Shown in pieces: positions 1 to 51,017 of a stretch of DNA of 51,017 bases. The stretch is from a plasmid. A program made the translations under genes and the position numbers. The stretch lies in sequence record NZ_CP032820.1; one strand, written 5' to 3'. Every line of letters starts with the position of its first letter. Positions within the stretch are counted from its first letter, which is position 1. The notes below the pieces were generated by a model. That model ran no database searches and was not told the origin of the DNA. It saw only the letters and a program-made list of their open reading frames with translations.

Positions 1-1218
1 ATGAGCGAAAGATTTGATTACGAACAGTTCAAGGCGAACGCCATAGAACAATTGAAGGCGGGAGTACCACTATCCGGCAAGGACGGAGTATTGGCACCGC
101 TGTTGGAGAATCTGCTTAACAGCGCGCTGGAAGGAGAGATGGACAGCCATCTGGAAGGAGTAGAACGGGAGTACGGGAATCGGCGCAACGGGCACATGAG
201 CAAGCAGGTCCAGACCTCGATGGGCGAAATAACGATCAACACGCCGCGGGACAGGGACGGGACATTCGACCCGCAGGTTGTCCGGAAGAGGGAGAAGATA
301 CTGGCGGACTCATTGGCGGACAGGATAATAGGGCTGTATGCCATCGGGAACAGCACGAGGGAGATAAGCGACATACTGGAGGAGCAGTTCGGGAACAGGA
401 TATCGGCGGAGACGATCAGCAGCATCACGGACAGGGTGCTGCCGGAGATCCAGGCATGGAAGAGCCGGGCGCTGGAAAGCGTCTATCCCATAGTATGGCT
501 TGATGCGGTGCATTATAAGGTGATGGACGAGAAGAACCGTCCTGTGACCAGAGCCATATATAATGTTCTGGCAATCAATTCGGAAGGCCGCAAGGAATTG
601 CTCGGGATGTACATATCCAAGAGCGAGGGTGCGAACTTCTGGCTGGGTGTCCTGACCGACCTCCAGAGCAGAGGAGTCCGGGACATCCTCATAGCGTGCG
701 TTGACGGGCTGAAGGGTTTCCCGGATGCGATAGCGAGCGTCTTTCCCGAGACCACGGTGCAGTTGTGTATAGTCCACCAGATACGCAACTCGATAAAGTA
801 TGTGGCCAGCAAGCGGCAGAAGGAGTTCATGAAGGATCTGAAGCAGGTCTACCAGGCGGTGAACAAGGATGCGGCGGAACAGGCTCTGGATGAGCTGGAA
901 CTGAAGTGGGGCGAGGACTATCCGATAGTCATCAAGAGCTGGCGTGACAACTGGGAAAGGCTCAGCGCGTACTTCCAATACTCCGAACACATACGGCGCA
1001 TAATATACACCACCAACACCGTGGAGGGCTACCACCGCCAGTTGCGTAAGGTCACCAAGAACAAGGGGGTCTTTCCGAACGACACAGCCCTCGAAAAACT
1101 TGTGTTTATGGCATTTACAAGAATCAGACGCAAGTGGACGCAGCCTGTCCAGAACTGGGGTCAGACTGCCCAGCAACTGGCCATCCTGTTCCCGGACAGG
1201 TTCAGGATACTGTCCTGA
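1..1218 (+). CDS. IS256-family (mutator-type) transposase, copy A; identical to the copy at 49711..50928
   Basis: 405-aa ORF with a Transposase_mut-like central region typical of IS256-family transposases. GC-rich relative to the backbone. Confidence 0.85.
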   Translation: MSERFDYEQFKANAIEQLKAGVPLSGKDGVLAPLLENLLNSALEGEMDSHLEGVEREYGNRRNGHMSKQVQTSMGEITINTPRDRDGTFDPQVVRKREKILADSLADRIIGLYAIGNSTREISDILEEQFGNRISAETISSITDRVLPEIQAWKSRALESVYPIVWLDAVHYKVMDEKNRPVTRAIYNVLAINSEGRKELLGMYISKSEGANFWLGVLTDLQSRGVRDILIACVDGLKGFPDAIASVFPETTVQLCIVHQIRNSIKYVASKRQKEFMKDLKQVYQAVNKDAAEQALDELELKWGEDYPIVIKSWRDNWERLSAYFQYSEHIRRIIYTTNTVEGYHRQLRKVTKNKGVFPNDTALEKLVFMAFTRIRRKWTQPVQNWGQTAQQLAILFPDRFRILS

Positions 1219-1333
1219 AAAAACACTATTATTTGGAGTTCTTTGATAGGTTTGATAAATTAGCGGTTGGAGTAGGCGGCCATGGCCGCCTACTCCGACA
1301 CAACAAAACTAAACTTGACACAGTTCAGTTTAC
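1..1333 (+). mobile_element. IS256-family insertion sequence, partial at window start; right terminus about 1333
   Basis: The right terminal IR core ACTTGACACA (RC TGTGTCAAGT) at 1314-1323 matches the left IR core at 49664-49673. The element is about 1.39 kb if the window is circular. Confidence 0.6.
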
Positions 1334-2299
1334 ACTCCCTTTTACTGAAGTTTGCATTAATAAAGAATATACTACAGCTGATATATGCGCAACATATTGT
1401 GACGCTTGTGATTCATTTCCCTTGAAATCCTTAACAAATACCGCTAAGGTATAACTGATATTATTAGGCAGACATATATAGGCAACATCATTGTGAGCTG
1501 CAAGAACACCATTTTCATTAACATAACCTGAACCTGTCTTATGCGCTATAACAACCCCTTCTTTATCAAGAAGTGGAGCTGCTATCCTATCTACACCTGT
1601 TTTGCATTCTTTTAACGTATTCTTAATGAAACTTTGTTTCTCATCATCGATAAGACCTTCAGTAAACAAACGATTCATCAACATTGCAGCACCAAGAGGA
1701 GATGTATAGTTAGAGTAAGCCTTGTTATGGTCAGCCGACATTTCCTCTTCCGTATAAGCTATCTGAAAACTTGAACGAGGAATGAGTGTGGCTATAAAAC
1801 TATCTGTTTGAGCGACATTAACCATATCCTTAAACATAAGGTTGCTTGCATTGTTGTCACTCTGAGTAAGAGTATAACGCAGCAAATCTCTCACTGTCAA
1901 TGATATGACTGGCCCTGAATAATCTTTCAGCATAGGACTCCAAGTCTTTGGGTCAAGTTTATCCCTATTTATATTTACTAAGGTATCAAGTGAAATTCCT
2001 TTATTGTCAAAGTCATTACAAAGAGCTAATGCCTGATGAACCTTAAACACACTCATCATAGGATAAACACTCTTATTATTGACCTTAACCGTATCTCTGT
2101 TATTAACAATAACCGCCACACCAATTTCGCCAGGACAAGCTGAGACAATTTGAGAAATGCTATCAGTCAAAACATTTGTTAAAGGAGGATTTGCGCTATC
2201 TTTTGTCGCTGATTTATGGAACAATGAAAATACCAAGATGAAAATGCAAACTAAAGCTATACACAAAACTACGATTTGTTTTTTTCTGTTTTTTCCCAT
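1325..2299 (-). CDS. cfxA: Class A beta-lactamase, CfxA family (cefoxitin resistance)
   Basis: 324-aa protein with class A motifs S-V-F-K, S-D-N and K-T-G and a signal peptide. The sequence matches what I recall of Bacteroides/Prevotella CfxA nearly residue for residue. The E in KGNESQ is consistent with the CfxA2/3-type K272E substitution, which I recall only tentatively. Confidence 0.9.
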   Translation of the reverse strand: MGKNRKKQIVVLCIALVCIFILVFSLFHKSATKDSANPPLTNVLTDSISQIVSACPGEIGVAVIVNNRDTVKVNNKSVYPMMSVFKVHQALALCNDFDNKGISLDTLVNINRDKLDPKTWSPMLKDYSGPVISLTVRDLLRYTLTQSDNNASNLMFKDMVNVAQTDSFIATLIPRSSFQIAYTEEEMSADHNKAYSNYTSPLGAAMLMNRLFTEGLIDDEKQSFIKNTLKECKTGVDRIAAPLLDKEGVVIAHKTGSGYVNENGVLAAHNDVAYICLPNNISYTLAVFVKDFKGNESQASQYVAHISAVVYSLLMQTSVKGSVN

Positions 2300-3329
2300 G
2301 TTTATATTATTTATATTTGTTTGACGAGAATATCTTTATTTGCCGACAAAGGTACATAACTTTACGGAAAAATATGTTTCTAAAATATATAAATAGACAG
2401 CTGTGGGGAAAAATTAGATAATTAAAAAGGCTAAATGACTGAAAATAATCACTTAGCCTTTTAATCCGTACCCAGACCCGTACTTCGTAATTGCTGCGCC
2501 CATCATTCAAGACTGTCAAATCGGGTCTTTCCTGTCAAGCCAATGATGCCTATGCGTATGCCAAACACATGGATTACGGATTTCTCGTTCCGTGAACAAA
2601 CACTTTATCCGCAACTCTGCTATGTGGTGTATTGGCTTAACTCCATTTCTATGGGCAACACTTTTGTTGCAGATTTCAAGCAGCTTTTATCGAAATACCC
2701 ATCAGTAAGAACCCGTTTATTAGGCTTTCCTCATAATTGGGAACAAGAGCCTTTGTGGAGATAAAATAATTGCCCTGTTTCTTAAAAAGCACTGGGGCAA
2801 ACCAGCTCCGTCTTTAATTGTTTCCAATAAATGGATTGTTTCAAGCCCCTATAGAAAGAGAACAAAAATTCCTGTGTGAAAATTAATCTACGACAAGGAG
2901 CAAGCAAGGAGCAATATCAAACAAAAATCAATACCTTTGCAGTACATATGAGATAGACCAAAACAAAAGTGGAATATCGGAAACGAATAGCAAGGAAAAG
3001 AGAAGAAACGACCCAAGTTGATGTCCTTTTTGAGTTAATAATCAATAAAAGCGTTAAATCTTCACCTTTTAGAATGTGCAATTAAAAATAACAACCATAT
3101 TTCTGACTTATTATCTATAAAATATTGAGTAATAATCGGTTGTAAATACTTAGATTAAATACAAATTAACATTGATAGTAGCCTACAAAAAAAACGAGTA
3201 GGAGTTGACGAGTTGCTAGAAGTAATTAAAATGCAAAATGAAATTAATGAGCTAAGAAAAAATGGGAAATTAACTCCAGAAGACACTGTACGAATAAAAG
3301 ATTTATACCATAAATTAAATAAATAGCGT

Positions 3330-4439
3330 ATGAAACAGATTAATATTAAAAAACCTAAGTACATCATTCCTATACTCATCCTACCTTTTATCCTAGGGAT
3401 AGGATGGCTAGTTAAGGATATGATAAACTCTGCCCCAGCAGAAGAAACTACATTAGTAGAAACGGAAGAATTAAATCTTGATATTCCTGATGCTAATTTA
3501 GAAAAAAGAGAGATAAAAAGTAAATTTGAATCACTCAAAGGAGCTTTCAATAAATCTTCTGATTATTCATCAATACAAACCATAGATAAAGAAGAAGAAG
3601 TTAGCGAAATTGAAAGTTCTGGTTCTCTTTACTCCAATGATGAAATAAGGCAAATTGACAGTTTAAATCAAGCTTCTAGAATCCGAGAAAAGGAATTGGA
3701 ACAACAAATAAAAGGATTTCCTACTATAGATGAATCAAGTCAAACAGAAACTAGGAAAGCTCCTGAAAAATCCAAGATGCAAGAAGAAATGGAGCTTTTT
3801 AAAATGCAAATGGCTTATATAGATTCATTGCAAAATCCACGTCCTAGAACACCTCAAAAAAAACAAGATGAAAAGCCAAAAGAAAAGGCTATAGAAGTTG
3901 TAAAAGCGAAAAATCCCGCAGAAGTATATTTTAATACTGTAGGGAAAGAACAAAAAACTTCACTAATCACAGCTATATTAGATGAAACTTTAAAAGTAAC
4001 AGATGGTAGCCGAGTACGCATACGGCTTTTAGATGATATAATGATTAATGACGCTCTTTTAACTAAAGGCACTTACCTATATGGGAATGTATCTGGCTTT
4101 AAAGCTCAAAGAGTACACATTAATATTTCCTCTATAATGGTTGATGGCAGACAAATGAAAGTAGATTTATCTGTATATGATAATGACGGACAAGAAGGTT
4201 TCTTTGTTCCTTCATCAGCTTTTAGAGATTTGAGTAAAGATGTTGGAGCGCAAATAGGAAGCCAAACTATACAAATGAACAGCCAATCAGAAGGAGTAGA
4301 ACAATTCGCTTTAGGTGCTTTACAAGATGCTTACCGTAGTACAACCCAAGCTCTTTCCAAAAACATCAAAAAAAACAAAGCCAAATTAAAATATAACACA
4401 CAAGTTTTTTTAGTAAACAACAAAGATAAAGAACAATAA
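3330..4439 (+). CDS. traM: Conjugative transfer protein TraM-like (Bacteroidetes T4SS)
   Basis: N-terminal TM segment, size and position immediately before a TraN-like gene. Same order as CTnDOT traM-traN. Confidence 0.55.
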   Translation: MKQINIKKPKYIIPILILPFILGIGWLVKDMINSAPAEETTLVETEELNLDIPDANLEKREIKSKFESLKGAFNKSSDYSSIQTIDKEEEVSEIESSGSLYSNDEIRQIDSLNQASRIREKELEQQIKGFPTIDESSQTETRKAPEKSKMQEEMELFKMQMAYIDSLQNPRPRTPQKKQDEKPKEKAIEVVKAKNPAEVYFNTVGKEQKTSLITAILDETLKVTDGSRVRIRLLDDIMINDALLTKGTYLYGNVSGFKAQRVHINISSIMVDGRQMKVDLSVYDNDGQEGFFVPSSAFRDLSKDVGAQIGSQTIQMNSQSEGVEQFALGALQDAYRSTTQALSKNIKKNKAKLKYNTQVFLVNNKDKEQ

Positions 4440-4440
4440 T

Positions 4441-5280
4441 ATGAGAAAGATTTTTATTGCATTATGCACAATGGTTTCTGTTATTACAGGAAATGCACAG
4501 AACACCCCTATTGGAGAAAACATCGAGCTTGCAGGTGAAAACCCAGAAGAACTAAAGGTTATATATGTCAACAAAGATGTTTCAACGCATTTTATAGCTA
4601 TGGAAGATATAAAATATGTTGATATATCAGTCAATGATATTGTTGGCGATATTCCTACTGGTAACTCTCTTAGAATAAAGCCCACAAAAGAAGGAGCTAG
4701 TGGAGTTATCACCATTGTTACAGAAAGATTTTTCGTACAATATATGCTAGTATATAGTAGCGATTTAGCAAAAGCATACACTCGCTTTAATATCCCTTAT
4801 GCTGATTTACGTAGCTATATGAATCCAGAAGTGAACTTAACCAAAGCACAAATGTATGATTACGCACATAGAATGTTTATTTCAAAAAATAAATTCTATG
4901 ATGTTTCCAGTAAAAGTAACCTAATGAAAATTGTACTAAACAATATCTACACATTAGATAAGTATTTCTTTATTGATATTTCTATGATTAATAAAACAAA
5001 AATACGATATGATATAGACCAAATACGCTTCAAAATAGAAGATAAAAAACAAACAAAGGCTACTAATTTTCAATCTATAGAAATACTTCCATTGATGCAA
5101 GTTAATAAGAATCTTGTTTTCAAGAAGAACTATCGAAATATTTTTGTCTTTGAAAAATTTACTTTCCCAGACGAAAAAGTTCTTACCATAGAAATATCTG
5201 AAAAACAGATTTCAGGACGTACTATAACATTAAGAATTGATTATGCAGACATTCTTCATGCAGATGCTTTTACCGAATAA
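4441..5280 (+). CDS. traN: Conjugative transfer protein TraN-like (DUF4138)
   Basis: Signal peptide, 279 aa, adjacent to traM with 1-bp spacing. Overall resemblance to Bacteroides TraN. Confidence 0.55.
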   Translation: MRKIFIALCTMVSVITGNAQNTPIGENIELAGENPEELKVIYVNKDVSTHFIAMEDIKYVDISVNDIVGDIPTGNSLRIKPTKEGASGVITIVTERFFVQYMLVYSSDLAKAYTRFNIPYADLRSYMNPEVNLTKAQMYDYAHRMFISKNKFYDVSSKSNLMKIVLNNIYTLDKYFFIDISMINKTKIRYDIDQIRFKIEDKKQTKATNFQSIEILPLMQVNKNLVFKKNYRNIFVFEKFTFPDEKVLTIEISEKQISGRTITLRIDYADILHADAFTE

Positions 5281-5298
5281 ATAAAAACAGGAATTAAT

Positions 5299-5640
5299 AT
5301 GGAAACAAACTCACGCCCAGAGGCAACCGCTTCCCCCGTTAAGCAGGGACAGTACAGCCCACGGAAAAGGAAAGACACCACGCCGAAAGTAAACCCGCAG
5401 CTTGCGGTAGAACTGGTATATCAAGAATTGAAACGTGTCGAAGCCTATACAAAGCGCATAGAAAAGGCTATGGAAAAAGGCAGCCAACTTGAGATGTCTA
5501 TAGAAGAACTAATAAAAACATTAAAAGAAGAATCCAAGAAGCGAGAAGAATATTACATTTTAAAGCGAGGTATTTTGTTAACACAGATACTCCTTCTCGG
5601 TTTTTTAATTTTAATTGCTATATATAAATTCTGGTTTTAA
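5299..5640 (+). CDS. Hypothetical tail-anchored coiled-coil protein (TraO position)
   Basis: C-terminal TM helix. Positioned within the tra operon. Confidence 0.35.
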   Translation: METNSRPEATASPVKQGQYSPRKRKDTTPKVNPQLAVELVYQELKRVEAYTKRIEKAMEKGSQLEMSIEELIKTLKEESKKREEYYILKRGILLTQILLLGFLILIAIYKFWF

Positions 5641-5658
5641 TAATTAAAAATAAAACAT

Positions 5659-6417
5659 ATGAATATTCTCAATGAGAAAAAAGAAGTAACTCCAATTATA
5701 ACCCCAAGTCTTGGTTATAAATTACGTTCCATTAACTGGAACGAGGATTTCTATTTTGACAACCCCATTGATAAAGAGAAAATAAATAGTATTCCCAAAG
5801 CTATAGAAATATCCAAAGATATATTTCTTGCTATTGAGAAGAGTGGAATGCAGTATAGAGAAACTTATAAATGGGATGAATATTTATACTTCAAAATGAC
5901 AGCGGAAAATATTTTTGCAGCAACCATATACTATTACTGCAAACACTATCCTAAAGAATATTGTAATCTTGCTTACATCATAGCAACCGTATGTAATCCT
6001 GATATAAGTATTTTGTCAGAAATGCTAAAGCGTGATAGGGAAACTGAAATATTTATAAGAGGATTGAATGAGTGTCATACCTTAAATGTTGGTTCGGAAT
6101 TCACTGGAATCAAAAATGAATTAACCACATATTTAGGAAGGCTATATACTAAAGAATTCTTCTATTTGTTCACAGAAGGAAAATATTCCCCTAATACATC
6201 CCAATTTATCCTACTTCACTATTTCGATAATGTAATATGGCAAGTGGAACAATTACAGAAAAATGGTTTTTTGTTCTTGGAATCAAATATAAAAAAAGAG
6301 AATGATGAAGAATCCTTATATGATAGTTATGATGATGGCATTCCTATAAAATTTCTAATAAACAAAGGGCGTCTTGATTTTTCGAAAATCATGTATGAAT
6401 CCACAGAAAAAAAATGA
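5659..6417 (+). CDS. Hypothetical protein in the tra operon
   Basis: 252-aa ORF, co-oriented and tightly packed with its neighbours. No recognisable motif. Confidence 0.4.
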   Translation: MNILNEKKEVTPIITPSLGYKLRSINWNEDFYFDNPIDKEKINSIPKAIEISKDIFLAIEKSGMQYRETYKWDEYLYFKMTAENIFAATIYYYCKHYPKEYCNLAYIIATVCNPDISILSEMLKRDRETEIFIRGLNECHTLNVGSEFTGIKNELTTYLGRLYTKEFFYLFTEGKYSPNTSQFILLHYFDNVIWQVEQLQKNGFLFLESNIKKENDEESLYDSYDDGIPIKFLINKGRLDFSKIMYESTEKK

Positions 6418-6947
6418 AACTAACAATATTAAATAATAACACAATGAAGAAAATTATATTTCTTATTATGATTTCATTTATTTCCCTAAAGTCAATGGCT
6501 GGTGATGGTGATAAGTTTTTTAATATTTCAGGAGGTTGGCAATGGAAAAATACTGTCAATGCAGTTGTAGGGCTGGAGTTTGAAGGTAAATATCACAATG
6601 CTTATGAACTATATATTGATTTAGCTACAGCATATGATAAATGCCCGGTATGTAATAAGGTATGCTCTGATAGTTTCTGGAGCTATAAAACATTCGGCAT
6701 AGGTGCAGCATATAAACCTACAATCTCACGAGGCAAAAACAGTAATTTAAGATGGAGGTTTGGAGCAGATTTAGGAGCTAACAGAAAAGGGTTTCAGGCT
6801 TCCATTGATATAGGTTTAGAATATAGCTATTCATTTAGAAATGGAATGCAAGTCTTTGTAATGCAAAAAAATGATTTTGTATTTTGGACACGTGACCATT
6901 TCCGAAATGGATTATTAGTAGGTGTTAAATTTCCAATAAATAAATAA
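6414..6947 (+). CDS. Predicted outer-membrane beta-barrel protein with signal peptide
   Basis: Signal peptide, alternating aromatic/hydrophilic beta-strand pattern and a C-terminal aromatic residue. Start overlaps the previous gene by 4 bp. Confidence 0.4.
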   Translation: MKLTILNNNTMKKIIFLIMISFISLKSMAGDGDKFFNISGGWQWKNTVNAVVGLEFEGKYHNAYELYIDLATAYDKCPVCNKVCSDSFWSYKTFGIGAAYKPTISRGKNSNLRWRFGADLGANRKGFQASIDIGLEYSYSFRNGMQVFVMQKNDFVFWTRDHFRNGLLVGVKFPINK

Positions 6948-6957
6948 ATAAATAAGT

Positions 6958-7617
6958 ATGAAAAAAATATATATAATTCTATTATCCATTATAGGGGTAA
7001 TATCATCATGTACAAAACACGAAGATATTATAGACACATCATTACAGCCGGGTAGTATCTTATGTAGTGATGGAAGTATAGTGCATCCCTCGCTTTTTTC
7101 ACCCAGTGAAAAAGAAGCCATTGGAGTTGTATTTTGGTGTAATGATGGGAATAATCCAAATATAAAAGAAACCGCTTATGCCGTTTCATTAGAAGATTTA
7201 GAAGAAAATCCTTTAATAGACACAGACGAGGATATAGCTAATGTTTCGGAAGATGAAAACAGCTTTGATGGAGCAGCTAATACTGCCGCAATAATGAACT
7301 TTGCTATAAAGGATAGCTTAGCTTATCCAGCAGCTCAAAAAGCTATAGAATATGCGCCAAAAGGTGTTACAGGTTGGTTTATTGGCTCTATCGCACAAAA
7401 CAAAGCAATCTCTAATAATCTTGAAAAGATATATTCTTCTTTCTCAATCATTGGAGGAACGCACTTTGATGGTTGGTACTGGAGTTCTACAGAAGATGGA
7501 GCAGGAAAAGATACTCCTAAAGTGTTTGCACTAATTTCTTCATTAACAAAAGGAAGAGCAACCAGTACAAGCAAAAGAAATTCATTTAAAATCAGACCTA
7601 TTATAGCAATAAGATAA
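6958..7617 (+). CDS. Lipoprotein with DUF1566 (Lcl C-terminal-like) domain
   Basis: Lipobox (ISSC), FDGWYWSSTE motif characteristic of DUF1566, acidic linker. Confidence 0.5.
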   Translation: MKKIYIILLSIIGVISSCTKHEDIIDTSLQPGSILCSDGSIVHPSLFSPSEKEAIGVVFWCNDGNNPNIKETAYAVSLEDLEENPLIDTDEDIANVSEDENSFDGAANTAAIMNFAIKDSLAYPAAQKAIEYAPKGVTGWFIGSIAQNKAISNNLEKIYSSFSIIGGTHFDGWYWSSTEDGAGKDTPKVFALISSLTKGRATSTSKRNSFKIRPIIAIR

Positions 7618-7619
7618 TC

Positions 7620-8261
7620 ATGAAAAAGAAAATAATTATACTAGCAGCCTTCGTTATTACATTTTTTACCGCATGTACTTCAACGCATATGATAACTTTC
7701 AGTAACGCTGAACTAAGCGACAAAGAAAAAGACATGATAGAAAATAATAGCAACTATTCAACCGCTTCAATAGTTGGTGGAAGTGCAAAATTAGTTAAGG
7801 AAGAAAGAGATAAAGCTATCCAAGAAAAGATAGAAGCTAGAAGAAATAAACTAAAAGCTATTGATGGCTTATCAATCTCCAGCTATAAAGATAAAAATGG
7901 AAAAGAACAGTTTAAAGCAACAGCTCAAAGTGAAATCTTATTCAAATTTGATTCATATGAATTAAATGAAGAAGCTCAAAAAATGCTTTCTGACTTATGT
8001 AATATCATTACTGAAATACCCAATACTAAGATTAAAATAATTGGGCATACTGACAATATAGGAGAAAAACAATACAATATCATACTTTCTAAAAATAGAG
8101 CAGCAGCAGTAGGAAATTACCTTAGAACCGCTGGTATAGAAACAAACAACATAACAGAAGATGGAAAAGGATATAGCGAACCCATTGCAGACAATACAAG
8201 TGAAGCTGGACGTGCTAAAAATAGGAGAGTAGAAATATTTATCACAAATGATGAATATTAA
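7620..8261 (+). CDS. OmpA-family (OmpA_C-like peptidoglycan-binding) lipoprotein
   Basis: Lipobox (FTAC) and C-terminal OmpA-like domain: FDSYEL..., TDNIGEKQYN..LS.NRAAAV..YL, RRVEI. Confidence 0.7.
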   Translation: MKKKIIILAAFVITFFTACTSTHMITFSNAELSDKEKDMIENNSNYSTASIVGGSAKLVKEERDKAIQEKIEARRNKLKAIDGLSISSYKDKNGKEQFKATAQSEILFKFDSYELNEEAQKMLSDLCNIITEIPNTKIKIIGHTDNIGEKQYNIILSKNRAAAVGNYLRTAGIETNNITEDGKGYSEPIADNTSEAGRAKNRRVEIFITNDEY

Positions 8262-8282
8262 AAAGAGAGATTTCTATTAATA

Positions 8283-8311
8283 AAGACCGGGAGATAAAAC
8301 TCTCGGTCTTT
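8283..8311 (+). terminator. Intrinsic terminator hairpin after the OmpA-family gene
   Basis: AAGACCGGGAG-ataaaac-CTCGGTCTT followed by a T-rich tract. Confidence 0.5.
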
Positions 8312-8321
8312 ATTAATAGTC

Positions 8322-9040
8322 TGGAAAGAAATTGATACCGTACTTTTCGGAGTTGCGGCATTGATGGGTAAACATGGCATGATGAAATGATACCGAATTA
8401 TCATTCCTGGCACACCCTGCAGAACGACCTTTTGATACCAAATACAAAAGCAGCCGGAAGCCGGACGCAAAAAATTGATACCATAAAACATTAGGGAAAA
8501 AGAACAGGAACAAAATACAATATTATATATATAAATAATATACGAATATATAATATATAAACAAATAATATATAATATATGATTAATATACTCCACTTCC
8601 AGAAAAAGCAACACGAAGAATCTTCTTTTCCCTAAAGTTCTTTGTGTCGTTTCTCTCTATATCTGAATACAGAAAAACGGCTGCATCATAAAAGAAAAGA
8701 CACCGACACCATTCAGGAACTACCGCCCATCGGCAAAAGGATTGCATCTAATTGATACCTTTTCTGCCTGCACTGGAGAGAAACCGGGAAGGTATTTGAT
8801 ACCGTACTTTTCCGGGTTCTGCCCGGCATGGACGATAAGAGAACATTATTATGATACCAAAAACCTTAGGGAAAAATAAAACCTCGGCAGTCTATAAACC
8901 TAAAACCATTTTTAACAAAAATAATTGTCCTATTATTTGCGACATTTATAGAAAATCACTATCTTTGAGTATTGAAAATAAAGAGATAAACAAACCTTTA
9001 AAGCTGGTTTGGCTGCCAGTATAAAGAACAGCAAACAAAA
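8322..9040. repeat. Composite intergenic repeat, copy 1: type B (8322-8510), AT-rich linker, type A (8626-8874), type C promoter module (8878-9040)
   Basis: Near-identical to the reverse-orientation copies at 25660-26160 and 30893-31630. Contains 7 TTGATACC/TGATACC boxes. Type A is bounded by TTTTCCCTAAAGTT/AACCTTAGGGAAAA. Confidence 0.9.
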
Positions 9041-9042
9041 TT

Positions 9043-9312
9043 ATGAATATCTTAAGATTTCTTTTAAGTAGCCTTTTATGGGCTATTGGTGGGGTTCTTG
9101 TATTAGCAATCTATGCGTATAGTGAACTAGTCTATTTGATTTTTATTTGCATTGCAATACTAGGATTAACCATCTACTACAGAAAATCCATAATAAAAAT
9201 GTACGCAGAAATCTTTAATGAGCTAGGAATCAATAAGTATGTTATACAAATTAAAAATCTAAAGAAATACAAAGAACCTATTTACAAACTAATCAATACA
9301 ATAGGTCTATGA
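9043..9312 (+). CDS. Small two-TM membrane protein
   Basis: 89-aa hydrophobic ORF whose ATG is the conserved 3' end of repeat type C (CAGCAAACAAAATTATG). Confidence 0.5.
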   Translation: MNILRFLLSSLLWAIGGVLVLAIYAYSELVYLIFICIAILGLTIYYRKSIIKMYAEIFNELGINKYVIQIKNLKKYKEPIYKLINTIGL

Positions 9313-9383
9313 TAATTGTTTTTTCTCTATCTTTGCTAAATACATCAGCAAGATAGCTATATAAAATTAGAAAATAAATAGTT

Positions 9384-9833
9384 ATGGAAACTAATCAAAC
9401 ATATCAAAATGAACTTGGTTCGGCTATGCTCCCATTTGTTATGAGAGAATTGGTTGATACAGTCATGAAAAGAAAAACGCTACCTTTAGAAGATGCGTTA
9501 TACTATATATATTCTTCCAATTTGTACAAGGCATTATTGGACGAGAATACAAAACTATGGTATTCAAGTACATTATCACTTTATGAAGCATTAGAAAAAG
9601 AGAAAACAGAACAGAAGAAAGTACAAAAGGACAATCCAAAGATATTGCTTTTTCAAATGTTTTGTGCTGAAAATTACAGGGAAACTAAAAATATAAGTGC
9701 TAAAGAAACTCTTTTGCTGTTTTCCAATCATGGCGTTTTTGAATTTCTATATGAAAATTTTGAAATGCTGCACACACAAGATACAGAGTATATATTAGAT
9801 ACTATAATAACTTATATCAATAAAAAGGCATGA
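9384..9833 (+). CDS. DUF3791-domain protein
   Basis: N-terminal LGSAMLPFVMRE... pattern and size typical of DUF3791. Overlaps the next gene by 4 bp. Confidence 0.6.
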   Translation: METNQTYQNELGSAMLPFVMRELVDTVMKRKTLPLEDALYYIYSSNLYKALLDENTKLWYSSTLSLYEALEKEKTEQKKVQKDNPKILLFQMFCAENYRETKNISAKETLLLFSNHGVFEFLYENFEMLHTQDTEYILDTIITYINKKA

Positions 9834-10309
9834 AACTATATCACGGCTCAACAGTTACCGTCAAATCCCCTAATATACAGAAAGGGCGTAAAGCTACTGA
9901 CTTTGGAAAAGGATTCTATACGACAACTAATTTTGAACAGGCTAAGAAGTGGGCAATACTCAAAAGAAATCGGGAACATGGTAAAAAAGCGGTCGTTTCA
10001 GTTTATGAAGTCCCCGATAATATTCTTGATAGAGAGTTTTCAGTCCTTCGATTTGATGGGGCTACAAAAGAGTGGCTGGAGTTTGTAGTTAATAACCGCA
10101 GAGGAAAAGGAAAAAACAGCTATGATTTAATAATGGGACCCGTTGCCAATGACCAGTTATATGCAACAATCCGGCTTTATGAACAAGGTGTTGTTACGGC
10201 TGATGCAGCAATTGAAATGCTAAAGACCCATAAGCTTTTTAACCAACTTTCATTTCATACAGTGAAAGTTATTCCATTATTAAAATTCACAGAATCTATT
10301 GAAGTATAA
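9830..10309 (+). CDS. DUF3990-domain protein (LYHGS motif)
   Basis: MKLYHGS...DFGKGFYTT signature of DUF3990, the conserved partner of DUF3791. Confidence 0.6.
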   Translation: MKLYHGSTVTVKSPNIQKGRKATDFGKGFYTTTNFEQAKKWAILKRNREHGKKAVVSVYEVPDNILDREFSVLRFDGATKEWLEFVVNNRRGKGKNSYDLIMGPVANDQLYATIRLYEQGVVTADAAIEMLKTHKLFNQLSFHTVKVIPLLKFTESIEV

Positions 10310-10330
10310 ATCATAAAACTATAATGAACC

Positions 10331-10591
10331 ATGAATAAAGAAATGAGCTTGGATGTTGCGCTCGACATTATCGGGACACTCCGCATGATGAAGATAGATG
10401 AAATATCAGAAGAGAAGGATGAAAACAGAAAAAAAATACTGCAAAAAGAACTTTCTGTTCTCAACACAGAAGAAAAAATAGCAAATGGATTGTTGCAGTT
10501 TGAAGTTTCTGAAAATGTGCGCTTATCAGTCATGGATAAGATACAAAACTATTACGCACCTAAATTGAAAGCATATTATGCAACGCTATGA
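10331..10591 (+). CDS. Small acidic protein, candidate epsilon-like antitoxin
   Basis: 86 aa. Overlaps the zeta-toxin gene start by 14 bp, suggesting translational coupling. Confidence 0.4.
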   Translation: MNKEMSLDVALDIIGTLRMMKIDEISEEKDENRKKILQKELSVLNTEEKIANGLLQFEVSENVRLSVMDKIQNYYAPKLKAYYATL

Positions 10592-11444
10592 AGTAGAAGC
10601 CATCTTTGAACAAAAAAAAGATGGCTTATTTGAGGACATCAATATATCATCACAAAAGCCTATTGCTATAATCTTAGGTGGACAACCAGCTTGCGGAAAA
10701 AGCACTCTTATAAATGTTGCAAAGAAAGACCATCCTAACTTAGATTTTCTCACTGTTAATGGTGACCTTTACAGACAGTTTCACCCCAATAAGGAACTAA
10801 TAAAAGACCCTATTAAATACCCCATTGAAACCCAGATTTTTTCTAGCGTTTTTACAGAAAAACTAATAGAAGAAGCCATTAAACGGAAATGCAATATTAT
10901 TATAGAAGGAACTATGAGAAATCCAGATGTACCTTTAAAGACAGCACAAAAATTTAAAGATGCAGGATTTAGAGTTGAAGCATATATTATTGCAGCCCCC
11001 AAGGAGTTTACCCAACTAGGACTTTACAACAGGTATCAAGAAGAAGTACTAAGTAAAGGACAAGGACGATTAGCCGATATTGATTCACATAACAAAGCCG
11101 TAAATGGACTAATGAAATCTGCAAATCAATTATACAGTGATAAGGCTGTAGATAAGATTTCTATCCACACCTACTTAGCGAAAGAAAGAATTAAAGATTT
11201 CAATCTAGTAAATGGTGAATGGAGTTGCAAAAGTATGCCATCTATTTTTATAGATGAAAGTCGTTCAAAACAGATGAAGAATAAAGAAATACTTAACACT
11301 AACATTCAAAGAGGAAAAGAGCTTATTGAATCCGTAACGAATCCTGAAGTAAAAAAAGGAATGAAAGAAGCTCTGTCACAACTTCAATCTTCACTAGAAA
11401 AAGTTCAAAGACAAGAAAAAGGATTAAAAAAAGGTTTCTTCTGA
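10578..11444 (+). CDS. Zeta-toxin family P-loop kinase
   Basis: Walker A GGQPACGKST near the N-terminus, about 288 aa. Architecture matches PezT/zeta. Confidence 0.7.
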   Translation: MQRYEVEAIFEQKKDGLFEDINISSQKPIAIILGGQPACGKSTLINVAKKDHPNLDFLTVNGDLYRQFHPNKELIKDPIKYPIETQIFSSVFTEKLIEEAIKRKCNIIIEGTMRNPDVPLKTAQKFKDAGFRVEAYIIAAPKEFTQLGLYNRYQEEVLSKGQGRLADIDSHNKAVNGLMKSANQLYSDKAVDKISIHTYLAKERIKDFNLVNGEWSCKSMPSIFIDESRSKQMKNKEILNTNIQRGKELIESVTNPEVKKGMKEALSQLQSSLEKVQRQEKGLKKGFF

Positions 11445-11490
11445 TTCTTCCAAAAAGAGAGGACTGGCTTTTCCAATCCTCTTTTTCTAT

Positions 11491-12183
11491 TTATTTGCGT
11501 CTTAACTCATTATCTATTTGCTGTGAAATTTGTCCTTTAACGGTTCTGATTACCTCATTAATATAATCAAGAATTGGCTTAGGGTCTATAGTTTTATCTT
11601 TGTATTCCATTTGAAAATGTAAGTGTTCTCCTGTGCTGCGCCCGGTACTTCCACTAATGCCTATTGGTTGCCCAGCTTCAACAGCTTGTTTCGCATTTAC
11701 AAGCACACTGTATAAATGCCCATAGATAGAAGTAAAATCACCATGACGCACTTCTACATAATTGCCCAACCCTTTATTTTTTCCTGTTTTTACAACCATT
11801 CCCGGCATTATCGAATAAACATAGTCGTTGTTGCCTTTAAGGTCTATCCCTCTATGATTTGCTATTTTTCCAGTAAATGGGTCTTTTCTTTTACCATAAT
11901 GGGAAGTTATCACCATTGAATCAATGGGCAAAGATAAATACCTTCTTTGCTTCCAGTATGCAAGTCGTTCTGTAGTCAAAGCATCATTGACGACAACAGC
12001 CTTTTCTTTTTCTTCTATCAATTTATTTTCTGTCGTTGCTAATACAGGTTCCGCTTTAGGAATATCCTTTTTCTGTAATACCGTATTAAACTGACAGTAG
12101 CCATTCACTGAAAAAAACAATGAATAAGTAAAAAACATGATAATTTTATTCTTCATATTGATATTTTTATTACTTTTGGGCAA
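11491..12183 (-). CDS. M23-family peptidase with signal peptide; likely cell-wall hydrolase for the transfer apparatus
   Basis: HxxxD (HRGIDL) and HxH (HLHFQM) motifs of M23/LytM. N-terminal signal. Confidence 0.75.
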   Translation of the reverse strand: MPKSNKNINMKNKIIMFFTYSLFFSVNGYCQFNTVLQKKDIPKAEPVLATTENKLIEEKEKAVVVNDALTTERLAYWKQRRYLSLPIDSMVITSHYGKRKDPFTGKIANHRGIDLKGNNDYVYSIMPGMVVKTGKNKGLGNYVEVRHGDFTSIYGHLYSVLVNAKQAVEAGQPIGISGSTGRSTGEHLHFQMEYKDKTIDPKPILDYINEVIRTVKGQISQQIDNELRRK

Positions 12184-12916
12184 AAATATACATTACATGG
12201 ATAAAAAGCAAGCTATTTTTAATGAAAATGATATTCCATATAAAGAATTAGAACTAATAGGAATATCAAAAAAACAGATATGGTCTTTGGATAAGGCAAA
12301 TATCACAGCTCTATTATCTGGAAAGAGAACCAGTTTACTAGACCTTTCTTTTCACGATAATAATGGAGAAGAAATAAGTATGAAAGGAAAAATAAGTTTG
12401 TACTGGAAAGATAGCAACAATGCTGGCGTTAAAGTTCATCCAGTCAGACCAGAAATAATGAATGATATAAACCTTAAACCAAAGGAGTTAGAACGACTTC
12501 AAGATAACGAGATAATAACAAAAACTATTAACAATGAAAAATATCTCGTACAATTAGACCCTGAAACAAACGAATTGCTTAAAACAAAAATCAAAAGTAT
12601 TTCAATACCTTCAAACATAAAAGGTGTTGAGCTGGATAAGCAACAAAAGGAAACTCTAAAATCAGGTAAGGAATTGATTTTAAACGTTGACAAAGAAAAA
12701 ATTGCCATAAGATTAGATTTAAATAATCCAAGAGGAATAAAATTCCTAGACTTCGAGCAGCAACAGAAAATAGCTTATGACCGACATAACCCACAAATTA
12801 TAGGAACTATTCATACTGATAAAAACAGAAATGAATATATAGAATACATGAAAGGACAAAAGCCGTCACTTGGAAATGAATCTCAATCTAAAGTAGAACA
12901 TAAATTCAAATTATAA
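12137..12916 (+). CDS. DUF4099/DUF3945-type conjugative-element protein; true start probably the MDKKQ Met
   Basis: Shares the motif IxIPxxxxGxELxxxQxExLKxGKEIxxVxxE with the next ORF, typical of Bacteroides CTn DUF4099 proteins. Confidence 0.45.
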   Translation: MIILFFILIFLLLLGKNIHYMDKKQAIFNENDIPYKELELIGISKKQIWSLDKANITALLSGKRTSLLDLSFHDNNGEEISMKGKISLYWKDSNNAGVKVHPVRPEIMNDINLKPKELERLQDNEIITKTINNEKYLVQLDPETNELLKTKIKSISIPSNIKGVELDKQQKETLKSGKELILNVDKEKIAIRLDLNNPRGIKFLDFEQQQKIAYDRHNPQIIGTIHTDKNRNEYIEYMKGQKPSLGNESQSKVEHKFKL

Positions 12917-12917
12917 A

Positions 12918-14477
12918 ATGGAAGAAAAGAAAAGTTTTGAAGCCCTGCAATATAGTTATGAAAATGCCGGACAATTCCGAGCCATAGCAGCAGTTCTTGG
13001 ATATTCAGAAGAATATCGGAATGGTGATATTACCTTTTCCAAAGGTAATGAAACATATACTTATCCACTGAATACACTTAAACTTGGCAATTTAGGAGAT
13101 AATAGAGAATCTTTATTAGAGCAATCTAAAGAAAGAATAATCAGTTTCTTTGATAAAGAACAAGCTAGCAATAATTTTCAAGAATATAGCCAATATTTAC
13201 GAGAAAACCACAATGTTGCAATTATAAAATGGGATGATATAAAACAAGGTACTAACAAGAATGAAGGATATAAAGACGGATTTACAGTCATTGACCTTGA
13301 AAATAAAATTGCATATAAAGGAGAAGACCTTTATCGATATGCTTATGAACAAAACCAAACCCTAGATGGTAAAGGTTCATATGTTGATATAGACTGGAAC
13401 AAGTTTAATGAAGTAGGAGTTAAACCGGAAAATTTAAGCCCCGAAGATGTTGCAAACATCAAAAATGGGAAAAAAACAGGTATGCTAAATTTTTCCATTG
13501 AAGATACTCCCGGTAATAGAACACTTCTAGACAATGAAAAAGTGTCTTATAAAACAGAAAATGGAAAACTCCATTTTGAAGGGAAAGCAACAACTCTTAA
13601 ATATATAACAGCCGAGAATACACCTGAAAATAAATCTAAATTAAAAGCCAACGAAATTGATTTCAAAGAAGAAGGTAAACGCATCAAAATTGATGGTATC
13701 AATGCTAGAAAACTAGCAATTGCAGCTATTACAGTAGTTTACCCAATCGCTGGGATTGCTATCTTGCTCATTCCTAAACGACAAGAAATAAAAAATGATT
13801 TATCCTTTACTAAGGATGAAATAAAAGCCCTAAAAGCTGATAATGTCGTAGTAAAGACTAATTCAAAAGGAGAAAGAACATTGCACCAACGTGACAAAGA
13901 TACTAATGAGATAGTATCAATAAAAGCAAAAGACATTCATATTCCCCAAAAACTTGGAGGAATAGAGCTTACTCCTATGCAGCAAGAAAATCTCAAAAAT
14001 GGAAAAGAAATTACCATTGTAAACGAGGAACTAAACAAAGCTGCAAAAGTAAAACTAGATTTGAATGCCAGAAATGGATTATCAATCAAAGATGCAAATA
14101 CTATAGAAATTAAAGCGACTGAAAAGAAAGAACAAACAATAGGGAAAGAAAGATATATATCTGATAAAGAAAGATTAGAGTTTGTAGCCCAAAAAGGAGC
14201 TAAAGGGATTGATGAAATTTTTAAAGATAAACCCACCGAAATGGCTGCCTTTTTAGAGAAACATAAACTTTCTAAAGATTATGCTTCTTACAAGGAAGTA
14301 GAAAAAACATATTCCAGCTCTAGGGAAGCTACTAAACAAACTGTCGGAGAACAAATATCTACCCAAATGGATAAAATAGATAGTTCTATTAAAGCAACAG
14401 CGAAGCAAGAAGCATCTATTCTCGGATATGGTAGAACCTACGGAAAAAATAATGATACTCCAACAATGAAACTATAA
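12918..14477 (+). CDS. Large DUF3945/DUF4099-family protein with central TM segment
   Basis: Repeated DUF4099-like motif (IHIPQKLGGIELTPMQQENLKNGKEI). 519 aa. Confidence 0.45.
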   Translation: MEEKKSFEALQYSYENAGQFRAIAAVLGYSEEYRNGDITFSKGNETYTYPLNTLKLGNLGDNRESLLEQSKERIISFFDKEQASNNFQEYSQYLRENHNVAIIKWDDIKQGTNKNEGYKDGFTVIDLENKIAYKGEDLYRYAYEQNQTLDGKGSYVDIDWNKFNEVGVKPENLSPEDVANIKNGKKTGMLNFSIEDTPGNRTLLDNEKVSYKTENGKLHFEGKATTLKYITAENTPENKSKLKANEIDFKEEGKRIKIDGINARKLAIAAITVVYPIAGIAILLIPKRQEIKNDLSFTKDEIKALKADNVVVKTNSKGERTLHQRDKDTNEIVSIKAKDIHIPQKLGGIELTPMQQENLKNGKEITIVNEELNKAAKVKLDLNARNGLSIKDANTIEIKATEKKEQTIGKERYISDKERLEFVAQKGAKGIDEIFKDKPTEMAAFLEKHKLSKDYASYKEVEKTYSSSREATKQTVGEQISTQMDKIDSSIKATAKQEASILGYGRTYGKNNDTPTMKL

Positions 14478-14481
14478 TATT

Positions 14482-15591
14482 ATGCTAACATTTGACGATT
14501 ATAAGGCTAAAATATCCATCATTCAAATACTTGAAGATTTAGGATATAAACAAGACATTAGCAAAGGAAAGGTTTCGCCTGTTTTTAAACTGACAGACGG
14601 AGCAGGTAACAAGTTGGATGAAATCATCATCAAGAATCCTCATAGTGTACAAGAACACTACTATGATAGGAATTATAAAGGTGGAGATTTAATTCAGTTC
14701 ATCAAAAATCATATTAACGACTTCCCACAATTCCAACATCAAAATACATTTGTGCGAATCAATATGATTTTAGGACATTACGCAAATGAGCCTTATAGTC
14801 CTAAATATGAAGCATTCAAAGTTGTAAAAGCAGAAAACAAATCTTTTGACAGAGATAGATATAAAGAATTTCCTACTACACTCGCTGATTTAAGATTTCT
14901 CACAAATGAAAGAAATATAAATCATCAAGTCGTAGAAAAGTTTCTACCATTTATCACAAGGGTTAAAGACTTACAAGGAAACGGTAATTATTATAATATA
15001 GGTTTTCCCTATATTAATCCAAAAGATAAAGACAACAAAGTAACAAATTACGAATTAAGAAACTATGGATTCAAAGGGATGGCTGCCGGAGGAGATAAAA
15101 GCAACTCGCTTTGGATTGCTGATTTTTGCCCACACCCCCAAATGGCAAAACATATATACTTTGCAGAATCCGCTTTAGATGCTATGAGCTTCTATCAGCT
15201 CAATGCTAACAAAATCAAATTAGAAGAAAGTGTTTTTTGTAGTGTAGGAGGGTACATTTCAGTTAATCAAATAAAAAACACTTTATTGCGATACCCACAA
15301 GCTAAAGTACATACCTGTTTTGATAATGATTTAAACGGTAATTTGTATGACATTAAAGTGTCTGGAATCATTAGTAATACAGAAGTGACAATAAAAGAAA
15401 ATAAAGATGATGTGCTGTTTAAAACTAAGGGGAGAGAATTCACTATTAACAAAAATGACGTTTCACTAGAAAGTTTTAGGGAAAAAAGCAAAATAATAGC
15501 TCCTATGATTTCTCATAAAGCAGAAAAAGCAAAAGATTTCAATGAAATTCTAATGAAACAACATGAACAAAAAAAAAGTATTAAGTTATGA
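14482..15591 (+). CDS. Toprim-domain protein (DUF3991-like putative primase/topoisomerase-related)
   Basis: Toprim signature: conserved E (FAESALDA) followed by DxD (CFDNDLNG). Confidence 0.55.
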   Translation: MLTFDDYKAKISIIQILEDLGYKQDISKGKVSPVFKLTDGAGNKLDEIIIKNPHSVQEHYYDRNYKGGDLIQFIKNHINDFPQFQHQNTFVRINMILGHYANEPYSPKYEAFKVVKAENKSFDRDRYKEFPTTLADLRFLTNERNINHQVVEKFLPFITRVKDLQGNGNYYNIGFPYINPKDKDNKVTNYELRNYGFKGMAAGGDKSNSLWIADFCPHPQMAKHIYFAESALDAMSFYQLNANKIKLEESVFCSVGGYISVNQIKNTLLRYPQAKVHTCFDNDLNGNLYDIKVSGIISNTEVTIKENKDDVLFKTKGREFTINKNDVSLESFREKSKIIAPMISHKAEKAKDFNEILMKQHEQKKSIKL

Positions 15592-16091
15592 ATGATGGAA
15601 CAAACATAGCTTCTGATGATATTATATTAAAGCCTAAATTCCGATATTGGTTAATGAAGAATTTCCTTTTAATCACATTAGCGATTTTCGTGTTCATTTT
15701 TAGTAAATATATAAGAGAACATGAATTATTAAAATTTATCAGTGGAACGATATTAGTATTGTTGATATTTATAATTTTCTACAGATATATTTCAATGTTA
15801 CTTTGTACAAAATGGATTATAACTAGAGAGCAAATAAAAATATATCAAGGAGTACTTTCAAAAAGGATTAACTACATAGAATTATATCGGGTATATGATT
15901 ACGAAGAAAAGCAAAGTTTTATCCAGTCTTTAATAAACAACACCAATATCTACATTTATTCTGGCGATAAATCAACACCAGAACTACTGATGAATGGTCT
16001 TAAAGCTAATAGTGATATAATTCAAACTATCAGAAATAGAGTAGAAGAACAAAAAAAGAAAAAAGGAATATATGAATTTACAAACAGATAA
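15588..16091 (+). CDS. Bacterial PH-domain (YdbS/YdbT-like) membrane protein
   Basis: Two N-terminal TM helices followed by a bPH_2-like region. Confidence 0.5.
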   Translation: MNDGTNIASDDIILKPKFRYWLMKNFLLITLAIFVFIFSKYIREHELLKFISGTILVLLIFIIFYRYISMLLCTKWIITREQIKIYQGVLSKRINYIELYRVYDYEEKQSFIQSLINNTNIYIYSGDKSTPELLMNGLKANSDIIQTIRNRVEEQKKKKGIYEFTNR

Positions 16092-16779
16092 TGATATGAA
16101 AAGAGTGCTTTTATTTTTTTCCCTAATGTTACTGTTGGGCAACATAAAAGGACTAGCACAATCTATTGTCATTGACCCGGCAATGATTGGAACATTGGTT
16201 TATTCCCATCAGGCGCAACAAGGTGTACTGAAAGATATACAAAGTGAGGAAACAAAAATCCGTAACTTTCAAATTTTAATTCAACAAAAAATGAGTCAAA
16301 TTCAATCCTTACAGGAAAAGACATACAACTATCTTTCTACAGTTAATGCAGTTGTGAAAAATGGAAAGGATATTATTTATGCTTCAACCTTAGCTAGAGA
16401 CATAGCTAAGTATCAATCCGAAGCAGCTAAATATGCAGTTGGAGACCCCAAATTATTAACCATAATTGCAAAAACAGAGTATGAACTTATCAGTCGAAGT
16501 GTAGATTTAATGATATACATAAATAATATAGCATTGCAAGGCGGTGAAAAAAATCTTATGGATAATAAGCAAAGGATAGATTTATGTATTCATGTGGTCA
16601 ATGAACTTAGACGAATGCGAGGACTTGCATACGCTGTATGCCGACAAATGAAATCCGCTAAAAGGGCTGGAGTACTAAAAACTCTTGTACCCGGACAATT
16701 TAAATATGTAAATAGTGGGAAACAAAAAGTAGATAATATTTTAAACGGCATTAAATGGATTAGTAAAGGAGGATATTAA
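16072..16779 (+). CDS. Secreted TraH/TraI-family-like protein; paralogue of 37929..38603
   Basis: Signal peptide. C-terminal block MDNKQRIDL..VNELRRMRGLAYAVCRQMKSAKRAGVLKTLVPGQFKY is nearly identical to the tra-operon gene at 37929. Confidence 0.5.
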   Translation: MNLQTDNDMKRVLLFFSLMLLLGNIKGLAQSIVIDPAMIGTLVYSHQAQQGVLKDIQSEETKIRNFQILIQQKMSQIQSLQEKTYNYLSTVNAVVKNGKDIIYASTLARDIAKYQSEAAKYAVGDPKLLTIIAKTEYELISRSVDLMIYINNIALQGGEKNLMDNKQRIDLCIHVVNELRRMRGLAYAVCRQMKSAKRAGVLKTLVPGQFKYVNSGKQKVDNILNGIKWISKGGY

Positions 16780-17616
16780 ATGGATAATGATACAATCAAA
16801 GATTTAGGCTTATGCCCTATTTGCCAGAAAGGACACATAATGAAAGGTAGTTTAGGATATTCCTGTAATTACTTCAAAAACATGAATGACAAATGTACAT
16901 TTAATATTTATCATTCATATTGGGGAAAAGAGATTACAGAAGAAATAGCCAGACAATTAATAACAACAGGGAAAACAGATATATTTCATGACTTCCATAA
17001 TAAAAAAGGAGTTCCTTTTTCTGCATATCTGACTATCGAAAATGGAATCGTTATTCCTTCTTTCGTAAATGAAGTATTAGAAACTCCGTGTCCTGTGTGT
17101 GGTAGAGAAATTGAAATTTTACTAAATGGATATGCTTGTAAAGGGTATTCGCAAAAGGACAAGGACAACAACAGAGTTTGTAACCTCTATATACCCAAAA
17201 CTATTGCACAAAGAGAAATACCATTGGAAGCAGCAGAAATACTTGCCAAAGGAAAAAAAACACCGTTTATGACTGGATTTAAATCAAGAGAAGGAAATGA
17301 TTTTTCTTCACGGCTGGTTCTAACAGAGAACTTAGATATTTCTTTTGACAATACATTGTGTAAGTGTCCTAAGTGTGGAGGAAACTTATATATAAACAAA
17401 AAAGCCTATAATTGTTCCAACTATAGAAATGAAGCCATAAAATGTGATTTTGTCATTTGGCGTGAAATGTCAGGACGTTCTATAACTCCCGAAGAAGCAA
17501 TAGAACTTTGCGAGAAAAAAGAAACACCTGTGTTAACTGGATTTCATGATAAAAACGGGCAACCGATGGAAAGAAAGCTTGTACTGAACGATGATTTTAA
17601 AATAAAACTAATATGA
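16780..17616 (+). CDS. Stand-alone topoisomerase C-terminal zinc-ribbon repeat protein
   Basis: Three tandem Cys4 repeats (CPxC...GxxYxCxxY...CxFxIW...GRxITxEEAxxL...KxTPxxTGF). No catalytic domain. Confidence 0.55.
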   Translation: MDNDTIKDLGLCPICQKGHIMKGSLGYSCNYFKNMNDKCTFNIYHSYWGKEITEEIARQLITTGKTDIFHDFHNKKGVPFSAYLTIENGIVIPSFVNEVLETPCPVCGREIEILLNGYACKGYSQKDKDNNRVCNLYIPKTIAQREIPLEAAEILAKGKKTPFMTGFKSREGNDFSSRLVLTENLDISFDNTLCKCPKCGGNLYINKKAYNCSNYRNEAIKCDFVIWREMSGRSITPEEAIELCEKKETPVLTGFHDKNGQPMERKLVLNDDFKIKLI

Positions 17617-17966
17617 AAATAGAATTTATAATTTATAGCCATTTTTTTAAAGAGAGAGGAATGAAGGTAAAGGGTGATTGGAATTTTCCGCATCTTCCAA
17701 GGATAGGCGAAGAAATTTCACCTCACATTATAATGTTTCAGAATGAATTTACCTATCAAAATTTATTAGAATATCTAACAGATGAAGCTAAAAGTGATTT
17801 TAATAAATTCAATGATGGTGAGGATGATTTAGAAGGAAATTTTAAAGCATGGGTATATGATGTTATCTGTGAGGTCAATATAGTTGAATCAATACATTAT
17901 AGACCAGATACAGAAGACTATACCCAAATTATTCCTGAAATTTGTTTAAGTGATTTAAGTAATTAA
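17613..17966 (+). CDS. Hypothetical protein (shares a PxLPRIGEEI motif with 18247..18519)
   Basis: 117-aa ORF overlapping its neighbours by 4 bp. Confidence 0.4.
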   Translation: MKIEFIIYSHFFKERGMKVKGDWNFPHLPRIGEEISPHIIMFQNEFTYQNLLEYLTDEAKSDFNKFNDGEDDLEGNFKAWVYDVICEVNIVESIHYRPDTEDYTQIIPEICLSDLSN

Positions 17967-17977
17967 ATATTATTGAT

Positions 17978-18256
17978 ATGCAAATGAATAAGACTGATTT
18001 AATCAAAATGGTTGCTGAAAAGGCAAATAAACCAACAAAAGAAGTAGCAGAAATAATTGATAGTTTTTTCAAAGAATTATCTCAAAATCTAAGAGAAAAA
18101 GATGTTTCTATAAAAGATTTTGGTACTTTCAAAAAGATTATTCAACCAGCTCGGATAGCTAGAAATCCGGCAACTGGAGAACCTGTAGAAGTTCCAGAAA
18201 AGGAAGTTGTTAAATTTAAGCCGTCCAAAAATATACTAAACATGAAATGGCTATGA
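17978..18256 (+). CDS. HU/IHF-family DNA-binding protein
   Basis: 92 aa with the RNPATGE arm motif and overall HU fold pattern. Confidence 0.75.
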   Translation: MQMNKTDLIKMVAEKANKPTKEVAEIIDSFFKELSQNLREKDVSIKDFGTFKKIIQPARIARNPATGEPVEVPEKEVVKFKPSKNILNMKWL

Positions 18257-18519
18257 TAGAAATAAACATCCATATTCCTATAGATGGTGTGAACAATATT
18301 TCTATACCAATCCAATTACCTGTAGTTCCAAGGGTTGGAGAAAAGATTTATCTATCTGACAAACAAATAAATAATTTGATAAGTCTATTAGAAGAAGAAT
18401 ATTACCACAATCCACAAACAGAAGAATGGAAAGAATCAATAAGACGGTTCACCAATATTGAGGAAGTAGCATATAATGCTGCAAATGGAACGATACACAT
18501 TGAATTATCAACTATTTAA
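18247..18519 (+). CDS. Hypothetical protein (PVVPRVGEKI motif)
   Basis: 90-aa ORF overlapping the HU gene end. Confidence 0.4.
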   Translation: MAMIEINIHIPIDGVNNISIPIQLPVVPRVGEKIYLSDKQINNLISLLEEEYYHNPQTEEWKESIRRFTNIEEVAYNAANGTIHIELSTI

Positions 18520-18973
18520 AAGAAACAATATGAAAAAGTATTTATCATTAGTAATGATTGGTTTAAGCCTTATGTTGTCTGGATGCAATAAAGACGATAA
18601 CAACGACCCTGATACTCCACCTACAGGAGATACAGGAAAAGTACGTTATGAAGCTACCGTAAGCGACCCAGAAAATTTCAAACTTCTAATACATTATACA
18701 GTAGGAGTAGATATTTCTTCCGAAGCTCCCGAAGAAGCTGCCAAAGAAATTATTGTAGAAAGTCCATTCACATTTGAGCAAGAAGCCAAACAAGGAACAT
18801 ATTTATGGCTATCTGCCTACCCTATACCTAAAGATGAAGAAAACCTTGAAAATTTACAGCTACCTAAGACAGTCGAAGTAAAAATTTTTATTGATGATAA
18901 GCTGCATAAGTCTAACAGTGGTGAAAATTATGCAATGGTTCAACATATATTCGGACAGGAAAATTACCAGTAG
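18476..18973 (+). CDS. Lipoprotein (likely start at MKKYLSLVMIG, about 18530)
   Basis: Signal peptide with lipobox LSGC. Confidence 0.5.
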   Translation: MLQMERYTLNYQLFKRNNMKKYLSLVMIGLSLMLSGCNKDDNNDPDTPPTGDTGKVRYEATVSDPENFKLLIHYTVGVDISSEAPEEAAKEIIVESPFTFEQEAKQGTYLWLSAYPIPKDEENLENLQLPKTVEVKIFIDDKLHKSNSGENYAMVQHIFGQENYQ

Positions 18974-19085
18974 AATTGATACCTTTTCTGCCTGCACTGG
19001 AGAGAAACCGGGAAGGTATTTGATACCGTACTTTTCCGGGTTCTGCCCGGCATGGACGATAAGAGAACATTATTATGATACCAAA
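18962..19085. repeat. Partial type A repeat (TTGATACC boxes), forward orientation
   Basis: About 115 bp identical to the core of type A: TTGATACCTTTTCTGCCTGCACTGGAGAGAAACCGGGAAGGTATTTGATACCGTACTTTTCCGGGTTCTGCCCGG. Confidence 0.85.
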
Positions 19086-19147
19086 AAATAAAAACCAATA
19101 CCACTCTCACTGCATAAAAGAGTGGTATTTTCATTTGAATTAATAAA

Positions 19148-19372
19148 ATGAAAGACCAAAAAAGATTATTACACAAGTGCCTATTAGAAGACATTCCAGC
19201 TTTTGTAATATGCGGAACAGATATTTGTTCCGTCCAAGCAATGGAAGCATATTACCAGATAGCAGTAGAAAAAGGTTGCAATAGCAATTTTTTAGAAGAC
19301 TTGAAATTAGCTATAGAAGATTTCAAGGCTTTTCAATGTGAGGAACCTGAAAAAGTTAAAATACCCGATTAA
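19148..19372 (+). CDS. Small hypothetical protein upstream of the coupling protein
   Basis: 74-aa ORF, co-oriented and 3 bp from the next gene. Confidence 0.35.
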   Translation: MKDQKRLLHKCLLEDIPAFVICGTDICSVQAMEAYYQIAVEKGCNSNFLEDLKLAIEDFKAFQCEEPEKVKIPD

Positions 19373-19375
19373 ATC

Positions 19376-21331
19376 ATGGAAGAAAGCAAAGAATTACAAA
19401 AACTATATGGATTCATGCAAGCATTCATTTATATAACTGTTTGCATAGAGATTCTACTATTTGTTCATTTTCCCTTTAGTGAACAAATTATGCCCTTATT
19501 ATCAAAAATGGCAAAAATTCCTATCTATTCTAATATTCTTTATAGTAAACTATTTACATTCTTTATTATAATGGTTACTTGCATTGGAACACGTTCAAAA
19601 AAGGATTTAGAATTAGACCCGACTAAACAAATCATTTTTCCTTTAATCTTTGGATTCATAATGTTCTTTGGAAGTATATGCTTTCTTTTCTTTAAAGAAA
19701 AAGGAGAAACTAGTTTAGAATGGTATAATATAGCTTACATTATACTATCAATAATTGGAGCGACATTAATAAATTCAGCTCTAGATAACATTTCCAAACG
19801 TATTAAATCAAACTTTATGAAAGATAGATTTAATATAGAGAATGAAAGCTTTGAACAATCTAAAGACAAGGTAGAAACAGAATTCTCTGTCAATATTCCG
19901 ATGAAGTTTTTCTACAATAGAAAGTGGCATAATGGGTGGCTGAATATATGCAACTGTTTTCGTGGAACTTTCGTAATAGGAACGCCTGGAAGTGGTAAAT
20001 CTTTTTCTGTTATAAATTCTTTTATAAGACAACATTCAGCTAAAGGATTTGCAGAAGTTGTTTACGACTTCAAATTTCCTGAACTTGCCAAAATTGCATA
20101 TTATAATTATCAAAAGAACAAGCAATTAGGAAAAATACCAAGTAATTTCAAGTTCAATGTCATTAATTTTTCTGATATTGAATATAGTAGAAGAATAAAC
20201 CCATTGAAACGAGAATATATAGAAATCCTAGCAGATGCAACAGAAACGGCAGAAGCATTATATGAGAGTTTACAAAAAGGCGACAAAGGAAGTGGAGGTA
20301 ATAGCGATTTTTTTAAAACATCAGCAGTAAACTTGTTAGCAGCTTCTATTTATTTTTGGTCTAGATACGAGAATGGCAAATATTCAGATTTACCGCATGT
20401 ACTGGCTTTCCTTAATCAAGAATATGACGTACTTTTTAAAGTCCTCTTTTCCGAACCTGAATTAAAATCACTAGTTTCCCCATTTGAAGCTGCATATAAA
20501 TCAGGAGCAGTGGACCAATTAGAAGGACAGATGGCAAGTCTAAAAGTACAGTTATCAAGACTAGCAACTAAAGAATCTTTTTGGGTATTTAGTGGCAATG
20601 ATTTCAATTTAAAAGTATCAGATAAAAAAGACCCTAGTTATCTTATCATTGCAAATAACCCTAAAACACAAAGCATGAATAGTGCTTTAAATGCACTTAT
20701 CATTAACCGATTAACTAGACTTGTCAATACAAAAGGTAACTACCCTACTTCAATCATAGTAGATGAATGTCCCACATTATATTTTTATCAACTTGCAACA
20801 CTACTTTCTACTGCACGTAGCAATAAGGTTTCAATTTGTTTGGGATTACAGGAACTACCGCAATTAGAAGAACAATACGGCAAAGCTACCGCAAAAACTA
20901 TAACTTCTATTATAGGTAACACTTTATCCGGGCAAGCTAAAGCTCCTGAAACTTTAGATTGGCTACAAAAACTATTTGGAAAAGTTAAGCAAGTAAAAGA
21001 AGGTGTTACTATCAGAAGAAACGAAACAACAATTAATATGAATGAACAAATGGATTTTGTTATCCCGGCATCCAAAATATCTTCATTACAAGCTGGTACA
21101 TTAGTAGGGCAAGTTGCATTAGATTTTGGACAAGAAGATAATTTTCCAACAGCGATGTACCATTGCAAAACCAATTTAGATTTAAAAAAAATTAAGAAAG
21201 AAGAAGAAGCCTACAAAGAACTGCCAAAAGTATATAACTTTGGGACAGCAGATAATAGAGAGAAATTACTGCAAAAAAACTTTAAGAGAATATACGACGA
21301 AGTAGAAACAGTAATAGAACAATATGTATAA
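19376..21331 (+). CDS. Type IV coupling protein (VirD4/TraG/TraD family; Bacteroides MobC-type)
   Basis: N-terminal TM helices, Walker A GTPGSGKS, Walker B IIVDECP. 651 aa. Confidence 0.8.
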   Translation: MEESKELQKLYGFMQAFIYITVCIEILLFVHFPFSEQIMPLLSKMAKIPIYSNILYSKLFTFFIIMVTCIGTRSKKDLELDPTKQIIFPLIFGFIMFFGSICFLFFKEKGETSLEWYNIAYIILSIIGATLINSALDNISKRIKSNFMKDRFNIENESFEQSKDKVETEFSVNIPMKFFYNRKWHNGWLNICNCFRGTFVIGTPGSGKSFSVINSFIRQHSAKGFAEVVYDFKFPELAKIAYYNYQKNKQLGKIPSNFKFNVINFSDIEYSRRINPLKREYIEILADATETAEALYESLQKGDKGSGGNSDFFKTSAVNLLAASIYFWSRYENGKYSDLPHVLAFLNQEYDVLFKVLFSEPELKSLVSPFEAAYKSGAVDQLEGQMASLKVQLSRLATKESFWVFSGNDFNLKVSDKKDPSYLIIANNPKTQSMNSALNALIINRLTRLVNTKGNYPTSIIVDECPTLYFYQLATLLSTARSNKVSICLGLQELPQLEEQYGKATAKTITSIIGNTLSGQAKAPETLDWLQKLFGKVKQVKEGVTIRRNETTINMNEQMDFVIPASKISSLQAGTLVGQVALDFGQEDNFPTAMYHCKTNLDLKKIKKEEEAYKELPKVYNFGTADNREKLLQKNFKRIYDEVETVIEQYV

Positions 21332-21710
21332 CATTACATTACCAATTTTAGGCACAAGGTTAAAGCAAATCCGAGAGCATATAGGATATTCCCAAGCTCA
21401 ATTAGCAGAACAGCTGAACTGTAAACAAAATGCGATTTCAAATCTTGAACTAGGAAAAGGGGGCAGCCTAAAACTTTTATTTCAAGTGCTGAATTTTTAT
21501 TCTAACTATGTTTTTATAGATTTAATATTTAGTGAAAAGTTTTATCTGATTTCTAATACAGAAGAAGATGAAGCACAAAAAGCCAATTATAATTCTGTTA
21601 TAATAGAAATTATAAGACAATCAGAAAAAAACTATGAGGATGCTATGTCAAACGCTAAAAAAGAGCTAGAAGCTAATCTTCAAAAAGCCATCAATTTATT
21701 ACAGCCTTAA
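21324..21710 (+). CDS. XRE-family HTH transcriptional regulator
   Basis: HTH_XRE pattern LKQIREHIGYSQAQLAEQLNCKQNAISNLELGK. Overlaps the coupling-protein stop. Confidence 0.6.
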   Translation: MYNITLPILGTRLKQIREHIGYSQAQLAEQLNCKQNAISNLELGKGGSLKLLFQVLNFYSNYVFIDLIFSEKFYLISNTEEDEAQKANYNSVIIEIIRQSEKNYEDAMSNAKKELEANLQKAINLLQP

Positions 21711-21748
21711 TAAAATAAAAGAGAGTACCAAATACTCTCTTTTATTTT
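21711..21748 (+). terminator. Intrinsic terminator (perfect hairpin) after the XRE gene
   Basis: AATAAAAGAGAGTA-ccaaa-TACTCTCTTTTATTTT. Confidence 0.6.
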
Positions 21749-21761
21749 CAATATTACTTTA

Positions 21762-21940
21762 AAGAATTTGTTGATACCGTACTTTTCGGAGTTCCGGCAC
21801 TGATGGGCAAACATGGCATGATGAAATGATACCGAATTATCATTCCTGGCACACCCTGCAGAACGACCTTTTGATACCAAATACAAAAAGCAGCCGGAAG
21901 CCGGACGCAAAAAATTGATACCATAAAACAAAAAAAGAAA
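21762..21940. repeat. Type B repeat, solitary copy
   Basis: Near-identical to 8322-8510. Four TTGATACC/TGATACC boxes. Sits between convergent genes. Confidence 0.85.
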
Positions 21941-22001
21941 AGTGTTTTCTAAACTAGCCTAACCAAAATCTTTTGTTTCACAAAACGACCCTTTTTCTGT
22001 A

Positions 22002-22442
22002 CTAAAGAAAACGGTTCTTTTTTTGCTTAATCAAAGAACTTATGTCGCTACGGTGTTTAGTTAACCAATCTTCCAAAATAAACGAAACTAAAGATGAAAT
22101 AGGTATTTTGGCTTTAGCTTTGAGCAACCCAAACACCTCTTTTACATCTGTATCAACATATAGAACTTCCTTGCAATTATAATTTTTTCCTTTAATGTAC
22201 TCTAATAAGTCCGTCAAATCCATTTCACTAGAGCCATTAAAATTAAAAACTTCCGAAGAAGTTGTTTCCATTTCTACATGAAGTGGTTCTTTCTCCTCTT
22301 CAACTTCATATTTAGCTTCTTGAATAGGAGCTTCATTTATACTACTCCCATGCAATTCTTCACCTCTTATCATTTTAGCTATTTCCAGAACACTAGAAAT
22401 ACCTTCATTTTGCTTTTTCCTTAATTTATCAGCCATGTGCAA
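22002..22442 (-). CDS. DUF3408-like protein (TraB position, downstream of ParA)
   Basis: 146 aa, acidic N-terminus, conserved C-terminal block. Gene order relaxase-parA-this gene. Confidence 0.4.
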   Translation of the reverse strand: MHMADKLRKKQNEGISSVLEIAKMIRGEELHGSSINEAPIQEAKYEVEEEKEPLHVEMETTSSEVFNFNGSSEMDLTDLLEYIKGKNYNCKEVLYVDTDVKEVFGLLKAKAKIPISSLVSFILEDWLTKHRSDISSLIKQKKNRFL

Positions 22443-22494
22443 ATATATACAATAAATGAATAACTTTATAACAAATATCTATTAAAAGAATATT

Positions 22495-23118
22495 TTATTT
22501 TATTGCTCCTTCTTGAATGATATAATCATAAGCATTCTTCACCTTATCAATACACTCATTACTAATTGCTAATGTATTTATACGTTCCATAGCAACAGAA
22601 GCTGGTATTTCATCTGTAACAAAACCAACTTGCTTAAGAATATCAACTACCTGTTCTTTTGTTTCATATCTTACCGCAGTTCTCATATTGTTAGGTAAAA
22701 AGAATATTTTGGCTTTTACATTTAAATACTGTAACACTTGGATAAAAAAACCTGTACTATCCATTGTAAATTTATCGTATTTAAATGGGCATATTATTAT
22801 ATCCGCAGCTTTAAGAATAGTTCCCAGAGCATCATCATCAATCTTACCAGGCAAATCTATTAATAGATTTCCTTGCTCAACCTTAGTAAAATCACTAATA
22901 ATTTTAGCAACATTAGATATATCGGTTTGTATAACCTCATATTTAGGTTCATTATCATAGGTCGCAATATCTTCTTTTCTTCTATCCGATAATGAACGCT
23001 GAAAATCTAAATCCAATACTAGAACTTCTTTTCCTTTTTCTACTAGATAGTTGGCAAATTGTATGCAATTAGTCGTTTTACCACAACCGCCTTTCTGATT
23101 CCCAAATAATATTATCAT
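22495..23118 (-). CDS. ParA/MinD-family ATPase (TraA-like)
   Basis: Deviant Walker A KGGCGKTT at residues 9-16. Confidence 0.8.
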   Translation of the reverse strand: MIILFGNQKGGCGKTTNCIQFANYLVEKGKEVLVLDLDFQRSLSDRRKEDIATYDNEPKYEVIQTDISNVAKIISDFTKVEQGNLLIDLPGKIDDDALGTILKAADIIICPFKYDKFTMDSTGFFIQVLQYLNVKAKIFFLPNNMRTAVRYETKEQVVDILKQVGFVTDEIPASVAMERINTLAISNECIDKVKNAYDYIIQEGAIK

Positions 23119-23134
23119 ATCTTACTTATATTTA

Positions 23135-24754
23135 TTAATTTTGTTGCTGTCCTCTTTTCTTTTTCCTATTAGGAGATTTATCTTGCTGTACATTTATATG
23201 CTGGCTAAGAATATCACAAATAGCATCAATCAGATTAAATCCCCTTGCCAGTTCTGAATCTTGTTCAACATTTATTCTTTCCATCTTATCAAGAGTAACT
23301 AGAGTAATCCTATCTTTACTATAGCCATCTTTTATAATATTGATTCCTAAATCATCAGTACTTACGATTACTTTATTCTTTTTATCTATTAGATAAACTA
23401 AATTATCATCTTCAACAAAAAGAATTCCTTTTTCTCTTAATGTAGAATGTAAATCTGAACTATGAGCCAAATAACTATTTATCATATCAGTATAGACAGT
23501 ATTTTTTTTATCCATATGCTCTTGAATCAAAATATCATCTTTTTTCACATGATAAATTCTACTTAACAACTCGGCTTCTTTAAGTGTAGCAACATTAAAT
23601 TTATTTGCTTCATACACTCTGCTATTATATCTAAGTTCTTTCAACAGTTTTTTATCAAGAACCAATAAAGCCTTATCATCACCATTTATAAATATTGTGC
23701 CATTCATTGAAAACCTATAACCGTAATCTAACATTAATTTCTTGAAACTATCCATTGTATATTTTGTTCCATCTTTCAAAAGAAGATTAATTATACTATT
23801 ACAGTGTTCAACTTTTGCTTGTTTATTAGGCTCTACTAAAAGTTCCTTCAAATCCATAACTTCCCCACCTTTCAGAACTCTCTTATTTCTATAATCAATT
23901 AATGTATATCCATAAGGTTTAGTATGTCCTTTTCCTGTATGAAAGACTAAATTTATACCAAACTTATCTTTCATCAAAGTTTGAAGTTCTGTATAGGAAA
24001 GTCCTTGCTTATATTTAAATAAAAGAGCTGTTATCTGTTTTCTTCTTTCTTCATCAGGTGTATATTGTTTAGCTTTATCTTTTATCTGCTCTAATTGAAT
24101 TGAAGCGTGCTTTTCACCACCCTTATACAAAATTAATAATCCATCCTTTTCTCTTAATTTCCATCCTGATTGTTCAAGTAACAACTTATATTGCTGCACT
24201 GTAGAAAAAGAAAACTCCATGTATTTTGAAATATCATCTTTAGCCTTCAAAGCTAAATCAACATTCATTATTTGATTTATGACTTTCTGTGAGCGCACAG
24301 CTTCCATATTATCTTTTACCTTCTGTCCGTTCTTCTGTACTCGTGTAGAAACAATATGTACATGATTATTTTCTGTATCAGAATGAAAATATATCATATA
24401 AGGATTATTTCCATAACCCATTTTATTTATATATTGCAAAGCTACATTTTTCAAATCCTCTGCCGAATATTCACGCCCCTTACATGAAATCACTGCATGA
24501 AATTGTTTTGCCTTGACCGCTGGATTAGTCCTACAGACAGATTCCATATAAGCTATATAATCCGACTTCTTCAAATTATCTGGATTCATAGCAAAATTTT
24601 CTGCAACAAGAAGTTCACTCTTGCCTTCCTCATTCTTTCGCTCATTATAATCAATACCAGCGAAAGAAGTTGCCGCTTTTAAAACTACTACTACCATATT
24701 TATAACTTCACACCGCAAATATACAAACAAATATTCAATAAAAGAATATTTCAA
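23135..24754 (-). CDS. Conjugative relaxase (MobA/VirD2-type nuclease domain; Bacteroides MobB-like); likely start at MVVVVL (about 24695)
   Basis: Relaxase histidine motif NNHVHIVSTRV and an N-terminal Tyr-containing region. Confidence 0.7.
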   Translation of the reverse strand: MKYSFIEYLFVYLRCEVINMVVVVLKAATSFAGIDYNERKNEEGKSELLVAENFAMNPDNLKKSDYIAYMESVCRTNPAVKAKQFHAVISCKGREYSAEDLKNVALQYINKMGYGNNPYMIYFHSDTENNHVHIVSTRVQKNGQKVKDNMEAVRSQKVINQIMNVDLALKAKDDISKYMEFSFSTVQQYKLLLEQSGWKLREKDGLLILYKGGEKHASIQLEQIKDKAKQYTPDEERRKQITALLFKYKQGLSYTELQTLMKDKFGINLVFHTGKGHTKPYGYTLIDYRNKRVLKGGEVMDLKELLVEPNKQAKVEHCNSIINLLLKDGTKYTMDSFKKLMLDYGYRFSMNGTIFINGDDKALLVLDKKLLKELRYNSRVYEANKFNVATLKEAELLSRIYHVKKDDILIQEHMDKKNTVYTDMINSYLAHSSDLHSTLREKGILFVEDDNLVYLIDKKNKVIVSTDDLGINIIKDGYSKDRITLVTLDKMERINVEQDSELARGFNLIDAICDILSQHINVQQDKSPNRKKKRGQQQN

Positions 24755-24820
24755 TATAATTTATTCATATAATAAATATTCAAATATTATATATTCATAT
24801 ATTATTTATATATATAATAT

Positions 24821-25069
24821 TTTTCCCTAAAGTTTTTGGTATCATAATAATGTTCTCTTATCGTCCATGCCGGGCAGAACCCGGAAAAGTACGGTATCAA
24901 ATACCTTCCCGGTTTCTCTCCAGTGCAGGCAGAAAAGGTATCAATTAGATGCAATCCTTTTGCTGATGGGCGATAGTTCCTGAATGGTGTCGGTGTCTTT
25001 TCTTTTATGATGCAGCCGTTTTCCTGTATTCAGGTATAGAGAGAAACGACACAAGGAACTTTAGGGAAA
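24821..25069. repeat. Type A repeat, solitary MITE-like copy with perfect 14-bp TIRs
   Basis: TTTTCCCTAAAGTT at 24821-24834 and AACTTTAGGGAAAA at 25056-25069. The interior is identical to other type A copies and carries three GGTATCA(A) boxes. Confidence 0.85.
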
Positions 25070-25130
25070 AGAAATAGTAACGCTGTCTTTATCACTAAAA
25101 TTATATATATAAATATTATATATACATATA

Positions 25131-25487
25131 TTATTTGATTGACATCAACTTACGCCAAGTAACATTCAATTTATCTTGCATAATTACATAGTCTGCCATT
25201 TTCTTTTCTACCTCATTAAGAACCTCTTGATTAACTTCTTCCTTATGAATATTTACATACCTAGCCAACTGATTTATATTATTTCCTATACGTTTCATTT
25301 CCAAACAAATTTCATCCATCGAACGAATAAATTCTTTAGGGTCAATAAGACCAACTCCTTTCCTAAAGACTCTCTGTCTAAAATAATCTGACATACATTT
25401 GCTAGATTTAGAAGCTTTAGTTAGTTCTTCATATTCTAAATTCGTTAAGCGAACTTTCACTATTCTATCTCTTTTATTTGCTTTCAT
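25131..25487 (-). CDS. MobC-family relaxosome accessory protein (Bacteroides MobA-like)
   Basis: IGNNINQLARYVN motif typical of pfam MobC. RHH-like N-terminus (VRLTNLEYEEL). Confidence 0.7.
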   Translation of the reverse strand: MKANKRDRIVKVRLTNLEYEELTKASKSSKCMSDYFRQRVFRKGVGLIDPKEFIRSMDEICLEMKRIGNNINQLARYVNIHKEEVNQEVLNEVEKKMADYVIMQDKLNVTWRKLMSIK

Positions 25488-25494
25488 ACTATGA

Positions 25495-25660
25495 TACTAA
25501 ATAATATATGCCCCCAAGTTGCGAGGGGGCTAAACTCCTGATTTATCAGGCAAGATTTGGTTTTTGTGTCCACAAAAACACATCTTGCTATTAATTTCTA
25601 CAAACGCAAATATATAAATTACTAAACACCCTCCCAAACAAAAGGGAAAAAAATACAATT
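25495..25660. promoter_or_regulatory. Candidate oriT/promoter region upstream of the mobA-mobB operon
   Basis: Two hairpins: GCCCCC-aagttgcga-GGGGGC, and GCAAGATTTGGTTTTTGTG...CACAAAAACACATCTTGC (imperfect IR). Confidence 0.4.
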
Positions 25661-26160
25661 AGATAAGTTTTTTTGGTATCATAATAATGTTCTCTTATCG
25701 TCCATGCCGGGCAGAACCCGGAAAAGTACGGTATCAAATACCTTCCCGGTTTCTCTCCAGTGCAGGCAGAAAAGGTATCAATTAGATGCAATCCTTTTGC
25801 TGATGGGCGATAGTTCCTGAATGGTGTCGGTATCGTTTCTTTTATGATGCAGCCGTTTTTCTGTATTCAGATATAGAGAGAAACGACACAAAGAACTTTA
25901 GGGAAAAGAAGATTCTTCGTGTTGCTTTTTCTGGAAGTGGAGTATATTAATCATATATTATATGTTTATAGGTTCATATATTATATATTATATATTCATA
26001 TATTATTTATATATAGTGTTTTCTCTTTGTTCTTTTTCCCTATAGTTTTATGGTATCAATTTTTTGTGTCCGGCTTCCGGCAGCTTTTTGTATTTGGTAT
26101 CAAAAAGGCGTTCTTCAGAACATATCGAGCATGATAATTCGGTATCAATTTCTTTCCCTA
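25660..26160. repeat. Composite repeat copy 2, reverse orientation: type A (25672-25907), linker, type B (26030-26160)
   Basis: Near-identical to the other copies. Nine GGTATCA(A) boxes. Confidence 0.9.
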
Positions 26161-26165
26161 CAGTA

Positions 26166-26590
26166 TATCAAAAAAGCATAGGGACAAAAACCCAACTTTT
26201 TAAAATATGTTTTTTTTAGATAGGGACAAAAACCCAACTTTCGATTGATTAGTTGTATCATATAGTGTCTTTTTTTGTTAATAGGTGTTCTTTTCCCTAA
26301 AGTTTGTGTTAAGATTATGAGAAAAGTTCCTTTTTTATGGGTTTATGTAATAAGAAAAGTTCCTTTTTTGTGTTTGGTATGATTATCAGGTTTTTTTTTA
26401 TCAGCTAGTGATGGTAGTACCCTTAAAAATGAAAGGGTAACTATCTGAAAAACAACAGATAATGGTAAAAAATCAGGGACAAAAACCCAACTTCTTAGGG
26501 ACAAAAACCCAACTTCTTAGGGACAAAAACCCAACTTCTTAGGGACAAAAACCCAACTTTTAGCCCCCTCCTAGGGACAAAAACCCAACT
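26166..26590. repeat. Iteron region (putative oriV): about 7 copies of GGGACAAAAACCCAACTT, including 4 tandem 22-bp units at 26474-26561
   Basis: Tandem AGGGACAAAAACCCAACTTCTT x4 and dispersed copies at about 26179, 26231 and 26572. Also GAAAAGTTCCTTTTTT x2 and the hairpin TACCCTTaaaaatgaaAGGGTA. Confidence 0.75.
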
Positions 26591-26591
26591 T

Positions 26592-27749
26592 TTATTCATC
26601 TTCTTTTTCTTCTCCAATCATTCCGGGGAGTATTTCTACTTCTTTTAATAATACGGATAAACAATATTCTGCTTTATTTGAAATTTTATTCCAGTTATCT
26701 CTAACATATTCGCCTAGATAAAGCATCTTAGTTACTACTGCTTTATAGTTGCTTAATGTAATCTGTGGAATAAACTGCTGCAAATGCTCGTCCTTCATTG
26801 CAAAGTGCAAAGAACAAAAATTCGTTATCATCTTCTTTTGTCCTTTTAATAGTTCTTCTTCCTTCTTTGATAATGCAGACTTAATAACTTTGAAATTAAG
26901 TTTATAAGGCTGTGTATCGCCTGAATTACGATAAACTTCTGCCATTTCAAACCAGCAATCAGCCTGTTCAAACAAATCATCGTAAACAGGGCGTATTACA
27001 CGTTTATACAAATCTTTAAATTCGGGGTATTTATCTTCTAATTTTAAGAATTTCCGAAATCTATCCACATAGATAGAAAAACCACCTTTTTCTTTCCATG
27101 AGCTAATCAGCATATACATTCTTATTGTATATCTACTTTGCGCTCTTAAAGCTATCTCTTTTATATAGCGTGTAAAACCTCTATCAACATTAATGAAAAC
27201 TTTAGCAACCTCTCTATCCATTTCTAAAGAAAAACCTCTTGAATAAGGAGTTTTAGGTATATTTGCCTTAGTGAATAAACCAGTAATAGACCAACTATCC
27301 TCACCTGTTATTGGGTCTTTAACATCAAGCTCTACAGGAATACTGATTAATTTACGAACCATGCTTTTTACTTCCTTGTATTGGTCTGGATTAACGCCCA
27401 AATCCCGATATGCGATATCTACTCTTATACGGTCTGAATATTCTTGAAATAAAGATAATTGCTCGCATGGAATAGATGTACCATATTTATCTAGATGCTG
27501 AATACTTAATTCTATGACATCCTGTAATTTCTCTATAACAGCAATTAAGATTCTAATCTGTACTGTCTTAAAATCACCAGCCATTAATGTAACTACATTA
27601 GGTTGTTTCAGCCATGTGGGATTTTCTGGGAGTTTCACAGGAAGATTTGTACGAGGATGCCCTTTCCTAATTCTAACAATCTCACCGTCTATTTCTTCTT
27701 TTTCTTCTTTCACCGCACGTTTTCGGGCTTTTATTTCTCTATTTACCAT
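26592..27749 (-). CDS. Plasmid replication initiator protein (Rep), iteron-associated
   Basis: 385-aa basic protein directly abutting the iteron array. Resembles Bacteroidales plasmid RepA-type initiators. Confidence 0.6.
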   Translation of the reverse strand: MVNREIKARKRAVKEEKEEIDGEIVRIRKGHPRTNLPVKLPENPTWLKQPNVVTLMAGDFKTVQIRILIAVIEKLQDVIELSIQHLDKYGTSIPCEQLSLFQEYSDRIRVDIAYRDLGVNPDQYKEVKSMVRKLISIPVELDVKDPITGEDSWSITGLFTKANIPKTPYSRGFSLEMDREVAKVFINVDRGFTRYIKEIALRAQSRYTIRMYMLISSWKEKGGFSIYVDRFRKFLKLEDKYPEFKDLYKRVIRPVYDDLFEQADCWFEMAEVYRNSGDTQPYKLNFKVIKSALSKKEEELLKGQKKMITNFCSLHFAMKDEHLQQFIPQITLSNYKAVVTKMLYLGEYVRDNWNKISNKAEYCLSVLLKEVEILPGMIGEEKEDE

Positions 27750-27911
27750 CGCTTATTATTTTGACTGATTAATACTCCAAAAAAAAGTAGAATAAAGAAC
27801 ACAAACATAAACTTGGCTATATAAAATAGCCCTATGAAAATCATTCTAAAAATAGCAATGATAATTTCTAATAGATTTCTTATTATGTTCCTCCAGTCCA
27901 TTTTCTTTGTT

Positions 27912-28124
27912 TTATAATTCCTGTCGCCAAAGCTCCGGCTGCACTATTGTATAACCAGCACTTTGCAAATATACTCTTTTAAATTCATCGGGCAACGTTC
28001 CTTCAAGGAATTGCTTTTTATGCCTTGATGCAGTTCGGCGGTCATATGGACTATTTTTAGACCAACCTCTTTTAAGAATTAGTTCCTTAAAGCATTCATC
28101 TAATGTTTTTGCTTTATCTATCAT
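27912..28124 (-). CDS. Small hypothetical protein
   Basis: 70-aa ORF in the co-oriented small-gene run. Confidence 0.35.
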   Translation of the reverse strand: MIDKAKTLDECFKELILKRGWSKNSPYDRRTASRHKKQFLEGTLPDEFKRVYLQSAGYTIVQPELWRQEL

Positions 28125-28596
28125 AATCTTTTCGTAAAGAAATTATAGGGTTTTTCATCCCTTTATACGTTTCACAAGGATTTCCTAACAGTTCGCACAT
28201 AACAAAATGTACAATTTTTCCTTCATCCAATGATAAATTCGATTTATTTGCTAATTCTACAACTAATGTATATTGATAACTATAGTTCTCAACAACAATT
28301 TCTTTTTCATTGGAAACTTCATTGTAAATCTTTCTATACTTATGCCATAAAGACGTATTAAAAAGCTCTACCGTAAGAAAATTGTTTACCTGCTCTGTTG
28401 TATAGTCTTCTGGCAAACGTTTCCCTGTAAGTCTATAAACAGCCTCCATTTTTGCTTTTTTTCCTACAAACTTTTTTTTCCCAATCATCTGACAAGAAGG
28501 GAGTTCATCCCTAGATATAAAAGGCTTCAAATCTGACACCCTACGATATACCTTATATTCAATAAACATTCTATCTATATTTTGATTATATGACAT
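28114..28596 (-). CDS. Hypothetical protein
   Basis: 160-aa ORF, overlaps the downstream gene by 11 bp. Confidence 0.4.
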   Translation of the reverse strand: MSYNQNIDRMFIEYKVYRRVSDLKPFISRDELPSCQMIGKKKFVGKKAKMEAVYRLTGKRLPEDYTTEQVNNFLTVELFNTSLWHKYRKIYNEVSNEKEIVVENYSYQYTLVVELANKSNLSLDEGKIVHFVMCELLGNPCETYKGMKNPIISLRKDYDR

Positions 28597-28629
28597 CTAT
28601 TCCCTTTCACACTATTCGAAAAATTATGG

Positions 28630-28947
28630 TCATTTATCCCAATCATAATTATCGTAATCTATTTCCTTTCCTGTAGCATGGCATTCAGCCACATAATCAG
28701 CCCATTTTTTTCGCTTCGTCACATCAAAAGGCATACGTAGAAACTCATCCTTCCAAGGCTGTATAAAGTAACCAAAATCGTGTTTGTTCGTTACATACTG
28801 AACAGCATCTCTAATGGCGTTATACTCATATCCTTCTTTCAACAATGGTTCGTCACCCAGTTTAGAGTATATGTTTGCCACTTCCCGAAGCATCTTTGCA
28901 AATTCTTTGTATGTGGCAAAATTCTTTTCTTTTTTATCCATAATCAT
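28630..28947 (-). CDS. Hypothetical protein
   Basis: 105-aa ORF. Confidence 0.4.
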   Translation of the reverse strand: MIMDKKEKNFATYKEFAKMLREVANIYSKLGDEPLLKEGYEYNAIRDAVQYVTNKHDFGYFIQPWKDEFLRMPFDVTKRKKWADYVAECHATGKEIDYDNYDWDK

Positions 28948-28965
28948 TCTTTTTTGTTTTGAGTA

Positions 28966-29184
28966 TTAATTTTTTTCGATGAAAGTATTGGTTGTATTCA
29001 ACACCCCGGCTGAATCTCGACTTTTGCCATCTCTTATGAAGATTCCTTCTTCTTTCAACCGTTCATAATCAAATTCATTCATCATGATAATGACAATATT
29101 TTCATTTGTATATAGCTTACACTTCATAAATTGAGTACCTTCTATTTTTCCAATTACGTCTATTTGGATTGTTCTTTCATTCAT
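28966..29184 (-). CDS. Small hypothetical protein
   Basis: 72-aa ORF. Confidence 0.35.
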   Translation of the reverse strand: MNERTIQIDVIGKIEGTQFMKCKLYTNENIVIIMMNEFDYERLKEEGIFIRDGKSRDSAGVLNTTNTFIEKN

Positions 29185-29214
29185 AATTCGTTTATTTATA
29201 TATCGATTTGAGGA

Positions 29215-29421
29215 TTATTCTTGTTTTTTTACTTCATATCCCTTTTCTCTGAGATACGCTGCTATATACTCATCATCTCCGACATCATTAAGGACATCGA
29301 AAAGATAACCTTTTACATAACTGGCTACTGCAAGCGCATTTGCATACTCGATGTTCTGCGAAATGAATCTCACTTTCTCTGTTCTTCCTAAGCCTCTGAA
29401 GGCTTCTTCAATTTTGCTCAT
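29215..29421 (-). CDS. Small hypothetical protein
   Basis: 68-aa ORF. Confidence 0.35.
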   Translation of the reverse strand: MSKIEEAFRGLGRTEKVRFISQNIEYANALAVASYVKGYLFDVLNDVGDDEYIAAYLREKGYEVKKQE

Positions 29422-29433
29422 ATTTATACTGTT

Positions 29434-29625
29434 TTACGCTAATTCTGTTTCAATAAACTTCATCATCTGATTGTGAAAAGAACCACTCCTTTTTTGCGCA
29501 GCCTTACAATCATCAATGGAAAGATTCGATTCCTTAATTATCCCTATTGCGATTGCTGGCATATCTCTGACTACTACAATATGCTGAACAGCAAACCAAA
29601 TACCATCAATAAATTCATTATTCAT
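29434..29625 (-). CDS. Small hypothetical protein
   Basis: 63-aa ORF. Confidence 0.3.
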   Translation of the reverse strand: MNNEFIDGIWFAVQHIVVVRDMPAIAIGIIKESNLSIDDCKAAQKRSGSFHNQMMKFIETELA

Positions 29626-29867
29626 ATCTTCATTTTATTGGTTAAAACTCATATTCACTTTCATTGAAATTTTCGATTGAATAAATTAAACCACCGAAGT
29701 CACCTGCTGAGAAGCCTCCAGTAATATTACTTCGATGTGTTCCCTTATACTTACCAAAGGTTAATGTTCTTTCTTGATTCATTACTATTCTGTTATGCGT
29801 TATTTGGTATGATAATCCCATTTTATCTTGACTTATATATCTGGAAAAGAGACCTGTGAACTAAAGA

Positions 29868-30257
29868 CTACTCTTTCTTTTCCTTACGCCTCGATTTGAG
29901 AAATTCTTTAGCCGCTTCTTTGTCCTCATGTACTTCATCTGATACATAATATATTATAGCCTTTGAATTGTGAGGATTGTTTTTCCACTTTCTTCCTATT
30001 GCATCCGGATTTACAACATATCCTTCTTTTGCCCATTGCAGGGCTGTTAGGCTCTTTTGGTTCATTCTCTTATACCAAAGAACCTTACGATGCATTTTTG
30101 TCCGGGGAGTAATTACTCCGTCTGCACATACCAGTCCTTCACAGTTGTAACCGGGGCTTTCCAGAAATTCAATTTCTTTTTGAATTTCTTTTATGCTCAT
30201 TTTCTCGATGCGTTCCATGTATTGTGCAATCGTTTCATCTGTCATATCCGCTGCCAT
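29868..30257 (-). CDS. Hypothetical protein
   Basis: 129-aa ORF. Confidence 0.4.
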   Translation of the reverse strand: MAADMTDETIAQYMERIEKMSIKEIQKEIEFLESPGYNCEGLVCADGVITPRTKMHRKVLWYKRMNQKSLTALQWAKEGYVVNPDAIGRKWKNNPHNSKAIIYYVSDEVHEDKEAAKEFLKSRRKEKKE

Positions 30258-30328
30258 ATTTCATGAATTTATGTATTAAAATAAGGCTATTAACTAGTTT
30301 AATAGCCCATTTTTGATTTCAAATACTA

Positions 30329-30544
30329 TCAAACGTATTTATCCAATTCTTTTTCTAGCTTTTCCCTATCAATCTCTGGAAATAGTTCAAGAACAAGACT
30401 TAGCGAATCGCAATAATTGTTTGCATAGTTTTCTGTATCCATCAATCGTAACACCATTGAACAAAAAATACTCTTTTCCTGCTTAAAAGTACGATTTAAC
30501 ACAGAACTAGATAATCTGAAAATTTTCTTCTCTACTCCAATCAT
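30329..30544 (-). CDS. Small hypothetical protein
   Basis: 71-aa ORF. Confidence 0.35.
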   Translation of the reverse strand: MIGVEKKIFRLSSSVLNRTFKQEKSIFCSMVLRLMDTENYANNYCDSLSLVLELFPEIDREKLEKELDKYV

Positions 30545-30579
30545 AAATTAATCCTTTCACATTTCTAATAATTGACTAT

Positions 30580-30842
30580 CAATCTGTAGTTTTCTTCAAT
30601 GCTTCAAAAGAAGACAAGTAATCATCAACAGCTTTATTTAACGCTGCATATTTATCTTTCCACGTCCTTATTTGCCGTTGTGTTTCAATATACCTATCAT
30701 TCAAAGTTGCATAATTCTGAATAGCAAATCTAATAGCTTTAGCATCTGTTTTTTCACCAGATAATTTTTTTAGATTTTCTAACTCTGCGCAGGCTGCATC
30801 GTCTAAGCGTAATGTAAACTCTTTTTCATAAAAAAATGATTA
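30580..30842 (-). pseudogene. RHH (CopG/MobC-N-like) protein gene, apparently frameshifted in an A5 run just after its ATG
   Basis: An 80-codon open frame (FTLRLDDAACAELENLKKLSGEKTDAKAIRFAIQNY...) lacks an ATG. ATGAAAAAGAG one frame over reads MKKSLHYA-stop. One extra A would give MKKEFTLRLDD.... Confidence 0.4.
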
Positions 30843-30892
30843 ATGAATTAATACTGAAAAATAGCACTAACAGTTGGCTACGAAATGGATTT

Positions 30893-31630
30893 AAGAAGCA
30901 ATGTTTCATGATTTTGTTTGCTGTTCTTTATACTGGCAGCCAAACCAGCTTTAAAGGTTTGTTTATCTCTTTATTTTCAATACTCAAAGATAGTGATTTT
31001 CTATAAATGTCGCAAATAATAGGACAATTATTTTTGTTAAAAATGGTTTTAGGTTTATAGACTGCCGAGGTTTTATTTTTCCCTAAGGTTTTTGGTATCA
31101 TAATAATGTTCTCTTATCGTCCATGCCGGGCAGAACCCGGAAAAGTACGGTATCAAATACCTTCCCGGTTTCTCTCCAGTGCAGGCAGAAAAGGTATCAA
31201 TTAGATGCAATCCTTTTGCCGATGGGCGGTAGTTCCTGAATGGTGTCGGTGTCTTTTCTTTTATGATGCAGCCGTTTTCCTGTATTCAAGTATAGAGAGA
31301 AACGACACAAGGAACTTTAGGGAAAAGAAGATTTTTCGTGTTGCTCTTTCTGGAAGTGGAGTATATTAATCATATATTATATGTTTATAGGTTCATATAT
31401 TATATATTCATATATTATTTATATATAGTGTTTTCTCTTTGTTCTTTTTCCCTATAGTTTTATGGTATCAATTTTTTGTGTCCGGCTTCCGGCAGCTTTT
31501 TGTATTTGGTATCAAAAGGTCGTTCTACAGGGTGTGCCAGGAATGATAATTCGGTATCATTTCATCATGCCATGTTTACCCATCAATGCCGCAACTCCGA
31601 AAAGTACGGTATGAATTTCTTTCCCTATAG
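30893..31630. repeat. Composite repeat copy 3, reverse orientation: type C (30893-31075), type A (31076-31326), linker, type B (31445-31630)
   Basis: Near-identical to copies 1 and 2. The type C ATG here is followed by only a 27-codon ORF, so it is a decayed copy. Confidence 0.9.
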
Positions 31631-31879
31631 TTCTTATTGGGTTAGACAACAAGACGCATTAAAATGTATTCTCAAAGTGAGAATGTATTTTAATTTGCGT
31701 CATGTTTCCGCTTCTGCAATGCTTACTAAAGTGGAGTTACCTAAAAGGTAGTGGAACTTTACTAAGGATTGCAGAAGGGATAAAGAAACATACCTTAGAA
31801 GGGTGGGTGGGTTTACCGATAGCAAAACTATTGGAGCGTAACAAAGTGAAGCGATTAAGCCTTTTTGGTTCTTTTTTGG

Positions 31880-31917
31880 CGTTTGAAAAAAGAACTCCCC
31901 CCAATGAGGGGGGAAGG
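31880..31917 (-). terminator. Intrinsic terminator downstream of the ArdC-like gene
   Basis: On the minus strand, CCCCCCTCATTGGGGGG followed by AGTTCTTTTTT. Confidence 0.6.
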
Positions 31918-31922
31918 AATCT

Positions 31923-32933
31923 TTAAGCAACCTTTGTATTTTTCTCTTCTTCAACTTCTCCCACATCTAGCCTTATATTTAGATGCTGGGCTATGAATTT
32001 ACTACCTTTAATAGCATCTGCCAATACAGTAAATAAAAATTTAGGTTCTTCTTTTATTGCTTTGCACCATGATTTTAAATAAGCCGCATTTTCTTCTCTG
32101 ACGGTTACAGAAATACCCAAATATACACCAGACAAAGCCGATATTAATTCTGCTACAAGTTCTTCACGCCCATAATTGAATTTATCATTTTCATAAAATC
32201 CTTTTCGATTTAGTCTATTTTTAACACCTGTACTATGTCCCATTTCATGTAATTCTGTACCATAAAAACTTTCTCCGTCCTTAAATTGGCTCTTTAAAGG
32301 TAAAGTAATGCTATCATTTGATATTGAATAAAACGCACTATCACTAGAAACCGTTTGAATAGGACATACCCAATTTTGATTCTTATTCATTTCATCAAGT
32401 ATTGGATTTACATACATTTCTTTCTCTTCTTGTGGCTGTTCCTCTCCTGAAAATTTAGCCTTTAATATATCCCATCTATTGGGATATTTTTCCGCAAAGT
32501 TTGTTTGGTCTAAATTAAAAACTTGGAAATATTTTGTATAAGCTGCTAAACGGTATTCTTTTTGTTCTTCTTCTGATAATTTGTTATATTCATCATATGA
32601 AATTTTTTCATTTGTCTGACGATGATAAGCACAAAATAATGTGTAATAAACAGGAAAAGCAACAGCACCTTTTAGAACATTAATACCTTCGTTTCGTGCT
32701 TGATTGAATGTCAAAAAAACAGGAGTTTGATAATTATATTTTTCACACAAAAAATAAAGTAAAAAAGCGTTTCCACCACTATAAGTACGACCTGTTAAAT
32801 TTTGTGGTAAAAAGTTCTGTTTAGAGTTGACTTTAGAGAACCAAGGTTTTTGCCAATTCATAGACAAGCTTTCAATTTTTTCAACCATAAGGTTTACAAA
32901 CTTCTCTGCATTTTTATCAAAAGTAGATTTCAT
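31923..32933 (-). CDS. ArdC-like antirestriction protein (ssDNA-binding N-domain plus zincin-like HExxH metalloprotease domain)
   Basis: 336 aa with HEMGH at the C-terminal domain. The N-terminal region resembles the DUF1738/ArdC ssDNA-binding domain. Confidence 0.65.
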   Translation of the reverse strand: MKSTFDKNAEKFVNLMVEKIESLSMNWQKPWFSKVNSKQNFLPQNLTGRTYSGGNAFLLYFLCEKYNYQTPVFLTFNQARNEGINVLKGAVAFPVYYTLFCAYHRQTNEKISYDEYNKLSEEEQKEYRLAAYTKYFQVFNLDQTNFAEKYPNRWDILKAKFSGEEQPQEEKEMYVNPILDEMNKNQNWVCPIQTVSSDSAFYSISNDSITLPLKSQFKDGESFYGTELHEMGHSTGVKNRLNRKGFYENDKFNYGREELVAELISALSGVYLGISVTVREENAAYLKSWCKAIKEEPKFLFTVLADAIKGSKFIAQHLNIRLDVGEVEEEKNTKVA

Positions 32934-33115
32934 AATTTTGTTTGCTGTTCTTTATACTGGCAGCCAAACCAGCTTTAAAAGTTTATTTATCTCTTTATTT
33001 TCAATACTCAAAGATAGTAATTTTCTATAAATGTCGCAAATAATAAGACAATTATTTTTGTTAAAAATAGTTTATAATTGGCTGATTTTTAAGGTATTAT
33101 CTTTTCCCTAAAGTT
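32928..33115. repeat. Type C promoter/5'-UTR module, solitary copy driving the ArdC-like gene
   Basis: About 150 bp near-identical to 8878-9040 (RC) and 30893-31075. Ends in TTTTCCCTAAAGTT at 33102-33115. Confidence 0.85.
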
Positions 33116-33356
33116 TTATATATTTTGGGTGAGAGATAAGGTTTTATAAACGGAATATTCCCTTTGGGAACATGAAGTCTATAAAACCGAATATCCAATG
33201 CCTTGCTTTTGTAGGTGCTTCATAGAAGCGGTGAAAAAAGCAAAGCATTGGATATACCTTAGAAGGGTGGGTGGGAAAATGCGTTAGGGATTACAGCGGA
33301 AAGCCCACAGCGTAGCGAGGACTTGCAGCGAAAAGCCCGACCTGAAAGGTAACGCC

Positions 33357-33965
33357 CTATTTATTTCTTCTATTCATCAATCTTACTTTTTCATAACGTA
33401 AATACCTATACAAAGTAGCCTTACTTCCAATGTGTAAAATTCTACATATTTCATCTATAGAATAATCCCGATTTTCATATAAACGCTTTGCTGCTATAGC
33501 TTTTCTCTTTGCATCTTCCGATAACCCTATAGGTCGTCCCGTAAGTTTCCCTCGTTCTTTTGCAGCTTGTAATCCAGCCCTAGTTCGTTCTACTATTATT
33601 TCACGTTCATATTCAGCCAATGAAGCAAAAATTCCAAATTGACATCTTCCTAAAGCACTATTAGTATCAATACCATCAACTATGCTTTTGAATGCAATTT
33701 TTCTTTTCTGCAAACAATCAACTATATAAACTAAATCTTTCAAAGAACGTCCTAATCTATCTAGCTTCCAGATAACAAAAGTATCACCTTCTCGCAAATA
33801 TGCAAGGGCTTTATCTAATTCGGGTCTATCCTTTACTCCTGATACTTTTTCCTCAAATATAAGTTTGCATCCGGCTTCTTTTAAAGCATCTAGCTGCAAA
33901 TCTAAATTCTGTTCCCTCGTTGAAACACGAGCGTAGCCTATTATCTCCATTTTATTTAAATCCAA
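33357..33965 (-). CDS. Serine recombinase (resolvase/invertase family)
   Basis: GYARVSTREQ catalytic-serine motif at the N-terminus and a C-terminal HTH. About 200 aa. Confidence 0.85.
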   Translation of the reverse strand: MDLNKMEIIGYARVSTREQNLDLQLDALKEAGCKLIFEEKVSGVKDRPELDKALAYLREGDTFVIWKLDRLGRSLKDLVYIVDCLQKRKIAFKSIVDGIDTNSALGRCQFGIFASLAEYEREIIVERTRAGLQAAKERGKLTGRPIGLSEDAKRKAIAAKRLYENRDYSIDEICRILHIGSKATLYRYLRYEKVRLMNRRNK

Positions 33966-34095
33966 GTTTCATAAATTCAACTATTCGCGAAACTATTTTA
34001 AACTAGGGCTTTCCCCCCTGTTATTACCTCTAGTACTATTATAAATCAAAAGTACAGAAAAAGGGTCGATTAATGAAACTTTTAAATTTAAGAAT

Positions 34096-34437
34096 ATGAG
34101 TTATTCACAATTTATCATGGCTGTATTTGCCATTTATGTAGTTTACTACGCTGCAAACATCCTGTATGATGCTTTCCTAAAGCAAAGCAAAACCAATACA
34201 GGTGAAGAAGAAGAAATTATTTCAATAGGAGAGGAAGAAGAAATACCTCACAAAGTTGTAGATGAAGATTTTGAAACAGGCTCATACGAAAAAGAAGATG
34301 AAAAAAAAGAATCTGAACAGAATTATGTATCTGTAAATGAATCTATTGAAATGGAAGTTGAAACACAAGGTATTCCAATGGAACAACTTCTTGCTAAAGG
34401 GAAAAGCATGTTTTCACACGTAAATTTTAACAAATAA
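34096..34437 (+). CDS. Hypothetical protein with N-terminal TM and acidic tail (TraD position)
   Basis: 113-aa ORF immediately upstream of the traE-like gene. Confidence 0.35.
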   Translation: MSYSQFIMAVFAIYVVYYAANILYDAFLKQSKTNTGEEEEIISIGEEEEIPHKVVDEDFETGSYEKEDEKKESEQNYVSVNESIEMEVETQGIPMEQLLAKGKSMFSHVNFNK

Positions 34438-34456
34438 ACAACTAATTTTTATTCAA

Positions 34457-34771
34457 ATGAAAAAGTTTTTTTCAAAAATTGCTCAAAGAGCATTCGCTTT
34501 AGCCATTAGCATAATGGTAGTAACTAACACTTTTGCACAAGGTGCTGCGGGAATTGATGCAGCTAGTTCTGAACTTGCAACCTACATGGACCCCCTAGGA
34601 AACATGATGATGATACTAGGAGGTCTAGTAGGATTAGTTGGAGCAGTGCGAGTTTATTTAAAATGGAACTCTGGTGACCAAGATGTACAAAAGGCTGTTA
34701 TGGGCTGGATGGGGTCATGTATCTTTCTGGTTGTATCAGGTGTTGTCGTAAAAGCATTCTTCGGAATCTAA
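34457..34771 (+). CDS. traE: TraE-like conjugative pilin-type protein (DUF4134)
   Basis: Signal peptide plus two hydrophobic segments, about 100 aa. First of the traE-F-G triad. Confidence 0.55.
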   Translation: MKKFFSKIAQRAFALAISIMVVTNTFAQGAAGIDAASSELATYMDPLGNMMMILGGLVGLVGAVRVYLKWNSGDQDVQKAVMGWMGSCIFLVVSGVVVKAFFGI

Positions 34772-34772
34772 T

Positions 34773-35072
34773 ATGTCGAAAGAGTATCCAAGTTACAATG
34801 TATATAAGGGGCTACAAAAGCCCCTTATTTTCAAAGGATTTAAAGGCAAGTTCATATATATCGGTGGAGCTTGTATTATTAGTGCTTTACTTTTATGTGC
34901 TATTGTTTCTACTCTGGCTTCTTTTATGTGGGGAGGTATAACTCTTGTAATAGTTATGTTTGGAGGGTTAGGAATAACATCGCAATTACAAAGAAAAGGG
35001 CTTCACAGGAAAGATAAACGAAAAGGCATATATATAGTATCACGCACTTTTATAAGAGATAGAAAAAAATAA
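34773..35072 (+). CDS. traF: TraF-like small membrane protein (DUF4133)
   Basis: 99 aa, two TM helices, basic tail. Located between the traE-like and traG-like genes. Confidence 0.5.
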   Translation: MSKEYPSYNVYKGLQKPLIFKGFKGKFIYIGGACIISALLLCAIVSTLASFMWGGITLVIVMFGGLGITSQLQRKGLHRKDKRKGIYIVSRTFIRDRKK

Positions 35073-35077
35073 AGCTT

Positions 35078-37918
35078 ATGAAAAAGAAAAGTGAATTTGA
35101 AGCTCCTTATATTGGTATTGAAACAATAGACAATACTCCTATATTCTATAACCGAAGGGGCGACTATTCTGTTATCATTAAATGTGAAAATCCTATAATA
35201 CAGTATTCAGCAGATATGGATGCTTACTATGATTTTCACCACTTATTTACTAATATCCTCAAAGTATTAGGAACTGGATATACAATACAAAAACAGGATA
35301 TTCTATGTAAAAAATCATTTTTACCACCCCAGAATAGGAAGAACGACTATTTATCAAATCGTTATTTTGAACATTTTAAAGGACGAATATATACTGATAT
35401 TTCTACTTATCTTGTTATTACAGGAGAAGTAGAAAGGTCTAAATTCTTTTCTTTTGACCCTCGAAGGTTTGATACTTTTATTAGAAACATCACAAAAGTA
35501 TTAGGACTATTCGCTAACAGAGGAATAAGAGCTAAACTATTAAATGAAAATGAAATAGAAATATATATAAAAAGATTTCTATCTATCAATTTCAATCAGC
35601 AAACAGTAAGCCTAAAAAATATCAAAGCAAGAGAAGAAAATCTTATAATTGGAGAAAAAAACGTACAGTGCATTTCTCTTGTAGATATTGACGAAGTTAA
35701 TTTTCCTTCTGTTATAAAACCATATAAAGAGGTCAATATTGGGCTAAGGTTTCCTGTTGACTTACTCTCTTTTTTGCATGATACACCAAGTATAGACACA
35801 ATTATCTATAATCAAGTAATAAATATTCCAGACCAACGAAACGAAGCAAACAAATTAGAAGGCAAAAAGAAAAAACATAAAGGAATGCCTGACCCTGCAA
35901 ATGATTTATGTGTAGAAGACATAGAACGAGTGCAGTCGGATATTGCCAGAGAAGGGCAAATGCTTGTATATGCACATTATAATATCATTCTTGCTGGTCT
36001 TGATGATATTAGTAAGGCTATCAACTATGTTGAAACATCTCTTTTTGATTGTGGCATTATTATTAATAAACAATGCTTCAACCAATTAGAATTATTCGAA
36101 TGTGCACTGCCAGGAAACGCAATCAACCTAAACAGTTATGACAAATTTCTAACAACTTCCGATGCTGCAATTTGTCTTTTATTTAAGGAAAAATTACAAG
36201 TAACAGAAAACAGCCCTTTTCTTACCTATTTTACTGACAGACAAGGATTGCCTGTTGGAATAGATATGTCCGGAAAAGAAGGTGAGAAAAAATATACAAA
36301 TAACTCCAACTTCTTTGTTTTAGGTCCAAGTGGTTCTGGTAAGTCTTTCTATGTCAACTCCAAAGTAAGACAATGGGTTTTAGATAACACTGATATTGTA
36401 TTGGTAGATACAGGGCATAGTTATTCAGGAATGTGCGAATACTATCATGGCAAATACATTACTTATTCTGAAAGCAAGCCTATATCTATGAATCCTTTCC
36501 GAATTACTGAAGAAGAGTATAATGTAGAAAAGAAAAACTTTCTTAAATCATTAATTTTCCTGATATGGAAAGGTGCAAATGGTGAGGTCAAAAAGCAAGA
36601 AGAAGAAATTATGGATATTACCATAGAAAAATACTATTCTTTCTACTTTCATCCCTTTAATGGTTATTCAGATGCGGAAAAAGAAGCCATACGTGAAAAT
36701 TTACTACTCGAATTTCAAGTCAATGAAGAAGAATTTGAAAACGAAAGGGAAAAAGAAGAACGCAAGATACTTTCCGAAAAAATAGAGAAATTACAGCAAC
36801 TAGTAGAAAAAGGAGAAGGCGGAGAAAAAACCAACGCAGAAAAAGCGATACAAAACATTCTTATCGAAAAAGGCTTTACACGCCAAGAGCTTGATAATCC
36901 TGAAACTAGATTACTTTCTATAATAGAAAGACGAATCCAGAAGAAGGAAGATATATTGAAAGAAATAAAAGTTGAAAGCTTATCTTTTAACTCTTTCTAC
37001 GAATTTTCCCTACGCATTATACCTATTATTTGCAAAGAGAACAAAATTGATTTTGATATTACTAACTATAAGTTTCTATTAAAAAAATTCTATAAAGGAG
37101 GACAGTTAGAAAAAACTCTTAATGAGGATTTTGACACTTCCCTTTTTGAAGAACCCTTTATAGTTTTTGAAATTGATGCAATTAAAGATGACCCTGAATT
37201 ATTTCCAATAGTAACCTTAATTATTATGGACGTTTTTATTCAAAAAATGAGATTAAAAAAGAACAGAAAGGCATTAATAATTGAAGAAGCATGGAAAGCC
37301 ATAGCTAGCCCTATGATGGCTGGCTATATACTCTATTTGTATAAAACAGTTCGTAAATTTTGGGGTATGGCAATGGTTGTTACTCAAGAACTGGAGGACA
37401 TAATTAGTAATCCTGTAGTCAAAAACTCTATAATCAGCAACTCCGATATTATATGCCTATTAGACCAAAGTAAATTTATAGACAAATATCAAGAAATAGC
37501 AAATCTTTTATCCTTAACGGAAGTAAATCAAAAGCAAATATTTACCATAAATCAACTTCCCAATAAAGAAAACCGTAATCGGTTTAATGAAGTATTTATA
37601 AAAAGAGGAAATTATGGAAATGTATTTGGAGTAGAGGTTTCTCTACACGAATATTTCACATTTACTACAGAACGAATTGAAAAAGATGCTGTTGGATATT
37701 ATCATATCATTTATGGTAGTTTCCAAACAGGATTGGATAATTTTATAATAGACCTAAAATCTTCCAAATTAAAAAATATGGATTGGGTTTTACAAGTCAA
37801 TAAGGTACTAGGGTATCACTCCGATGATGGAAGCCTAAAAGATATACTTAACATCATAGGGGAACAACCATTATATAAGTATATCCTAGATAAATACAAA
37901 TGGATTACAAACAGTTAA
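35078..37918 (+). CDS. traG: TraG-like VirB4-family T4SS ATPase
   Basis: 946 aa. Walker A VLGPSGSGKSF. Size and position typical of Bacteroidetes TraG. Confidence 0.8.
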   Translation: MKKKSEFEAPYIGIETIDNTPIFYNRRGDYSVIIKCENPIIQYSADMDAYYDFHHLFTNILKVLGTGYTIQKQDILCKKSFLPPQNRKNDYLSNRYFEHFKGRIYTDISTYLVITGEVERSKFFSFDPRRFDTFIRNITKVLGLFANRGIRAKLLNENEIEIYIKRFLSINFNQQTVSLKNIKAREENLIIGEKNVQCISLVDIDEVNFPSVIKPYKEVNIGLRFPVDLLSFLHDTPSIDTIIYNQVINIPDQRNEANKLEGKKKKHKGMPDPANDLCVEDIERVQSDIAREGQMLVYAHYNIILAGLDDISKAINYVETSLFDCGIIINKQCFNQLELFECALPGNAINLNSYDKFLTTSDAAICLLFKEKLQVTENSPFLTYFTDRQGLPVGIDMSGKEGEKKYTNNSNFFVLGPSGSGKSFYVNSKVRQWVLDNTDIVLVDTGHSYSGMCEYYHGKYITYSESKPISMNPFRITEEEYNVEKKNFLKSLIFLIWKGANGEVKKQEEEIMDITIEKYYSFYFHPFNGYSDAEKEAIRENLLLEFQVNEEEFENEREKEERKILSEKIEKLQQLVEKGEGGEKTNAEKAIQNILIEKGFTRQELDNPETRLLSIIERRIQKKEDILKEIKVESLSFNSFYEFSLRIIPIICKENKIDFDITNYKFLLKKFYKGGQLEKTLNEDFDTSLFEEPFIVFEIDAIKDDPELFPIVTLIIMDVFIQKMRLKKNRKALIIEEAWKAIASPMMAGYILYLYKTVRKFWGMAMVVTQELEDIISNPVVKNSIISNSDIICLLDQSKFIDKYQEIANLLSLTEVNQKQIFTINQLPNKENRNRFNEVFIKRGNYGNVFGVEVSLHEYFTFTTERIEKDAVGYYHIIYGSFQTGLDNFIIDLKSSKLKNMDWVLQVNKVLGYHSDDGSLKDILNIIGEQPLYKYILDKYKWITNS

Positions 37919-37928
37919 AGATAATATC

Positions 37929-38603
37929 ATGAAGAAAATCCTATTTATTTTAGTGGTAGCATCTACTTTAACCCAAGTTGCATATTCGCAAAAGGCAGTC
38001 TTGGATATAACCTGTATGGAAACACTTATAGCTAATCATAAGGTGCAACATACTTCTTTCTCTAAAGTGAAAGAGAATGAAGCTCAAATAAGCCTTATAC
38101 AAAAACAAATCAGTGAAAAAATGGTTCAGATTGAATTTTTCCAAAGCAAATTTTATAATAGCCTAAAATCTGTAGAAGCCATCATAAAAACAGGAAAAGA
38201 TATTATCTACTGTACAGATATTGCAGCAGATATTGGTAAATATCAAAAACAAATGGTTGAACTTGCTGTAGGTGACCCGGCTTTATTATTGGTGTCAGCA
38301 AAAACAGAGCTAGAATTAGTTAATCGCACTGCGGATTTGACACAATACATTTATCAGGTCGCTATTGTCGGGACAGATGTAAACCTTATGGATAATAAGC
38401 AAAGAATAGACTTGCTTAAGTATGTTATTAATGAACTAAGAAACATGAGAGGTATAGCATACGCTGTATGCCGACAGATGAAAACAGCAAAAAGAAATGG
38501 AGTATTACAAACATTAGCTCCGGGGGTATTTAAATACAAAGATAATCGTTCAAAATTAGTTGATGATTTATTACAGAATTATAAAGTAAAACCTAAAAGA
38601 TAA
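37929..38603 (+). CDS. TraH/TraI-family secreted protein (paralogue of 16072..16779)
   Basis: Signal peptide. Conserved C-terminal block shared with 16072..16779. Confidence 0.5.
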   Translation: MKKILFILVVASTLTQVAYSQKAVLDITCMETLIANHKVQHTSFSKVKENEAQISLIQKQISEKMVQIEFFQSKFYNSLKSVEAIIKTGKDIIYCTDIAADIGKYQKQMVELAVGDPALLLVSAKTELELVNRTADLTQYIYQVAIVGTDVNLMDNKQRIDLLKYVINELRNMRGIAYAVCRQMKTAKRNGVLQTLAPGVFKYKDNRSKLVDDLLQNYKVKPKR

Positions 38604-38604
38604 T

Positions 38605-39261
38605 ATGAAAAGAGTGCTTTTATTTTTTTCCCTAATGTTGATTATTGGAACTTCTAATATCTATTCCCAAATGCCAGTAAAGGATAAAGGGAAATGGAGT
38701 GTACTTAATAATATGGAATTTATGGATAGAGTACGACTACAACCAGAATGGTATCATTACTGGATATGGTATAAAAAGGTTTTGGGTATTAAAATTCCTT
38801 TGCCGGGCTTAGGGTTACACGACAAATACGGGAAGGAAGATAGACGTAATTTCCAGTTACAAGAAATTCCCATGATGGCAGCCGTAGAGTACAATAAATC
38901 AGAAACAGAAAAAGAAGGGTATAATGTTGATACCATATATAGACAGGAGCTCTTCAAATTTGGAGATAAAGAAATTGATTATCAATATACTTTAACTAAA
39001 AATCGCAGAAATGATATTCTTAATGATATAAATAAAAAACTTGTCGAATATTCTTCTAATGGCGGTAATAAAGAACACGTTGAAGTTATAACTGATGAAG
39101 TTACTAGAATAAAAAAGAACATTGATATAATCCATGATTCACATATGAGTAACTCTAAAAAGAGAGAAGCTTATTTAGATTTTGATAAAGAATTAATAGA
39201 GGTTCTTTCGCTAATAACAAAATTGAATAATATAAATAAAACAATAATGAACCATGAATGA
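38605..39261 (+). CDS. TraI-like secreted protein
   Basis: Signal peptide, 218 aa. Located between the TraH-like and TraJ-like genes. Confidence 0.45.
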   Translation: MKRVLLFFSLMLIIGTSNIYSQMPVKDKGKWSVLNNMEFMDRVRLQPEWYHYWIWYKKVLGIKIPLPGLGLHDKYGKEDRRNFQLQEIPMMAAVEYNKSETEKEGYNVDTIYRQELFKFGDKEIDYQYTLTKNRRNDILNDINKKLVEYSSNGGNKEHVEVITDEVTRIKKNIDIIHDSHMSNSKKREAYLDFDKELIEVLSLITKLNNINKTIMNHE

Positions 39262-40276
39262 GTTAATAGACAAATTTTTATTAGAATTATTCGAAGGAAT
39301 AAATGATAAGCTGACTGTTTTAATGGGAGAATTTATAACAGATTCACAAGCATTAGCCGCAGCTTTTATGTTAATGTATTTTGGTCTTGAATCATTTAAG
39401 ATGATGAGTGGAGATAAAAAACTTGAAATTATTCCGCTACTCAGACCTTTTGCCTTCGGCTTAATTTTAATGTTGTGGAATCCTTTTATAGAAACTATTA
39501 GTTATCCGGGAGAAGTTCTTACAGCAACTAGTAAATCTATGTTTGAAAATCAAATTGATGAAGTTGAAATGCTTTCACGAAATAGATATGCTCTTATAGA
39601 CAGCGTTTCTATGGAATTATTAGCAACATCAGTCGAAGTAGAAAGAGCAGAAAACGAAACGAATAAAGATAAATGGTCTATAATGGGAATAGATTTTTCA
39701 GCCGTTGGAGATAAGATAGCTGGACTATATGTTTATGTAGTAGCAAAATTCAAAATGCTATTATTTAATTTCGCAGAATTCTTAATAGTCACATTTTGGC
39801 AAGTCTGTATTTATTTTGTGTTTTTCTTACAGATTCTATTTCGAGCTATTCTAATAATACTTGGACCACTTTCTTTTGCTTTTTCAATTTTACCAGCTTT
39901 TAGAGATGCTTATATACAATGGATAGCACGTTTTATTAGCGTTAGTTTATACTCCTGTATTGGATATATTGTTTTATCAGTTTCATTAGTTGCTATGCAA
40001 TATGGATTAGAACGAGAAATTGAAATTTTAGAATATACACTTAGAAATGAAGCTGCATTTGTTATGTATGTCGGAATGACCTCTGGAGGTGTCAACAGCT
40101 TCCTTCTTACAGCATTACTTGGAGCATTTGCTATGCTTACAATACCTTTTGTTTCTACATGGATTGTAAGTACAACTGGAGTAGGACAAGCTATAGGGGG
40201 GATGGTTGGAGGAGCAGCCATTGCAACCAAAACTGTAGCAGCTCCAGCCACAGGTGGAGCCAGCGCAGCTATGTAA
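39254..40276 (+). CDS. traJ: TraJ-like polytopic membrane protein
   Basis: 340 aa with multiple TM helices and a Gly/Ala-rich C-terminus. Position matches traJ. Confidence 0.6.
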   Translation: MNELIDKFLLELFEGINDKLTVLMGEFITDSQALAAAFMLMYFGLESFKMMSGDKKLEIIPLLRPFAFGLILMLWNPFIETISYPGEVLTATSKSMFENQIDEVEMLSRNRYALIDSVSMELLATSVEVERAENETNKDKWSIMGIDFSAVGDKIAGLYVYVVAKFKMLLFNFAEFLIVTFWQVCIYFVFFLQILFRAILIILGPLSFAFSILPAFRDAYIQWIARFISVSLYSCIGYIVLSVSLVAMQYGLEREIEILEYTLRNEAAFVMYVGMTSGGVNSFLLTALLGAFAMLTIPFVSTWIVSTTGVGQAIGGMVGGAAIATKTVAAPATGGASAAM

Positions 40277-40306
40277 AAAGATTCATTAAAATTTAAACAC
40301 ACTATT

Positions 40307-40921
40307 ATGATTATTAAAAACTTAGAAAATAAAATCAAACTAGCCGGAATTTTATCCATTGGCTGTTTTGCAACAAGTATAGTTATTTCAGGCATGGCAC
40401 TAGCCTTTTGTTTCTCTTTAGTAAAAGCTGAAAGAAAAAAAATATATGTTTTAGATAATGATGTCCCTGTACTAGTGAAGCAAACTGGTACAGAAGTCAA
40501 CCTAGAAGTAGAATGTAAAAGCCACATAAATCTATTCCACACTTTATTTTTCACACTACCCCCAGACGATGAATTCATAAAATACAACATGGAAAAAGCC
40601 ATGTATCTAATTGATGATAGCGGATTAAAACAATATAATAATCTAAAAGAAAAAGGATATTTCAACACTATATTAGCGAGTTCTGCAACAGTAACAATTA
40701 TGACAGATAGTATCAAGATAGACATGAATAACCTATCTTTTGAATACTATGGCATCCAACGTATAGAGCGAGAAACTTCTATTCTTAAAAGGCAACTTGT
40801 AACTACAGGGAAATTAAGACAAATTCCACGCACTGAAAATAATCCTCATGGACTTATTATCACAGATTGGAAAACGATACTCAACAAAGACCTTGATTAT
40901 AAAGTAAAAAAGAATTTTTAA
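40307..40921 (+). CDS. traK: TraK-like protein
   Basis: 204 aa with N-terminal TM. Position after the traJ-like gene. Confidence 0.55.
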   Translation: MIIKNLENKIKLAGILSIGCFATSIVISGMALAFCFSLVKAERKKIYVLDNDVPVLVKQTGTEVNLEVECKSHINLFHTLFFTLPPDDEFIKYNMEKAMYLIDDSGLKQYNNLKEKGYFNTILASSATVTIMTDSIKIDMNNLSFEYYGIQRIERETSILKRQLVTTGKLRQIPRTENNPHGLIITDWKTILNKDLDYKVKKNF

Positions 40922-41190
40922 TGAAACTGTTTAAACATAAAAAGAATGATAGAAAAGAAACTATCAAGACTAAATCCGAGCAAGCTACAGTTGTTCTTCT
41001 TACTAAAATATTTCAAAAGTTCGGAGTTAATAACGCTTGTGAACGCTTATTAGCGTGGGCTGATATACACCGTAAAGCTATGTTTGGAATTACGATTTCA
41101 TTCCTTTCTTTCGTCACAATTCTATCATTAGTAATGCGTCCAGAAAGAAAGCCAATGCAAGTTTTCAACGAAGAAAAAAGCAGTATTTAG
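40921..41190 (+). CDS. traL: TraL-like small membrane protein (possibly 3'-truncated by the insertion)
   Basis: 89 aa with C-terminal TM. The insertion boundary lies within about 100 bp downstream. Confidence 0.45.
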   Translation: MKLFKHKKNDRKETIKTKSEQATVVLLTKIFQKFGVNNACERLLAWADIHRKAMFGITISFLSFVTILSLVMRPERKPMQVFNEEKSSI

Positions 41191-41540
41191 AAGCGTAGAA
41201 CAACCAAAAACAATCAGAAATATCCAAGCATAAACATTTAATTATCAACACATTCTAAAAATTAACACATTTCGACTGCTTTTTGATGCTTCCCAAATTT
41301 CCACATATTTTTGAGACGTATTTCTGACGTGGAGAATTTGCGGGGCTTGTTTTTTGTCACACCGTGCAGACAGTTGACAAGAGTTTACAACCGTTTACGA
41401 CAAGCGACAATACCTGCCCCGACATTCAGCGACGGTCACATCGTGTAGAAAGGCGACAACCGTTGACTGCCGTTTACATCCGTTCACCACTTCAGAGGAA
41501 TACAGGATTGGAGAAATGAACCAGTAAACGATAAAGCAGT

Positions 41541-42476
41541 ATGAAAGCAACCCGAAAATGCAGTTTTTGCGGCAAGTCCTTTGTAACCCGCAGCGGAATG
41601 CAAAGGTATTGCAGCGAGGCTTGTCAGGCAGAAGCCCGGCGAGCCAGAATGACACAGAAGAATAACCTCTTCAAGGCCGTCCGGCCAATCATGGAGATAC
41701 AGCATCAGGAGTATCTCACCTTTTCCAAGGCAGCCATACTCATGGGCTGTTCCCGACAGTACATCTATAAACTTGTAGCCATGGGCAAGCTGAAAGCCTC
41801 ACGCATCAGCAACCGCATGGCATTCATCCGCAGAGCCGACATCGAGCGGATGCTGGAGGGCAATCCCTACCACCGCATCCTGCCCGGCAGCACTTCCACA
41901 CCGAAAAAATCCGCTTCATCTTCCTTTCCGGGCAAAAAAGAAAAAAGGGAAAAGGGAGGCGATGAGATTTTGGACTTCTATTCCGGTGAAGAGGTGATGT
42001 CCCTTTATAAGGTCAAACAGTCATGGCTCTATACCACCGCCAAACGCAACCGCATTCCCATCTGCCGCATCGCTGGAAAGAACTATTACAGCAAGAAGCA
42101 TGTTGACGAGTTCTTCTGTGCGGCTGTTGATATGGAAAGTATCACCGACTGGCTCCTGACCGGAGAGGCGGAAGAGCTGTTCGGCATGAAGCCTGCCGCA
42201 CTCCGGGCATATGCCTACCGGCACAGGATACCGACCATAAGAGAATACGGCCGCACCTATTACTCCAAGTCCCATCTGGACGAACTCCGCAGAACCGATC
42301 TTGTGAACGACGAGCGTTATTACACCGTGGAACAGGTCCGGCAGATTTACGGGCTTTCCTCAGCCAACATCTGCCATATCGTCAAGGTTAAGCACATCGA
42401 AAAGATAAAGGTCGGCGTGAAGAACCTGCTTCTGCGCTCCGACGTGGAGCGTGTCATGGCTGAAAGGAACAAATAA
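41541..42476 (+). CDS. DNA-binding protein with N-terminal zinc ribbon and four tandem excisionase/MerR-like HTH repeats
   Basis: CSFCGKSF..YCSEAC zinc ribbon. Four repeats of the pattern YxxxxAAxxxGxSRQxIYKLV...G.L.A.RI..R..F.R.D.E. Confidence 0.5.
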   Translation: MKATRKCSFCGKSFVTRSGMQRYCSEACQAEARRARMTQKNNLFKAVRPIMEIQHQEYLTFSKAAILMGCSRQYIYKLVAMGKLKASRISNRMAFIRRADIERMLEGNPYHRILPGSTSTPKKSASSSFPGKKEKREKGGDEILDFYSGEEVMSLYKVKQSWLYTTAKRNRIPICRIAGKNYYSKKHVDEFFCAAVDMESITDWLLTGEAEELFGMKPAALRAYAYRHRIPTIREYGRTYYSKSHLDELRRTDLVNDERYYTVEQVRQIYGLSSANICHIVKVKHIEKIKVGVKNLLLRSDVERVMAERNK

Positions 42477-42616
42477 CCGCAAGCAACCGCCATTACCCGA
42501 AAATTATTTCAAAATGATTGTCGTGGAGATATTCACGGCTGTTTCACGTTGTTCCTTTGCCACCGTAAACACGGAGACACCTCCGGAAGTGTACAACCAG
42601 TTAAAACATCACCAAT

Positions 42617-43735
42617 ATGAGTAAATGCAAGACAGTAACCTTGCGCAAGCGCAAGATCAAGAACGGTACACAGTATTCGCTGTGTCTGGACTATTATCCC
42701 GGCTACCGTGACAACACCACCATGAAAGTGATAACACGTGAAGCTCTGGGTATTTACATTTTTGCCAAGCCTGCCAACCAGCAGGAGCGTGACTTCAACG
42801 CACGCATGATGAAGAAGGCGGAGATACTCCGCAACAGGCGTTACGAAGCCATCTTCAACGAGAACAACGGCTTCTTTGACAAGGCTAAGATGAAGGGGGA
42901 TTTCCTCGCCTACTTCAAGGAACTGGCAGACAGGAGAAATATCAAGTGGCAGCACGTCTACAAGCACTTCGAGCGGTTCGTGGGCGGCAAATGTACCTTT
43001 GAAGAGGTGGATGTGGACCTGTGCCGCAAGTTCATGGAGTACCTGCTGAACGCTCCCCAGACCATACACACCAACCAAAAGCTGCATATCAATTCTGCGG
43101 CAGGCTACTGGTCGGCTTTCCGTGCCGTCCTGCACACGGCCTACCGTGACAGGAAGATAAAGGAGAATCCCAACGGCTTTCTGGACCGTATCGAGAGTAT
43201 TCCCACCATGAGGGAGCATCTGAGCCAGGAGGAACTGATACGGCTTGCCGAAACGCCATGCGAGGAAGAGGTTCTGAAAAGGGCTTTCCTTTTCGCCTGC
43301 CTGACAGGATTGAGGAAGAGCGACATCAGGCAGCTTACCTGGCAGCAGATACAGCCGTACACCAACGGCAAGATGTTCGTTACCACCCGTATGCAGAAGA
43401 CGAAGCAGATTGTTCACAATCCCATCAGCGATGAAGCCTACGGACTGCTCGGGGAGCGGCATGAAGGGCTTATCTTCGAGGGCTTCAAGGATAAGATGCT
43501 GCAGGGGCCCCTGAAGCGTTGGCTGTCAGCGGCAGGCATAACCAAGAAGATAACCTTCCATTGCACCCGGCATTCATTCGGAAGCCTGCACGTGGAAATG
43601 GGCACGGACATGGCTGTCATACAAGCCTGTCTGGGACACAAGAACATTACCACCACACAGATCTATTCCAAGATGGCTGCACAGCAGATGTGTGACGTGG
43701 TGGACAAGATAACCCTGAAACGCAAGGAGGCATAG
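42617..43735 (+). CDS. Tyrosine site-specific integrase (IntN1-like)
   Basis: C-terminal catalytic residues in context: R...HCTRHSFGS...LGHKNITTTQIYSK (R-H-R-Y). Confidence 0.85.
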   Translation: MSKCKTVTLRKRKIKNGTQYSLCLDYYPGYRDNTTMKVITREALGIYIFAKPANQQERDFNARMMKKAEILRNRRYEAIFNENNGFFDKAKMKGDFLAYFKELADRRNIKWQHVYKHFERFVGGKCTFEEVDVDLCRKFMEYLLNAPQTIHTNQKLHINSAAGYWSAFRAVLHTAYRDRKIKENPNGFLDRIESIPTMREHLSQEELIRLAETPCEEEVLKRAFLFACLTGLRKSDIRQLTWQQIQPYTNGKMFVTTRMQKTKQIVHNPISDEAYGLLGERHEGLIFEGFKDKMLQGPLKRWLSAAGITKKITFHCTRHSFGSLHVEMGTDMAVIQACLGHKNITTTQIYSKMAAQQMCDVVDKITLKRKEA

Positions 43736-43976
43736 GCCTGTTTCAGGGTATTCAGGGGGAGCGGTTATTGCGTGCAGGCTTTAACCGCTCCCTCTGTTTC
43801 TAATGGCACCATTCCCTAAAAAGTCATTATAGTATGATATTCGGGTATGATTCCGGGCTTTTGGTGAAAAACATTGAAAAAGAAACCGCCAACCAAAGCT
43901 AAAGAGCAATAATTGGAAGAATACAATTAAATTTGCAAAGACCTGACAGTTACAAGTAATAACCGAAAAAAACGAT

Positions 43977-44807
43977 ATGGAACCAACGATAAAGGACAAA
44001 TACATCATTCTGGGATTCATCGGCGTTGCCATCTGCCTGATTTCCTTTTTTATCACACTGATTGTCTCCGCAAGTTTCAATCAGGACAATTTTGTAAGGC
44101 TGATAGTCTTTGTATGCAGCAACATTCTCGGCTGGCTGCTCTATCTCTCTTTCCAGACGGTCATTTTCGACTCATACGAGATCTGGAAACTCAAGTCCGG
44201 CAAGAAAAAGGCATCTGCCGGAATCATAAAGGCTCAGGAAGAACAGCCACAGGATACGCATGAACCTGCTGCTCCGACACCGATGCCGACAGGCGGGGAA
44301 GCAACCCCGGATATAAAACCGGTAGAGATTGCCATTGCCCCGGAACTTCACGAAAAGAACCGTGCCAGCTATGAGGACAGACAGAAGCAGGAAGAAGCGG
44401 AACGGATCCGCATGGTCATGGAGTACATCCACTTCGTCATGCCCCGTATTGCCGACAAGGAGACCGTCAACCATATCTGTGCCGAGGTCAACAAGTGGAT
44501 GTGCCTTCACAGCTACAAGCCCAAGCCGATAACAGGACGGCTGACCAGAGAGATTACCAACATTCCGCTCCGCCATTTCGTGTGGAACATCTCCGAGCGT
44601 TTCATGTACAAGAAATACTACAACGGGGACAACCGTGCCAATTTTATCAAGACCCTTTTTCCACGTGAATTTGCCGACACGGATATAGCGACCATAAAGA
44701 ACTTCAAGGTCGATCCGTCAAAGACGCTGATTCCCATTGACGAACCCGAAAACGGCAGTCTGGACTTCCATTATCCCGAAGATTATGTACGGGAAGTGAA
44801 CAGTTGA
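43977..44807 (+). CDS. Hypothetical membrane protein with Pro/Glu-rich linker
   Basis: 276 aa. Two N-terminal TM helices. Confidence 0.4.
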   Translation: MEPTIKDKYIILGFIGVAICLISFFITLIVSASFNQDNFVRLIVFVCSNILGWLLYLSFQTVIFDSYEIWKLKSGKKKASAGIIKAQEEQPQDTHEPAAPTPMPTGGEATPDIKPVEIAIAPELHEKNRASYEDRQKQEEAERIRMVMEYIHFVMPRIADKETVNHICAEVNKWMCLHSYKPKPITGRLTREITNIPLRHFVWNISERFMYKKYYNGDNRANFIKTLFPREFADTDIATIKNFKVDPSKTLIPIDEPENGSLDFHYPEDYVREVNS

Positions 44808-45017
44808 CCGTTTCCCGGGGATATAACAACAATAACGACAAGTATCAGGCAATACGTAACAGCCTGTATCTCATTGTTTCCCGAATAACTTTGCCCCTCA
44901 TTCACGGTTGGACATCGTTATTCGGGAATTATTTTGCAATGACCTTTCGTGAAGATATTCACGGCCATATCATTGCGGTCCTTTGCGCCAAGCCTTACAA
45001 AAGAGGCGAGTACGCAA

Positions 45018-45392
45018 ATGGAAAAAACAGTGATTACATTCAACGACCTTCCCGAGGTCGTAGCCCAGCTTCGGGACGAAGTGATGAGCTTGAGAAGCCT
45101 GCTTACCGAGCAGCGCAGTGTGAACAATGCAAAGGCGGTGGACACCCATGTCCCCATGTCCGTGGATGAAGCGGCGGAATATCTCGGTATTCCCAAGGGA
45201 ACGCTCTACATGAAACTGTCGGACGGAAGCATTCCGGCCACCAAGCCCGGCAAACGCTATTGCCTTTACCGTGACGAACTGGACAGATGGCTGGAATCCT
45301 CCCGCAAGAATCCCGTACCCCTGTCCGATGAGGAACTCAGCGAGTCCATGTCCTCCTCCCACCGCCGCAAGCCCGGTCAACGTAACTGGTAA
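45018..45392 (+). CDS. Excisionase-family HTH DNA-binding protein (ORF opens at 44949; probable start at MEKTV)
   Basis: HTH_17-like segment VDEAAEYLGIPKGTLYMKLSDGSIPATKPGKRYCLYRDELDRWL. Confidence 0.55.
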   Translation: MEKTVITFNDLPEVVAQLRDEVMSLRSLLTEQRSVNNAKAVDTHVPMSVDEAAEYLGIPKGTLYMKLSDGSIPATKPGKRYCLYRDELDRWLESSRKNPVPLSDEELSESMSSSHRRKPGQRNW

Positions 45393-45397
45393 GAGCC

Positions 45398-46552
45398 ATG
45401 GAAGAGGACAAGAACTATATTAGCATGATACATGGCGACCTGACGAGGGCAGCCCAGATGCAGAACGGTATGCCGGAAAATATCGGTGTAATGAGCATAA
45501 AGACCGCCAACCGGACCATACTCGAAGCATCACAGCTGCCCACGCCCCGTGCGTTGTGGGACAGCTTCTGGTACGAGGGGGAACTGTCCTGCCTCTTTGC
45601 AGATTCCAACGTGGGGAAATCCATCCTTGCCGTCCAGATAGCCGACCGTATAGCACGGACTGACAACGTGCTTTATCTGGACTTTGAACTCTCTGAAAAG
45701 CAGTTCCAGCTCCGCTATACCGACGAGTACGGAAAGCCTTACATTTTTCCCGAAAGGCTGTACCGGGTATCGCTTGACTGCGACGCCCTTCTCGATGCCG
45801 ACTTTGAAGGGACGATCATCGGCAGCATCGAACAGATGGCACAGCAGACCCGCTGCAGGATCTTCATCGTTGACAACCTTACTTACCTGTGCTGTGCCAT
45901 GGAGAAAGGCGATGCGGCGGGACGGCTGATGATACAGCTCAACAATCTCAAAAAGAGATACGGGCTTTCCATCCTAGTCCTGGCACACACCCCAAAGCGT
46001 TCACTGGACTGTCCCATCACGTCCAACGACCTTGCCGGAAGCAAGCGGCTCTACAATTTCTTTGACAGCGTGTTTGTCATCGGGAAAAGCGCACTGGACG
46101 GGGGACTACGCTATGTGAAGCAGCTCAAGGTCCGTTACGGGACATTCTCGTACGATGCCGACAATGTGATTGTCTATGAGATTGAGAAAACGGACGCCTT
46201 CCTGCAATTCGTGTTCAGGGGCTATTCAACCGAAAAGGAACACCTGAAGAAACCGGGTGACAACGAATCGGGACAAAGGGATTGCCTTATCCTGCAACTG
46301 TCCCAATCAGGGAAGTCAGTCCGGGAGATAGCCTCGCAGGTCAATTGCGGCAAGTCCACCGTCAGCCGGATAATCCAGCGCAGCAAGGAGGACAGGAACG
46401 CGGCCGTCCCGGGTGTCCCGCTGTCCCGTCCCAAGGAGAACGGGACAATGGGACAGGTGGGACAGCATGGGACAGATGGGACAAGCGGGACAGCAGGAGA
46501 AGCAAGGCAGGCGGATCTGTTTGCAGGACATGAAAAGGAGGACAAGCCATGA
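45398..46552 (+). CDS. AAA-family ATPase (RepA/DnaB-loader-like, AAA_25-type) with C-terminal HTH
   Basis: Walker A DSNVGKS, Walker B IFIVDN, C-terminal HTH (SVREIASQVNCGKSTVSRI). Confidence 0.6.
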   Translation: MEEDKNYISMIHGDLTRAAQMQNGMPENIGVMSIKTANRTILEASQLPTPRALWDSFWYEGELSCLFADSNVGKSILAVQIADRIARTDNVLYLDFELSEKQFQLRYTDEYGKPYIFPERLYRVSLDCDALLDADFEGTIIGSIEQMAQQTRCRIFIVDNLTYLCCAMEKGDAAGRLMIQLNNLKKRYGLSILVLAHTPKRSLDCPITSNDLAGSKRLYNFFDSVFVIGKSALDGGLRYVKQLKVRYGTFSYDADNVIVYEIEKTDAFLQFVFRGYSTEKEHLKKPGDNESGQRDCLILQLSQSGKSVREIASQVNCGKSTVSRIIQRSKEDRNAAVPGVPLSRPKENGTMGQVGQHGTDGTSGTAGEARQADLFAGHEKEDKP

Positions 46553-47853
46553 AAAAGCAGCCTGCACACGGCTGTATGACAGCCGACCGTATCATTTACA
46601 GGACATGGGAGCATACAAACCGGGCCCTGATTTTCCAGAGTGTCCCGGGGTGTCCCAAGTGTCCCACTGTCCCAGCCTTTAGGGGGCGGGACAGTGGGAC
46701 AACGGGACAAACAGTAGAAAACCAATCATCAAAAAAAGTCATGAGCAACTATTCATTACAGAAATATAAAGGAACGTCAACACGGCATACCTGTCCGAAT
46801 TGCGGGGACAGACGTTCCTTTGCCTACTACGTGGACGAAAGCGGTACGCCCCTTCACCCGTCAGTCGGCAGATGCAACCACGAAAGCGGCTGCGGGTATC
46901 ATTATACGCCCAGACAGTATTTTCACGACCACCCCGAATGCCGGACCGCCGGTGATTTCTCTTCCGGCAGGCAATGTATGGCGCAGAAGCCCAAGCAACC
47001 GCTGCAACAGACAGCCATCGGTTACATACCGCCACACTATGTGGAGAAATCGCAGAGCTTGCATAGCAACTTCTGCCGTTTCCTTTCAGTACTGCTTGAT
47101 TCCTATTACGGCAGCAAGGCAAAGGAAGTGCTGGAACGGTTGATGGAGGATTACCGTCTGGGAGCTACCCGTGACGGTGCGGTCATCTTCTGGCAGATTG
47201 ACCGGGAGAACAAGGTACGGACAGGCAAGGTGATGCAGTACAATCCCGGGGACGGACACCGTGTAAAGGACGGACAGACATCGGCAGTGAACTGGATACA
47301 CAGCATACTGAAAAGGCAACGGGTACTGGCGGAGGGATGGCAGCTTTCCCAATGCCTTTTCGGGGAACACCTGTTGAGTGTCTATCCTGACAAGGTGGCG
47401 GTTCTGGTGGAATCCGAGAAGAGTGCCGTTATCGGTTCCGCCCTCTTCCCCGGCTATGTATGGCTGGCGGCAGGAGGCAAAAGCCAGTTGCGGGAGGAAA
47501 AGCTCCGTGTGCTGACCGGGCGGACCGTGCTTCTCTTTCCGGATGCCGATGCCTATGCCGAATGGAAAGAGCGTGCCGACGGCATGACCTTCTGCAAGGT
47601 GATGGTGTCTGACCTCATAGAGAAGAACGCAACGCCGGAGCAGAAGGCGGCACATATCGACATAGCCGACTGGATAATCTTCCAGATCCGGGAAAGCAGG
47701 ATAAATTGTACAGCCGACCATCTGGTGGAAGCGGAAAGAATCCTGCAAAGGATGATAGAAAAGAACCCCGCCCTTCAAAAGCTGATAGATGATCTGGGGC
47801 TTGTGCTGGTCGGTGCATCCTCAATCGGCAGCGGTGACGGAACCCCTCCTTAA
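46549..47853 (+). CDS. DNA primase (CHC2 zinc finger plus Toprim; PrmN1-like)
   Basis: CPNCGDRRSF...CNHESGCGYH zinc finger. Toprim E (LVESEKSAV) and DxD (FPDADAYAEW). Confidence 0.7.
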   Translation: MKKQPAHGCMTADRIIYRTWEHTNRALIFQSVPGCPKCPTVPAFRGRDSGTTGQTVENQSSKKVMSNYSLQKYKGTSTRHTCPNCGDRRSFAYYVDESGTPLHPSVGRCNHESGCGYHYTPRQYFHDHPECRTAGDFSSGRQCMAQKPKQPLQQTAIGYIPPHYVEKSQSLHSNFCRFLSVLLDSYYGSKAKEVLERLMEDYRLGATRDGAVIFWQIDRENKVRTGKVMQYNPGDGHRVKDGQTSAVNWIHSILKRQRVLAEGWQLSQCLFGEHLLSVYPDKVAVLVESEKSAVIGSALFPGYVWLAAGGKSQLREEKLRVLTGRTVLLFPDADAYAEWKERADGMTFCKVMVSDLIEKNATPEQKAAHIDIADWIIFQIRESRINCTADHLVEAERILQRMIEKNPALQKLIDDLGLVLVGASSIGSGDGTPP

Positions 47854-48135
47854 CGGAGGAGAGCGGAAACCGAAGGTTGTAGTGTACGGACAATGGCTTG
47901 CCATTGATATAGCCCACTATAACTACACGCTTCGCTTACGTAGTTGTGGGCTCTCCCGAGAGGATTAGGGTTTTACCCTAATAACCCACTCAGGGCGTTT
48001 CTCCCCTGAGAACCCAGAGCAAAGAGTGACCCTCTCTTTGCAATCTCCGCTTATGGGTTGCACCCCTAAGAACCCCATGCGTTTACGGACAGCGGAAAAG
48101 CTAACAATAAAGTACAAACCAAAAAACAAGTATCT

Positions 48136-49539
48136 ATGGCAACAAAATCAAGCATACATATCAAGCCCTGCAACATCGCATCGAGCGAGGCTCACAACAG
48201 GAGGACTGCCGAATACATGCGCCACATCGGAGAGTCCAGAATCTATGTCGTTCCTGAACTATCCACCGATAACGAACAGTGGATAAATCCCGACTTCGGC
48301 AGTCCGGATTTGCGGACGCATTATGACAATATCAGACAGATGGTAAAGGAAAAGACCGGACGTGCCATGCAGGAAAAGGAGCGTGAACGCAAAGGCAAGA
48401 ACGGTAAAATAGTCAAGATTGCGGGATGCTCCCCCATACGTGAAGGAGTGCTGCTTGTCAGGTCGGACACCACACTGGCAGACGTGCGTAAATTCGGTGA
48501 GGAGTGTCAAAGACGCTGGGGAATCACACCGCTGCAAATCTTCCTGCACAAGGATGAAGGGCATTGGCTGAACGGTCAGCCGGAAGCGGAAGACAGGGAA
48601 AGCTTCAAAGTCGGGGACAGATGGTTCAAGCCGAACTATCATGCCCATATCGTTTTCGACTGGATGAACCACGAAACAGGAAAGAGCCGAAAGCTCAATG
48701 ACGATGACATGATGCAGATGCAGACCCTTGCATCCGACATCCTGCTGATGGAACGCGGGCAGTCAAAGGTTGTCACTGGTAAGGAGCATCTGGAACGGAA
48801 CGACTTTATCATTGAGAAGCAGAAAGCTGAACTGCAACGCATGGATGCAGCCAAACGGCACAAAGAAGAACAGATAAATCTTGCCGAGCAGGAACTGAAA
48901 CAGGTGAAATCAGAAATACGCACTGACAAGTTAAAGAAGACAGCCACCACGGCAGCGACAGCCATAACTAGTGGAGTTGCTTCTCTTTTCGGGAGTGGAA
49001 AACTGAAAGAACTGGAACGTGCCAACGAAAAACTGCAAGACGAGGTTTCAAAACGGAACACCAATATTGAAAAATTGCAGAGCCAAGTACAGCAGATGCA
49101 GAAACAGCATGATACGCAAATCCACAATCTCAGAGAAATGCACAGGCAGGAACTTGACATGAAAGAAAAAGAACTGTCACGGCTCGCCAGAATCATAGAC
49201 AAGGCTTTTAGGTGGTTTCCGATGTTCAGGGAAATGCTGCGCATGGAAAAGTTTTGTGCCATGCTGGGATTCTCTAAAGAAATGACTGAAAGTCTTATAG
49301 TCAAAAAAGAAGCCCTGAAATGTAGCGGTAAAATCTATTCCGAGCAACACAGGCGGAACTTTGATATAAAGGATGATATTTTAAGGGTGGAAAATGACCC
49401 TGACGATGAAAGCAGGCTGAACCTGACAATAAACAGGAAGCCGATTGCCGACTGGTTCAGGGAGCAATGGCACAGGCTTAGATATGGAGCAAGAGTGCCG
49501 CAACAGGAAGAAAGAAAAAGTAGAGGATTCAAATTATAA
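48136..49539 (+). CDS. Mobilization relaxase (MobN1/Tn4555 MobA-like)
   Basis: N-terminal relaxase region with HAHIVFDW His motif and a long coiled-coil C-terminus. Confidence 0.7.
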   Translation: MATKSSIHIKPCNIASSEAHNRRTAEYMRHIGESRIYVVPELSTDNEQWINPDFGSPDLRTHYDNIRQMVKEKTGRAMQEKERERKGKNGKIVKIAGCSPIREGVLLVRSDTTLADVRKFGEECQRRWGITPLQIFLHKDEGHWLNGQPEAEDRESFKVGDRWFKPNYHAHIVFDWMNHETGKSRKLNDDDMMQMQTLASDILLMERGQSKVVTGKEHLERNDFIIEKQKAELQRMDAAKRHKEEQINLAEQELKQVKSEIRTDKLKKTATTAATAITSGVASLFGSGKLKELERANEKLQDEVSKRNTNIEKLQSQVQQMQKQHDTQIHNLREMHRQELDMKEKELSRLARIIDKAFRWFPMFREMLRMEKFCAMLGFSKEMTESLIVKKEALKCSGKIYSEQHRRNFDIKDDILRVENDPDDESRLNLTINRKPIADWFREQWHRLRYGARVPQQEERKSRGFKL

Positions 49540-49550
49540 TAGAAGCAATT

Positions 49551-49608
49551 TGATTAGTAATCTAAAAGCACTCCGATAACGATTAGAGTGCTTTTAGATT
49601 ACTAATCA
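49551..49608. terminator. 23-bp perfect palindrome with 12-nt loop immediately after the mob gene
   Basis: TGATTAGTAATCTAAAAGCACTC-cgataacgatta-GAGTGCTTTTAGATTACTAATCA. Confidence 0.6.
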
Positions 49609-49653
49609 TTAATTATCAAAGCAAGTGCAGTTTAAGATTTTACTGGAGAGCGT

Positions 49654-51017
49654 AAATTAAAGTGTGTCAAGTAAGGTAAAAAATAATAACTTTAGACACA
49701 CTTTTTTATTATGAGCGAAAGATTTGATTACGAACAGTTCAAGGCGAACGCCATAGAACAATTGAAGGCGGGAGTACCACTATCCGGCAAGGACGGAGTA
49801 TTGGCACCGCTGTTGGAGAATCTGCTTAACAGCGCGCTGGAAGGAGAGATGGACAGCCATCTGGAAGGAGTAGAACGGGAGTACGGGAATCGGCGCAACG
49901 GGCACATGAGCAAGCAGGTCCAGACCTCGATGGGCGAAATAACGATCAACACGCCGCGGGACAGGGACGGGACATTCGACCCGCAGGTTGTCCGGAAGAG
50001 GGAGAAGATACTGGCGGACTCATTGGCGGACAGGATAATAGGGCTGTATGCCATCGGGAACAGCACGAGGGAGATAAGCGACATACTGGAGGAGCAGTTC
50101 GGGAACAGGATATCGGCGGAGACGATCAGCAGCATCACGGACAGGGTGCTGCCGGAGATCCAGGCATGGAAGAGCCGGGCGCTGGAAAGCGTCTATCCCA
50201 TAGTATGGCTTGATGCGGTGCATTATAAGGTGATGGACGAGAAGAACCGTCCTGTGACCAGAGCCATATATAATGTTCTGGCAATCAATTCGGAAGGCCG
50301 CAAGGAATTGCTCGGGATGTACATATCCAAGAGCGAGGGTGCGAACTTCTGGCTGGGTGTCCTGACCGACCTCCAGAGCAGAGGAGTCCGGGACATCCTC
50401 ATAGCGTGCGTTGACGGGCTGAAGGGTTTCCCGGATGCGATAGCGAGCGTCTTTCCCGAGACCACGGTGCAGTTGTGTATAGTCCACCAGATACGCAACT
50501 CGATAAAGTATGTGGCCAGCAAGCGGCAGAAGGAGTTCATGAAGGATCTGAAGCAGGTCTACCAGGCGGTGAACAAGGATGCGGCGGAACAGGCTCTGGA
50601 TGAGCTGGAACTGAAGTGGGGCGAGGACTATCCGATAGTCATCAAGAGCTGGCGTGACAACTGGGAAAGGCTCAGCGCGTACTTCCAATACTCCGAACAC
50701 ATACGGCGCATAATATACACCACCAACACCGTGGAGGGCTACCACCGCCAGTTGCGTAAGGTCACCAAGAACAAGGGGGTCTTTCCGAACGACACAGCCC
50801 TCGAAAAACTTGTGTTTATGGCATTTACAAGAATCAGACGCAAGTGGACGCAGCCTGTCCAGAACTGGGGTCAGACTGCCCAGCAACTGGCCATCCTGTT
50901 CCCGGACAGGTTCAGGATACTGTCCTGAAAAAACACTATTATTTGGAGTTCTTTGATAGGTTTGATAAATTAGCGGTTGGAGTAGGCGGCCATGGCCGCC
51001 TACTCCGACACAACAAA
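49654..51017 (+). mobile_element. IS256-family IS copy B, truncated by the window end; left IR core TGTGTCAAGT at 49664-49673
   Basis: 49711-51017 is identical to 1-1307. The transposase CDS is at 49711..50928. Confidence 0.7.
49711..50928 (+). CDS. IS256-family transposase, copy B
   Basis: Identical to 1..1218. Confidence 0.85.
   Translation: MSERFDYEQFKANAIEQLKAGVPLSGKDGVLAPLLENLLNSALEGEMDSHLEGVEREYGNRRNGHMSKQVQTSMGEITINTPRDRDGTFDPQVVRKREKILADSLADRIIGLYAIGNSTREISDILEEQFGNRISAETISSITDRVLPEIQAWKSRALESVYPIVWLDAVHYKVMDEKNRPVTRAIYNVLAINSEGRKELLGMYISKSEGANFWLGVLTDLQSRGVRDILIACVDGLKGFPDAIASVFPETTVQLCIVHQIRNSIKYVASKRQKEFMKDLKQVYQAVNKDAAEQALDELELKWGEDYPIVIKSWRDNWERLSAYFQYSEHIRRIIYTTNTVEGYHRQLRKVTKNKGVFPNDTALEKLVFMAFTRIRRKWTQPVQNWGQTAQQLAILFPDRFRILS

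What the first reader, a model, noticed from the sequence alone, without database searches (positions are those of the whole stretch)
8322..9040. Dispersed modular repeat family carrying more than 30 TTGATACC boxes at nearly every operon boundary, a candidate global operator/centromere regulon
Three complete composite copies of about 560 bp lie at 8322-8878 (forward), 25660-26160 (reverse) and 31076-31630 (reverse). Three partial copies lie at 18962-19085 (type A core), 21762-21940 (type B only) and 24821-25069 (type A only). Each module contains 3-4 copies of the octamer TTGATACC, RC GGTATCAA, often as TTGATACCGTACTTTTC(C)GG followed by a GC-rich hairpin such as CCGGGTTCTGCCCGG. All complete copies lie between functional modules. 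The 8322 copy precedes the small-membrane-protein/DUF3791-DUF3990/zeta operon. Copy 2 precedes the mobA-relaxase-parA operon. Copy 3 precedes the small-ORF/rep operon. The partial A copy precedes the coupling-protein operon. The B-only copy lies between the convergent XRE and traB-like genes. This is the pattern of a dispersed operator set for a replicon-wide regulator, as with KorB sites on IncP-1 plasmids, or of centromere-like sites for the adjacent orphan ParA (22495..23118) and its DUF3408-like partner. It does not look like random selfish-repeat insertion. The XRE regulator at 21324..21710, which abuts a B copy, is another candidate binder. The six-frame ORFs inside these repeats reuse the same peptides because the DNA is repeated and are almost certainly not genes.
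Basis: partly seen in the sequence, partly recalled or inferred. Interest (0 to 1): 0.8.

Follow-up and report, generated by a model that had tools for sequence, protein, structure and literature searches.

The report
Phased GATACC-box arrays on Bacteroides plasmids
A widespread family of gut Bacteroides conjugative plasmids carries, at the borders between its gene blocks, conserved arrays of a 6-7 bp DNA box spaced exactly 44 or 55 bp apart. These look like docking sites for a plasmid-encoded regulator and appear not to have been described before.

Summary
The repeats are real. The window is a 49,710-bp circular pBF9343-type conjugative plasmid. It has three composite copies and three partial copies of two modules, A and B, at the stated coordinates. 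The count is off: TTGATACC occurs 25 times (1.6 expected); only the 7-mer TGATACC exceeds 30, at 36 copies, 28 of them in repeats.

The functional unit is an array of 3-4 GATACC boxes with 44/45 or 55/56 bp between centres, all multiples of 11. Relatives whose relaxases are only 49-54% identical (pBFY46, pBACSA01, metagenomic contigs) keep the box, the spacing and the positions in the backbone, while the DNA between boxes is unrelated. Two lineages, one with 31% relaxase identity, keep the architecture but use GACACC throughout.

Copies are homogenised within each plasmid. They are not MITEs, oriT or iterons.

The best candidate reader is the XRE regulator encoded next to the coupling-protein gene. 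Two of its predicted base-contact residues change together with the box: N36/N40 with GATACC, A or I at 36 and K or R at 40 with GACACC.

A global operator regulon is the most likely function. A centromere role is not excluded. No binding has been shown. I found no prior description.

The parts
8282..8311 (+). Terminator-like hairpin (AAAGACCGGGAG/CTCTCGGTCTTT) directly after the OmpA-family gene that ends the tra operon. The B module starts 12 bp later.
   Evidence: Sequence read. An analogous hairpin follows the XRE gene.
8323..8500 (+). B module, copy 1: four TGATACC boxes at 8333, 8388, 8433 and 8476 (spacing 55, 45, 43). It contains CTGCAG-N11-GATACC and the palindrome CCGGAAGCCGG, and ends in TTAGGGAAAAAG.
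8501..8622 (+). AT-rich spacer bracketed by an inverted pair of the TAGGGAAA motif (8492 on +, 8627 on -).
8623..8878 (+). A module, copy 1: three boxes at 8753, 8797 and 8852 (spacing 44, 55) and the hairpin CCGGGTTCTGCCCGG. It is bounded by inverted TTTTCCCTAAAG / CTTAGGGAAAAA.
8903..9047 (+). P module: a canonical Bacteroides promoter (-33 TTTG at 8936-8939, -7 TATCTTTG at 8960-8967), a 75-nt leader with a small conserved hairpin (9004-9019), and the start codon at 9043 of an 89-aa membrane ORF. That ORF heads the DUF3791/DUF3990/zeta-toxin operon.
   Evidence: Hairpin covariation: 5 pairs, 2 compensatory, 0 broken.
18974..19088 (+). A-core copy (boxes at 18977, 19021, 19076), 100% identical to the cores of the other A copies. 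It lies between a lipoprotein gene and the orf74/coupling-protein genes.
19098..19132 (+). Intrinsic-terminator-like hairpin ATACCACTCT/AGAGTGGTAT plus a T-run, between the A core and the orf74 ATG at 19148. It is kept with compensatory changes in pBFY46, pBACSA01 and L134.
21324..21710 (+). XRE-family HTH gene. It overlaps the 3' end of the coupling-protein gene (19376-21331). It is the best candidate reader of the boxes. Recognition helix: Q35 N36 A37 I38 S39 N40 L41 E42.
21771..21942 (+). B-only copy (boxes at 21772, 21827, 21872, 21916) between the convergent XRE and orfX genes, just after a terminator hairpin (21717-21748). Relatives carry their cargo insertions at its distal end.
22002..23118 (-). 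ParA-family ATPase (22495-23118) and the 144-aa orfX (22002-22436). This is a TraA/TraB-like pair and a second, weaker candidate reader or partition pair.
24818..25073 (-). A-only copy (boxes at 24838, 24893, 24937) between mobC and the relaxase gene. An AT-rich tract and a -7 box at 24723 follow.
25670..26152 (-). Composite copy 2: A 25670-25910 (boxes at 25675, 25730, 25774), AT-rich 25911-26033, B 26034-26152 (boxes at 26052, 26096, 26141). It lies between the oriV iterons and the mobC promoter (-7 at 25614).
30905..31624 (-). Composite copy 3: P 30905-31049, A 31074-31329 (boxes at 31094, 31149, 31193), AT-rich, B 31446-31624 (boxes at 31464, 31508, 31553, plus a degenerate TTCATACC). It lies between the ArdC-like gene and the RHH-84/small-ORF/rep operon.
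32929..33073 (-). P-only copy that ends at the start codon of the ArdC-like gene (32933). A TAGGGAAA motif lies just upstream, at 33103.

Best explanation
**What it is.** The TTGATACC boxes are the conserved core (GATACC, 6-7 bp) of protein-binding arrays. Each array has 3-4 boxes whose centres are 44/45 or 55/56 bp apart. That is 4 or 5 turns at 11 bp per turn, so all boxes face one side of the helix.

**Where it sits.** The arrays sit in two repeat modules, A and B. These lie at operon boundaries of the plasmid backbone, typically after the terminator of one operon and 60-115 bp upstream of the next promoter. In three places that promoter is the shared P cassette.

**Shown.** The arrays are an ancient, vertically inherited feature of a clade of Bacteroidales conjugative plasmids. 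They are kept nearly identical within each plasmid by gene conversion.

**Inferred.**
- A plasmid-encoded factor reads all arrays. The best candidate is the XRE-family protein encoded directly behind the coupling-protein gene.
- An XRE oligomer would place one helix-turn-helix on each box and wrap or loop the DNA.
- This would co-ordinately set promoter activity or read-through at the boundaries of the transfer, mobilisation, replication/leading-region and toxin-antitoxin operons. That would make it a replicon-wide regulon with feedback from the coupling-protein/XRE operon.
For: - **Enrichment.** 25 octamers against 1.6 expected. GATACC is the top 44/55-phased hexamer in an unbiased scan of the window and of L008, L009, L011, L136, pBFY46 and pBACSA01.
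- **Spacing.** Over eight plasmids the spacings are 44 (55 times), 45 (19) and 55 (40), with 99/100 where the middle box lacks the leading T of TGATACC (inverted or degenerate).
- **Spacers.** DNA between boxes is unrelated between lineages, at 25-38% ungapped identity, and single boxes can be inverted with the spacing kept. This argues for a DNA-level site rather than an RNA-level one.
- **Conservation.** Box columns are more conserved than the rest of the modules within the family: 25/28 against 74/151 invariant columns in B.
- **Box switch.** L134/L196 and the far more distant NZ_CP103211.1 (relaxase 31% identical) have the same architecture with GACACC in every array.
- **Negative control.** Array-less relatives carry GATACC only at chance level.
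- **Synteny.** Arrays recur after the OmpA gene, upstream of the coupling-protein gene, downstream of XRE and upstream of mobC.
- **Promoters.** Bacteroides-type promoters lie 60-115 bp downstream of A arrays.
- **XRE co-variation.**
  - N/S36 and N40 occur in all five GATACC lineages.
  - A36/K40 occur in L134 and I36/R40 in L322.
  - These positions align without gaps to Gln29 and Gln33 of the 434 repressor.
  - From established structural work, Gln28, Gln29 and Gln33 are the base-contacting residues.
  - Asn-to-adenine and Lys/Arg-to-guanine are the classic pairings for a T:A to C:G change.
- **Other candidates fail.**
  - The MobC beta-strand does not co-vary.
  - The recombinase is absent from pBFY46.
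  - orfX keeps Lys in L322.
Against: - No binding or expression data exist.
- Isolated hexamers 44-55 bp apart are not how XRE dimers usually bind. The oligomeric state is unknown.
- The co-variation rests on only two GACACC lineages.
- L013 has a GATACC-type XRE helix but no arrays in the 15.5 kb available.
- Pontibacter and Chondrinema XRE homologues carry R40 but have no arrays within 20 kb on either side. XRE therefore has some array-independent role, and its helix could be conserved for that reason.
- The A-core and B-only copies are not followed by a recognisable promoter.
- Box orientation relative to genes is uniform within a plasmid but opposite in L322. This argues against a simple promoter-proximal logic.
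- A centromere role, or a dual role, fits the same data.
Confidence: 0.5

Rival explanations
1. The arrays are centromere-like partition or segrosome sites. The ParA-family ATPase (22495-23118) and its downstream partner orfX (22002-22436) would use the dispersed arrays to segregate the plasmid, or to bring it to the transfer apparatus as VirC1/VirC2 do. Any gene regulation would be a side effect, as with omega/delta of inc18 plasmids or KorB/IncC of RK2.
For: - It is the only ParA on the backbone. It is small (207 aa) and has no N-terminal HTH.
- orfX is conserved with it in every relative. orfX has a conserved basic N-terminus and a C-terminal segment with a strand-helix-helix pattern resembling ParG.
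- The arrays are the most conspicuous repeated binding sites apart from the iterons.
- An A copy lies upstream of the relaxase-parA-orfX operon.
- pBF9343 runs at about 7 copies per chromosome (PMC6927303), so active partition is plausible.
- orfX has K/R at the first beta-strand position in all GATACC lineages and T in L134/L196.
Against: - orfX keeps Lys in the GACACC plasmid L322. It has the GATACC-type strand in the array-less L012, L195 and L135.
- The RHH fold and ParG homology are not supported: no PDB hit, AF2 pLDDT 51.6, HHalign probability 2%.
- The pair resembles TraA/TraB (DUF3408) of Bacteroidetes conjugative elements, whose role is unknown.
- Known type Ib centromeres have closely packed repeats, not boxes 44-55 bp apart.
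Confidence: 0.2
2. The repeats are mainly duplicated promoter/terminator cassettes and recombination scaffolds. Homologous or short-motif-mediated recombination (at TAGGGAAA junctions) spreads and homogenises them and lets cargo operons plug in. The boxes would be read by a host factor or would merely be part of an upstream promoter element.
For: - Extra module copies flank cargo insertions in relatives, for example L001 8053-8542 / 10093-10764 and L007 23989-24411 / 25614-26037.
- Synteny breakpoints and cargo junctions fall at 8357-8803, 21930/21955 and 26152.
- Evolution is concerted: A copies average 95.9% identity within a plasmid, 94.5% for the same slot in other plasmids and 94.3% otherwise.
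- TAGGGAAA occurs 24 times against 2 expected and bounds the modules.
- The P cassette is shared by three operons.
Against: - Recombination alone does not explain why only the hexamer and its 11n spacing survive when spacers are completely replaced between lineages.
- It also does not explain why all arrays of a lineage switch box together.
- A host factor would not be expected to change specificity between plasmids of the same host genus. L322 is from Bacteroides ovatus.
- pBFY46 has arrays but no P cassette.
Confidence: 0.15
3. The arrays act at the RNA level. They would be part of leaders or 3' UTRs bound by an RNA-binding protein or small RNA that controls termination or antitermination at the adjacent hairpins.
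For: - Boxes have one orientation relative to genes within a plasmid.
- Arrays sit next to terminator-like hairpins. The hairpin before the coupling-protein gene overlaps or repeats the box sequence and shows compensatory changes.
- No promoter is visible between that hairpin and the coupling-protein operon.
Against: - Individual boxes are inverted within arrays of L008, L009, L136 and L134 with the spacing kept.
- The sense-strand orientation is opposite in L322.
- B modules lie downstream of terminators.
- There is no Rfam match. Whole-module folding is only weakly better than shuffles, z = -2.2 and -2.6.
Confidence: 0.07
4. The repeats are ordinary MITE-like selfish elements that transposed into intergenic regions.
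For: The A module is bounded by 11-12 bp inverted TTTTCCCTAAAG / CTTTAGGGAAAA, which resemble terminal inverted repeats. There are multiple copies per replicon.
Against: - Blastn finds the modules only in the 30 PLSDB plasmids of this family.
- Slots are syntenic across deep lineages.
- Only the boxes and their spacing are conserved between lineages.
- The same inverted motif forms a compact hairpin after arrays in L322.
- I saw no target-site duplications in the flanks I read, but did not test for them systematically.
Confidence: 0.03

Closest known systems
Omega repressor and its heptad arrays on inc18 plasmids (pSM19035). Comparison from established literature, not tested here.
   Same: - A 7-bp asymmetric box is used in either orientation, in arrays upstream of several promoters dispersed over the plasmid.
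- The controlled operons include a zeta-toxin operon and the ParA operon.
- One reader co-ordinates copy control, partition and toxin-antitoxin expression.
   Different: - Omega heptads are contiguous, with a 7-bp period. Here the boxes are isolated and 44/55 bp apart.
- Omega is a ribbon-helix-helix protein. The best candidate here is an XRE helix-turn-helix protein.
- No homology was shown.
Rco (XRE-type) conjugation repressor of pLS20, with multi-box operators and DNA looping. From literature.
   Same: An XRE-family HTH protein with a C-terminal oligomerisation part recognises several short asymmetric boxes in mixed orientation. It relies on helical phasing and DNA looping to control conjugation genes.
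   Different: - Rco acts at two operators at one divergent promoter. Here there are five to eight arrays spread over the whole replicon.
- The spacing is different, and the oligomeric state of this XRE protein is unknown.
KorB/OB (with KorA, IncC) global regulon of IncP-1 plasmids, and StbA/stbDR of R388. From literature.
   Same: Dispersed copies of one operator lie in front of or between backbone operons and tie transfer, replication and maintenance together. There is a link to a ParA-type ATPase.
   Different: - OB is a 13-bp palindrome read by a ParB-family protein.
- stbDR are 9-bp repeats packed 11 bp apart.
- Here single hexamers are 44/55 bp apart, and no ParB family member turned up among the proteins examined.
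CUP (conserved upstream) promoter repeats of the IncN pKM101 leading region. From literature; this is the analogue of the P module only.
   Same: A conserved cassette of more than 100 bp, carrying a promoter and leader, is repeated in front of several leading-region and anti-restriction genes. Here these are the ArdC-like gene, the RHH-84/small-ORF operon and the toxin-antitoxin operon.
   Different: - The sequences are unrelated and the promoter is of the Bacteroides -33/-7 type.
- P has its own small covarying leader hairpin.
- P and the arrays can occur independently: pBFY46 has arrays but no P.

Membership tests
MITE / selfish dispersed repeat | Copies at unrelated positions, also outside the element family, with terminal inverted repeats and target-site duplications | tested here: not met
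   - Blastn finds the modules only in the 30 PLSDB plasmids of this family.
- Slots are syntenic in plasmids with 31-54% relaxase identity.
- Only the boxes and their spacing are conserved between lineages.
- Inverted TAGGGAAA ends exist, but the same pair is a local hairpin in L322.
- I saw no target-site duplications but did not test for them systematically.
IncP-1 KorB/OB-type operator set | Palindromic operator of about 13 bp read by a ParB-family protein | tested here: not met
   The box is an asymmetric 6-7-mer, used singly and in either orientation. No ParB-family hit appeared among the ten candidate proteins scanned. Not every ORF was scanned.
IncP-1 KorB/OB-type operator set | The same operator dispersed at many backbone promoters or boundaries of one replicon | tested here: met
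   Nine arrays lie at six boundaries in the window. There are 5-11 matching places per plasmid in 30 relatives.
inc18 omega/heptad system | 7-bp box functional in direct or inverted orientation, upstream of several promoters | tested here: met
   This covers sequence architecture only; function was not tested.
inc18 omega/heptad system | Contiguous heptads bound co-operatively by a ribbon-helix-helix dimer | tested here: not met
   - Boxes are 44/45 or 55/56 bp apart.
- RHH candidates exist: RHH-84 (Pfam RHH_1 E = 0.0026, below cut-off), orfX and MobC.
- None of them could be tied to the box.
Type Ib partition system (ParF/ParG-like) | Small Walker-type ParA without an N-terminal HTH | tested here: met
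   A 207-aa protein. It matches AAA_31/CbiA and NCBIfam ParA_partition (E = 2.5e-21, below the equivalog cut-off).
Type Ib partition system (ParF/ParG-like) | Ribbon-helix-helix centromere-binding partner encoded downstream of parA | tested here: inconclusive
   - orfX is always downstream of parA.
- There is no Pfam or PDB sequence hit.
- The AF2 model has pLDDT 51.6.
Type Ib partition system (ParF/ParG-like) | Centromere of closely spaced repeats that co-evolve with the binding protein | tested here: not met
   The spacing is 44/55 bp. The orfX beta-strand does not track box type in L322, L012, L195 or L135.
XRE-type multi-box operator with looping (pLS20 Rco-like) | XRE/Cro-type HTH regulator encoded on the conjugative element | tested here: met
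   - Pfam HTH_3/HTH_31.
- PDB profile hits to the ICEBs1 Xre-family regulator and the 434 repressor.
- The gene is coupled to the coupling-protein gene in all relatives, including Cytophagales plasmids.
XRE-type multi-box operator with looping (pLS20 Rco-like) | Several short asymmetric boxes, mixed orientation, helically phased | tested here: met
XRE-type multi-box operator with looping (pLS20 Rco-like) | The regulator binds the boxes; its specificity residues match the box | tested here: inconclusive
   The co-variation of positions 36 and 40 with GATACC/GACACC is consistent. It rests on two variant lineages, with exceptions in L013 and the Cytophagales plasmids. Binding itself is not testable with these tools.
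Origin of transfer (oriT) copies | Inverted repeat followed by a MOBP-type nick sequence next to the relaxosome genes, conserved with the relaxase | tested here: not met
   - That structure is single-copy in the mobC leader (about 25545-25585, - strand): GTGTTTTTGT..ACAAAAAC, then ATCTTGCC.
- It is conserved in the array-less L012 and L013.
- The arrays lack it.
Rep iterons | Repeats of about 22 bp matching the oriV iteron | tested here: not met
   The iterons are AGGGACAAAAACCCAACTTCTT at 26158-26594. They share no similarity with the GATACC box. Only the separate TAGGGAAA junction motif resembles the start of the iteron.
Frpo/ssi-type single-strand promoters of leading regions | Long, stable single-strand hairpin of about 300 nt | tested here: not met
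   Single-strand DNA folds of 8323-8900 on both strands give z = -2.2 and -2.6, with no long hairpin.

The most novel reading that the evidence does not exclude
The phased single-box arrays are a new kind of plasmid boundary element. An oligomer of the coupling-protein-linked XRE protein, perhaps with the plasmid's HU-family protein acting on the GC-rich palindromes between boxes, would wrap about 100-150 bp of DNA. The resulting nucleoprotein particle would mark every operon border. It would insulate transcription units, gate terminator read-through into the coupling-protein operon, and serve as the pairing and gene-conversion scaffold (and possibly the ParA cargo) that keeps all copies identical.
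Probability: 0.15. Interest if true: 0.8.

Novelty: new variant of a known kind. Interest (0 to 1): 0.62.

Why it matters
pBF9343-type plasmids are among the commonest conjugative plasmids of human gut Bacteroides and Phocaeicola. The relaxase cluster alone has thousands of member sequences. They carry resistance and competition cargo; this window holds a class A beta-lactamase gene on a Tn4555-like transposon (Pfam and my recollection of Tn4555; not tested by sequence). To my knowledge almost nothing is known about how they regulate transfer, replication and maintenance.

A conserved box, a fixed spacing rule, a lineage-specific box switch and a named candidate reader with two predicted specificity residues turn this into a directly testable regulon. 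It could be tested with EMSA or DAP-seq, box swaps and an N40K mutant.

It would also give a portable operator/regulator pair for Bacteroides engineering. It explains why these plasmids are hard to assemble and why they are modular, since near-identical 0.5-0.7 kb repeats occur in both orientations.

Tried and rejected
- **Rfam scan of the whole window:** no family.
- **Single-strand promoter (Frpo/ssi) idea:** folds are only weakly better than shuffles.
- **oriT copies:**
  - The A-module hairpin TTCTGCCCGG resembles the RP4/L013 nick region, but that similarity is not conserved in relatives.
  - The real oriT is a single-copy structure in the mobC leader.
- **Serine-recombinase res or hix-like sites:**
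  - Half-site similarity (TATCAAAA) was considered.
  - It was rejected because the boxes are not paired and the recombinase is absent from pBFY46.
  - Direct copies flanking rep would also be resolved away.
- **IHF-consensus reading (WATCAANNNNTTR):** it fits only some boxes, and position 8 is not conserved in relatives. The HU arms show no informative change.
- **MobC as reader:** no co-variation.
- **Methylation-motif idea:** none of the four box strings (GATACC, GGTATC, GACACC, GGTGTC) appears in the main text of the B. fragilis methylome paper.
- **XRE-based scans:** the metagenome scan returned almost only close relatives, all with GATACC arrays. The viral scan returned nothing relevant.
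- **AF2 of orfX as a monomer:** too low in confidence for a fold search.
- **A '44/55-phased' GTAAGA signal in the Pontibacter plasmid:** an artefact of a 14-bp tandem repeat.
- **Literature searches** for pBF9343, pBFY46, DUF3408 and the box sequence: none of the papers returned or checked describes these repeats.
Full report
**What the window is**

Bases 1-1307 are identical to 49711-51017, so the window is a circle of 49,710 bp read past its start. A search of PLSDB with 8200-9100 finds 30 records. All are Bacteroides or Phocaeicola plasmids, 29 of them typed as conjugative, and they include pBF9343 of B. fragilis NCTC 9343. Each record has 5-11 matching places.

Gene order matches these relatives:
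- a Bacteroidetes-type tra operon ending in an OmpA-family gene;
- a DUF3791/DUF3990/zeta-toxin operon;
- a DUF4099/DUF3945/toprim/HU block;
- the coupling-protein gene with an overlapping XRE gene;
- on the other strand, ArdC, a string of small ORFs, a Rep_3 initiator with 22-bp iterons, mobC, relaxase, ParA and a 144-aa ORF that I call orfX.

**Check of the observation**

It resolves into four pieces:
- **B**, about 178 bp, with four boxes.
- **An AT-rich spacer**, about 120 bp.
- **A**, about 256 bp, with three boxes.
- **P**, 145 bp.

P holds a textbook Bacteroides promoter (TTTG-N20-TATCTTTG, -7 box at 8960), a 75-nt leader and the start codon. P occurs three times. Each copy ends at an ATG: the 89-aa ORF at 9043, the RHH-84 gene and the ArdC-like gene.

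TTGATACC occurs 25 times against 1.6 expected, not more than 30. The 7-mer TGATACC occurs 36 times, 28 of them inside repeats. Every spacing between neighbouring boxes inside the modules is 43-45 or 55 bp. The small ORFs that run through the repeats have no counterpart in distant relatives, so they are not genes.

**Anatomy around the copies**

B modules follow operon ends:
- after a terminator-like hairpin behind the OmpA gene (8282-8311);
- behind the XRE gene (21717-21748);
- after the iterons;
- after ArdC.

A modules precede promoters. P lies 108 bp after the last box of copy 1, the mobC promoter 61 bp after copy 2, and a -7 box 115 bp after the A-only copy. The A core in front of the coupling-protein operon is instead followed by a terminator-like hairpin (19098-19132), with no recognisable promoter before the ATG.

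The true oriT is a single-copy structure in the mobC leader: an inverted repeat GTGTTTTTGT..ACAAAAAC followed by ATCTTGCC. It is conserved in relatives that have no arrays. The arrays are therefore not oriT, and they share nothing with the iterons.

A second motif, TAGGGAAA(A), occurs 24 times against 2 expected. It marks the module borders.

**Relatives within the family**

In seven PLSDB plasmids the copies sit in the same slots. Extra copies flank cargo insertions. Synteny breaks between plasmids fall at 8357-8803, 21930/21955 and 26152.

Box columns are more conserved than the rest of the modules. Mean column conservation is 0.99 against 0.89-0.92, and in B 25 of 28 box columns are invariant against 74 of 151 others.

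A copies in one plasmid are slightly more alike (95.9%) than copies in the same slot of different plasmids (94.5%). That value is no higher than for unrelated slots (94.3%). The copies are therefore being homogenised.

**Distant relatives: the decisive comparison**

I fetched metagenomic contigs and two complete plasmids through relaxase homologues. The complete plasmids are pBFY46 and pBACSA01.

- An unbiased scan for hexamers recurring at 43-45 or 54-56 bp puts GATACC first in the window and in L008, L009, L011, L136, L197, pBFY46 and pBACSA01, whose relaxases are 49-54% identical to the window's.
- Between these lineages the DNA between boxes is unalignable: 25-38% ungapped identity, which is chance level.
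- The 44/55 rule and the slots persist: after OmpA, before the coupling-protein gene, after XRE and before mobC.
- Single boxes can be inverted with the spacing unchanged.
- L134 and L196 (relaxase 45%) have the same architecture with GACACC in every array.
- So does NZ_CP103211.1, a Bacteroides ovatus plasmid with a relaxase only 31% identical: 25 GACACC, phased at 44/55.
- L012/L195, L135 and L013 show no arrays in the parts available. There GATACC occurs at chance level, which serves as a negative control.

Conservation of a 6-bp word and an 11n spacing, replacement of everything else, and a switch of the word in all arrays of a lineage at once together indicate binding sites for one trans-acting factor that travels with the plasmid.

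**Which protein reads the boxes**

- **MobC:** its beta-strand varies among GATACC lineages and is the same in L134 as in L136.
- **Serine recombinase:** missing from pBFY46.
- **HU arms:** uninformative.
- **orfX:**
  - It has K/R at the first strand position in GATACC lineages and T in L134/L196.
  - It keeps K in the GACACC plasmid L322 and in the array-less L012, L195 and L135.
  - Its supposed ribbon-helix-helix fold could not be confirmed.
  - Its DUF3408 relationship is sub-threshold, although databases use the name.
- **XRE protein:**
  - It is translationally coupled to the coupling-protein gene in every relative, even in Pontibacter and Chondrinema plasmids.
  - Its recognition helix is Q-N/S-A-I-S-N-L/I-E in all five GATACC lineages, Q-A-V-I-S-K-L-E in L134 and Q-I-T-V-S-R-M-E in L322.
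  - The helix aligns without gaps to the 434 repressor, so positions 35, 36 and 40 correspond to Gln28, Gln29 and Gln33.
  - From established structural work, not tested here, those are the base-contacting residues.
  - The two positions that change are therefore the ones expected to set specificity. Asn to Lys/Arg is the classic partner of an A-to-G change, which is the difference between GATACC and GACACC on the lower strand.

The case has three weaknesses. It rests on two variant lineages. L013 has the GATACC-type helix without arrays in its 15.5 kb. The Cytophagales homologues, with R40, have no arrays nearby.

**Likely mechanism**

- **Shown:** phased, conserved, co-evolving box arrays at operon borders.
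- **Inferred:** a plasmid-encoded reader, most likely XRE.
- **Inferred:** an oligomer that places one HTH per box on one face of the DNA and wraps or loops it.
- **Inferred:** the effect is co-ordinated control of the promoters, or of read-through, at the borders of the transfer, mobilisation, replication/leading-region and toxin-antitoxin operons. Feedback would come through the coupling-protein/XRE operon, which itself sits behind an array and a terminator.

A centromere or relaxosome-recruitment role for ParA/orfX, or a dual role as with omega or KorB, remains possible. A role as recombination scaffold is compatible and partly shown (homogenisation, cargo junctions). It does not explain the box conservation.

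**The P module**

P is a separate shared promoter cassette. It is conserved in the GATACC lineages except pBFY46. It has an invariant AATAATTGTC..ATTTGCGACATT around the -33 element. It also has a small leader hairpin with two compensatory pairs and none broken in ten distinct sequences. It resembles the CUP repeats of IncN plasmids in logic, not in sequence.

**Novelty**

Full-text searches for pBF9343, pBFY46, DUF3408 with conjugative elements, Bacteroides plasmid repeats and the box itself returned no paper describing these elements. The library does not cover most subscription journals.

In kind this is a plasmid-wide operator set, of which several are known: KorB, omega, StbA, ArdK/CUP and Rco. 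The form is unusual: isolated hexamers at 44/55 bp, a lineage-specific box code, and a reader coupled to the coupling-protein gene. I rate it a new variant of a known kind.

Noticed in passing
window 41183-49710 plus 1-3156: An 11.7-kb insertion absent from all relatives compared, with GC 44-55% against about 32% for the backbone.
- It encodes a tyrosine integrase with an arm-binding domain, HTH_17 proteins and an AAA_25 protein.
- It also encodes a DUF6371/Zn-ribbon primase-like protein, an IS256 (Mutator)-family transposase (1-1218) and a class A beta-lactamase (1325-2299, - strand).
- From my recollection of Tn4555, it looks like a Tn4555/cfxA-type mobilisable transposon.
- It interrupts the small gene between traK and traM (89 aa here, 143 aa in relatives), which might impair self-transfer.
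   Followed up: partly
window 30582-30833 (- strand): The first gene behind composite copy 3 encodes an 83-aa ribbon-helix-helix-like protein in relatives (MKKEFTLRLDD...). It is frameshifted here by one A missing from an A-run at the start (ATGAAAAAGAG against ATGAAAAAAGAG). This is either a sequencing error or a real loss of a candidate regulator.
   Followed up: partly
window 1-1307 and 49711-51017: There is a terminal redundancy of 1307 bp, so the replicon is a 49,710-bp circle. PLSDB record NZ_CP054001.1 happens to have the same length as the window (51,017 bp) but carries different cargo and is not the same sequence.
   Followed up: yes
window 26158-26594: oriV lies downstream of the rep gene. 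Five tandem 22-bp iterons (AGGGACAAAAACCCAACTTCTT) sit next to rep and two more at about 26178 and 26225, with a TAGGGAAA motif between them. L011 has identical iterons. L134 and L013 have variants (GGGACAAATTCCCAA, GGGACAATTTTGTTAAC).
   Followed up: partly
window about 25545-25585 (- strand): Probable oriT in the mobC leader: the inverted repeat GTGTTTTTGTGGACACAAAAAC, then CAA, then ATCTTGCC. It resembles the MOBP nick region and is conserved in L012, L013 and pBFY46.
   Followed up: partly
window 19098-19132; L320 25893-25925; L321 20614-20640; L134 about 950-990: A terminator-like hairpin directly before the coupling-protein operon is kept in four lineages with compensatory changes. In three lineages its arms contain ATACC/GGTAT, and in two of those (pBFY46 and pBACSA01) the 5' arm overlaps the last box. 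No promoter is visible between it and the start codon, which suggests regulated read-through.
   Followed up: partly
window 8492, 8627, 8867, 24822, 25062, 25899, 26035, 26153, 26292, 31078, 31318, 31447, 31620, 33103 and others; L322 30672-30712, 33248-33288: The motif (A)AC(T)TTAGGGAAAA(G) occurs 24 times against 2 expected. It marks all module borders and brackets the AT-rich spacer as an inverted pair. In the distant plasmid L322 the same inverted pair forms a compact hairpin plus a T-run right after each array. It also occurs in the array-less L013. Its function is unknown.
   Followed up: partly
window 16091-16130 / 38600-38639 and 16551-16743 / 38381-38573: Two 'plasmid transfer protein' genes (16072-16779 and 37929-38603) are about 72% similar in DNA over part of their length, and they share a 40-bp near-identical stretch that lies at the 5' end of the first gene and the 3' end of the second. 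They may be paralogues, one in the tra operon and one in the DNA-processing block.
   Followed up: no
L004+L005 (NZ_CP018939.1, 73,970 bp): This relative carries large parts of the backbone twice, partly inverted. Junctions lie at or near the repeat modules (window equivalents 8515, 21930, 26152). It is either a real recombination product between repeats or a long-read assembly artefact; many of its genes are missing from the table.
   Followed up: no
L323 5374-5600 (Pontibacter actiniarum plasmid NZ_CP021236.1): About sixteen tandem copies of the 14-bp unit GTAAGAATTAATAA lie between mobC and the relaxase gene. This is the same slot where the window has its A-only copy.
   Followed up: no
window 8417, 21856; L008, L011, L136, L134: The palindrome CTGCAG lies 10-11 bp upstream of a box (CTGCAG-N10/11-GAYACC) in several lineages, including a GACACC one. 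It is strongly enriched in L008 (17 against 2 expected) but absent from L009. It could be a second protein site.
   Followed up: partly

Follow-up and report, generated by a model that had tools for sequence, protein, structure and literature searches.

In the IncP plasmids (RK2/RP4), by way of KorA and KorB, and in the IncW plasmid R388, short operators placed in many intergenic regions coordinate replication, partition and transfer, and KorB is at the same time the ParB partner of a ParA. The binding sites of sopC on plasmid F are repeated with a period of ~43–44 bp, which corresponds to four helical turns. In pSM19035, the ribbon-helix-helix protein omega binds WATCACW heptads (7 bp) in front of several operons and is also the centromere-binding protein of the plasmid (PMC4627068, PMC9499535); it requires at least 2–4 contiguous heptads (PMC9499535, PMC4627068). 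The window analysed here, a 51,017-nt stretch of plasmid sequence from record NZ_CP032820.1, represents a ~49.7-kb circular conjugative plasmid of Bacteroides from the pBF9343 family. It contains two types of non-coding cassette, A and B, in which single GGTATCA boxes recur at fixed spacings and which precede nearly all operons in this plasmid family. We consider these to be cis-acting, protein-binding cassettes of double-stranded DNA that form the upstream control regions of the backbone operons in pBF9343-like Bacteroidales conjugative plasmids, and we give this reading a probability of about 0.4.

Compared with the omega/inc18 system, the likeness lies in a small plasmid-encoded ribbon-helix-helix protein (here a candidate), in arrays upstream of several operons, in 7-bp units with an ATCA core (WATCACW in pSM19035, GGTATCA here) and in a plasmid that also bears a small ParA and a zeta toxin. 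However, omega sites consist of 6–10 contiguous heptads, whereas our boxes stand singly, 44–55 bp apart, and both the phylum and the promoter type differ. KorB recognises single 13-bp palindromes rather than phased arrays of an asymmetric 7-mer, and no ParB/KorB homologue was detected here. Finally, at sopC, 12 near-identical 43-bp units form a single tandem array beside sopAB, whereas here the 7-mer alone is shared, the spacers are unrelated and nine clusters are dispersed over the plasmid.

The copy from which the analysis started, A1 (24821–25070), is a 250-bp non-coding unit of type A. It lies between the relaxase gene (23135–24697) and a MobC/NikA-like gene (25131–25487), which the initial annotation had called mobA, and is situated upstream of the relaxase-parA-DUF3408 operon. 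Both flanking genes are on the − strand, while A1 is assigned to the + strand, the one that reads GGTATCA. A1 is embedded in an AT-rich repeat array: tandem repeats with a period of 15 bp separate it from the relaxase promoter (24729–24822), and further 15-bp repeats lie on its mobC side (25096–25134). A match to the TAnnTTTG pattern, TATATTTG (24716–24723, − strand), is a putative Bacteroides −7 box and may represent the promoter of the relaxase operon, ~100 bp downstream of A1 along transcription. Beyond mobC, an oriT-like hairpin with a CTCCTG nick-region motif (25508–25560, + strand) indicates that the + strand is the transferred strand.

A1 is delimited by a perfect 14-bp inverted repeat, which can be extended to 23 nt at 83% complementarity. 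The promoter-proximal arm, TTTTCCCTAAAGTT (24821–24834, + strand), shows no variation in 23 distinct A copies; the distal, inverted arm reads AACTTTAGGGAAAA on the + strand and belongs to the − strand. The inverted repeat had been recognised in the initial annotation, but its right arm occupies 25057–25070 and not 25056–25069, so that the unit measures 250 and not 249 bp. With up to two mismatches, the motif has 19 matches in the window, where 1.43 are expected and none of 100 shuffles reached 19. Its recurrence at module junctions, also proposed earlier, was borne out, and the sites named for it were correct to within 1–3 nt (8626/8862, 31077/31313, 25894, 26291, 33102, 26034, 31446 and 31619). 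Another match lies at 8487, and those at 16117 and 38626 are coding coincidences within the signal peptides of two paralogous genes (family D12). Since the homology of A1 with the copies A3 and A4 stops ~4 nt or less from each repeat, A1 is a discrete unit, as had been claimed. On its promoter side, a cassette is usually bounded by AACTTTAGGGAAAA, and the motif stands ~85 bp from the C-type promoter, a distance that is kept even where the surrounding homology has eroded. Copies of the motif also flank the B modules, there in direct and not in inverted orientation.

A stronger signal than the inverted repeat comes from the boxes inside the unit, which the initial annotation had missed. Box 1 (24838–24844), box 2 (24893–24899, 55 bp from box 1 and within the palindrome GGTATCAAATACC) and box 3 (24937–24943, 44 bp from box 2 and within the invariant 18-nt run AGAAAAGGTATCAATTAG) are all on the + strand. 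A degenerate fourth box, GGTGTCT, follows on the same strand at 24992–24998, 55 bp from box 3; its position is occupied by GGTATCG in copy A2 and by GGTATCA in plasmid Q1F2-p2. Plasmid-wide, we counted 36 GGTATCA boxes against 4.6 expected, a number reached by no shuffle, and the nine box clusters are located in inter-operon regions. The gaps between boxes of a cluster were 43, 44, 45 or 55 bp in all 72 cases from four plasmids; the spacings of 44, 45 and 55 bp amount to four or five turns of ~11 bp, with three or four boxes per cassette. The spacers themselves are unrelated (at least seven families among gaps of 44 bp and at least six among those of 55 bp, with a mean identity of 0.33–0.39), and the box is a sharp 7-mer that has no second half-site. 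The 23 distinct A copies are 81–100% identical, and their invariant runs coincide with the three boxes, the motif of 14 nt and two short blocks. This pattern, with invariant boxes and motif and a spacing that is kept while the spacers are unrelated, is that of purifying selection on the sites and not on what lies between them.

Further A-type copies are present in the window. A2 (25670–25907, + strand) lies upstream of the mobC promoter and lacks the promoter-proximal motif, while A3 (31077–31326, + strand) and A4 (8626–8875, − strand) are found upstream of the C-type promoters of the leading-region operon and of the DUF3791...HU operon, respectively. A5 (18974–19087, − strand) consists of the 114-nt three-box core alone, with the motif at neither end; its start directly follows a stop codon, and a terminator-like hairpin and the T4CP operon come next. 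B-type cassettes were identified at 8321–8500 (− strand; four boxes spaced by 44, 45 and 55 bp), at 21771–21930 (− strand; after an HTH gene, at a convergent junction that stems from the large inversion of this lineage), at 26034–26163 (+ strand; three boxes) and at 31446–31632 (+ strand), the last with direct motif copies at both sides (31446 and 31619). The third of these abuts the replication iterons (AGGGACAAAAACCCAACTT, 22-bp period; 26158–26591, + strand); the junction of two iterons resembles the motif TTTTCCCTAAAGTT. The C-type module (30904–31049, − strand) comprises a canonical Bacteroides promoter (TTTG ... TAtcTTTG), a 5′ UTR and a start codon, and recurs at 32928–33073, in front of ArdC, and at ~8900–9046 on the + strand. 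In general, an upstream terminator is followed by B, the AT-rich repeats and A, and these by a canonical TTTG/TAnnTTTG promoter and the gene, an arrangement that fits a role upstream of promoters. The orientation of the cassettes relative to transcription is constant and reverses exactly where the large inversion of the lineage reverses the genes; in the unidirectional relatives pBFY46 and Q1F2-p2, every cassette is on one strand.

Within the replicon group of the family, 30 of 30 plasmids carry the unit in a collinear position. In pBACSA01 and pBFY46, whose backbone proteins are just 40–85% identical to those of the window, the boxes, spacings and motif recur at the same five positions between operons, although the sequence around them is otherwise unrelated. 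One short sequence is thus found upstream of several operons, at five positions shared by three lineages. The gap between mobC and the relaxase gene is different: in pBACSA01 it comprises 132 bp of AT-rich sequence with the repeat array and a promoter-like TAnnTTTG box of its own and contains no cassette, and in pBFY46 it contains no boxes. The unit is missing only from relatives that are 30–60% divergent in protein sequence. As these two distant relatives lack the cassette at this place, A1 is a lineage-specific addition, which agrees with the initial annotation in viewing it as an added element. The accompanying statement that mobC and the relaxase gene are normally translationally close was too strong, since 132 bp of AT-rich sequence separate them even in the empty state; a co-regulatory role of the unit for the two genes is plausible.

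A survey of plasmids and metagenomes points to a fixed arrangement. Among ~290 module ends listed from both sources, the box ends face the promoter side and the distal ends the GAAGATT/GAAATAG flank without exception; none of the ~140 A units listed is inverted, and no empty site was seen among ~30 related plasmids and the metagenome copies listed. In PLSDB, the unit is confined to this plasmid group, and it has no match in the phage records searched. At least 119 metagenome loci carry it, nearly all of them flanked by plasmid backbone; the search pattern was a composite of box and motif, and the matches listed belong almost all to the same plasmid family and add little lineage diversity. A triple-box scan of genome contigs returned mostly chance matches among those listed, together with at least four loci of the family. 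Two apparent chromosomal copies (L165 and L200) were recognised as chimeric contigs, one of which ends in an Illumina adapter, with junctions that do not coincide with the repeat.

We propose that a plasmid-encoded, sequence-specific protein would occupy the boxes on one face of the helix and set the activity of the promoter 60–120 bp downstream, and that all backbone operons would thereby be placed under joint control. The leading candidate for the binder is an 83-aa ribbon-helix-helix-like protein (WP_004295365), whose gene (30579–30827, − strand) opens the leading-region operon and is the first one after A3 and its C module; the role of the protein would resemble that of omega in pSM19035 or of KorA/KorB in IncP plasmids. 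Homologues occur in all three lineages with 34–36% identity and an invariant N-terminal FTLRL strand, and an AlphaFold model has an extended N-terminus followed by a helix and a long helix. The match to Pfam RHH_1 is weak (E = 0.0026, below the cut-off), Foldseek returned no PDB match for the model, and a PDB sequence search gave no informative match. In the window, this gene appears to be frameshifted by the loss of 1 nt from an A6 tract (~30822) right after the ATG. The choice of binder is a guess, and the three lineages also conserve HU, an XRE-type HTH protein (WP_004295346), MobC, the DUF3408 protein (WP_007557648) and Rep. Concerning its origin, A1 may have arisen in the ancestor of the rep_cluster_663 lineage, when an A cassette would have been copied, probably by recombination rather than by transposition, into the AT-rich repeat array of the mobC–relaxase gap. 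Its arrival would have put the relaxase-parA-DUF3408 operon under the shared control. Of known sites compared with the box, the E. coli IHF consensus WATCAANNNNTTR was rejected, as its fit is limited to the WATCAA part, and the DnaA box does not fit. A scan for sigma-70-type promoters and terminators found no enrichment, using a sigma-70 model that is unsuited to Bacteroides.

Several observations speak against an operator function. Box 1 and the −7 element are separated by a variable stretch (~62, 102 and 118 bp) that follows no helical register; A5, squeezed between a stop codon and a terminator-like hairpin, leaves no space for a promoter before the next ATG; one B copy is found at a convergent junction; and the A unit folds strongly (z = −4 to −6.6) and shows a few compensatory changes. 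In favour of the operator reading, the folding energy of the B cassettes is ordinary (z 0 to −2), which indicates that structure is not the property shared by the cassettes. A more specific version, in which the phased 7-bp boxes, in an 11-bp register over ~150 bp, would be read by a small ribbon-helix-helix or other protein and a wrapped complex would form at every operon boundary as an undescribed control system, appears doubtful to us. If true, such complexes could couple transcription, partition (together with ParA) and perhaps establishment in the recipient, the last because half of the cassettes are on the transferred strand of the leading region beside oriT/oriV. The spaced, phased arrays would then be distinct from the contiguous heptads of omega, the palindromes of KorB and the tandem repeats of sopC.

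The box arrays could alternatively be partition sites of a dispersed centromere, as in sopC of F or the OB sites of KorB on RK2, with a binder that would work with the small ParA and may or may not act in transcription; we regard this as unlikely. Either the DUF3408 protein or the ribbon-helix-helix protein would be the binder. A ParA of type-Ib size (207 aa; 22495–23118) and, downstream of it, an uncharacterised 146-aa DUF3408 partner are conserved in all lineages, and in every lineage a box array is found upstream of the mobC-relaxase-parA operon. In addition, the ~44-bp periodicity of the boxes recalls the 43-bp units of sopC, and operator sites double as parS in pSM19035 (PMC4627068). However, nine clusters round the plasmid would be unusual for a plasmid centromere, and it is operon starts, not the par locus, that the arrays follow. 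Pfam identified no DNA-binding domain in the DUF3408 protein, and our analysis revealed no link between ParA and the boxes.

Given its strong folding, the A unit could also be an element that acts as a single strand, either as an RNA leader, processing or stability element or as a hairpin of the transferred DNA strand. In the latter form it would be a single-strand initiation site or a Frpo-like promoter for early expression in the recipient, and resemble the Frpo/ssi elements in the leading regions of F and ColIb-P9, which are also repeated, folded, non-coding units of ~250–330 nt on the transferred strand upstream of leading-region genes (ArdC and others). Relative to shuffled sequence, the A unit folds far better (z = −5.6 to −6.6 for the gene-sense strand, −3.5 to −4.1 for the opposite one), with a fold that the 14-nt repeats would close, and compensatory changes occur at three or four pairs. 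Furthermore, A2, B2, A3 and B3 belong to the leading region, where they precede rep, the small genes and ArdC, all templated by the transferred + strand; in pBFY46 and Q1F2-p2, all cassettes share one strand. Nevertheless, the covariation term is small and equal on the two strands (−1.56 and −1.47; 25 copies), neither the B cassettes nor the three-box core have significant structure, and the boxes lack a consistent structural context. The inverted block has its copies on the "wrong" strand, although they match the others in 100% of the 114-nt core; copies also occur outside the leading region, unlike in the Frpo/ssi elements. The majority of cassettes are placed after terminators and before promoters, and the stem carries no TAnnTTTG element and, unlike Frpo, no promoter elements. 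Rfam gave no match at the gathering threshold in the window and none in the cassettes at E ≤ 1. Overall, we judge a single-stranded function to be quite unlikely.

Very little weight can be given to the idea that the serine recombinase encoded at 33357–33950 uses the 14-nt motif for crossover, by which it would either flip A in a phase-variable manner or rearrange modules and cargo. The recombinase (197 aa, Resolvase + HTH_7) has the architecture of Hin-/Mpi-type invertases, and the arrangement resembles the invertible Mpi/fin promoters of Bacteroides, in which ~200–300 bp lie between short inverted repeats before operons and a serine recombinase of ~197 aa is encoded nearby. Repeat-bounded units are found in the two lineages that carry the recombinase (the window and pBACSA01) and are absent from pBFY46, which lacks it and has the motif in one orientation only; some cargo junctions also coincide with the repeat or are ≤10 nt away (L132, L171). 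On the other hand, pBFY46 retains motif and boxes although it has no serine recombinase gene, which weakens the proposal of the initial annotation that the motif is a recombination site that shuffles the modules. The units have a single orientation in the ~140 copies listed, and the canonical promoter lies outside them. B is flanked by the motif in direct orientation, the motif keeps its ~85-bp distance to the C-type promoter even where flanking homology has decayed, and nine mutually recombining sites would be destabilising.

The interpretation of the initial annotation, that A1 is a MITE-like unit, is largely refuted. A MITE would be non-autonomous and depend on a transposase that acts in trans on its 14-bp terminal inverted repeats, and we consider it highly improbable that the unit is a jumping element of this kind. 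Its perfect repeats, fitting size (~250 bp), several copies in the plasmid, the end of the A1 homology with A3 and A4 at the repeats and the homologous gap without the unit in two distant relatives all recall a MITE, as bacterial MITEs (Correia, ERIC, RUP) are likewise small, non-coding, intergenic units (~100–250 bp) with terminal inverted repeats, able to influence neighbouring genes; Correia elements of Neisseria, for example, carry an IHF site and promoter elements. Yet the flanks (...TATATATAATAT / unit / GAAATAGTAACG...) hold no direct repeat that could be a target-site duplication, the sole flank similarity being the pre-existing 15-bp AT-rich array, and none of the close relatives (~30 plasmids) offers an empty site. 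The copies all occupy homologous, functionally equivalent positions in fixed orientation instead of showing insertion polymorphism and genome-wide dispersal; A2 lacks one repeat and A5 both, and the internal boxes are kept across lineages independently of the repeats. PLSDB and the phage collection contain no copy outside this plasmid group, and the chromosome-linked metagenome contigs among the matches listed are chimeric. The single transposase of the window, of the IS256/Mutator type, and its tyrosine integrase have no related ends, and no cognate transposase was found in the window.

In the literature on pBF9343, pBFY46, pMMCAT and finB we found no description of these repeats, and the cassette system is, as far as could be found, undescribed. 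It serves as a warning that not every intergenic repeat with inverted ends is a MITE, and the cassette provides an annotation signature of operon boundaries in these plasmids. Plasmids of the pBF9343 type are common in human gut Bacteroides and Phocaeicola and carry resistance and antagonism cargo; in the plasmid of the window, an inserted mobilisable element encodes a class A beta-lactamase, and MACPF toxins are found in relatives. A conserved and easily spotted cis-element together with a short list of possible binders offers a direct experimental entry point to the little-known coordination of replication, partition and transfer in Bacteroidales plasmids.

The A and B cassettes of this plasmid are most likely operator arrays that work as double-stranded DNA and belong to a regulon spanning the plasmid. 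Exact copies of a 7-bp box, GGTATCA, lie inside each A and B module; the initial annotation had not seen this box, which occurs 36 times in the window compared to 4.6 expected. The boxes form nine clusters of three or four, and all 72 intra-cluster spacings in four plasmids are 43, 44, 45 or 55 bp, so that neighbouring boxes lie four or five helical turns (about 11 bp each) apart. The 7-mer is sharply delimited and lacks a partner half-site, and the spacers are unrelated to one another, falling into at least seven sequence families at 44 bp and at least six at 55 bp.

The cassette between the mobC and relaxase genes, A1 (24821-25070), ends in a perfect 14-bp inverted repeat as first described, with TTTTCCCTAAAGTT at 24821-24834 and its exact complement at 25057-25070; the right arm had been placed one base too far left, and the other coordinates were good within 1-3 nt. 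Since homology to the sister copies A3 (31077-31326) and A4 (8626-8875, reverse orientation) ends within about 4 nt of each repeat, A1 is a discrete unit. The copy A2 (25670-25907) has no promoter-side repeat, and A5 (18974-19087) consists of the 114-nt core alone with neither repeat; this core is 100% identical in five of five A copies. A degenerate fourth box of A lies at 24992-24998, 55 bp beyond the third. With up to two mismatches the 14-nt motif is found 19 times in the window (1.43 expected), a number reached by no shuffle. Matches at 16117 and 38626 were rejected as coincidental, both lying in signal-peptide codons of two paralogous genes (family D12; 16072-16130 / 38605-38639 and 16551-16743 / 38381-38573), which share a near-identical signal-peptide region. 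The motif also resembles the junction of two replication iterons (AACTT-CTT-AGGGACAAAA versus AACTT-T-AGGGAAAA; pattern AACTT..TAGGGA.AAAA), and motif sites such as 26291-26304 are inverted and adjoin the iterons (26158-26591), which are next in gene order to rep (26592-27749, minus strand). The iteron sequence is identical in three plasmid lineages, with Rep proteins just 53-68% identical. This likeness could offer a lead for Rep binding.

Along transcription the order never varies: after the upstream gene and a terminator come B, the AT-rich repeats, A, the promoter and the gene. The boxes read TGATACC in this direction, the promoter-side cassette end being TGATACC-N3-6-AACTTTAGGGAAAA, and the third module type, C, consists of a canonical Bacteroides promoter (TTTG, about 20 nt, TAnnTTTG) with its 5′ UTR and start codon. 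AT-rich tandem repeats with a 15-bp period adjoin the modules (8513-8575, 24729-24822, 25096-25134, 25951-26010 and 31372-31422), occupy the mobC–relaxase gap of the distant relative pBACSA01 as well, and may be a separate binding array, e.g. a centromere or unwinding element. Around A1, the MobC/NikA-like gene (25131-25487), the relaxase gene (23135-24697), parA (22495-23118) and a DUF3408-type ORF (22002-22442) all lie on the minus strand. The strand of the boxes switches at about 21.95 kb because the cassettes were flipped along with an inverted block: compared to the unidirectional gene order of pBFY46 and Q1F2-p2, the pBF9343 lineage carries one large inversion from the tra genes through the HTH gene. 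One of its breakpoints (about 21950 and 34000) adjoins a B cassette and the other the serine recombinase gene.

Positions 1-1307 recur at 49711-51017 (repeat family D3), so that the plasmid is circular, with a length of about 49.7 kb. About 30 plasmids from Bacteroides and Phocaeicola, including pBF9343 of B. fragilis NCTC 9343, match the region of A1 at 99% identity; they are typed as conjugative, MOBP, MPF_T and rep_cluster_663. Within the tra operon, a cargo insertion (about 41200-49710 plus 1-3150) separates the traK-adjacent ORF from traM and may break conjugative transfer. It resembles a mobilisable transposon, with genes for a tyrosine integrase, HTH_17/MerR-type, AAA_25 and DUF6371 proteins, an IS256/Mutator-family transposase (49711-50928, also 1-1218) and a class A beta-lactamase (1325-2299, minus strand). 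Immediately behind a C-type promoter, an 89-aa hydrophobic small ORF (9043-9312, plus strand) with a faint Hok/Gef-like Pfam match (E = 0.03) may encode a small membrane toxin. The recombinase gene and the ArdC promoter are separated by a strongly structured non-coding stretch (33116-33356; z = -5.7 / -7.4). A Flavo-1 RNA match at 33278-33346 is sub-threshold (27.7 bits, gathering score 42), and the string ACCTTAGAAGGGTGGGTGGG is found again at about 31793, downstream of ArdC (about 31640-31900).

In pBACSA01 (P. salanitronis) and pBFY46 (B. fragilis YCH46), which are syntenic with backbone proteins just 40-85% identical to those of the window, the same five inter-operon positions carry repeated modules of their own; the internal sequence is unrelated, but the GGTATCA boxes, the 44/55-bp spacings and the 14-nt motif are kept. 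Likewise, 23 distinct A copies, 81-100% identical, have their invariant runs at the three boxes, the motif, AATCCTTTTGC and AGAGAAACG. This pattern marks selection that acts on short DNA sites and on how they are spaced and arranged rather than on a mobile element. In pBACSA01 the mobC–relaxase gap itself is 132 bp long and consists of AT-rich repeats with a TACATTTG promoter box, the cassette being absent; in pBFY46 it contains an ISBf3 insertion and a lone motif but no boxes. A1 was therefore added within the rep_cluster_663 lineage and is already present in its divergent member Q1F2-p2.

One rival reading is that the A unit acts as structured RNA or single-stranded DNA. A1 folds far better than shuffled sequences on the gene-sense strand (z = -5.6 to -6.6), and also on the opposite strand or under DNA parameters (z = -3.5 to -4.6). 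However, folding of the B cassettes and of the three-box core is not unusual, covariation contributes little and equally to the two strands (-1.56 and -1.47), the cassettes have no Rfam match, and most lie with a terminator on one side and a promoter on the other. A5 is the exception, and keeps this alternative alive, because it is preceded by a stop codon and followed by a terminator-like hairpin; in pBACSA01 and pBFY46 the last box falls within the stem of the hairpin at this position. A probable oriT lies at about 25508-25560 on the plus strand, with a hairpin (TGCCCCC-AAGTTGCG-AGGGGGC) followed by TAAACTCCTGATTTATCAGG. Its arms covary among the three lineages represented by this plasmid, pBACSA01 and pBFY46, and the hairpin is followed by (A/C)TCCTG, for which pBACSA01 has ATCCTG, as at the RP4-type nick site. 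The plus strand would therefore be transferred, placing A2, A3 and the B copies B2 and B3 in a leading region that, from this arrangement, would span 25.6-34 kb (rep, small genes, ArdC). A role of these four as single-strand promoters or priming sites is conceivable, but cannot account for the identical copies on the other strand.

A minor alternative makes the motif the site of the plasmid's serine recombinase, a 197-aa Resolvase and HTH_7 protein. Units bounded by inverted repeats occur in the two lineages with the recombinase gene and not in pBFY46, which is without it, and some cargo junctions in metagenome contigs (L132, L171) fall at a repeat. Nevertheless, the motif persists in pBFY46, B is flanked by it in direct orientation, and no inversion of the unit was observed among the family plasmids and the metagenome loci listed. 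A metagenome scan for the box–motif composite gave at least 119 loci, with flanks mapping nearly all to plasmid backbone, and in about 290 module ends among the matches listed the box end is always promoter-side and the distal end on the same flank; one case that seemed to deviate proved to be a sequence variant in normal orientation. Two public human-gut metagenome contigs joining the unit to ruvB/ftsW and tuf/rplA (L200, L165), easily mistaken for chromosomal copies, were rejected as assembly chimeras; one ends in an Illumina adapter and in neither is the junction at a repeat. All family plasmids carry the unit whole and collinear between the mobC and relaxase genes, and its ends keep one orientation, so that there are no empty sites and no inversions among the plasmids and loci listed. 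Together with the lack of a match in other PLSDB plasmids or in phages and the selection on short sites, this speaks against the MITE originally proposed.

The accompanying idea of a module junction with a co-regulatory role is retained in modified form, as proposed operators. DNA-binding proteins conserved in the three lineages are HU, XRE-HTH, MobC, DUF3408 and Rep. The most attractive candidate for binding the box would be an 83-aa RHH-like protein, encoded by the first gene behind A3-C (30579-30827, minus strand) at the head of the leading-region operon. Its match to RHH_1 is weak (E = 0.0026, below the Pfam cut-off); in its AlphaFold model (pLDDT 82) an extended N-terminus leads into a short helix and then one of 50 residues; and its homologues, just 34-36% identical, keep the N-terminal strand FTLRL. 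Compared to three relatives, the gene in the window has a 1-nt deletion at about 30822, just after the ATG (five A residues for six). The change is either a frameshift or a sequencing error, with slippage-based variation as a further possibility.

Searches of the accessible literature turned up no account of these repeats. The ribbon-helix-helix protein omega of pSM19035 binds 7-bp WATCACW heptads before several operons and is also the centromere-binding partner of a small ParA (PMC4627068; PMC9499535). A candidate RHH-like binder and 7-bp boxes before several operons would make the present system similar; however, omega requires contiguous heptads (PMC4627068; PMC9499535), whereas the boxes here are single and 44-55 bp apart. 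The cassettes would belong with the global-regulon or centromere-like repeat arrays of plasmids, and the operator arrays may double as partition sites.

Follow-up and report, generated by a model that had tools for sequence, protein, structure and literature searches.

A predicted promoter and leader cassette repeated before three genes of a pBF9343-type plasmid

Three copies of the cassette and the genes behind them

The window, by which we mean the whole stretch of 51,017 nucleotides that was analyzed (record NZ_CP032820.1), is, according to self-BLAST, a circular molecule of 49,710 bp with a further 1,307 bp that are terminally redundant. It is a conjugative Bacteroides plasmid and belongs to the pBF9343 family; pMMCAT is a different and larger plasmid. 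A repeat search combined with self-BLAST aligned 8903-9047/9052 (reverse strand) with 30904/5-31049 and 32925/8-33073 at 96-97% identity. We refer to the repeated unit as module C. Its three copies of about 140 bp are 96-99% identical within the window, and each carries one junction motif, TTTTCCCTAAAGTT, at one end only:

8862..9047, plus strand: copy 1, from the junction motif to ATG+5; core 8908-9047
30905..31090, minus strand: copy 2, from ATG+5 to the junction motif (31078-31090); core 30905-31044
32929..33115, minus strand: copy 3, from ATG+5 to the junction motif (33103-33115); core 32929-33068
8862-8874 (minus strand), 31078-31090 (plus strand) and 33103-33115 (plus strand): the junction motif, one per copy

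The core of copy 1 is 99% identical to that of copy 2 and 97% identical to that of copy 3. When copies 1 and 2 are aligned from the ATG, the identity is 99.3% over positions -146 to -1, and their homology runs on to a total of 727 bp (8323-9047 against 30905-31624, 95.7% identity). Copy 3 differs from the other two at four to five positions in the last ~133 nt, and farther upstream it is ~56% identical to them, the junction motif excepted. All three copies terminate in CAGCAAACAAAAT(T/C)ATG, each ATG opening a different gene, and the homology between them is lost no more than ~5 nt past it. Three such copies cannot be chance. The preliminary description had reported the repeat, its constant end at the start codon of the downstream gene and the junction motif at its other end, and each of these is real in all three copies; the bounds it gave (8878, 30893, 31075 and 33100) were off by 5-30 nt, the core being ~140 bp. 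Our search of the literature found no description of these repeats, and an earlier one may exist.

The genes that follow the three copies are the following:

31923..32933, minus strand: ardC-like gene after copy 3, with ArdcN and zincin metallopeptidase domains (Pfam E = 2e-30 and 2e-28)
31895..31916, minus strand: intrinsic terminator after ardC, CTTCCCCCCTCATTGGGGGGAG and then a T-run
9043..9312, plus strand: gene after copy 1, 89 aa, two hydrophobic segments, without a match in Pfam
30826..30909, minus strand: 27-codon leader ORF at the ATG of copy 2, its TGA overlapping the ATG of the next gene (ATGA)
30578..30829, minus strand: ribbon-helix-helix (RHH)-like gene, 83 aa (MKKEFTLRLDD...), frameshifted in the window, with A5 instead of A6 after the ATG

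The gene at 32933 carries an ArdC-like annotation in 30 plasmids, and ardC is preceded by a copy of module C in all three complete plasmids. The gene at 9043 is the first of a DUF3791/DUF3990/zeta-toxin maintenance block (9384-11444). The third downstream gene, the one besides ardC and the RHH-like gene, varies, and across the relatives at least seven different gene families are preceded by module C. The preliminary description had also listed a membrane protein gene at 9043 and the ArdC-like gene; the 27-codon ORF starts at 30909 and not at 30905, and it is not simply the decayed ORF that had been claimed. The reading frame is retained in 22 related loci, its stop overlaps the start of the RHH-like gene, and in T6/A5 variants it is fused in frame to that gene. 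A short leader ORF that would be coupled to a regulator gene is the better reading.

The RHH-like gene heads an array of small genes that reaches rep (26592-27749), and the order of RHH gene, small genes and rep is conserved. Its orthologues lie directly after a copy of module C in all four lineages, and support for the fold and DNA binding of its product is weak. The frameshift, found in the window and in two of 39 loci, may be either a sequencing error or a tolerated loss. The FTLR residues of the predicted beta-strand are invariant, and hhalign aligned the protein with CopG over the whole of CopG at 57% probability. The match to Pfam RHH_1 (E = 0.0026) was below the cut-off, the CopG matches in a PDB profile search were non-significant (E = 0.27-0.44), and the AlphaFold model was of low confidence (pLDDT 69), with a disordered N-terminus below 50. 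Taken together, the 83-aa product is a probable RHH protein.

Predicted promoter, leader and start region

All three copies contain the same perfect match to the Bacteroides -33/-7 promoter, TTTG-N20-TATCTTTG. The consensus for the Bacteroides sigma factor sigma-ABfr has TTTG at -33 and TAnnTTTG at -7 (PMC7366714); the -7 element conforms to it in every copy, the 20-nt spacer lies within the range of 19-21 nt, and centering the -7 box at -7 places TTTG at -33/-34, in agreement with that consensus. Perfect TTTG-N19-21-TAnnTTTG matches number five in the 51-kb window, against 1.4 expected; three of them are those of module C, and a count of five was reached in none of 100 shuffles. A sigma-70 promoter scan gave no excess over shuffles, and the sigma-70 model is irrelevant to Bacteroides. 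The positions of the promoters and leader elements are as follows:

8936..8967, plus strand: copy 1 promoter, -33 TTTG 8936-8939, -7 TATCTTTG 8960-8967, predicted transcription start site (TSS) ~8971
30985..31016, minus strand: copy 2 promoter, -33 TTTG 31013-31016, -7 TATCTTTG 30985-30992, predicted TSS ~30981
33009..33040, minus strand: copy 3 promoter, -33 TTTG 33037-33040, -7 TATCTTTG 33009-33016, predicted TSS ~33005
9004..9019, plus strand: copy 1 stem-loop CTGGTTTGGCTGCCAG, a 5-bp stem with a 7-nt loop, or DNA palindrome
30933..30948, minus strand: copy 2 leader stem-loop or palindrome
32957..32972, minus strand: copy 3 leader stem-loop or palindrome
9020..9045, plus strand: copy 1 A-rich translation initiation region TATAAAGAACAGCAAACAAAATT plus ATG, with A at -3, -6, -13 and -15

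The diverged copies used for comparison came from three plasmid lineages and are 65-80% identical. The boxes and their spacing are kept in ten full and two promoter-only copies (pBF9343-type, pBFY46 and pBACSA01) and in a fourth lineage, L224. The promoter is conserved across the three diverged lineages with three single-base variants; the -33 TTTG reads TTTT in one copy and ATTG in one partial copy, and the -7 box reads TAT(A/C)TTT(G/A) in all diverged copies. L224 was the one new lineage obtained from a metagenome scan with a 22-base pattern, which otherwise returned mostly near-identical pBF9343-type copies, while a scan of genome contigs with TTTGCGAC-N16-TATNTTTG (15 specified bases) was too unspecific, only two of 120 loci being real copies. 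The promoter-critical positions, by which the promoter reading was to be judged, thus agree in all three copies and are kept in diverged lineages, and the reading stands as a strong motif prediction. The literature searched contained no TSS map of a pBF9343-type plasmid.

Transcription would start ~4 nt past TATCTTTG, starts some 4-7 nt downstream of the -7 element being expected at promoters of this type. The resulting leader would be ~72 nt long, against a Bacteroides median of 32 nt (PMC7366714), and the distance from the -7 box to the ATG is 72-76 nt in all lineages. Copies differ freely in the stretch that separates the -7 box from the stem-loop. The pairing of the stem-loop holds in 100% of cells across 12 sequences, and a single stem pair covaries (G-C to C-G, split 6:6 among the 12); the predicted stem-loop rests on this one pair, and a palindrome in the DNA would look the same. 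An A-rich stretch before the start codon is conserved, an ATAAAnAAnAG stretch is invariant, and enrichment in A before the start codon is a Bacteroides rule quoted in PMC7366714. Compared with canonical sigma-ABfr promoters (PMC7366714), module C matches both boxes and the spacing perfectly and has an AT-rich spacer, but it adds conserved flanking sequence, its leader is unusually long and fixed in length, and it forms a multi-copy family inside one replicon. These observations support the view, already put forward for this locus, of a unit of promoter, 5' leader and start codon reused before different genes.

Proposed shared regulation and the alternatives to it

An imperfect palindrome, TGTC-N11-GACA, lies over the -33 box of each copy and is a candidate operator:

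8926..8944, plus strand: copy 1 candidate operator
31008..31026, minus strand: copy 2 candidate operator
33032..33050, minus strand: copy 3 candidate operator

Its GTC...CGAC columns are invariant or nearly so among ten copies from three plasmids. The promoter-only partial copies have them too, the unrelated mobC promoter does not, and beyond the core boxes every full or partial copy of the four lineages shares GTCnnAnnATTTGCGAC, which the mobC promoter lacks, as would be looked for in the regulon of a global repressor. Alternatively, GTC...GAC may serve as an extended contact for sigma. A reading of CTG-N10-CAG as a LexA/SOS box was rejected: the first sequenced Bacteroides genomes showed no LexA homologue, and the motifs of Bacteroidetes LexA-like proteins are GGA-N5-TCC and CTAA-N5-TTAG.

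With the extra conserved sequence over the -33 box and a probable DNA-binding gene that always follows one copy, co-regulation of the three units is plausible. On balance we favor, with moderate confidence, the interpretation that module C represents ordinary double-stranded promoter and leader cassettes in triplicate, belonging to a repressor-controlled regulon that bursts on plasmid entry. The element over the -33 box would be the operator for a plasmid-encoded repressor. The top candidate for this role is the RHH-like protein, which would be expressed from copy 2 and thus exert negative feedback; an XRE-type HTH gene (21324-21710), conserved equally, is an alternative candidate. All three units would on this view belong to a single regulon for plasmid establishment and maintenance, held low in established cells and transcribed in a burst once the plasmid reaches a repressor-free recipient, a behavior modeled on the circuits that ArdK, KorA and omega govern in other plasmids.

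The alternative that survives best is that the copies are plain constitutive promoters, strong and of housekeeping type, with no common regulator, their identity and the sharp boundary at the ATG arising from gene conversion. The canonical boxes would suit such promoters, and gene conversion could by itself have made the copies nearly identical, with no need for shared regulation. The signs of conversion are clear: module C is 96-99% identical within the window and 65-77% between plasmids, orthologous copies in different plasmids being ~70% identical and ardC itself ~73%, and in metagenome loci the variant sites are shuffled among the copies. Identity within a plasmid so far above that between orthologues indicates that the copies of a plasmid are homogenized by gene conversion. 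The regulator, moreover, is a candidate. Against this alternative, the GTC...CGAC columns, the stem-loop and the fixed leader length are invariant across lineages only ~70% identical, a minimal promoter needs none of them, and the DNA-binding-like gene is always linked to one copy. We regard purely constitutive promoters as unlikely.

Module C might instead be chiefly exchanged DNA, its promoter content being secondary, through a serine recombinase acting at TTTTCCCTAAAGTT or as an invertible promoter or shufflon. The junction motif borders all module types, is over-represented (24 matches in the window against 4 expected) and is conserved in all lineages. Modules combine differently, inserted cargo in relatives sits between duplicated modules, one relative carries four copies, and a resolvase-family (serine recombinase) gene lies 420 bp from copy 3. 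Homologous recombination, however, equally explains duplications flanked by long repeats, module C has neither terminal inverted repeats nor target duplications, and its conservation follows the promoter and leader elements rather than the module ends. Junctions were drawn from plasmids and metagenomes, and 47 of 47 show modules A and C in the same relative orientation, with no inverted isomer among them; the 235-bp module A between inverted junction motifs was accordingly rejected as an invertible segment. The invertible promoters of Bacteroides (PMC7641763) resemble module C in being short promoter-bearing intergenic segments with border motifs and a nearby recombinase gene. Module C differs in its single orientation at those junctions and in not being flanked by inverted repeats, so that neither mark of an invertible promoter or shufflon (flanking inverted repeats and both orientations) was found. 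A chiefly mobile role is improbable.

Another possibility, to which we give very little credence, joins two ideas, in that the cassette would be the expression end of a gene-exchange platform and would also be governed by a master repressor switched by slippage. Units bounded by TTTTCCCTAAAGTT (module C, the GGTATCA arrays A and B and an AT-rich block) may be shuffled between plasmids, the motif being iteron-like, and a captured gene may be fused exactly at its ATG to a regulon-controlled promoter and leader. The 27-codon ORF is coupled to the RHH gene through T7/A6 tracts, and slippage there may toggle the repressor; if true, this would produce subpopulations with de-repressed anti-restriction and maintenance genes.

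It is very improbable that module C is mainly a post-transcriptional element, with the ~72-nt leader as its functional core (as a target of an sRNA or RNA-binding protein, a stabilizer or a translation enhancer) and the promoter incidental. The length of the leader beyond the Bacteroides median, its constancy and the invariant stem-loop and ATAAAnAAnAG stretch agree with such a role. Leaderless, promoter-only partial copies are also conserved, however, so the promoter half stands alone; Rfam gave zero matches over the whole window at gathering thresholds, and the RNA structure is backed by one covarying pair. A role for the leader would complement the favored repressor-controlled cassettes and does not exclude them.

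The least credible alternative is the one suggested in the preliminary description, a single-stranded promoter or ssi element of Frpo type, in which the folded T-strand would make the promoter boxes duplex and leading-region transcription or primer synthesis would precede synthesis of the complementary strand. Oriented like the Frpo/ssi elements of F-like leading regions, where gene orientation follows a rule for transcription from the transferred strand, and lying like them upstream of early anti-defense genes (PMC11541004), copies 2 and 3 would fall in the leading region inferred from oriT-like inverted repeats in the mobC leader (~25500-25600), their genes point toward it, and ardC is a typical early gene. 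Copy 1, in contrast, is on the opposite strand, outside that region and ~33 kb behind its inferred leading end, and promoter-only partial copies occupy copy 1's non-leading position in two other plasmids. The defining hairpin that rebuilds the promoter boxes is lacking: both strands of the 191-nt unit folded no better than shuffles (z = 0.09 and -0.14), the promoter segment was unpaired in the centroid structures of 423-nt folds, and no complementary copies of the -33/-7 boxes exist. A hairpin element at 33116-33330 would be likelier than module C to act in this way. The Frpo/ssi idea is thus unsupported, and since nothing speaks for a single-strand promoter, this exotic reading is removed.

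Related repressor circuits and significance

Promoter families with a shared operator are well known in IncP, IncW and Inc18 plasmids, and the biology proposed here is for this reason expected rather than surprising. CopG of pMV158 is a small RHH repressor encoded first in the operon leading to the replication gene (RepB); the RHH-like gene here, a probable assignment, likewise heads an operon ending in rep, with the difference that about ten small genes lie between them. The omega protein of pSM19035, also an RHH protein, is a repressor of several promoters, which serve copy number, partition and a zeta-toxin module. A sister module C promoter precedes the block with the zeta-toxin gene, but module C contains no heptad repeats of the omega type.

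A further close comparison is with the ArdK/StbA regulon of the IncW plasmid R388, where ArdK represses PardC and four other maintenance promoters, its own included, with an overshoot after transfer (PMC3937220). Both systems involve several maintenance and establishment promoters, among them that of ardC. ArdK is a shared plasmid-encoded repressor controlling its own operon, the counterpart for module C being inferred; by analogy, the module C cassettes are probably repressor-controlled, and their transcription would be expected to surge when the plasmid enters a new host. Module C differs in its Bacteroidota host, in promoters of the -33/-7 type rather than sigma-70, and in repeating a whole 140-bp promoter and leader where R388 repeats only short operators. 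A sequence relationship between the two systems would not be expected.

Plasmids of the pBF9343 type, with 30 complete PLSDB records and many metagenome contigs, are common in human gut Bacteroides and Phocaeicola. For these plasmids, our analysis identifies a predicted promoter and leader shared by an anti-restriction gene, a probable regulator-replication operon and a toxin-bearing maintenance block. It lays out, in testable form, how a plasmid establishment circuit in Bacteroidota may be wired, with three predicted TSS, one candidate operator and two candidate repressors, and it offers a natural 140-bp cassette of promoter, leader and start context for Bacteroides engineering.

Plasmid setting, copies and downstream genes

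The first bases of the window (1-1307) recur exactly as 49711-51017 in a self-comparison, so the plasmid is a circle of 49,710 bp whose assembly was left uncircularised in the record. The plasmid is a conjugative member of the Bacteroides/Phocaeicola pBF9343 family; 30 PLSDB records match the module C region at 97-99%, and synteny is clear with pBF9343, FDAARGOS_763 plasmid unnamed1 and others. The gene order is:

33357-33965 (-), serine recombinase
31923-32933 (-), ardC
between ardC and rep (-), small-gene array
26592-27749 (-), rep, adjoining 22-bp iterons
after rep in the order (-), mobC and relaxase

The block ardC - RHH - rep - mobC - relaxase - parA is flipped relative to the tra/T4CP genes in the diverged plasmid pBFY46 (L002); the pBF9343 family, including the window, and pBACSA01/L003 share one ardC-to-parA orientation, opposite to that of pBFY46.

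A repeat search and self-BLAST confirmed the three near-identical copies of module C seen in the preliminary description, 8903-9047 (reverse; copy 1), 30905-31049 (copy 2) and 32928-33073 (copy 3), at 96-97% identity. That description had placed the copies correctly with ends loose by up to 30 nt, and the short ORF that it began at 30905 starts at 30909. All three copies end, as it had stated, in CAGCAAACAAAAT(T/C)ATG, and homology is lost within ~5 nt past the ATG. Copies 1 and 2, which are 99.3% identical over -146 to -1 from the ATG, are held in a 727-bp inverted repeat (8323-9047 versus 30905-31624, 95.7% identical). Copy 3 has 4-5 differences across the last ~133 nt before the ATG, and further upstream its identity drops to ~56%, except for the motif AAC(C/T)TTAGGGAAAA. 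The three places hold module C in almost every family member; the copies in two distant plasmids, pBFY46 and pBACSA01 (Phocaeicola salanitronis), are merely 65-75% identical. A metagenome scan brought in 89 more full copies, 37 of them distinct, and L224 as a fourth lineage.

A copy lies directly upstream of ardC in all three complete plasmids, and Pfam ArdcN and zincin peptidase matches bear out the earlier naming of the gene after copy 3 as ArdC-like. In 4/4 lineages a copy precedes the gene for an 83-aa protein (MKKEFTLRLDD...), the first in a conserved order RHH - small genes - rep. The module C ATG is the start codon of this gene in pBFY46, pBACSA01 and L224; in the pBF9343 family the module and this gene are separated by a 27-codon ORF, whose TGA overlaps the ATG of the 83-aa gene. 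The protein is probably of the ribbon-helix-helix (RHH) type: hhalign gives 57% with CopG, spanning the whole of CopG, the Pfam RHH_1 match is below cut-off (E = 0.0026), one PGAP record is labelled 'DNA-binding protein', and the AlphaFold model is too weak for use. The gene following the remaining copy (copy 1 in the window) varies: here it encodes a protein of 89 aa that has two hydrophobic segments and is first in a DUF3791/DUF3990/zeta-toxin block; elsewhere it is a gene with a JAB domain or another small ORF. In one relative, new cargo is preceded by a fourth copy.

The RHH-like gene of the window is frameshifted (30820-30835), with A5 in place of A6 just after the ATG. The homopolymer tracts of 39 related loci are T7/A6 (35), T7/A5 (2), T6/A6 (1) and T6/A5 (1); in the T6/A5 form the 27-codon leader ORF and the RHH protein become a single reading frame, and products of 109 aa have been recorded. 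The A5/A6 frameshift is either an error in homopolymer sequencing or a switch prone to slippage.

Probable promoter and leader of module C

The primary-sigma promoter consensus of Bacteroides is TTTG-N19-21-TAnnTTTG (PMC7366714). Perfect matches to it number five in the whole plasmid against 1.4 expected, three of them in module C and a fourth at 25607-25638(-), upstream of mobC. In the alignment of copies, TTTG, a 20-nt spacer and TAT(A/C)TTT(G/A) are retained across lineages, with single-base variants in three copies, which upholds the earlier expectation of unchanged promoter boxes; GTC and CGAC on either side of TTTG are also conserved. Placing the centre of the -7 box at -7 puts TTTG at -33/-34; transcription is predicted to start near 8971, 30981 and 33005, giving a leader of ~72 nt. 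Downstream of the boxes ~35 nt vary freely before an invariant leader block. At the position of copy 1, pBFY46 and pBACSA01 have promoter-only copies without the leader, so the promoter half forms a separate unit. On this sequence evidence the reading of module C as a promoter is well supported and very probable.

The invariant block, CTG(G/C)TTT(G/T)GCTG(C/G)CAG-ATAAAnAAnAG, precedes the ATG, and the last 23 nt before it are rich in A, including positions -3 and -6. The distance from -7 box to ATG is 72-76 nt in every lineage; the median Bacteroides leader is 32 nt (PMC7366714). A leader stem of 5 bp with a 7-nt loop is paired in 12/12 distinct sequences, one pair being swapped G-C/C-G in a 6:6 split. 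This covariation lends modest support to the stem, which could equally be an RNA structure or a DNA palindrome.

Recombination and the single-strand question

Within a plasmid the copies are 96-99% (window) or 81-95% (pBACSA01) identical, and orthologous copies between plasmids 65-77%, similar to ardC itself (73%). In the metagenome copies, every combination of the four variable sites with the three downstream genes is seen. These combinations, and the higher identity within than between plasmids, point to homogenisation by gene conversion, which explains both the near-identity of the copies and the end of homology at the coding-sequence start.

A weaker and rather improbable reading takes module C as a mobile cassette. 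The repeat arrays and the borders of the modules are placed as follows:

8333-8482, 8753-8858, 18977-19082, 21772-21922, 24838-24943, 25675-25780, 26052-26147, 31094-31199, 31464-31559: GGTATCA clusters (modules A/B)
8487-8499, 8627-8639, 8862-8874, 24822-24834, 25057-25069, 25894-25906, 26035-26047, 26292-26304, 31078-31090, 31313-31325, 31447-31459, 31620-31632, 33103-33115: junction motif cTTTTCCCTAAAGTtt

The junction motif stands at the border of every repeat module and is kept in pBFY46, pBACSA01 and L224, and cargo insertions in relatives (L244 8057-10758, L245 23691-26031) place accessory genes within or between modules, with module A, B or C duplicated on both sides; one insert carries an ATP-binding protein gene, another a small ORF and an HTH gene. 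Homologous recombination, however, accounts equally well for the motif borders and the duplications. We found no inversion isomer of the 727-bp repeat among the complete relatives examined, and module A-C orientation was the same in 47/47 junctions, with no sign of inversion.

The junction motif resembles the rep iteron 3' end (AACTT) joined to the iteron 5' end (AGGGA), and three plasmids share the conserved iteron core AGGGACAAAAACCCAACTT, so the motif may be a Rep-related or recombination site. The B/AT-rich/A part of the 727-bp repeat recurs at 25672-26152, beside the iterons and presumed oriT, so that origin-like sequence is present three times in the plasmid. Further motif matches at 16091-16130 and 38600-38639 fall inside a 40-nt start region, ATGAAAAGAGTGCTTTTATTTTTTTCCCTAATGTT, shared by two genes and signal peptide-like (a 72%-identical stretch, 16551-16743 versus 38381-38573, lies nearby); they probably have nothing to do with the intergenic motif. 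The window contains 36 GGTATCA sites where 4.5 would be expected, and nearly all belong to the nine clusters, which lie between genes, hold 3-4 sites each at spacings of 44, 45 or 55 bp, and in two cases flank module C copies 1 and 2. The arrays look like plasmid-wide binding sites for one protein, centromere- or KorB-style.

The preliminary description had also suggested a single-strand promoter or initiation element. Frpo elements depend on self-pairing of the single strand, in which a duplex forms and restores the promoter boxes (PMC11541004). Predicted ssDNA folding of the 191-nt unit was no better than shuffles on either strand (z = 0.09 and -0.14), and in the 423-nt intergenic region the promoter was unpaired in the centroid; module C shows no such fold, and the single-strand reading is not supported. 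The strong structure of the 423-nt region (z = -4.4) consists of two long hairpins at 33140-33265, outside module C. The mobC leader (25500-25640) contains long inverted repeats, GCAAGATTTGGTTTTTGTGTCCACAAAAACACATCTTGC and GCCCCC...GGGGGC, downstream of the 25607-25638(-) promoter; as such repeats are typical of oriT, oriT is likely at ~25500-25600. By analogy with MOBP plasmids the rep-ardC side would enter first, its genes pointing back towards oriT, and a leading-region setting is plausible for copies 2 and 3. Copy 1 lies on the opposite strand, far from that region; all three copies are consistent with an ordinary double-strand promoter. A LexA box was likewise rejected, and Rfam gave no family match.

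The element at 33116-33330 contains the two hairpins followed by ACCTTAGAAGGGTGGGTGGG and ACAGCGGAAAGCCC-like repeats (ssDNA z = -4.4). It is 92% identical to pBACSA01, against just 72% for the adjoining module C; p5482-type plasmids share its 3' part, and a second unit at 31641-31812 has other hairpins and the same 20-mer. For an ssi site, a small RNA or a terminator/insulator, this element is a stronger candidate than module C.

A putative shared regulon

ArdK of R388 is a repressor of five maintenance promoters, PardC and its own among them, which overshoot after transfer (PMC3937220). As in the ArdK regulon, the module C promoters share extra sequence and one of them drives the gene of a probable DNA-binding protein. 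Further parallels are CopG-RepB and the omega regulon. By this analogy the chances that one repressor is common to the three copies are about even, and that it is the RHH-like protein is a tentative, rather doubtful suggestion; an XRE-type HTH gene (21324-21710), conserved beside a copy in two plasmids, is another candidate. The literature searched, which did not include the original pBF9343 paper, held no description of these repeats; systems of this kind are well known from other groups of plasmids, and the member on Bacteroidota plasmids is apparently so far undescribed. The three module C units, predicted to be strong promoters, share conserved sequence over the -33 box, an architecture that matches known plasmid regulons of the ArdK type; we therefore propose that they would be jointly repressed in established cells, and that entry into a recipient would release a burst of expression from all three.

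Follow-up and report, generated by a model that had tools for sequence, protein, structure and literature searches.

The window analysed here is the whole 51,017-nt stretch given for plasmid record NZ_CP032820.1, and all coordinates are window positions. End-to-end comparison showed that positions 1–1307 repeat 49711–51017 with 0 mismatches. Because the two ends are identical over 1,307 bp, the molecule is circular and 49,710 bp long, its terminal overlap having been left untrimmed. The initial annotation, made from the letters alone, had proposed such a circle, bringing the traK side and traM together across the window ends, and this is borne out. The overlap sits entirely within one insertion sequence (IS), and therefore the molecule carries one IS copy; the apparent second copy is the overlap repeat.

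The features of the locus are collected in the table below. The tra genes are in the usual Bacteroidetes-type order, with TraG (TIGR03783, 423 bits), TraK (TIGR03781, 303 bits), TraM and TraN (TIGR03780, 322 bits) exceeding their NCBIfam cut-offs, and a TraJ match of 90 bits, under its cut-off of 290. The GC content is 0.28–0.37 in the backbone versus 0.44–0.55 in 41001–51000, with the step at 41301–41401 in 100-nt windows.

Table. Features of the insert and its surroundings (window positions)
Feature	Position	Strand	Remarks
Truncated ORF between traK and traM	40921..41190	+	native sequence stops at 41182
Element left part	41183..49645	+	8,463 bp, GTATTTA terminus through to the point of IS insertion
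tnpA, HTH_17 DNA-binding protein, Tn4555 targeting-protein homologue	41541..42476	+	Pfam HTH_17, E = 4.5e-27
int, tyrosine integrase with arm-DNA-binding domain	42617..43735	+	Pfam Phage_integrase, Phage_int_SAM_5, Arm-DNA-bind_5
tnpC homologue	43977..44807	+	66% aa identity to 'transposon Tn4555 protein TnpC'
xis, excisionase-family DNA-binding protein	45018..45392	+	TIGR01764 excise, E = 2.1e-19
AAA_25 ATPase with C-terminal HTH	45398..46552	+	Pfam AAA_25, E = 1.3e-17
Zinc-ribbon/DUF6371 protein	46549..47853	+	Pfam DUF6371, E = 1.2e-51; Zn_ribbon_16
mobA, Tn4555 mobilization protein	48136..49539	+	99.6% aa identity to canonical 'mobilization protein'
Hairpin with 14-bp stem, between convergent mobA and cfxA	49560..49599	+	MFE -20.4 kcal/mol, z = -4.5
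IS target-site duplication, copy 1	49638..49645		8 bp, TTTTACTG
IS left inverted repeat and transposase	49646..51017	+	bases 49711-51017 repeat 1-1307
Rest of IS	1..1339	+	transposase ORF 1-1218, right inverted repeat to 1339
cfxA, class A beta-lactamase	1325..2299	-	NF033100 bla_CfxA 710.3 bits (cut-off 625), positions 1-319 of 319
IS target-site duplication, copy 2	1340..1347		8 bp, TTTTACTG
Element right part	1348..3149	+	cfxA, cfxA upstream region and right end; ends in terminus TAAATAC
Coupling sequence TTAGATT	3150..3156		7 nt, part of neither conserved element nor target
Displaced 3' part of the 143-codon ORF	3157..3326	+	final two bases of codon 88, then 55 codons and the stop
traM, first intact gene after the insert	3330..4439	+	TIGR03779 318 bits (cut-off 172)

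Homology to plasmids with an empty site ends at 41182 and restarts at 3157, bounding an insert of 11,684 bp (41183–49710 plus 1–3156). At least 29 related plasmids are uninterrupted across 41182/3157, and the junctions are base-precise against these independent records. The flanks abut in CP103229.1 (17131–18515 and 18515–18759) and in NZ_CP054001.1 (1510–2894 and 2894–3138), and alignment to CP103229.1 shows an intact 143-aa ORF between traK and traM. The comparison with an uninterrupted relative, as the initial annotation had suggested, thus found continuous sequence and a whole ORF at this site. The insertion point is codon 88 of the 143 codons, and deletion of 41183–3156 rejoins the ORF in frame. 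The insert had been placed at the traL–traM junction, between 41190 and 3330, with a size of about 11.9 kb. It does separate traK and the ORF downstream of it from traM, but it is intragenic and its limits are those given above.

The truncated ORF now reads 87 native codons followed by Ser-Ile-stop, supplied by the transposon end. An ATG-less peptide of 45 residues, regarded earlier as the displaced C-terminus, does belong to it, although the displaced part is longer, comprising 55 codons (3159–3323) plus the split codon 88. Likewise, the reported rise in GC from about 33% to about 50% near 41330 agrees with the step observed, but the true left junction lies earlier, at 41182/41183, because the first 150 nt or so of the element are AT-rich. 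The interrupted ORF had been called TraL. At E ≤ 0.01, Pfam and NCBIfam gave no match for the truncated ORF or for the intact ORF of 143 aa in a relative, and therefore 'TraL' is a name by position alone, the position being all that fits; the relatives annotate the ORF as 'hypothetical protein'.

From its gene content, the insert is identified as a single mobilizable transposon of the Tn4555 family (an integrative mobilizable element) of 10,265 bp with a nested IS. The gene order is tnpA–int–tnpC–xis–AAA–DUF6371–mobA–cfxA, its first four genes matching the order in annotated Tn4555 copies, and every gene but cfxA points the same way as the tra operon. At the amino acid level, TnpA is 88% identical to a protein annotated 'transposon Tn4555 protein TnpA', Int 94% to the Tn4555 integrase and Xis 86% to the Tn4555 excisionase, while the AAA_25 ATPase and the DUF6371 protein share 86% and 80% with their canonical counterparts. 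The Pfam search gave no match for the tnpC homologue. Gene order, domains and identities of 66–99.6% thus uphold the earlier proposal of a Tn4555-type cfxA transposon with an IS256-family IS. They do not support its picture of transposon, IS and cfxA as pieces lying side by side: cfxA is cargo of the element itself, inside which the IS is nested.

The IS measures 1,404 bp on the circle (49646–49710 plus 1–1339). Its transposase scores 396.8 bits against NF033543 (cut-off 150) and matches PF00872 with E = 6.4e-102. The Mutator-type DDE transposase, the imperfect inverted repeats of about 26 bp at the ends and the target duplication of 8 bp are all as in the IS256 family. The same IS occurs in L027 at 99.4% identity, with an 8-bp duplication of its own, TTAGATGG. 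No close copy was found in the plasmid collection, where the best match has 69.6% nucleotide identity, and the identical transposase occurs only in unannotated sequencing-run assemblies. The IS occupies the last codon of cfxA, whose product is 99% identical to canonical copies at the amino acid level. The C-terminus changes from ...TSVKS* to ...TSVKGSVN* and the length from 321 to 324 aa; the predicted CfxA is thereby altered only at its C-terminal residue, which now gives way to the four-residue tail GSVN.

Both window ends fall within the IS, a kind of sequence that may be present several times in one genome and at which assemblies typically go wrong. The arrangement might be an assembly artefact, either a chimera of a chromosomal Tn4555/IS with a plasmid or a linear molecule bounded by two IS copies. 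This is highly improbable. The junctions between plasmid and transposon are far from the IS, precise to the base, and located at the exact termini of 26 other insertions. Removal of the insert restores an ORF in frame, and the IS flanks, with their shared 8-bp duplication, rejoin across the closed circle as uninterrupted canonical mobA–cfxA sequence at 99–100% identity. A misjoin would not yield precise junctions, a restored ORF and matching IS flanks together, which argues against it. The exact plasmid–element junctions were not found in any of the metagenome contigs.

The element ends in 7-bp terminal inverted repeats, GTATTTA/TAAATAC, and its termini match those of the 26 other insertions. 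In all 23 genomes the left end of this variant is preceded by GTATTT, and the flanks are unrelated. The right end, ...CGGTTGTAAATAC, is common to six integrated copies and is followed by 7 variable nucleotides that differ in every one of them. Motifs of 10–12 nt are shared by both element ends, and Int has an Arm-DNA-binding domain. Comparison with the empty site shows no target-site duplication at 41182/3157; the only foreign bases are seven, TTAGATT, at the right junction. Their number was read against a relative that is locally about 93% identical and has a G/A difference directly after them. A second empty-site test is provided by NZ_CP103142.1, whose Tn4555 site is intact in the present window at 20179/20180; that copy likewise has no duplication and 7–8 foreign nucleotides at the right junction only. 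For the published integration mechanism of Tn4555, the comparison draws on the review cited below and on general background. The junctions are as expected for a Tn916-like integration, in which no duplication is made and the coupling sequence would come from the previous location.

In a logo of 27 left flanks, T occupies position -1 in 25 and position -10 in 22. The present left flank departs from this consensus at -10, -9, -8, -2 and -1, that is, at every conserved position, and the target preference directed by TnpA, as judged from the 27-flank logo, does not hold at this site. These features are compatible with a secondary, non-consensus target, and the misfit leaves the membership of the element in the Tn4555 family unaffected.

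Taken as a whole, the locus is very probably explained by the integration of a Tn4555-family element, with a nested IS, into a pBF9343-type plasmid. The tyrosine integrase that the element encodes would have inserted it within codon 88, a secondary site that departs from the consensus, and TTAGATT would represent bases carried from its previous location. Transposition of the IS into the last cfxA codon could have preceded or followed the integration of the element. No observation speaks against this structural account. The nesting of mobile elements is clearly resolved here but unexceptional, and the element is of a type already known.

Two other plasmids of the same family carry Tn4555. In NZ_CP103142.1, a canonical copy interrupts the coupling-protein gene (window equivalent 20179), and in CP103278.1 a canonical copy, with a left end short by 12 nt, lies in a fragment of the first tra-operon ORF, adjoining a truncated traK. 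Both resemble the present plasmid in having Tn4555 on the same backbone with a conjugation function interrupted; they differ in the site used (the CP103278.1 fragment being rearranged), in the canonical lineage of the element and in having no IS. All three insertions found in this plasmid family therefore lie in conjugation genes, and streptococcal elements aimed at the conjugation genes of their helpers are known (PMC5704250). A preference of Tn4555-family elements for these genes, through TnpA targeting or access to DNA during transfer, is nevertheless unlikely. With only three events, and conjugation genes making up about 40% of the backbone, the chance probability of three out of three is about 0.06. 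Moreover, the three target sequences have no evident common motif, the present site violates the flank consensus, and most of the 23 insertions in genomes have unrelated surroundings.

As regards conjugation, TraM and TraN are full length, with the same lengths as in relatives, and the downstream tra genes show no decay. The small ORF would be cut off after its predicted membrane segment, leaving a truncated product that keeps the hydrophobic segment. An intervening 11.7 kb now separates traM and the genes beyond it from traK. None of 200 shuffled sequences folded as well as the hairpin between mobA and cfxA, which, from the folding model, is a probable terminator. A polar effect of the insert on traM onward, expected in the initial annotation, is plausible. 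Because the intervening 11.7 kb contains the strong hairpin, the IS and an antisense cfxA, expression of traM onward from the operon promoter has probably been lost or much reduced, and self-transfer of the plasmid is probably impaired.

It has also to be considered that the insertion is silent for conjugation. The ORF could be dispensable, or its N-terminal 87 residues could suffice, the hydrophobic segment being retained; a promoter in the transposon's right arm, or one within the 170 bp of the ORF that remain, could drive traM onward, and the plasmid would then be self-transmissible with cfxA in cis. The downstream tra ORFs are all intact and full length, as this would require, but intact genes say little if the insertion is recent. 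The transposon genes except cfxA are co-directional with the operon, although the read-through path contains the hairpin, the IS and antisense cfxA. Two TAnnTTTG motifs on the + strand face traM, at 2312 and 2932; such motifs are nevertheless about as frequent as expected by chance (the 49.7-kb circle has 33 on its + strand), and no full -33/-7 Bacteroides-type promoter toward traM was found in 2300–3330. The ORF itself is kept at the traK–traM position in about 29 related plasmids, which argues against its being dispensable. On this evidence a silent insertion is possible but the less probable outcome, and impaired self-transfer is preferred. Since the plasmid retains its relaxase, coupling protein and replication genes, and the element its int, xis, tnpA, tnpC, mobA and both ends, plasmid and element could be movable with help in trans and the element could be excised.

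Compared with classical Tn4555, the element shares the gene order, the right end, the terminal inverted repeat and a mobA–cfxA module at least 99% identical, as well as integration that does not duplicate the target and leaves a short coupling sequence from the previous site. Against canonical Bacteroides Tn4555, nucleotide identity in the left part is 80–87% as far as about 48000 and at least 99% from there on; against a Paraprevotella clara copy it is 96.7%; the right part is 98.6–99.3% identical to canonical Tn4555. By these identities, the element is a mosaic, in which the tnpA–int–tnpC–xis–replication-like module differs in affinity from the mobA–cfxA–right-end module. The former belongs to a lineage with copies, about 97% identical, in Paraprevotella, in Prevotella-type genomes and in other Bacteroidales. 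Unlike classical Tn4555, the element has an integration/excision/replication-like module at only 80–87% nucleotide identity, with TnpC at 66% aa, a nested IS256-family IS, a cfxA that is changed at the C-terminus, carries E2G and has a shorter upstream region, and a non-consensus site within a plasmid transfer gene. The canonical copies recovered measure about 10,067 bp versus 10,265 bp here. Canonical Tn4555 is also on record as a circle of 10,057 bp, whose joint does not show the expected palindrome. The IS plus its duplication add 1,412 bp to the insert, and the similarity of the insert size to the 12.1 kb reported for Tn4555, noted earlier, is a coincidence.

Synteny and sequence identity of the insert are with Tn4555. 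NBU1 and NBU2 have an IntN-type integrase and enter tRNA genes at the 3' end, by way of a core sequence common to both partners (PMC5704250). The present target, a protein-coding ORF with no shared core, does not fit the NBU pattern described in that review. Streptococcal integrative mobilizable elements insert into conjugation genes or the oriT of helper elements (PMC5704250), and the present case is similar in that a mobilizable element lies within the transfer module of a conjugative element it can ride. However, the streptococcal elements are site-specific for a conserved gene, whereas the present site is non-consensus and the evidence of targeting consists of three events.

Finally, without its insert, the plasmid is recognizable as a 38,026-bp conjugative Bacteroides plasmid of the pBF9343 type. 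Its backbone is 95–99% identical, over most of its length, to those of pBF9343-type plasmids of Bacteroides/Phocaeicola (such as NC_006873.1, NZ_CP081911.1 and NZ_CP096967.1), with which it shares a Rep3 initiator with iterons, relaxase, coupling protein, ParA, ArdC, zeta toxin and a Bacteroidetes-type traG–traN operon. It differs from these relatives in a traK–traM segment that is locally more divergent (about 93% identity) and in that the 11.7-kb insert interrupts the ORF lying between traK and traM.

The window carries a nested insertion of known element types, which is real and precisely bounded. About 29 related plasmids align with the left flank up to window position 41182 and with the right flank starting at 3157, and the two matches abut within one record (e.g., CP103229.1, 17131–18515 and 18515–18759). 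Since the empty-site alignments stop at 41182 and resume at 3157, the insert corresponds to 41183–49710 plus 1–3156, that is, 11,684 bp. In a three-way alignment, the empty site reads ...GAAGAAAAAAGCA/AAGTACAAATT..., the left junction of the window ...AAAAGCA/GTATTTAGAAGCG... and its right junction ...GTAAATAC TTAGATT/AAATACAAATT.... The GC step placed near 41330 by the initial annotation is real but trails the true junction (41182/41183), as the element begins with ~150 AT-rich nt.

Empty-site plasmids harbour a 143-codon ORF between traK and traM, annotated as "hypothetical protein", whose intact product reads ...NEEKSKVQINIDSN...KLNK. The insertion had been located at a traL–traM gene junction, but it is intragenic, falling in codon 88 of this ORF. 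The 5´ part now terminates in Ser-Ile-stop, derived from the transposon terminus; once the insert is removed in silico, the frame is restored, with a single conservative difference (V to I). The ATG-less peptide suspected to be a displaced C-terminus is indeed that of the interrupted ORF, since the frame rejoins without the insert. The name "TraL" is supported by position, between traK and traM, but not by sequence, as no Pfam or NCBIfam family matches the truncated or the intact protein.

Window bases 1–1307 recur without a mismatch at 49711–51017, an overlap located entirely in one IS. The outer flanks of the IS both bear the 8-bp duplication TTTTACTG (49638–49645 and 1340–1347), and its deletion in silico leaves a mobA–cfxA region 99–100% identical to IS-free Tn4555 copies. 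Because the ends are identical and the duplication-flanked IS rejoins to mobA–cfxA, the molecule is a 49,710-bp circle with untrimmed ends and a single IS copy. On this circle the traK and traM sides flank the insert, as had been supposed, with the 1,307-nt identical ends contradicting a linear window. The second IS copy is refuted: it represents the terminal overlap, and feature counts of the window count the IS transposase twice. The same ground led to rejection of a composite transposon with an IS copy at each end. The resemblance of the insert size to the 12.1 kb reported for Tn4555 is coincidental, the element measuring 10.27 kb and the IS plus its duplication adding 1,412 bp; canonical Tn4555 copies were recovered at 10,067 bp. 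Overall, the first reading of a resistance element between tra genes holds in its core, but its coordinates, gene identity, size argument and IS copy number do not.

Coordinates of the insert, the interrupted ORF and the backbone repeat (identity, amino acid identity to canonical Tn4555)
Feature	Position	Strand	Identity
tnpA, HTH_17 protein	41541-42476	+	88%
int, tyrosine recombinase with arm-binding domain	42617-43735	+	94%
tnpC	43977-44807	+	66%
xis, excisionase	45018-45392	+	86%
AAA_25 ATPase	45398-46552	+	86%
Zinc-ribbon/DUF6371 protein	46549-47853	+	80%
mobA, mobilization protein	48136-49539	+	99.6%
cfxA, class A beta-lactamase	1325-2299	-	99%
IS256-family IS, 1,404 bp	49646-49710 + 1-1339		
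Interrupted ORF, codons 1-87	40921-41181		
Interrupted ORF, codon 88, split	41182 and 3157-3158		
Interrupted ORF, last 55 codons + stop	3159-3326		
Backbone repeat copies	8567-9047, 18974-19088, 24818-25132, 25670-25969, 30905-31388, 32929-33073		

Outside the insert, the 38,026-bp backbone belongs to the pBF9343-type family of conjugative plasmids and shares 95–99% identity along most of its length with plasmids of seven Bacteroides/Phocaeicola species (B. fragilis, B. thetaiotaomicron, B. ovatus, B. faecis, B. xylanisolvens, Phocaeicola vulgatus and P. dorei). It encodes a Rep3 initiator accompanied by putative 22-bp iterons, a relaxase, a coupling protein, ParA, ArdC, a zeta toxin and a Bacteroidetes-type transfer operon, in which TraG, TraK, TraM and TraN score above the NCBIfam cut-offs and the TraJ match falls below its own. 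The 22-bp direct repeats AGGGACAAAAACCCAACTTCTT, in four to six copies at 26453–26591, immediately upstream of the Rep3 gene (26592–27749, minus strand), are probably the iterons of the replication origin. Another repeat of 115–480 bp, present in five or six copies in both orientations with 87–100% identity, contains the Bacteroides-type promoter match TTTGCGACATTTATAGAAAATCACTATCTTTG at 8936, 30985 and 33009, and may be a regulatory module or a recombination substrate. ORFs 16072–16779 and 37929–38603 are paralogous (47% amino acid identity over 220 residues, E = 4e-70); one follows traG in the tra operon, the other is part of the DUF3945/toprim region, and neither matches a Pfam family. The record of an insert-free B. 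fragilis relative, NZ_CP054001.1, has the same length as the window (51,017 bp), apparently by coincidence; its traK region is only ~93% identical and its coordinates differ.

The ends of the element are well defined. GTATTT directly precedes the variant left end in 23 of 23 genomic copies and in the window, with mutually unrelated flanks, while six integrated copies terminate in ...CGGTTGTAAATAC, followed by 7 nt that are different in each. The termini thus form the inverted repeat GTATTTA/TAAATAC. Compared with the empty site, and leaving aside the nested IS with its duplication, the window insertion comprises the 10,265-bp element plus 7 nt (TTAGATT, the coupling sequence) at the right, with no target duplication. 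A second, independent empty-site pair is provided by the canonical Tn4555 of the plasmid NZ_CP103142.1, at window equivalent 20179/20180. Its flanks are 99.6–99.8% identical to the window, which represents the intact empty site, and again there is no duplication, with 7–8 foreign nt on the right side only.

It has been described that Tn4555 integrates by a Tn916-like mechanism, with tnpA directing target choice (PMC5704250). Both empty-site pairs fit what a staggered exchange of the Tn916 type would produce: the target overlap retained at one junction and the overlap from the previous site at the other. If the coupling sequence is 7 nt long, an excision leaving TTAGATT behind would generate GAA GAA TTA GAT TAA, creating a stop in the ORF. 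The motif TATTTCTGAC is present at both ends (41319 and 3098) and also occurs inverted at 41214; the motifs CACATTCTAAAA and TTTACAACCG are common to both ends in inverted orientation. These shared motifs are candidate arm-type sites for the integrase with its arm-binding domain.

The left-flank logo (n = 27) displays T at −1 (25/27) and at −10 (22/27), W at −2, and Y at −9 and −8. Since the window left flank GAAAAAAGCA deviates at all these conserved positions (−10, −9, −8, −2 and −1), the site is read as a secondary, non-consensus target. Similar left flanks (...ATCGG.GA..ATGCGTTC...) are found in 6 of the 23 genomic variant copies (compared loci L006, L010, L011, L020, L022 and L025); their resemblance to a repeated coding motif suggests a preferred target gene family for the variant lineage.

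Two other records concern the structure of the element. A complete canonical Tn4555 makes up the 10,057-bp circular "plasmid" record CP103138.1, and its end-to-end joint (5820–5830) reads CGGTTGT/TATAACC. As the expected TAAATAC-N7-GTATT palindrome is absent, this record was dropped as a direct readout of the circular joint; the absence could reflect an assembly collapse or a real deletion. In Caecibacteroides pullorum (NZ_JAAZTS010000004.1, reverse strand, ~4422–5184), a miniature element of ~760 bp combines a 254-bp left end of the Tn4555 variant and a 191-bp right end with unrelated DNA in the middle. Its flanks resemble those of an ordinary insertion, and it is possibly a non-autonomous derivative.

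The nested IS has the inverted repeats GAGAGCGTAAATTAAAGTGTGTCAAG and GGGAGTGTAAACTGAACTGTGTCAAG and a transposase of the IS256 family (NF033543, 397 bits). Its ends and independence are confirmed by another copy, 99.4% identical, which lies in an unrelated contig and has an 8-bp duplication of its own, TTAGATGG. No close copy was detected in the plasmid collection, where the best match reaches 69.6%, and the IS is apparently unnamed. It is placed downstream of cfxA, not upstream, and is therefore not a promoter-donating insertion. The last codon of cfxA is replaced by the IS, converting ...TSVKS-stop into ...TSVKGSVN-stop. In comparison with canonical Tn4555, codon 2 of the window cfxA is changed from Glu to Gly, and the upstream region (2299–2420) has one copy fewer of each of the two short tandem duplications AAAATATATA and TGTGGGGAAAA.

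Regarding tra expression, all of the insert genes but cfxA are oriented as the tra operon. Read-through toward traM would encounter a hairpin after mobA (14-bp stem, −20.4 kcal/mol, z = −4.5), the IS with its own terminal hairpin, and antisense cfxA. A sigma-70-type promoter scan toward traM, a model not applicable to Bacteroides, remained at shuffle level. Nothing in 2300–3330 matches the full Bacteroides-type TTTG-N-TAnnTTTG pattern; its single match in the insert (41282–41313) reads into tnpA, and bare TAnnTTTG motifs at 2312 and 2932 occur at chance density. The right arm displays no convincing Bacteroides-type promoter facing traM. Given the obstacles to read-through and the lack of a convincing outward promoter, a loss or strong reduction of the expression of traM and downstream genes from the operon promoter, together with impaired self-transfer, is rather likely. 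The genes downstream of the insert are intact, which would fit a recent insertion.

Two further members of the pBF9343-type family carry canonical Tn4555. In NZ_CP103142.1, a 57-kb B. faecis plasmid, the element (3967–16054) splits the type IV coupling-protein gene, a disruption left unannotated because the plasmid table lists no pseudogenes; this plasmid is still typed "conjugative" in the plasmid collection. In CP103278.1, Tn4555 (~3450–14330) lies within a 400-bp piece of the first ORF of the tra operon (window equivalent 34322–34332). This piece is inverted, abuts a traK truncated at 40683 and is placed between this truncated gene and the ParA/relaxase region. Its left end reads GATACTATAACC, not GTATTTATAACC, through a 12-nt loss. 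OY726014.1 also carries Tn4555 but was excluded as a plasmid-family event, its flank being unrelated to the backbone. Transfer genes, which occupy ~40% of the backbone, received 3/3 of the family insertions (chance probability ~0.06), a suggestive bias; no target motif common to the three sites was found. It seems improbable that Tn4555-family elements preferentially enter pBF9343-type transfer genes, disabling host mating while staying mobilizable. We know of no description of such parasitism, or hitch-hiking on a helper, for Bacteroides elements.

Among gut and oral Bacteroidales, cfxA is the main cephamycin/cephalosporin resistance gene. The window reveals that it can ride a pBF9343-type plasmid, on a transposon lineage seen mostly in Prevotella-type genomes. 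Members of this plasmid family from Bacteroides fragilis, B. thetaiotaomicron, B. ovatus, Phocaeicola vulgatus and P. dorei are 98–99% identical. Should transfer still work, the plasmid would provide cfxA with a direct route between species; if the insertion disabled transfer, the resistance element would have trapped itself and its carrier. In either case, the underlying mechanism is already known. No exact match to either plasmid–transposon junction was obtained in the metagenome collection (0), and a literature search found no report of a pBF9343-type plasmid combined with a Tn4555-family element. The value of the window lies in a cleanly resolved case, with exact ends, coupling sequence, nested IS and two further empty-site pairs, and in a modest clue to transfer genes as landing sites.

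The window thus adds a new member of a Tn4555 lineage and an apparently unnamed IS256-family IS, located in an ORF of the transfer operon of a well-known plasmid family. The gene order of the element is that of NCBI records naming "transposon Tn4555 protein TnpA/TnpC". Up to ~48000, nucleotide identity to canonical Tn4555 is 47–89% (300-nt windows); it rises to at least 99% between 48018 and the right end. A 27-nt left-end signature is present in 23 species-representative Bacteroidales genomes, including Prevotella, Paraprevotella, Phocaeicola, Barnesiella, Butyricimonas and Parabacteroides, and the copy in Paraprevotella clara reaches 96.7% identity across 7.8 kb (99.8% in mobA). Because the left module recurs in these 23 genomes and in the P. 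clara copy, the window element is assigned, by its sequence, to a second, widespread Tn4555 lineage. The mobA–cfxA–right-end module of classical Tn4555 is nearly identical to that of this second lineage.

Follow-up and report, generated by a model that had tools for sequence, protein, structure and literature searches.

What do two dense clusters of a short inverted repeat do at the junction of an ATPase gene and a primase-like gene in a mobilizable transposon? The window analyzed here, i.e., the whole stretch of 51,017 nucleotides from the plasmid record NZ_CP032820.1, carries a cfxA-bearing variant of Tn4555 that exhibits 85% DNA identity to annotated Tn4555 copies across 95% of 8.7 kb. It shares with Tn4555 the gene order tnpA-int-tnpC-xis-ATPase-DUF6371-mob-cfxA, which places it among the Tn4555-family mobilizable transposons. 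The literature describes such elements as units that do not replicate (PMC13597742). The searchable literature, to which the original Tn4555 papers do not belong, gave no account of repeats or of a replication function for Tn4555, and DUF6371 is not mentioned there in this context. The relevant features of the window are the following:

45398..46552, plus strand: ATPase gene, 384 aa, with a RecA-type ring-ATPase core (AAA_25), a C-terminal three-helix HTH and a disordered tail
46268..46405, plus strand: HTH coding region, residues 291-336, whose end coincides exactly with the start of array 1
46349..46369, plus strand: G-K-S-T-V-S-R, residues 318-324, the signature of the recognition helix, located where helix 3 begins
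46406..46492: array 1, four leftward units (two TGTCCC and two GTCCC), a 9-bp centre and six rightward GGGACA
46508..46522, plus strand: Q-A-D-L-F motif, residues 371-375, in the C-terminal ATPase tail
46553..46740: non-coding spacer of 188 bp, from the ATPase stop to the true DUF6371 start, holding a decayed HTH end and array 2
46641..46709: array 2, four leftward TGTCCC, a 14-bp centre and three rightward GGGACA; non-coding
46710..46779: AT-rich stretch directly after the last unit, overlapping the DUF6371 start; candidate unwinding region
46741..47853, plus strand: DUF6371 gene, 370 aa, with an N-terminal Zn ribbon and a Toprim-like core; putative primase
1325-2299: cfxA
26476-26590: 22-bp direct iterons of the window's Rep_3 gene
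26592-27749: Rep_3 gene of the window, outside the Tn4555-type element

Both arrays stand exactly where the initial annotation of this DNA had placed them. In array 1, the leftward units are GTCCC at 46406-46410, TGTCCC at 46414-46419 and 46422-46427 and GTCCC at 46428-46432, and the rightward GGGACA start at 46442, 46450, 46459, 46469, 46478, and 46487. In array 2, TGTCCC starts at 46641, 46651, 46660, and 46668 and GGGACA at 46688, 46696, and 46704, on either side of a short centre, AGCCTTTAGGGGGC, that is not AT-rich. GGGACA is found 46 times in the window, compared to 13.3 ± 3.4 expected from dinucleotide-preserving shuffles (0 of 100 reach 46), and 15 of these 46 matches fall in 46414-46709. 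The unit had been taken for a hexamer; it is a heptamer, T-GGGACA, and TGGGACA occurs 15 times in the window where 4.0 occurrences are expected.

Tn4555 harbors a single array of three plus three units in the same place, whereas the window variant has two (about 246 bp extra). In this variant, the ATPase tail is also longer, with QADLF at its end, and mob and cfxA are separated by an IS256-family insertion. Array 2 is the positional ortholog of the single array of Tn4555. A tandem-duplication origin of the second array is suggested by the 246-bp register repeat and by a decayed remnant of the 3′ part of the HTH coding region in the spacer, aligned to Tn4555, and not by the self-alignment of the flanks, which is weak (score 26 versus a shuffle mean of 7.3 and maximum of 24).

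The ATPase and primase genes had been described as overlapping, with the two arrays straddling the overlap. An open reading frame starting at ATG 46549 is present in the window sequence, but in relatives that have two arrays (L005, whose ATPase is 99% identical, L008, L009, L013, L014, L015, L042, and L046) this frame is closed by stops upstream of a conserved start, M(S/G)N-YSLQKY, at which Tn4555 itself starts DUF6371. The DUF6371 gene thus starts at ATG 46741 and not at 46549, and the genes are separated by the spacer instead of overlapping; an N-terminal extension of DUF6371 reading through array 2 was rejected on account of the stop codons in relatives. Hence, of the low-complexity linkers that the arrays were thought to force on both proteins, the one in the ATPase stands, since array 1 is coding, and the one in the primase-like protein falls, since array 2 is non-coding. 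Array 1 encodes ATPase residues 337-365, VPGVPLSRPKENGTMGQVGQHGTDGTSGT, a linker predicted to be disordered, and its successive units lie in frames 0,2,1,1,0,2,2,0,0,0.

Is it then the peptide or the DNA that is selected? We compared 85 distinct junctions from relatives with 50-99% protein identity, across which an array sits at the ATPase 3′ end. In most of the 85, arrays of 4-11 units follow the HTH at a distance of 0-48 bp, and at 41 loci, 12-45 bp (median 30) separate the last unit from the downstream DUF6371 start. The number of units is typically 5-7 (mode 6), with 5-17 units in 1-3 copies, and essentially all arrays have the polarity "<<< >>>," with about 2-4 leftward units followed by 2-6 rightward ones (means 2.8 and 3.2); the TGGGACA units have their GGG ends facing the centre. 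The spacing of units is 8-10 bp in 373 of 400 spacings, the architecture remaining constant across five unit sequences, and the centres measure 5-14 bp and are not AT-rich. When every hexamer was considered over a locus of ~8 kb, the densest cluster fell at the ATPase/DUF6371 junction in 34 of the 45 distinct genome loci, against a chance of 5% (P = 4e-34), and the same localisation holds in 21 of 30 relatives at ≤62% identity.

A Gly/Thr/Pro repeat linker selected as such would find some comfort in the tail of the Tn4555 clade, …VPSVPLSQP…GTMGQDGT…, which looks conserved. However, the array is non-coding in about half of the relatives and lies wholly past the ATPase stop in about 20 lineages (e.g., L049, L053, L056-L058, L063, and L078). 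Coding arrays place their units in all three frames and encode a peptide predicted to be disordered, while frameshifted variants retain the units and the spacers of 1-3 nt between units vary freely. In L061, L069, L080, and L108, the arrays have even moved into the DUF6371 inter-domain linker or to, or beyond, the 3′ end of that gene. The peptide-repeat reading is rejected on the non-coding half of the lineages and the use of three frames, and a chance low-complexity tract does not fit an enrichment far beyond shuffles; either is hardly credible. The initial annotation had proposed that selection on DNA overrides the protein, and distant relatives bear this out by keeping the units in non-coding DNA and in every frame: homologues preserve the arrays and not the peptide, the opposite of conserved linkers with scrambled repeats. 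Comparison of the relatives thus shows arrays that are under DNA-level selection and positionally locked to the ATPase/DUF6371 pair.

The ATPase is the first candidate for reading this DNA. Pfam recognizes AAA_25 (1.3e-17) and HTH_23 in it; profile searches match T7 gp4 helicase, RadA, DnaB, and Twinkle, and PHROGs returns "DNA primase/helicase" (2e-17). The AF2 model (pLDDT 85.7, below 50 at residues 348-378) has RadA, Twinkle, DnaB, KaiC, and gp4 as top Foldseek matches, and none of the residues Walker A G73-K74, D159-N160, H197, K200, and R246 varies among 43 relatives. As judged from these matches and the model, the protein is a DnaB/T7 gp4/RadA-like ring ATPase and a putative helicase. 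It had been proposed as a helicase loader, a role that does not suit a protein that itself appears to be a ring ATPase of this type with its own HTH. The HTH helices are modelled at residues 291-303, 308-315, and 319-336, and matches of HTH_23, HTH_7, and GerE type cover residues 293-335. The QADLF motif of the tail has a counterpart, xLF, at the C-terminus in distant relatives and presumably resembles clamp-binding or SSB-tail-type motifs.

The sequence of the unit changes with the sequence of this HTH. Five classes of units were identified, each with its own recognition-helix signature in the C-terminal HTH of the ATPase: GGGACA goes with [SG]K[ST]x[VAI]xR, TGGACA with SKS[MLT]Vx[KN], TGAACA with S[VL]Gx[VI]N[KN], GATACA with SLGK[IV]QR, and GAAGCA with SESKSYR. 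The covarying residues are at the start of the predicted recognition helix. A terminal Arg accompanies G as first base of the unit in 19 of 19 helix signatures, and Lys or Asn accompanies T in 10 of 10. A tree was built from the ATPase core with the HTH left out; it displays at least 12 class switches and zero mismatches, and the relocated arrays of the four lineages named above still obey the helix/unit rule. By this comparative evidence, the iteron sequence appears specific to the cognate ATPase. Since the HTH coding region adjoins the array, co-switching could in part reflect recombination of one segment and not functional coupling. The initial suggestion of a cluster of protein-binding sites tied to the ATPase and primase-like pair of the element is thus sustained, the arrays being locked to the pair and tracking the HTH.

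Other proteins have been considered as readers of the arrays, namely Xis, the TnpA with three HTHs, or the arm domain of the integrase, acting in excision or targeting; alternatively, a centromere-like site could serve segregation of the circle. The element does encode several other HTH proteins, including this TnpA (Pfam), and, according to the review literature, the related NBU1 cannot excise without a large internal region to which oriT, a portion of the relaxase gene, and two additional genes belong (PMC5704250). We nevertheless hold such sites to be quite improbable, as the arrays follow the ATPase HTH both in position and in sequence class through its switches and are some 3-4 kb distant from the ends of the element, the expected place for arm-type sites; moreover, the ATPase is of DnaB/RadA and not of ParA-type partition class. 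The two additional excision genes of NBU1 include, as we assume, ATPase/primase-type genes, in which case the role of the module might be in excision instead of replication.

Given the conserved arrays and their match to the DNA-reading helix of the ATPase, the most likely function is that of an origin-like loading site: on balance, the arrays are probably iterons bound by the ATPase HTH, at which a self-loading helicase would be loaded. The Tn4555-type element would excise as a circle, and the HTH domains of the ATPase would fill the two oppositely oriented sets of TGGGACA, so that the ring ATPase would be assembled beside the AT-rich stretch. The putative helicase would thus load itself at the arrays, and the Zn-ribbon/Toprim-like DUF6371 protein would then make primers. 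The site would be an origin, in the sense of a place where the helicase is loaded, from which the excised circle would replicate transiently, comparable to the Rep-iteron and Cch2-iteron pairs of SaPI and SCCmec. In this model, ATPase binding to the arrays, helicase activity, primase activity, and any replication are inferred. Counting against an origin are the short centre, not AT-rich and in this unlike SaPI origins, and the weak link between DUF6371 and primases.

The DUF6371 protein matches in Pfam DUF6371 (1e-51) and Zn_ribbon_16 (5e-25), a permissive Pfam scan yielding no families beyond these two, and residues 201-296 match the PHROG "DNA primase" (3.3e-5). E224, E226, D268, and D270 are invariant. 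A PDB sequence search returned no match, and the AF2 model (pLDDT 39.9) is unusable. These data weakly suggest that the protein is primase-like.

The AT-rich stretch has 33-35% GC compared to 51% for the element, and all 42 of 42 loci have a lower GC content in the 50 bp past the last unit than in the genes on either side. The control with start regions gave 39% GC past the last unit versus 45% at ATPase start regions (p = 0.002); as GC is lower at start regions too, the composition of translation starts accounts for part of the AT-richness, and a role as unwinding element is only partly supported by base composition.

Two further readings bear on the same stretch. The arrays might be operators, on which the ATPase HTH or another protein of the element would regulate the transcription or translation of DUF6371-mob without any role in replication. 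The short distance from the last unit to the DUF6371 start at the 41 loci and the classic regulator type of the HTH (HTH_23/GerE/resolvase) agree with this, and many initiators autoregulate too. Nonetheless, the Bacteroides-type −7 motif (TAnnTTTG) is present in only 2 of the 85 junctions, no sigma-70-like promoter was found, and no clustered units were found at the other promoters of the element. Relocated arrays no longer have the geometry of an operator, although their units still match the helix; an operator would hardly need 5-17 units in 1-3 copies, and a plain repressor has no need of the invariant catalytic residues of the ATPase. We therefore consider expression control rather unlikely.

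The inverted sets could instead act as a hairpin, folding in the transferred strand (or as a cruciform) into an ssi site for complementary-strand priming, or forming an mRNA structure between the genes. The folding energies of the single-stranded arrays are −21 to −29 kcal/mol (z-scores −3.8 to −7.2); mobilization of the element proceeds through single-stranded DNA, and one of its genes codes for a primase-like protein. Such a hairpin would restore double-stranded units and would hence be compatible with HTH binding. Yet the arms are equal in only 34 of 102 arrays, with unequal ones of, e.g., 2 versus 5 or 1 versus 4 units, so that many conserved units could not pair, and inter-unit spacings that differ between the arms would produce bulges. 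Conservation bears on the unit and not on complementarity of the arms, the spacers of 1-3 nt varying freely, and Rfam returned only generic hairpins below threshold (20-29 bits versus cut-offs of 45-100). No plus-strand terminator-like sites were found. Structure in the single strand is thus an unlikely basis for the arrays, and the loading site bound by the ATPase HTH remains our preferred explanation.

How does such a site compare with known systems? Both SaPI Rep and SCCmec Cch2 bind, through their C-terminal domain, iterons of 5-6 nt directly downstream of their own genes (PMC9371898; PMC7581432). In SaPIs, 6-12 penta- or hexanucleotide iterons, island-specific and opposed with at least two per side, lie directly downstream of the helicase ORF (PMC9371898). 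SaPI/PICI modules (Pri, Rep, ori) resemble the present one in that an integrative element encodes a helicase with a C-terminal DNA-binding domain and adjoining iterons, with a primase gene adjacent. However, SaPI Rep belongs to AAA+ clades (SF3 or MCM-related) with a winged-helix C-terminal domain, whereas the present ATPase is RecA-type and SF4-like (AAA_25) with a resolvase/GerE-type HTH; as far as profiles and model tell, it is an analogue of SaPI Rep/Cch and not a homologue. The AT-rich region is between the iteron sets in SaPIs and downstream of them here, the gene order is primase-helicase-ori in SaPIs and helicase-ori-primase here, and the iterons here often overlap coding sequence, unlike those of SaPIs. 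The SaPI helicase is self-loading, and replication is proven for SaPIs; here both are proposals from sequence. Among the traits of SaPI/SCCmec-type systems, the locus thus exhibits a C-terminal HTH on a helicase-class ATPase, adjacent short iterons, opposed sets, and, from the comparative data, cognate specificity, and it lacks a central AT-rich region and homology to SaPI Rep/Cch.

SCCmec was long assumed to be non-replicating, until the C-terminal domain of Cch2 was found to bind iterons beside its own gene, where preferred priming sites also lie, and an origin for post-excision replication was proposed (PMC7581432). Cch2 is a 3′-5′ helicase related to Cch and SaPI Reps, and its system has three direct 5-nt AAGTG repeats and a polymerase-type CCPol-MP primase, whereas the present module combines inverted sets of 5-17 heptamers with a protein of Zn-ribbon/Toprim-like type. 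The oriV of IncQ plasmids (RSF1010) combines an SF4 RepA helicase (AAA_25), the RepB′ primase, and iterons, and its priming is host-independent; a separate initiator, RepC, binds 20-bp direct iterons, and the ssiA and ssiB hairpins serve the primase. In contrast, the helicase-like protein here has its own HTH, the inverted units are of 7 bp, and no separate initiator is seen in the element. In phage P4 alpha (ori/crr), SV40 T antigen, and papillomavirus E1, a helicase carries a DNA-binding domain for short repeats present in both orientations, and symmetric sets of sites suggest two oppositely oriented rings. The P4 and viral origin-binding helicases are of SF3, the viral binding domain is N-terminal, and P4 joins primase and helicase in one chain. 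Viral origin-binding helicases are also cited as examples in the SCCmec study (PMC7581432).

When 72,556 plasmids were searched by tblastn, the ATPase was retrieved in 7 records only, all of them Tn4555 copies, so that the module does not act as a stable plasmid replicon. Bare Tn4555 circles (CP103138.1 and CP103131.1) have been deposited as complete circular records, among them one of 10,057 bp, with no other replication gene, entered as a "plasmid"; this is indirect evidence in favor of replication. Membership in the Rep_3/RepA iteron plasmid origins (17-22 bp direct repeats) was rejected as well, the units being of 7 bp in inverted sets and the element having no Rep_3 gene. The GGGACA core shared with the Rep_3 iterons of the window, considered from the outset as possibly fortuitous, is best taken as a coincidence: elements whose ATPase genes are 99% identical carry the same arrays in unrelated chromosomal contigs that lack this plasmid, and the Rep_3 iterons are direct repeats of 22 bp.

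Extended to the family, these observations lead us to a tentative proposal, which may well be wrong in part or whole, that the "non-replicating" Bacteroidota transposons of Tn4555 type are transiently replicating. They would use an unrecognised kind of origin, in which a self-loading SF4 helicase (DnaB/gp4-like) would read heptamer iterons through its HTH. A dozen or more exchanges of the HTH and iteron cassette would have given rise to at least five mutually exclusive specificity groups. In the corresponding code, Arg at the helix end would read G and Lys or Asn would read T, and the origin DNA would often be translated as the disordered linker of its own binder.

Tn4555 and its relatives carry cfxA, and with it resistance to cefoxitin and other beta-lactams, through gut and oral Bacteroidota, and are regarded as limited to excision, transfer, and integration. 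Should the proposal be true, the element itself would control its copy number after excision, its stability in the donor, and its establishment in the recipient, and thereby the efficiency with which resistance spreads. This may also account for the large internal region that apparent "excision" requires beyond integrase and excisionase. The design in which a helicase binds iterons beside its own gene would extend from AAA+ proteins (SaPI, SCCmec) to the SF4/RecA type, of which few self-loading helicases have, to our knowledge, been characterised. The 85 junctions, with five unit classes and a correlation of residue and base, form a specificity data set and possibly a source of orthogonal origin/initiator pairs for Bacteroides genetics. 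Finally, a cis-acting site translated as a disordered linker would represent overlapping constraints at the DNA and protein levels.

Bases 1-1307 of the window repeat exactly the sequence of 49711-51017; the window is thus a wrapped circle, the molecule itself measuring 49,710 bp, and the IS256-family transposase ORFs at 1-1218 and 49711-50928 are one and the same copy. The molecule has a GC content of about 31% over most of its length, and this part includes a Rep_3 initiator gene accompanied by 22-bp direct iterons. The arrays studied here sit in an insert of 50-55% GC, a variant of Tn4555 that presents 85% identity to annotated Tn4555 copies across 95% of 8.7 kb.

Features of the Tn4555-like element and of the plasmid origin
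41541-42476: TnpA-like gene with three HTH
42617-43735: integrase
43977-44807: TnpC-like gene
44949-45392: excisionase (HTH_17)
45398-46552: ATPase (AAA_25 and HTH)
after the ATPase and before the mobilisation gene: DUF6371/Zn-ribbon protein gene
48136-49539: mobilisation protein
49711-50928, plus strand: IS256-family insertion separating mob from cfxA; relative to the cfxA strand, it lies upstream of that gene
1325-2299, minus strand: cfxA, CfxA-family class A beta-lactamase (2.3e-214), part of the element
26181-26590: Rep_3 plasmid origin, adjoining the rep gene (26592-27749, minus strand)

The Rep_3 origin exhibits five 22-bp direct iterons (TAGGGACAAAAACCCAACTTCT) at the stop end of rep and two further copies at 26181 and 26223. 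A GGGACA core is common to these iterons and to the transposon units, which the initial annotation had considered a possible coincidence; we judge it to be one, since the transposon arrays also recur in chromosomal copies elsewhere. The two arrays, whose sequences as first described match the region as read, are organized as follows.

Units of the two arrays at the ATPase-DUF6371 junction
Array 1, 46406-46492, leftward: GTCCC at 46406, TGTCCC at 46414, TGTCCC at 46422, GTCCC at 46428
Array 1, rightward: six GGGACA starting at 46442, 46450, 46459, 46469, 46478 and 46487
Array 2, 46641-46709, leftward: four TGTCCC starting at 46641, 46651, 46660 and 46668
Array 2, rightward: three GGGACA starting at 46688, 46696 and 46704

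Counting both strands, the window harbors 46 GGGACA, against 13.3 +/- 3.4 in dinucleotide-preserving shuffles (0 of 100 reaching 46), and 15 of them fall within 46414-46709. The unit, taken at first for a hexamer, is better described as the heptamer TGGGACA, since, in a logo built from 151 units of diverse relatives, T stands before GGGAC in 77% and A after it in 90%, with variable flanks; this heptamer occurs 15 times in the window for 4.0 expected.

Both arrays had been considered as coding, in overlapping ATPase and primase genes. Tn4555 proper has a lone 3+3 array, located within the 3' end of the ATPase gene, and its DUF6371 gene starts at ATGGGCAATTATTCATTACAG; in the alignment, this array is matched by array 2 with the flank downstream of it, array 1 and 46496-46640 being extra. 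In two-array relatives, including a locus (L005) whose ATPase is 99% identical to that of the window, stop codons interrupt the DUF6371 frame upstream of a conserved M(S/G)N start, so that the 64-codon extension from 46549 was rejected as an accidental open frame. By this comparison, DUF6371 starts at 46741, with array 2 non-coding and no overlap between the genes. Only array 1 is translated (ATPase residues 337-365, predicted disordered with pLDDT below 50 over residues 348-378); the idea that the arrays force linkers in both proteins thus stands for the ATPase and falls for DUF6371.

The ATPase family is large (5,228 matches from a single search; 2,385 representatives when clustered at 50%), and 80 genome loci and 80 metagenome loci taken from it, together with the window, gave 85 distinct junctions (L-numbers denote these loci). 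When the densest strand-collapsed hexamer cluster was sought in each whole locus irrespective of motif, it was located at the ATPase/DUF6371 junction in 34 of the 45 distinct genome loci (chance 5%, P=4e-34), and in 21 of 30 relatives whose identity does not exceed 62%. Among the distant ATPases, the majority stop no more than a few codons past the HTH, which leaves the array in a non-coding spacer (L049-L051, L053, L054, L056-L058, L063, L078 and others); other lineages have it within the ATPase C-terminal tail. Coding units are distributed over frame 0 (n = 149), frame 1 (n = 31) and frame 2 (n = 72). Units kept in non-coding DNA and in three frames confirm the DNA-level selection proposed initially, and the pattern seen across the junctions compared is the opposite of a conserved peptide with scrambled hexamers, then named as the contrary outcome. 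A peptide repeat and chance are both refuted as explanations.

The layout is constant, with 2-4 leftward units, a short centre and 2-6 rightward units, always in this polarity, a modal size of six units, a spacing of 8-10 bp between same-orientation units (373/400) and 12-45 bp between the last unit and the DUF6371 start (one outlier at 92 bp). A single-strand hairpin or ssi site is energetically plausible and could coexist with HTH binding, but the arms are unequal in two thirds of the arrays and conservation bears on the unit, not on arm pairing. Loci carry one, two or three arrays, a number that has expanded repeatedly. L122 and L125 (junctions of 590-599 bp) exhibit three successive arrays about 180 bp apart, from the ATPase HTH to the DUF6371 start. 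Three contigs assigned to Firmicutes MAGs, with titles of Eubacterium sp., Selenomonas sp. and Lachnospiraceae (L003, L023, L025), encode an ATPase 86-99% identical to that of the window with the same arrays, reflecting either a metagenome binning error or a host range wider than Bacteroidota.

Five unit classes share this architecture, each paired with a distinct signature where the third helix of the ATPase HTH begins (that of L088/L089, SLGKVQR, being assigned by eye).

Unit classes and helix signatures
GGGACA: [SG]K[ST]x[VAI]xR
TGGACA: SKS[MLT]Vx[KN]
TGAACA: S[VL]Gx[VI]N[KN]
GATACA: SLGK[IV]QR
GAAGCA: SESKSYR

Among 29 distinct signatures, a terminal Arg accompanies a unit starting with G (19/19) and a terminal Lys or Asn a unit starting with T (10/10), as in the near-minimal pair L123 and L079 (ISKSTVxR with GGGACA versus ISKSTVxN with TGGACA). 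When a neighbour-joining tree is built from the ATPase core, HTH left out, the classes are interleaved (L091, GATAC, is for example sister to L094, GGGAC), with at least 12 class changes by parsimony and no helix/unit disagreement. The AF2 model places the signature (residues 318-324) at the N-terminus of helix 319-336, which is the one expected to act in recognition. Co-switching alone is no proof of binding, as a single recombination could move the HTH coding region and the adjacent array together. In four loci devoid of a junction array, one is found elsewhere, of the class predicted by the helix.

Relocated arrays
L061, 1939-2015: DUF6371 inter-domain linker, after the Zn ribbon
L069, 4795-4845: DUF6371 inter-domain linker, after the Zn ribbon
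L080, 5315-5427 and 5567-5629: near the DUF6371 3' end
L108, 2308-2420: near the DUF6371 3' end

The site is thus mobile within the module and tolerates translation in linker regions; in L077 and L081, both short contigs, an array was sought and not found. The distance to the DUF6371 start codon would suit an operator for DUF6371/mob, a role with which the relocated arrays, promoter motifs in just 2 of 85 junctions and the conserved catalytic residues of the ATPase do not agree. The position and covariation of the arrays make it unlikely that they serve Xis, TnpA or Int, or act as a centromere.

A profile search ranks the T7 gp4 helicase domain, RadA, DnaB and Twinkle as the best solved relatives of the ATPase, the confident model of this protein retrieves RadA, Twinkle, DnaB, KaiC and gp4, and PHROGs matches are 'DNA primase/helicase' (2e-17) and 'DnaB-like replicative helicase' (5e-12). 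Across 43 diverse relatives, no variation is seen at Walker A G73-K74, D159-N160, H197, K200 or R246. Profile and model thus place the protein among ring-ATPases of the replicative-helicase class, with a predicted DNA-binding domain of its own; it is not the helicase loader initially proposed. DUF6371 presents a Zn ribbon (5e-25), a weak match to phage 'DNA primase' at residues 201-296 (3.3e-5) and invariant VESEKS and PDAD motifs, compatible with the Toprim glutamate and DxD. ATPase tails that read through an array end in a short conserved Q-x-(D/E/T/S)-L-F motif (L069, L070, L073, L075, L076, L077, L082), with forms such as QADLF in the window (46508-46522) and DETLF*, DISLF* and TKTLFE* in distant lineages. 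Neither Tn4555 proper nor the relatives stopping right after the HTH have this motif; we take it to resemble sliding-clamp-binding or SSB/gp4 acidic-tail motifs.

We propose that the arrays would be iterons for the HTH of this putative self-loading helicase, forming an origin-like loading site on the excised circle, with the adjoining AT-rich stretch (46710-46779, 33-35% GC) as likely melting region and DUF6371 as likely primase. Such a stretch flanks the array in 42/42 loci, but is only modestly richer in AT than another start codon of the same loci (39% vs 45% GC, p=0.002), and is therefore considered consistent, not decisive. The design matches two experimentally studied systems: the C-terminal domain of SaPI Rep binds 6-12 iterons in two opposite sets directly downstream of rep (PMC9371898), and that of SCCmec Cch2 binds AAGTG iterons directly downstream of its own gene, in an element formerly assumed to be non-replicating (PMC7581432). 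A complete circular 'plasmid' record of 10,057 bp (CP103138.1, L083) contains only the genes of a bare Tn4555 and lacks any further replication gene, which indirectly supports the origin reading. Tn4555-type elements also occur in circular 'plasmid' records of 11.6 and 15.7 kb (CP103131.1, NZ_OY725959.1). The free circle was thus abundant enough for such complete records to assemble. The ATPase is found in 7 of 72,556 plasmid records, all Tn4555 copies, which counts against stable replication; any replication would be transient.

The underlying principle, a helicase reading iterons beside its own gene, is already known. This implementation has no description in the searchable literature, whose reach excludes the original Tn4555 papers. 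What appears new is a putative SF4/RecA-type helicase-class protein carrying an HTH, heptamer iterons that form inverted sets and in many cases are translated as the linker of their presumed binding protein, the setting in Tn4555-family mobilizable transposons, and apparently exchangeable specificity classes, at least five in number. In L002 (6183-6297), an unrelated AAA ATPase/toprim-protein pair has its own repeats in the intergenic spacer, namely a direct repeat of 28 nt that includes CGGGTGTATATA, and inverted arms of 17 nt each (GTTTAGTCCG/CGGACTAAAC). This pair may be of the NBU1/MTnBf8 type, and a site between ATPase and primase may be a more general layout.
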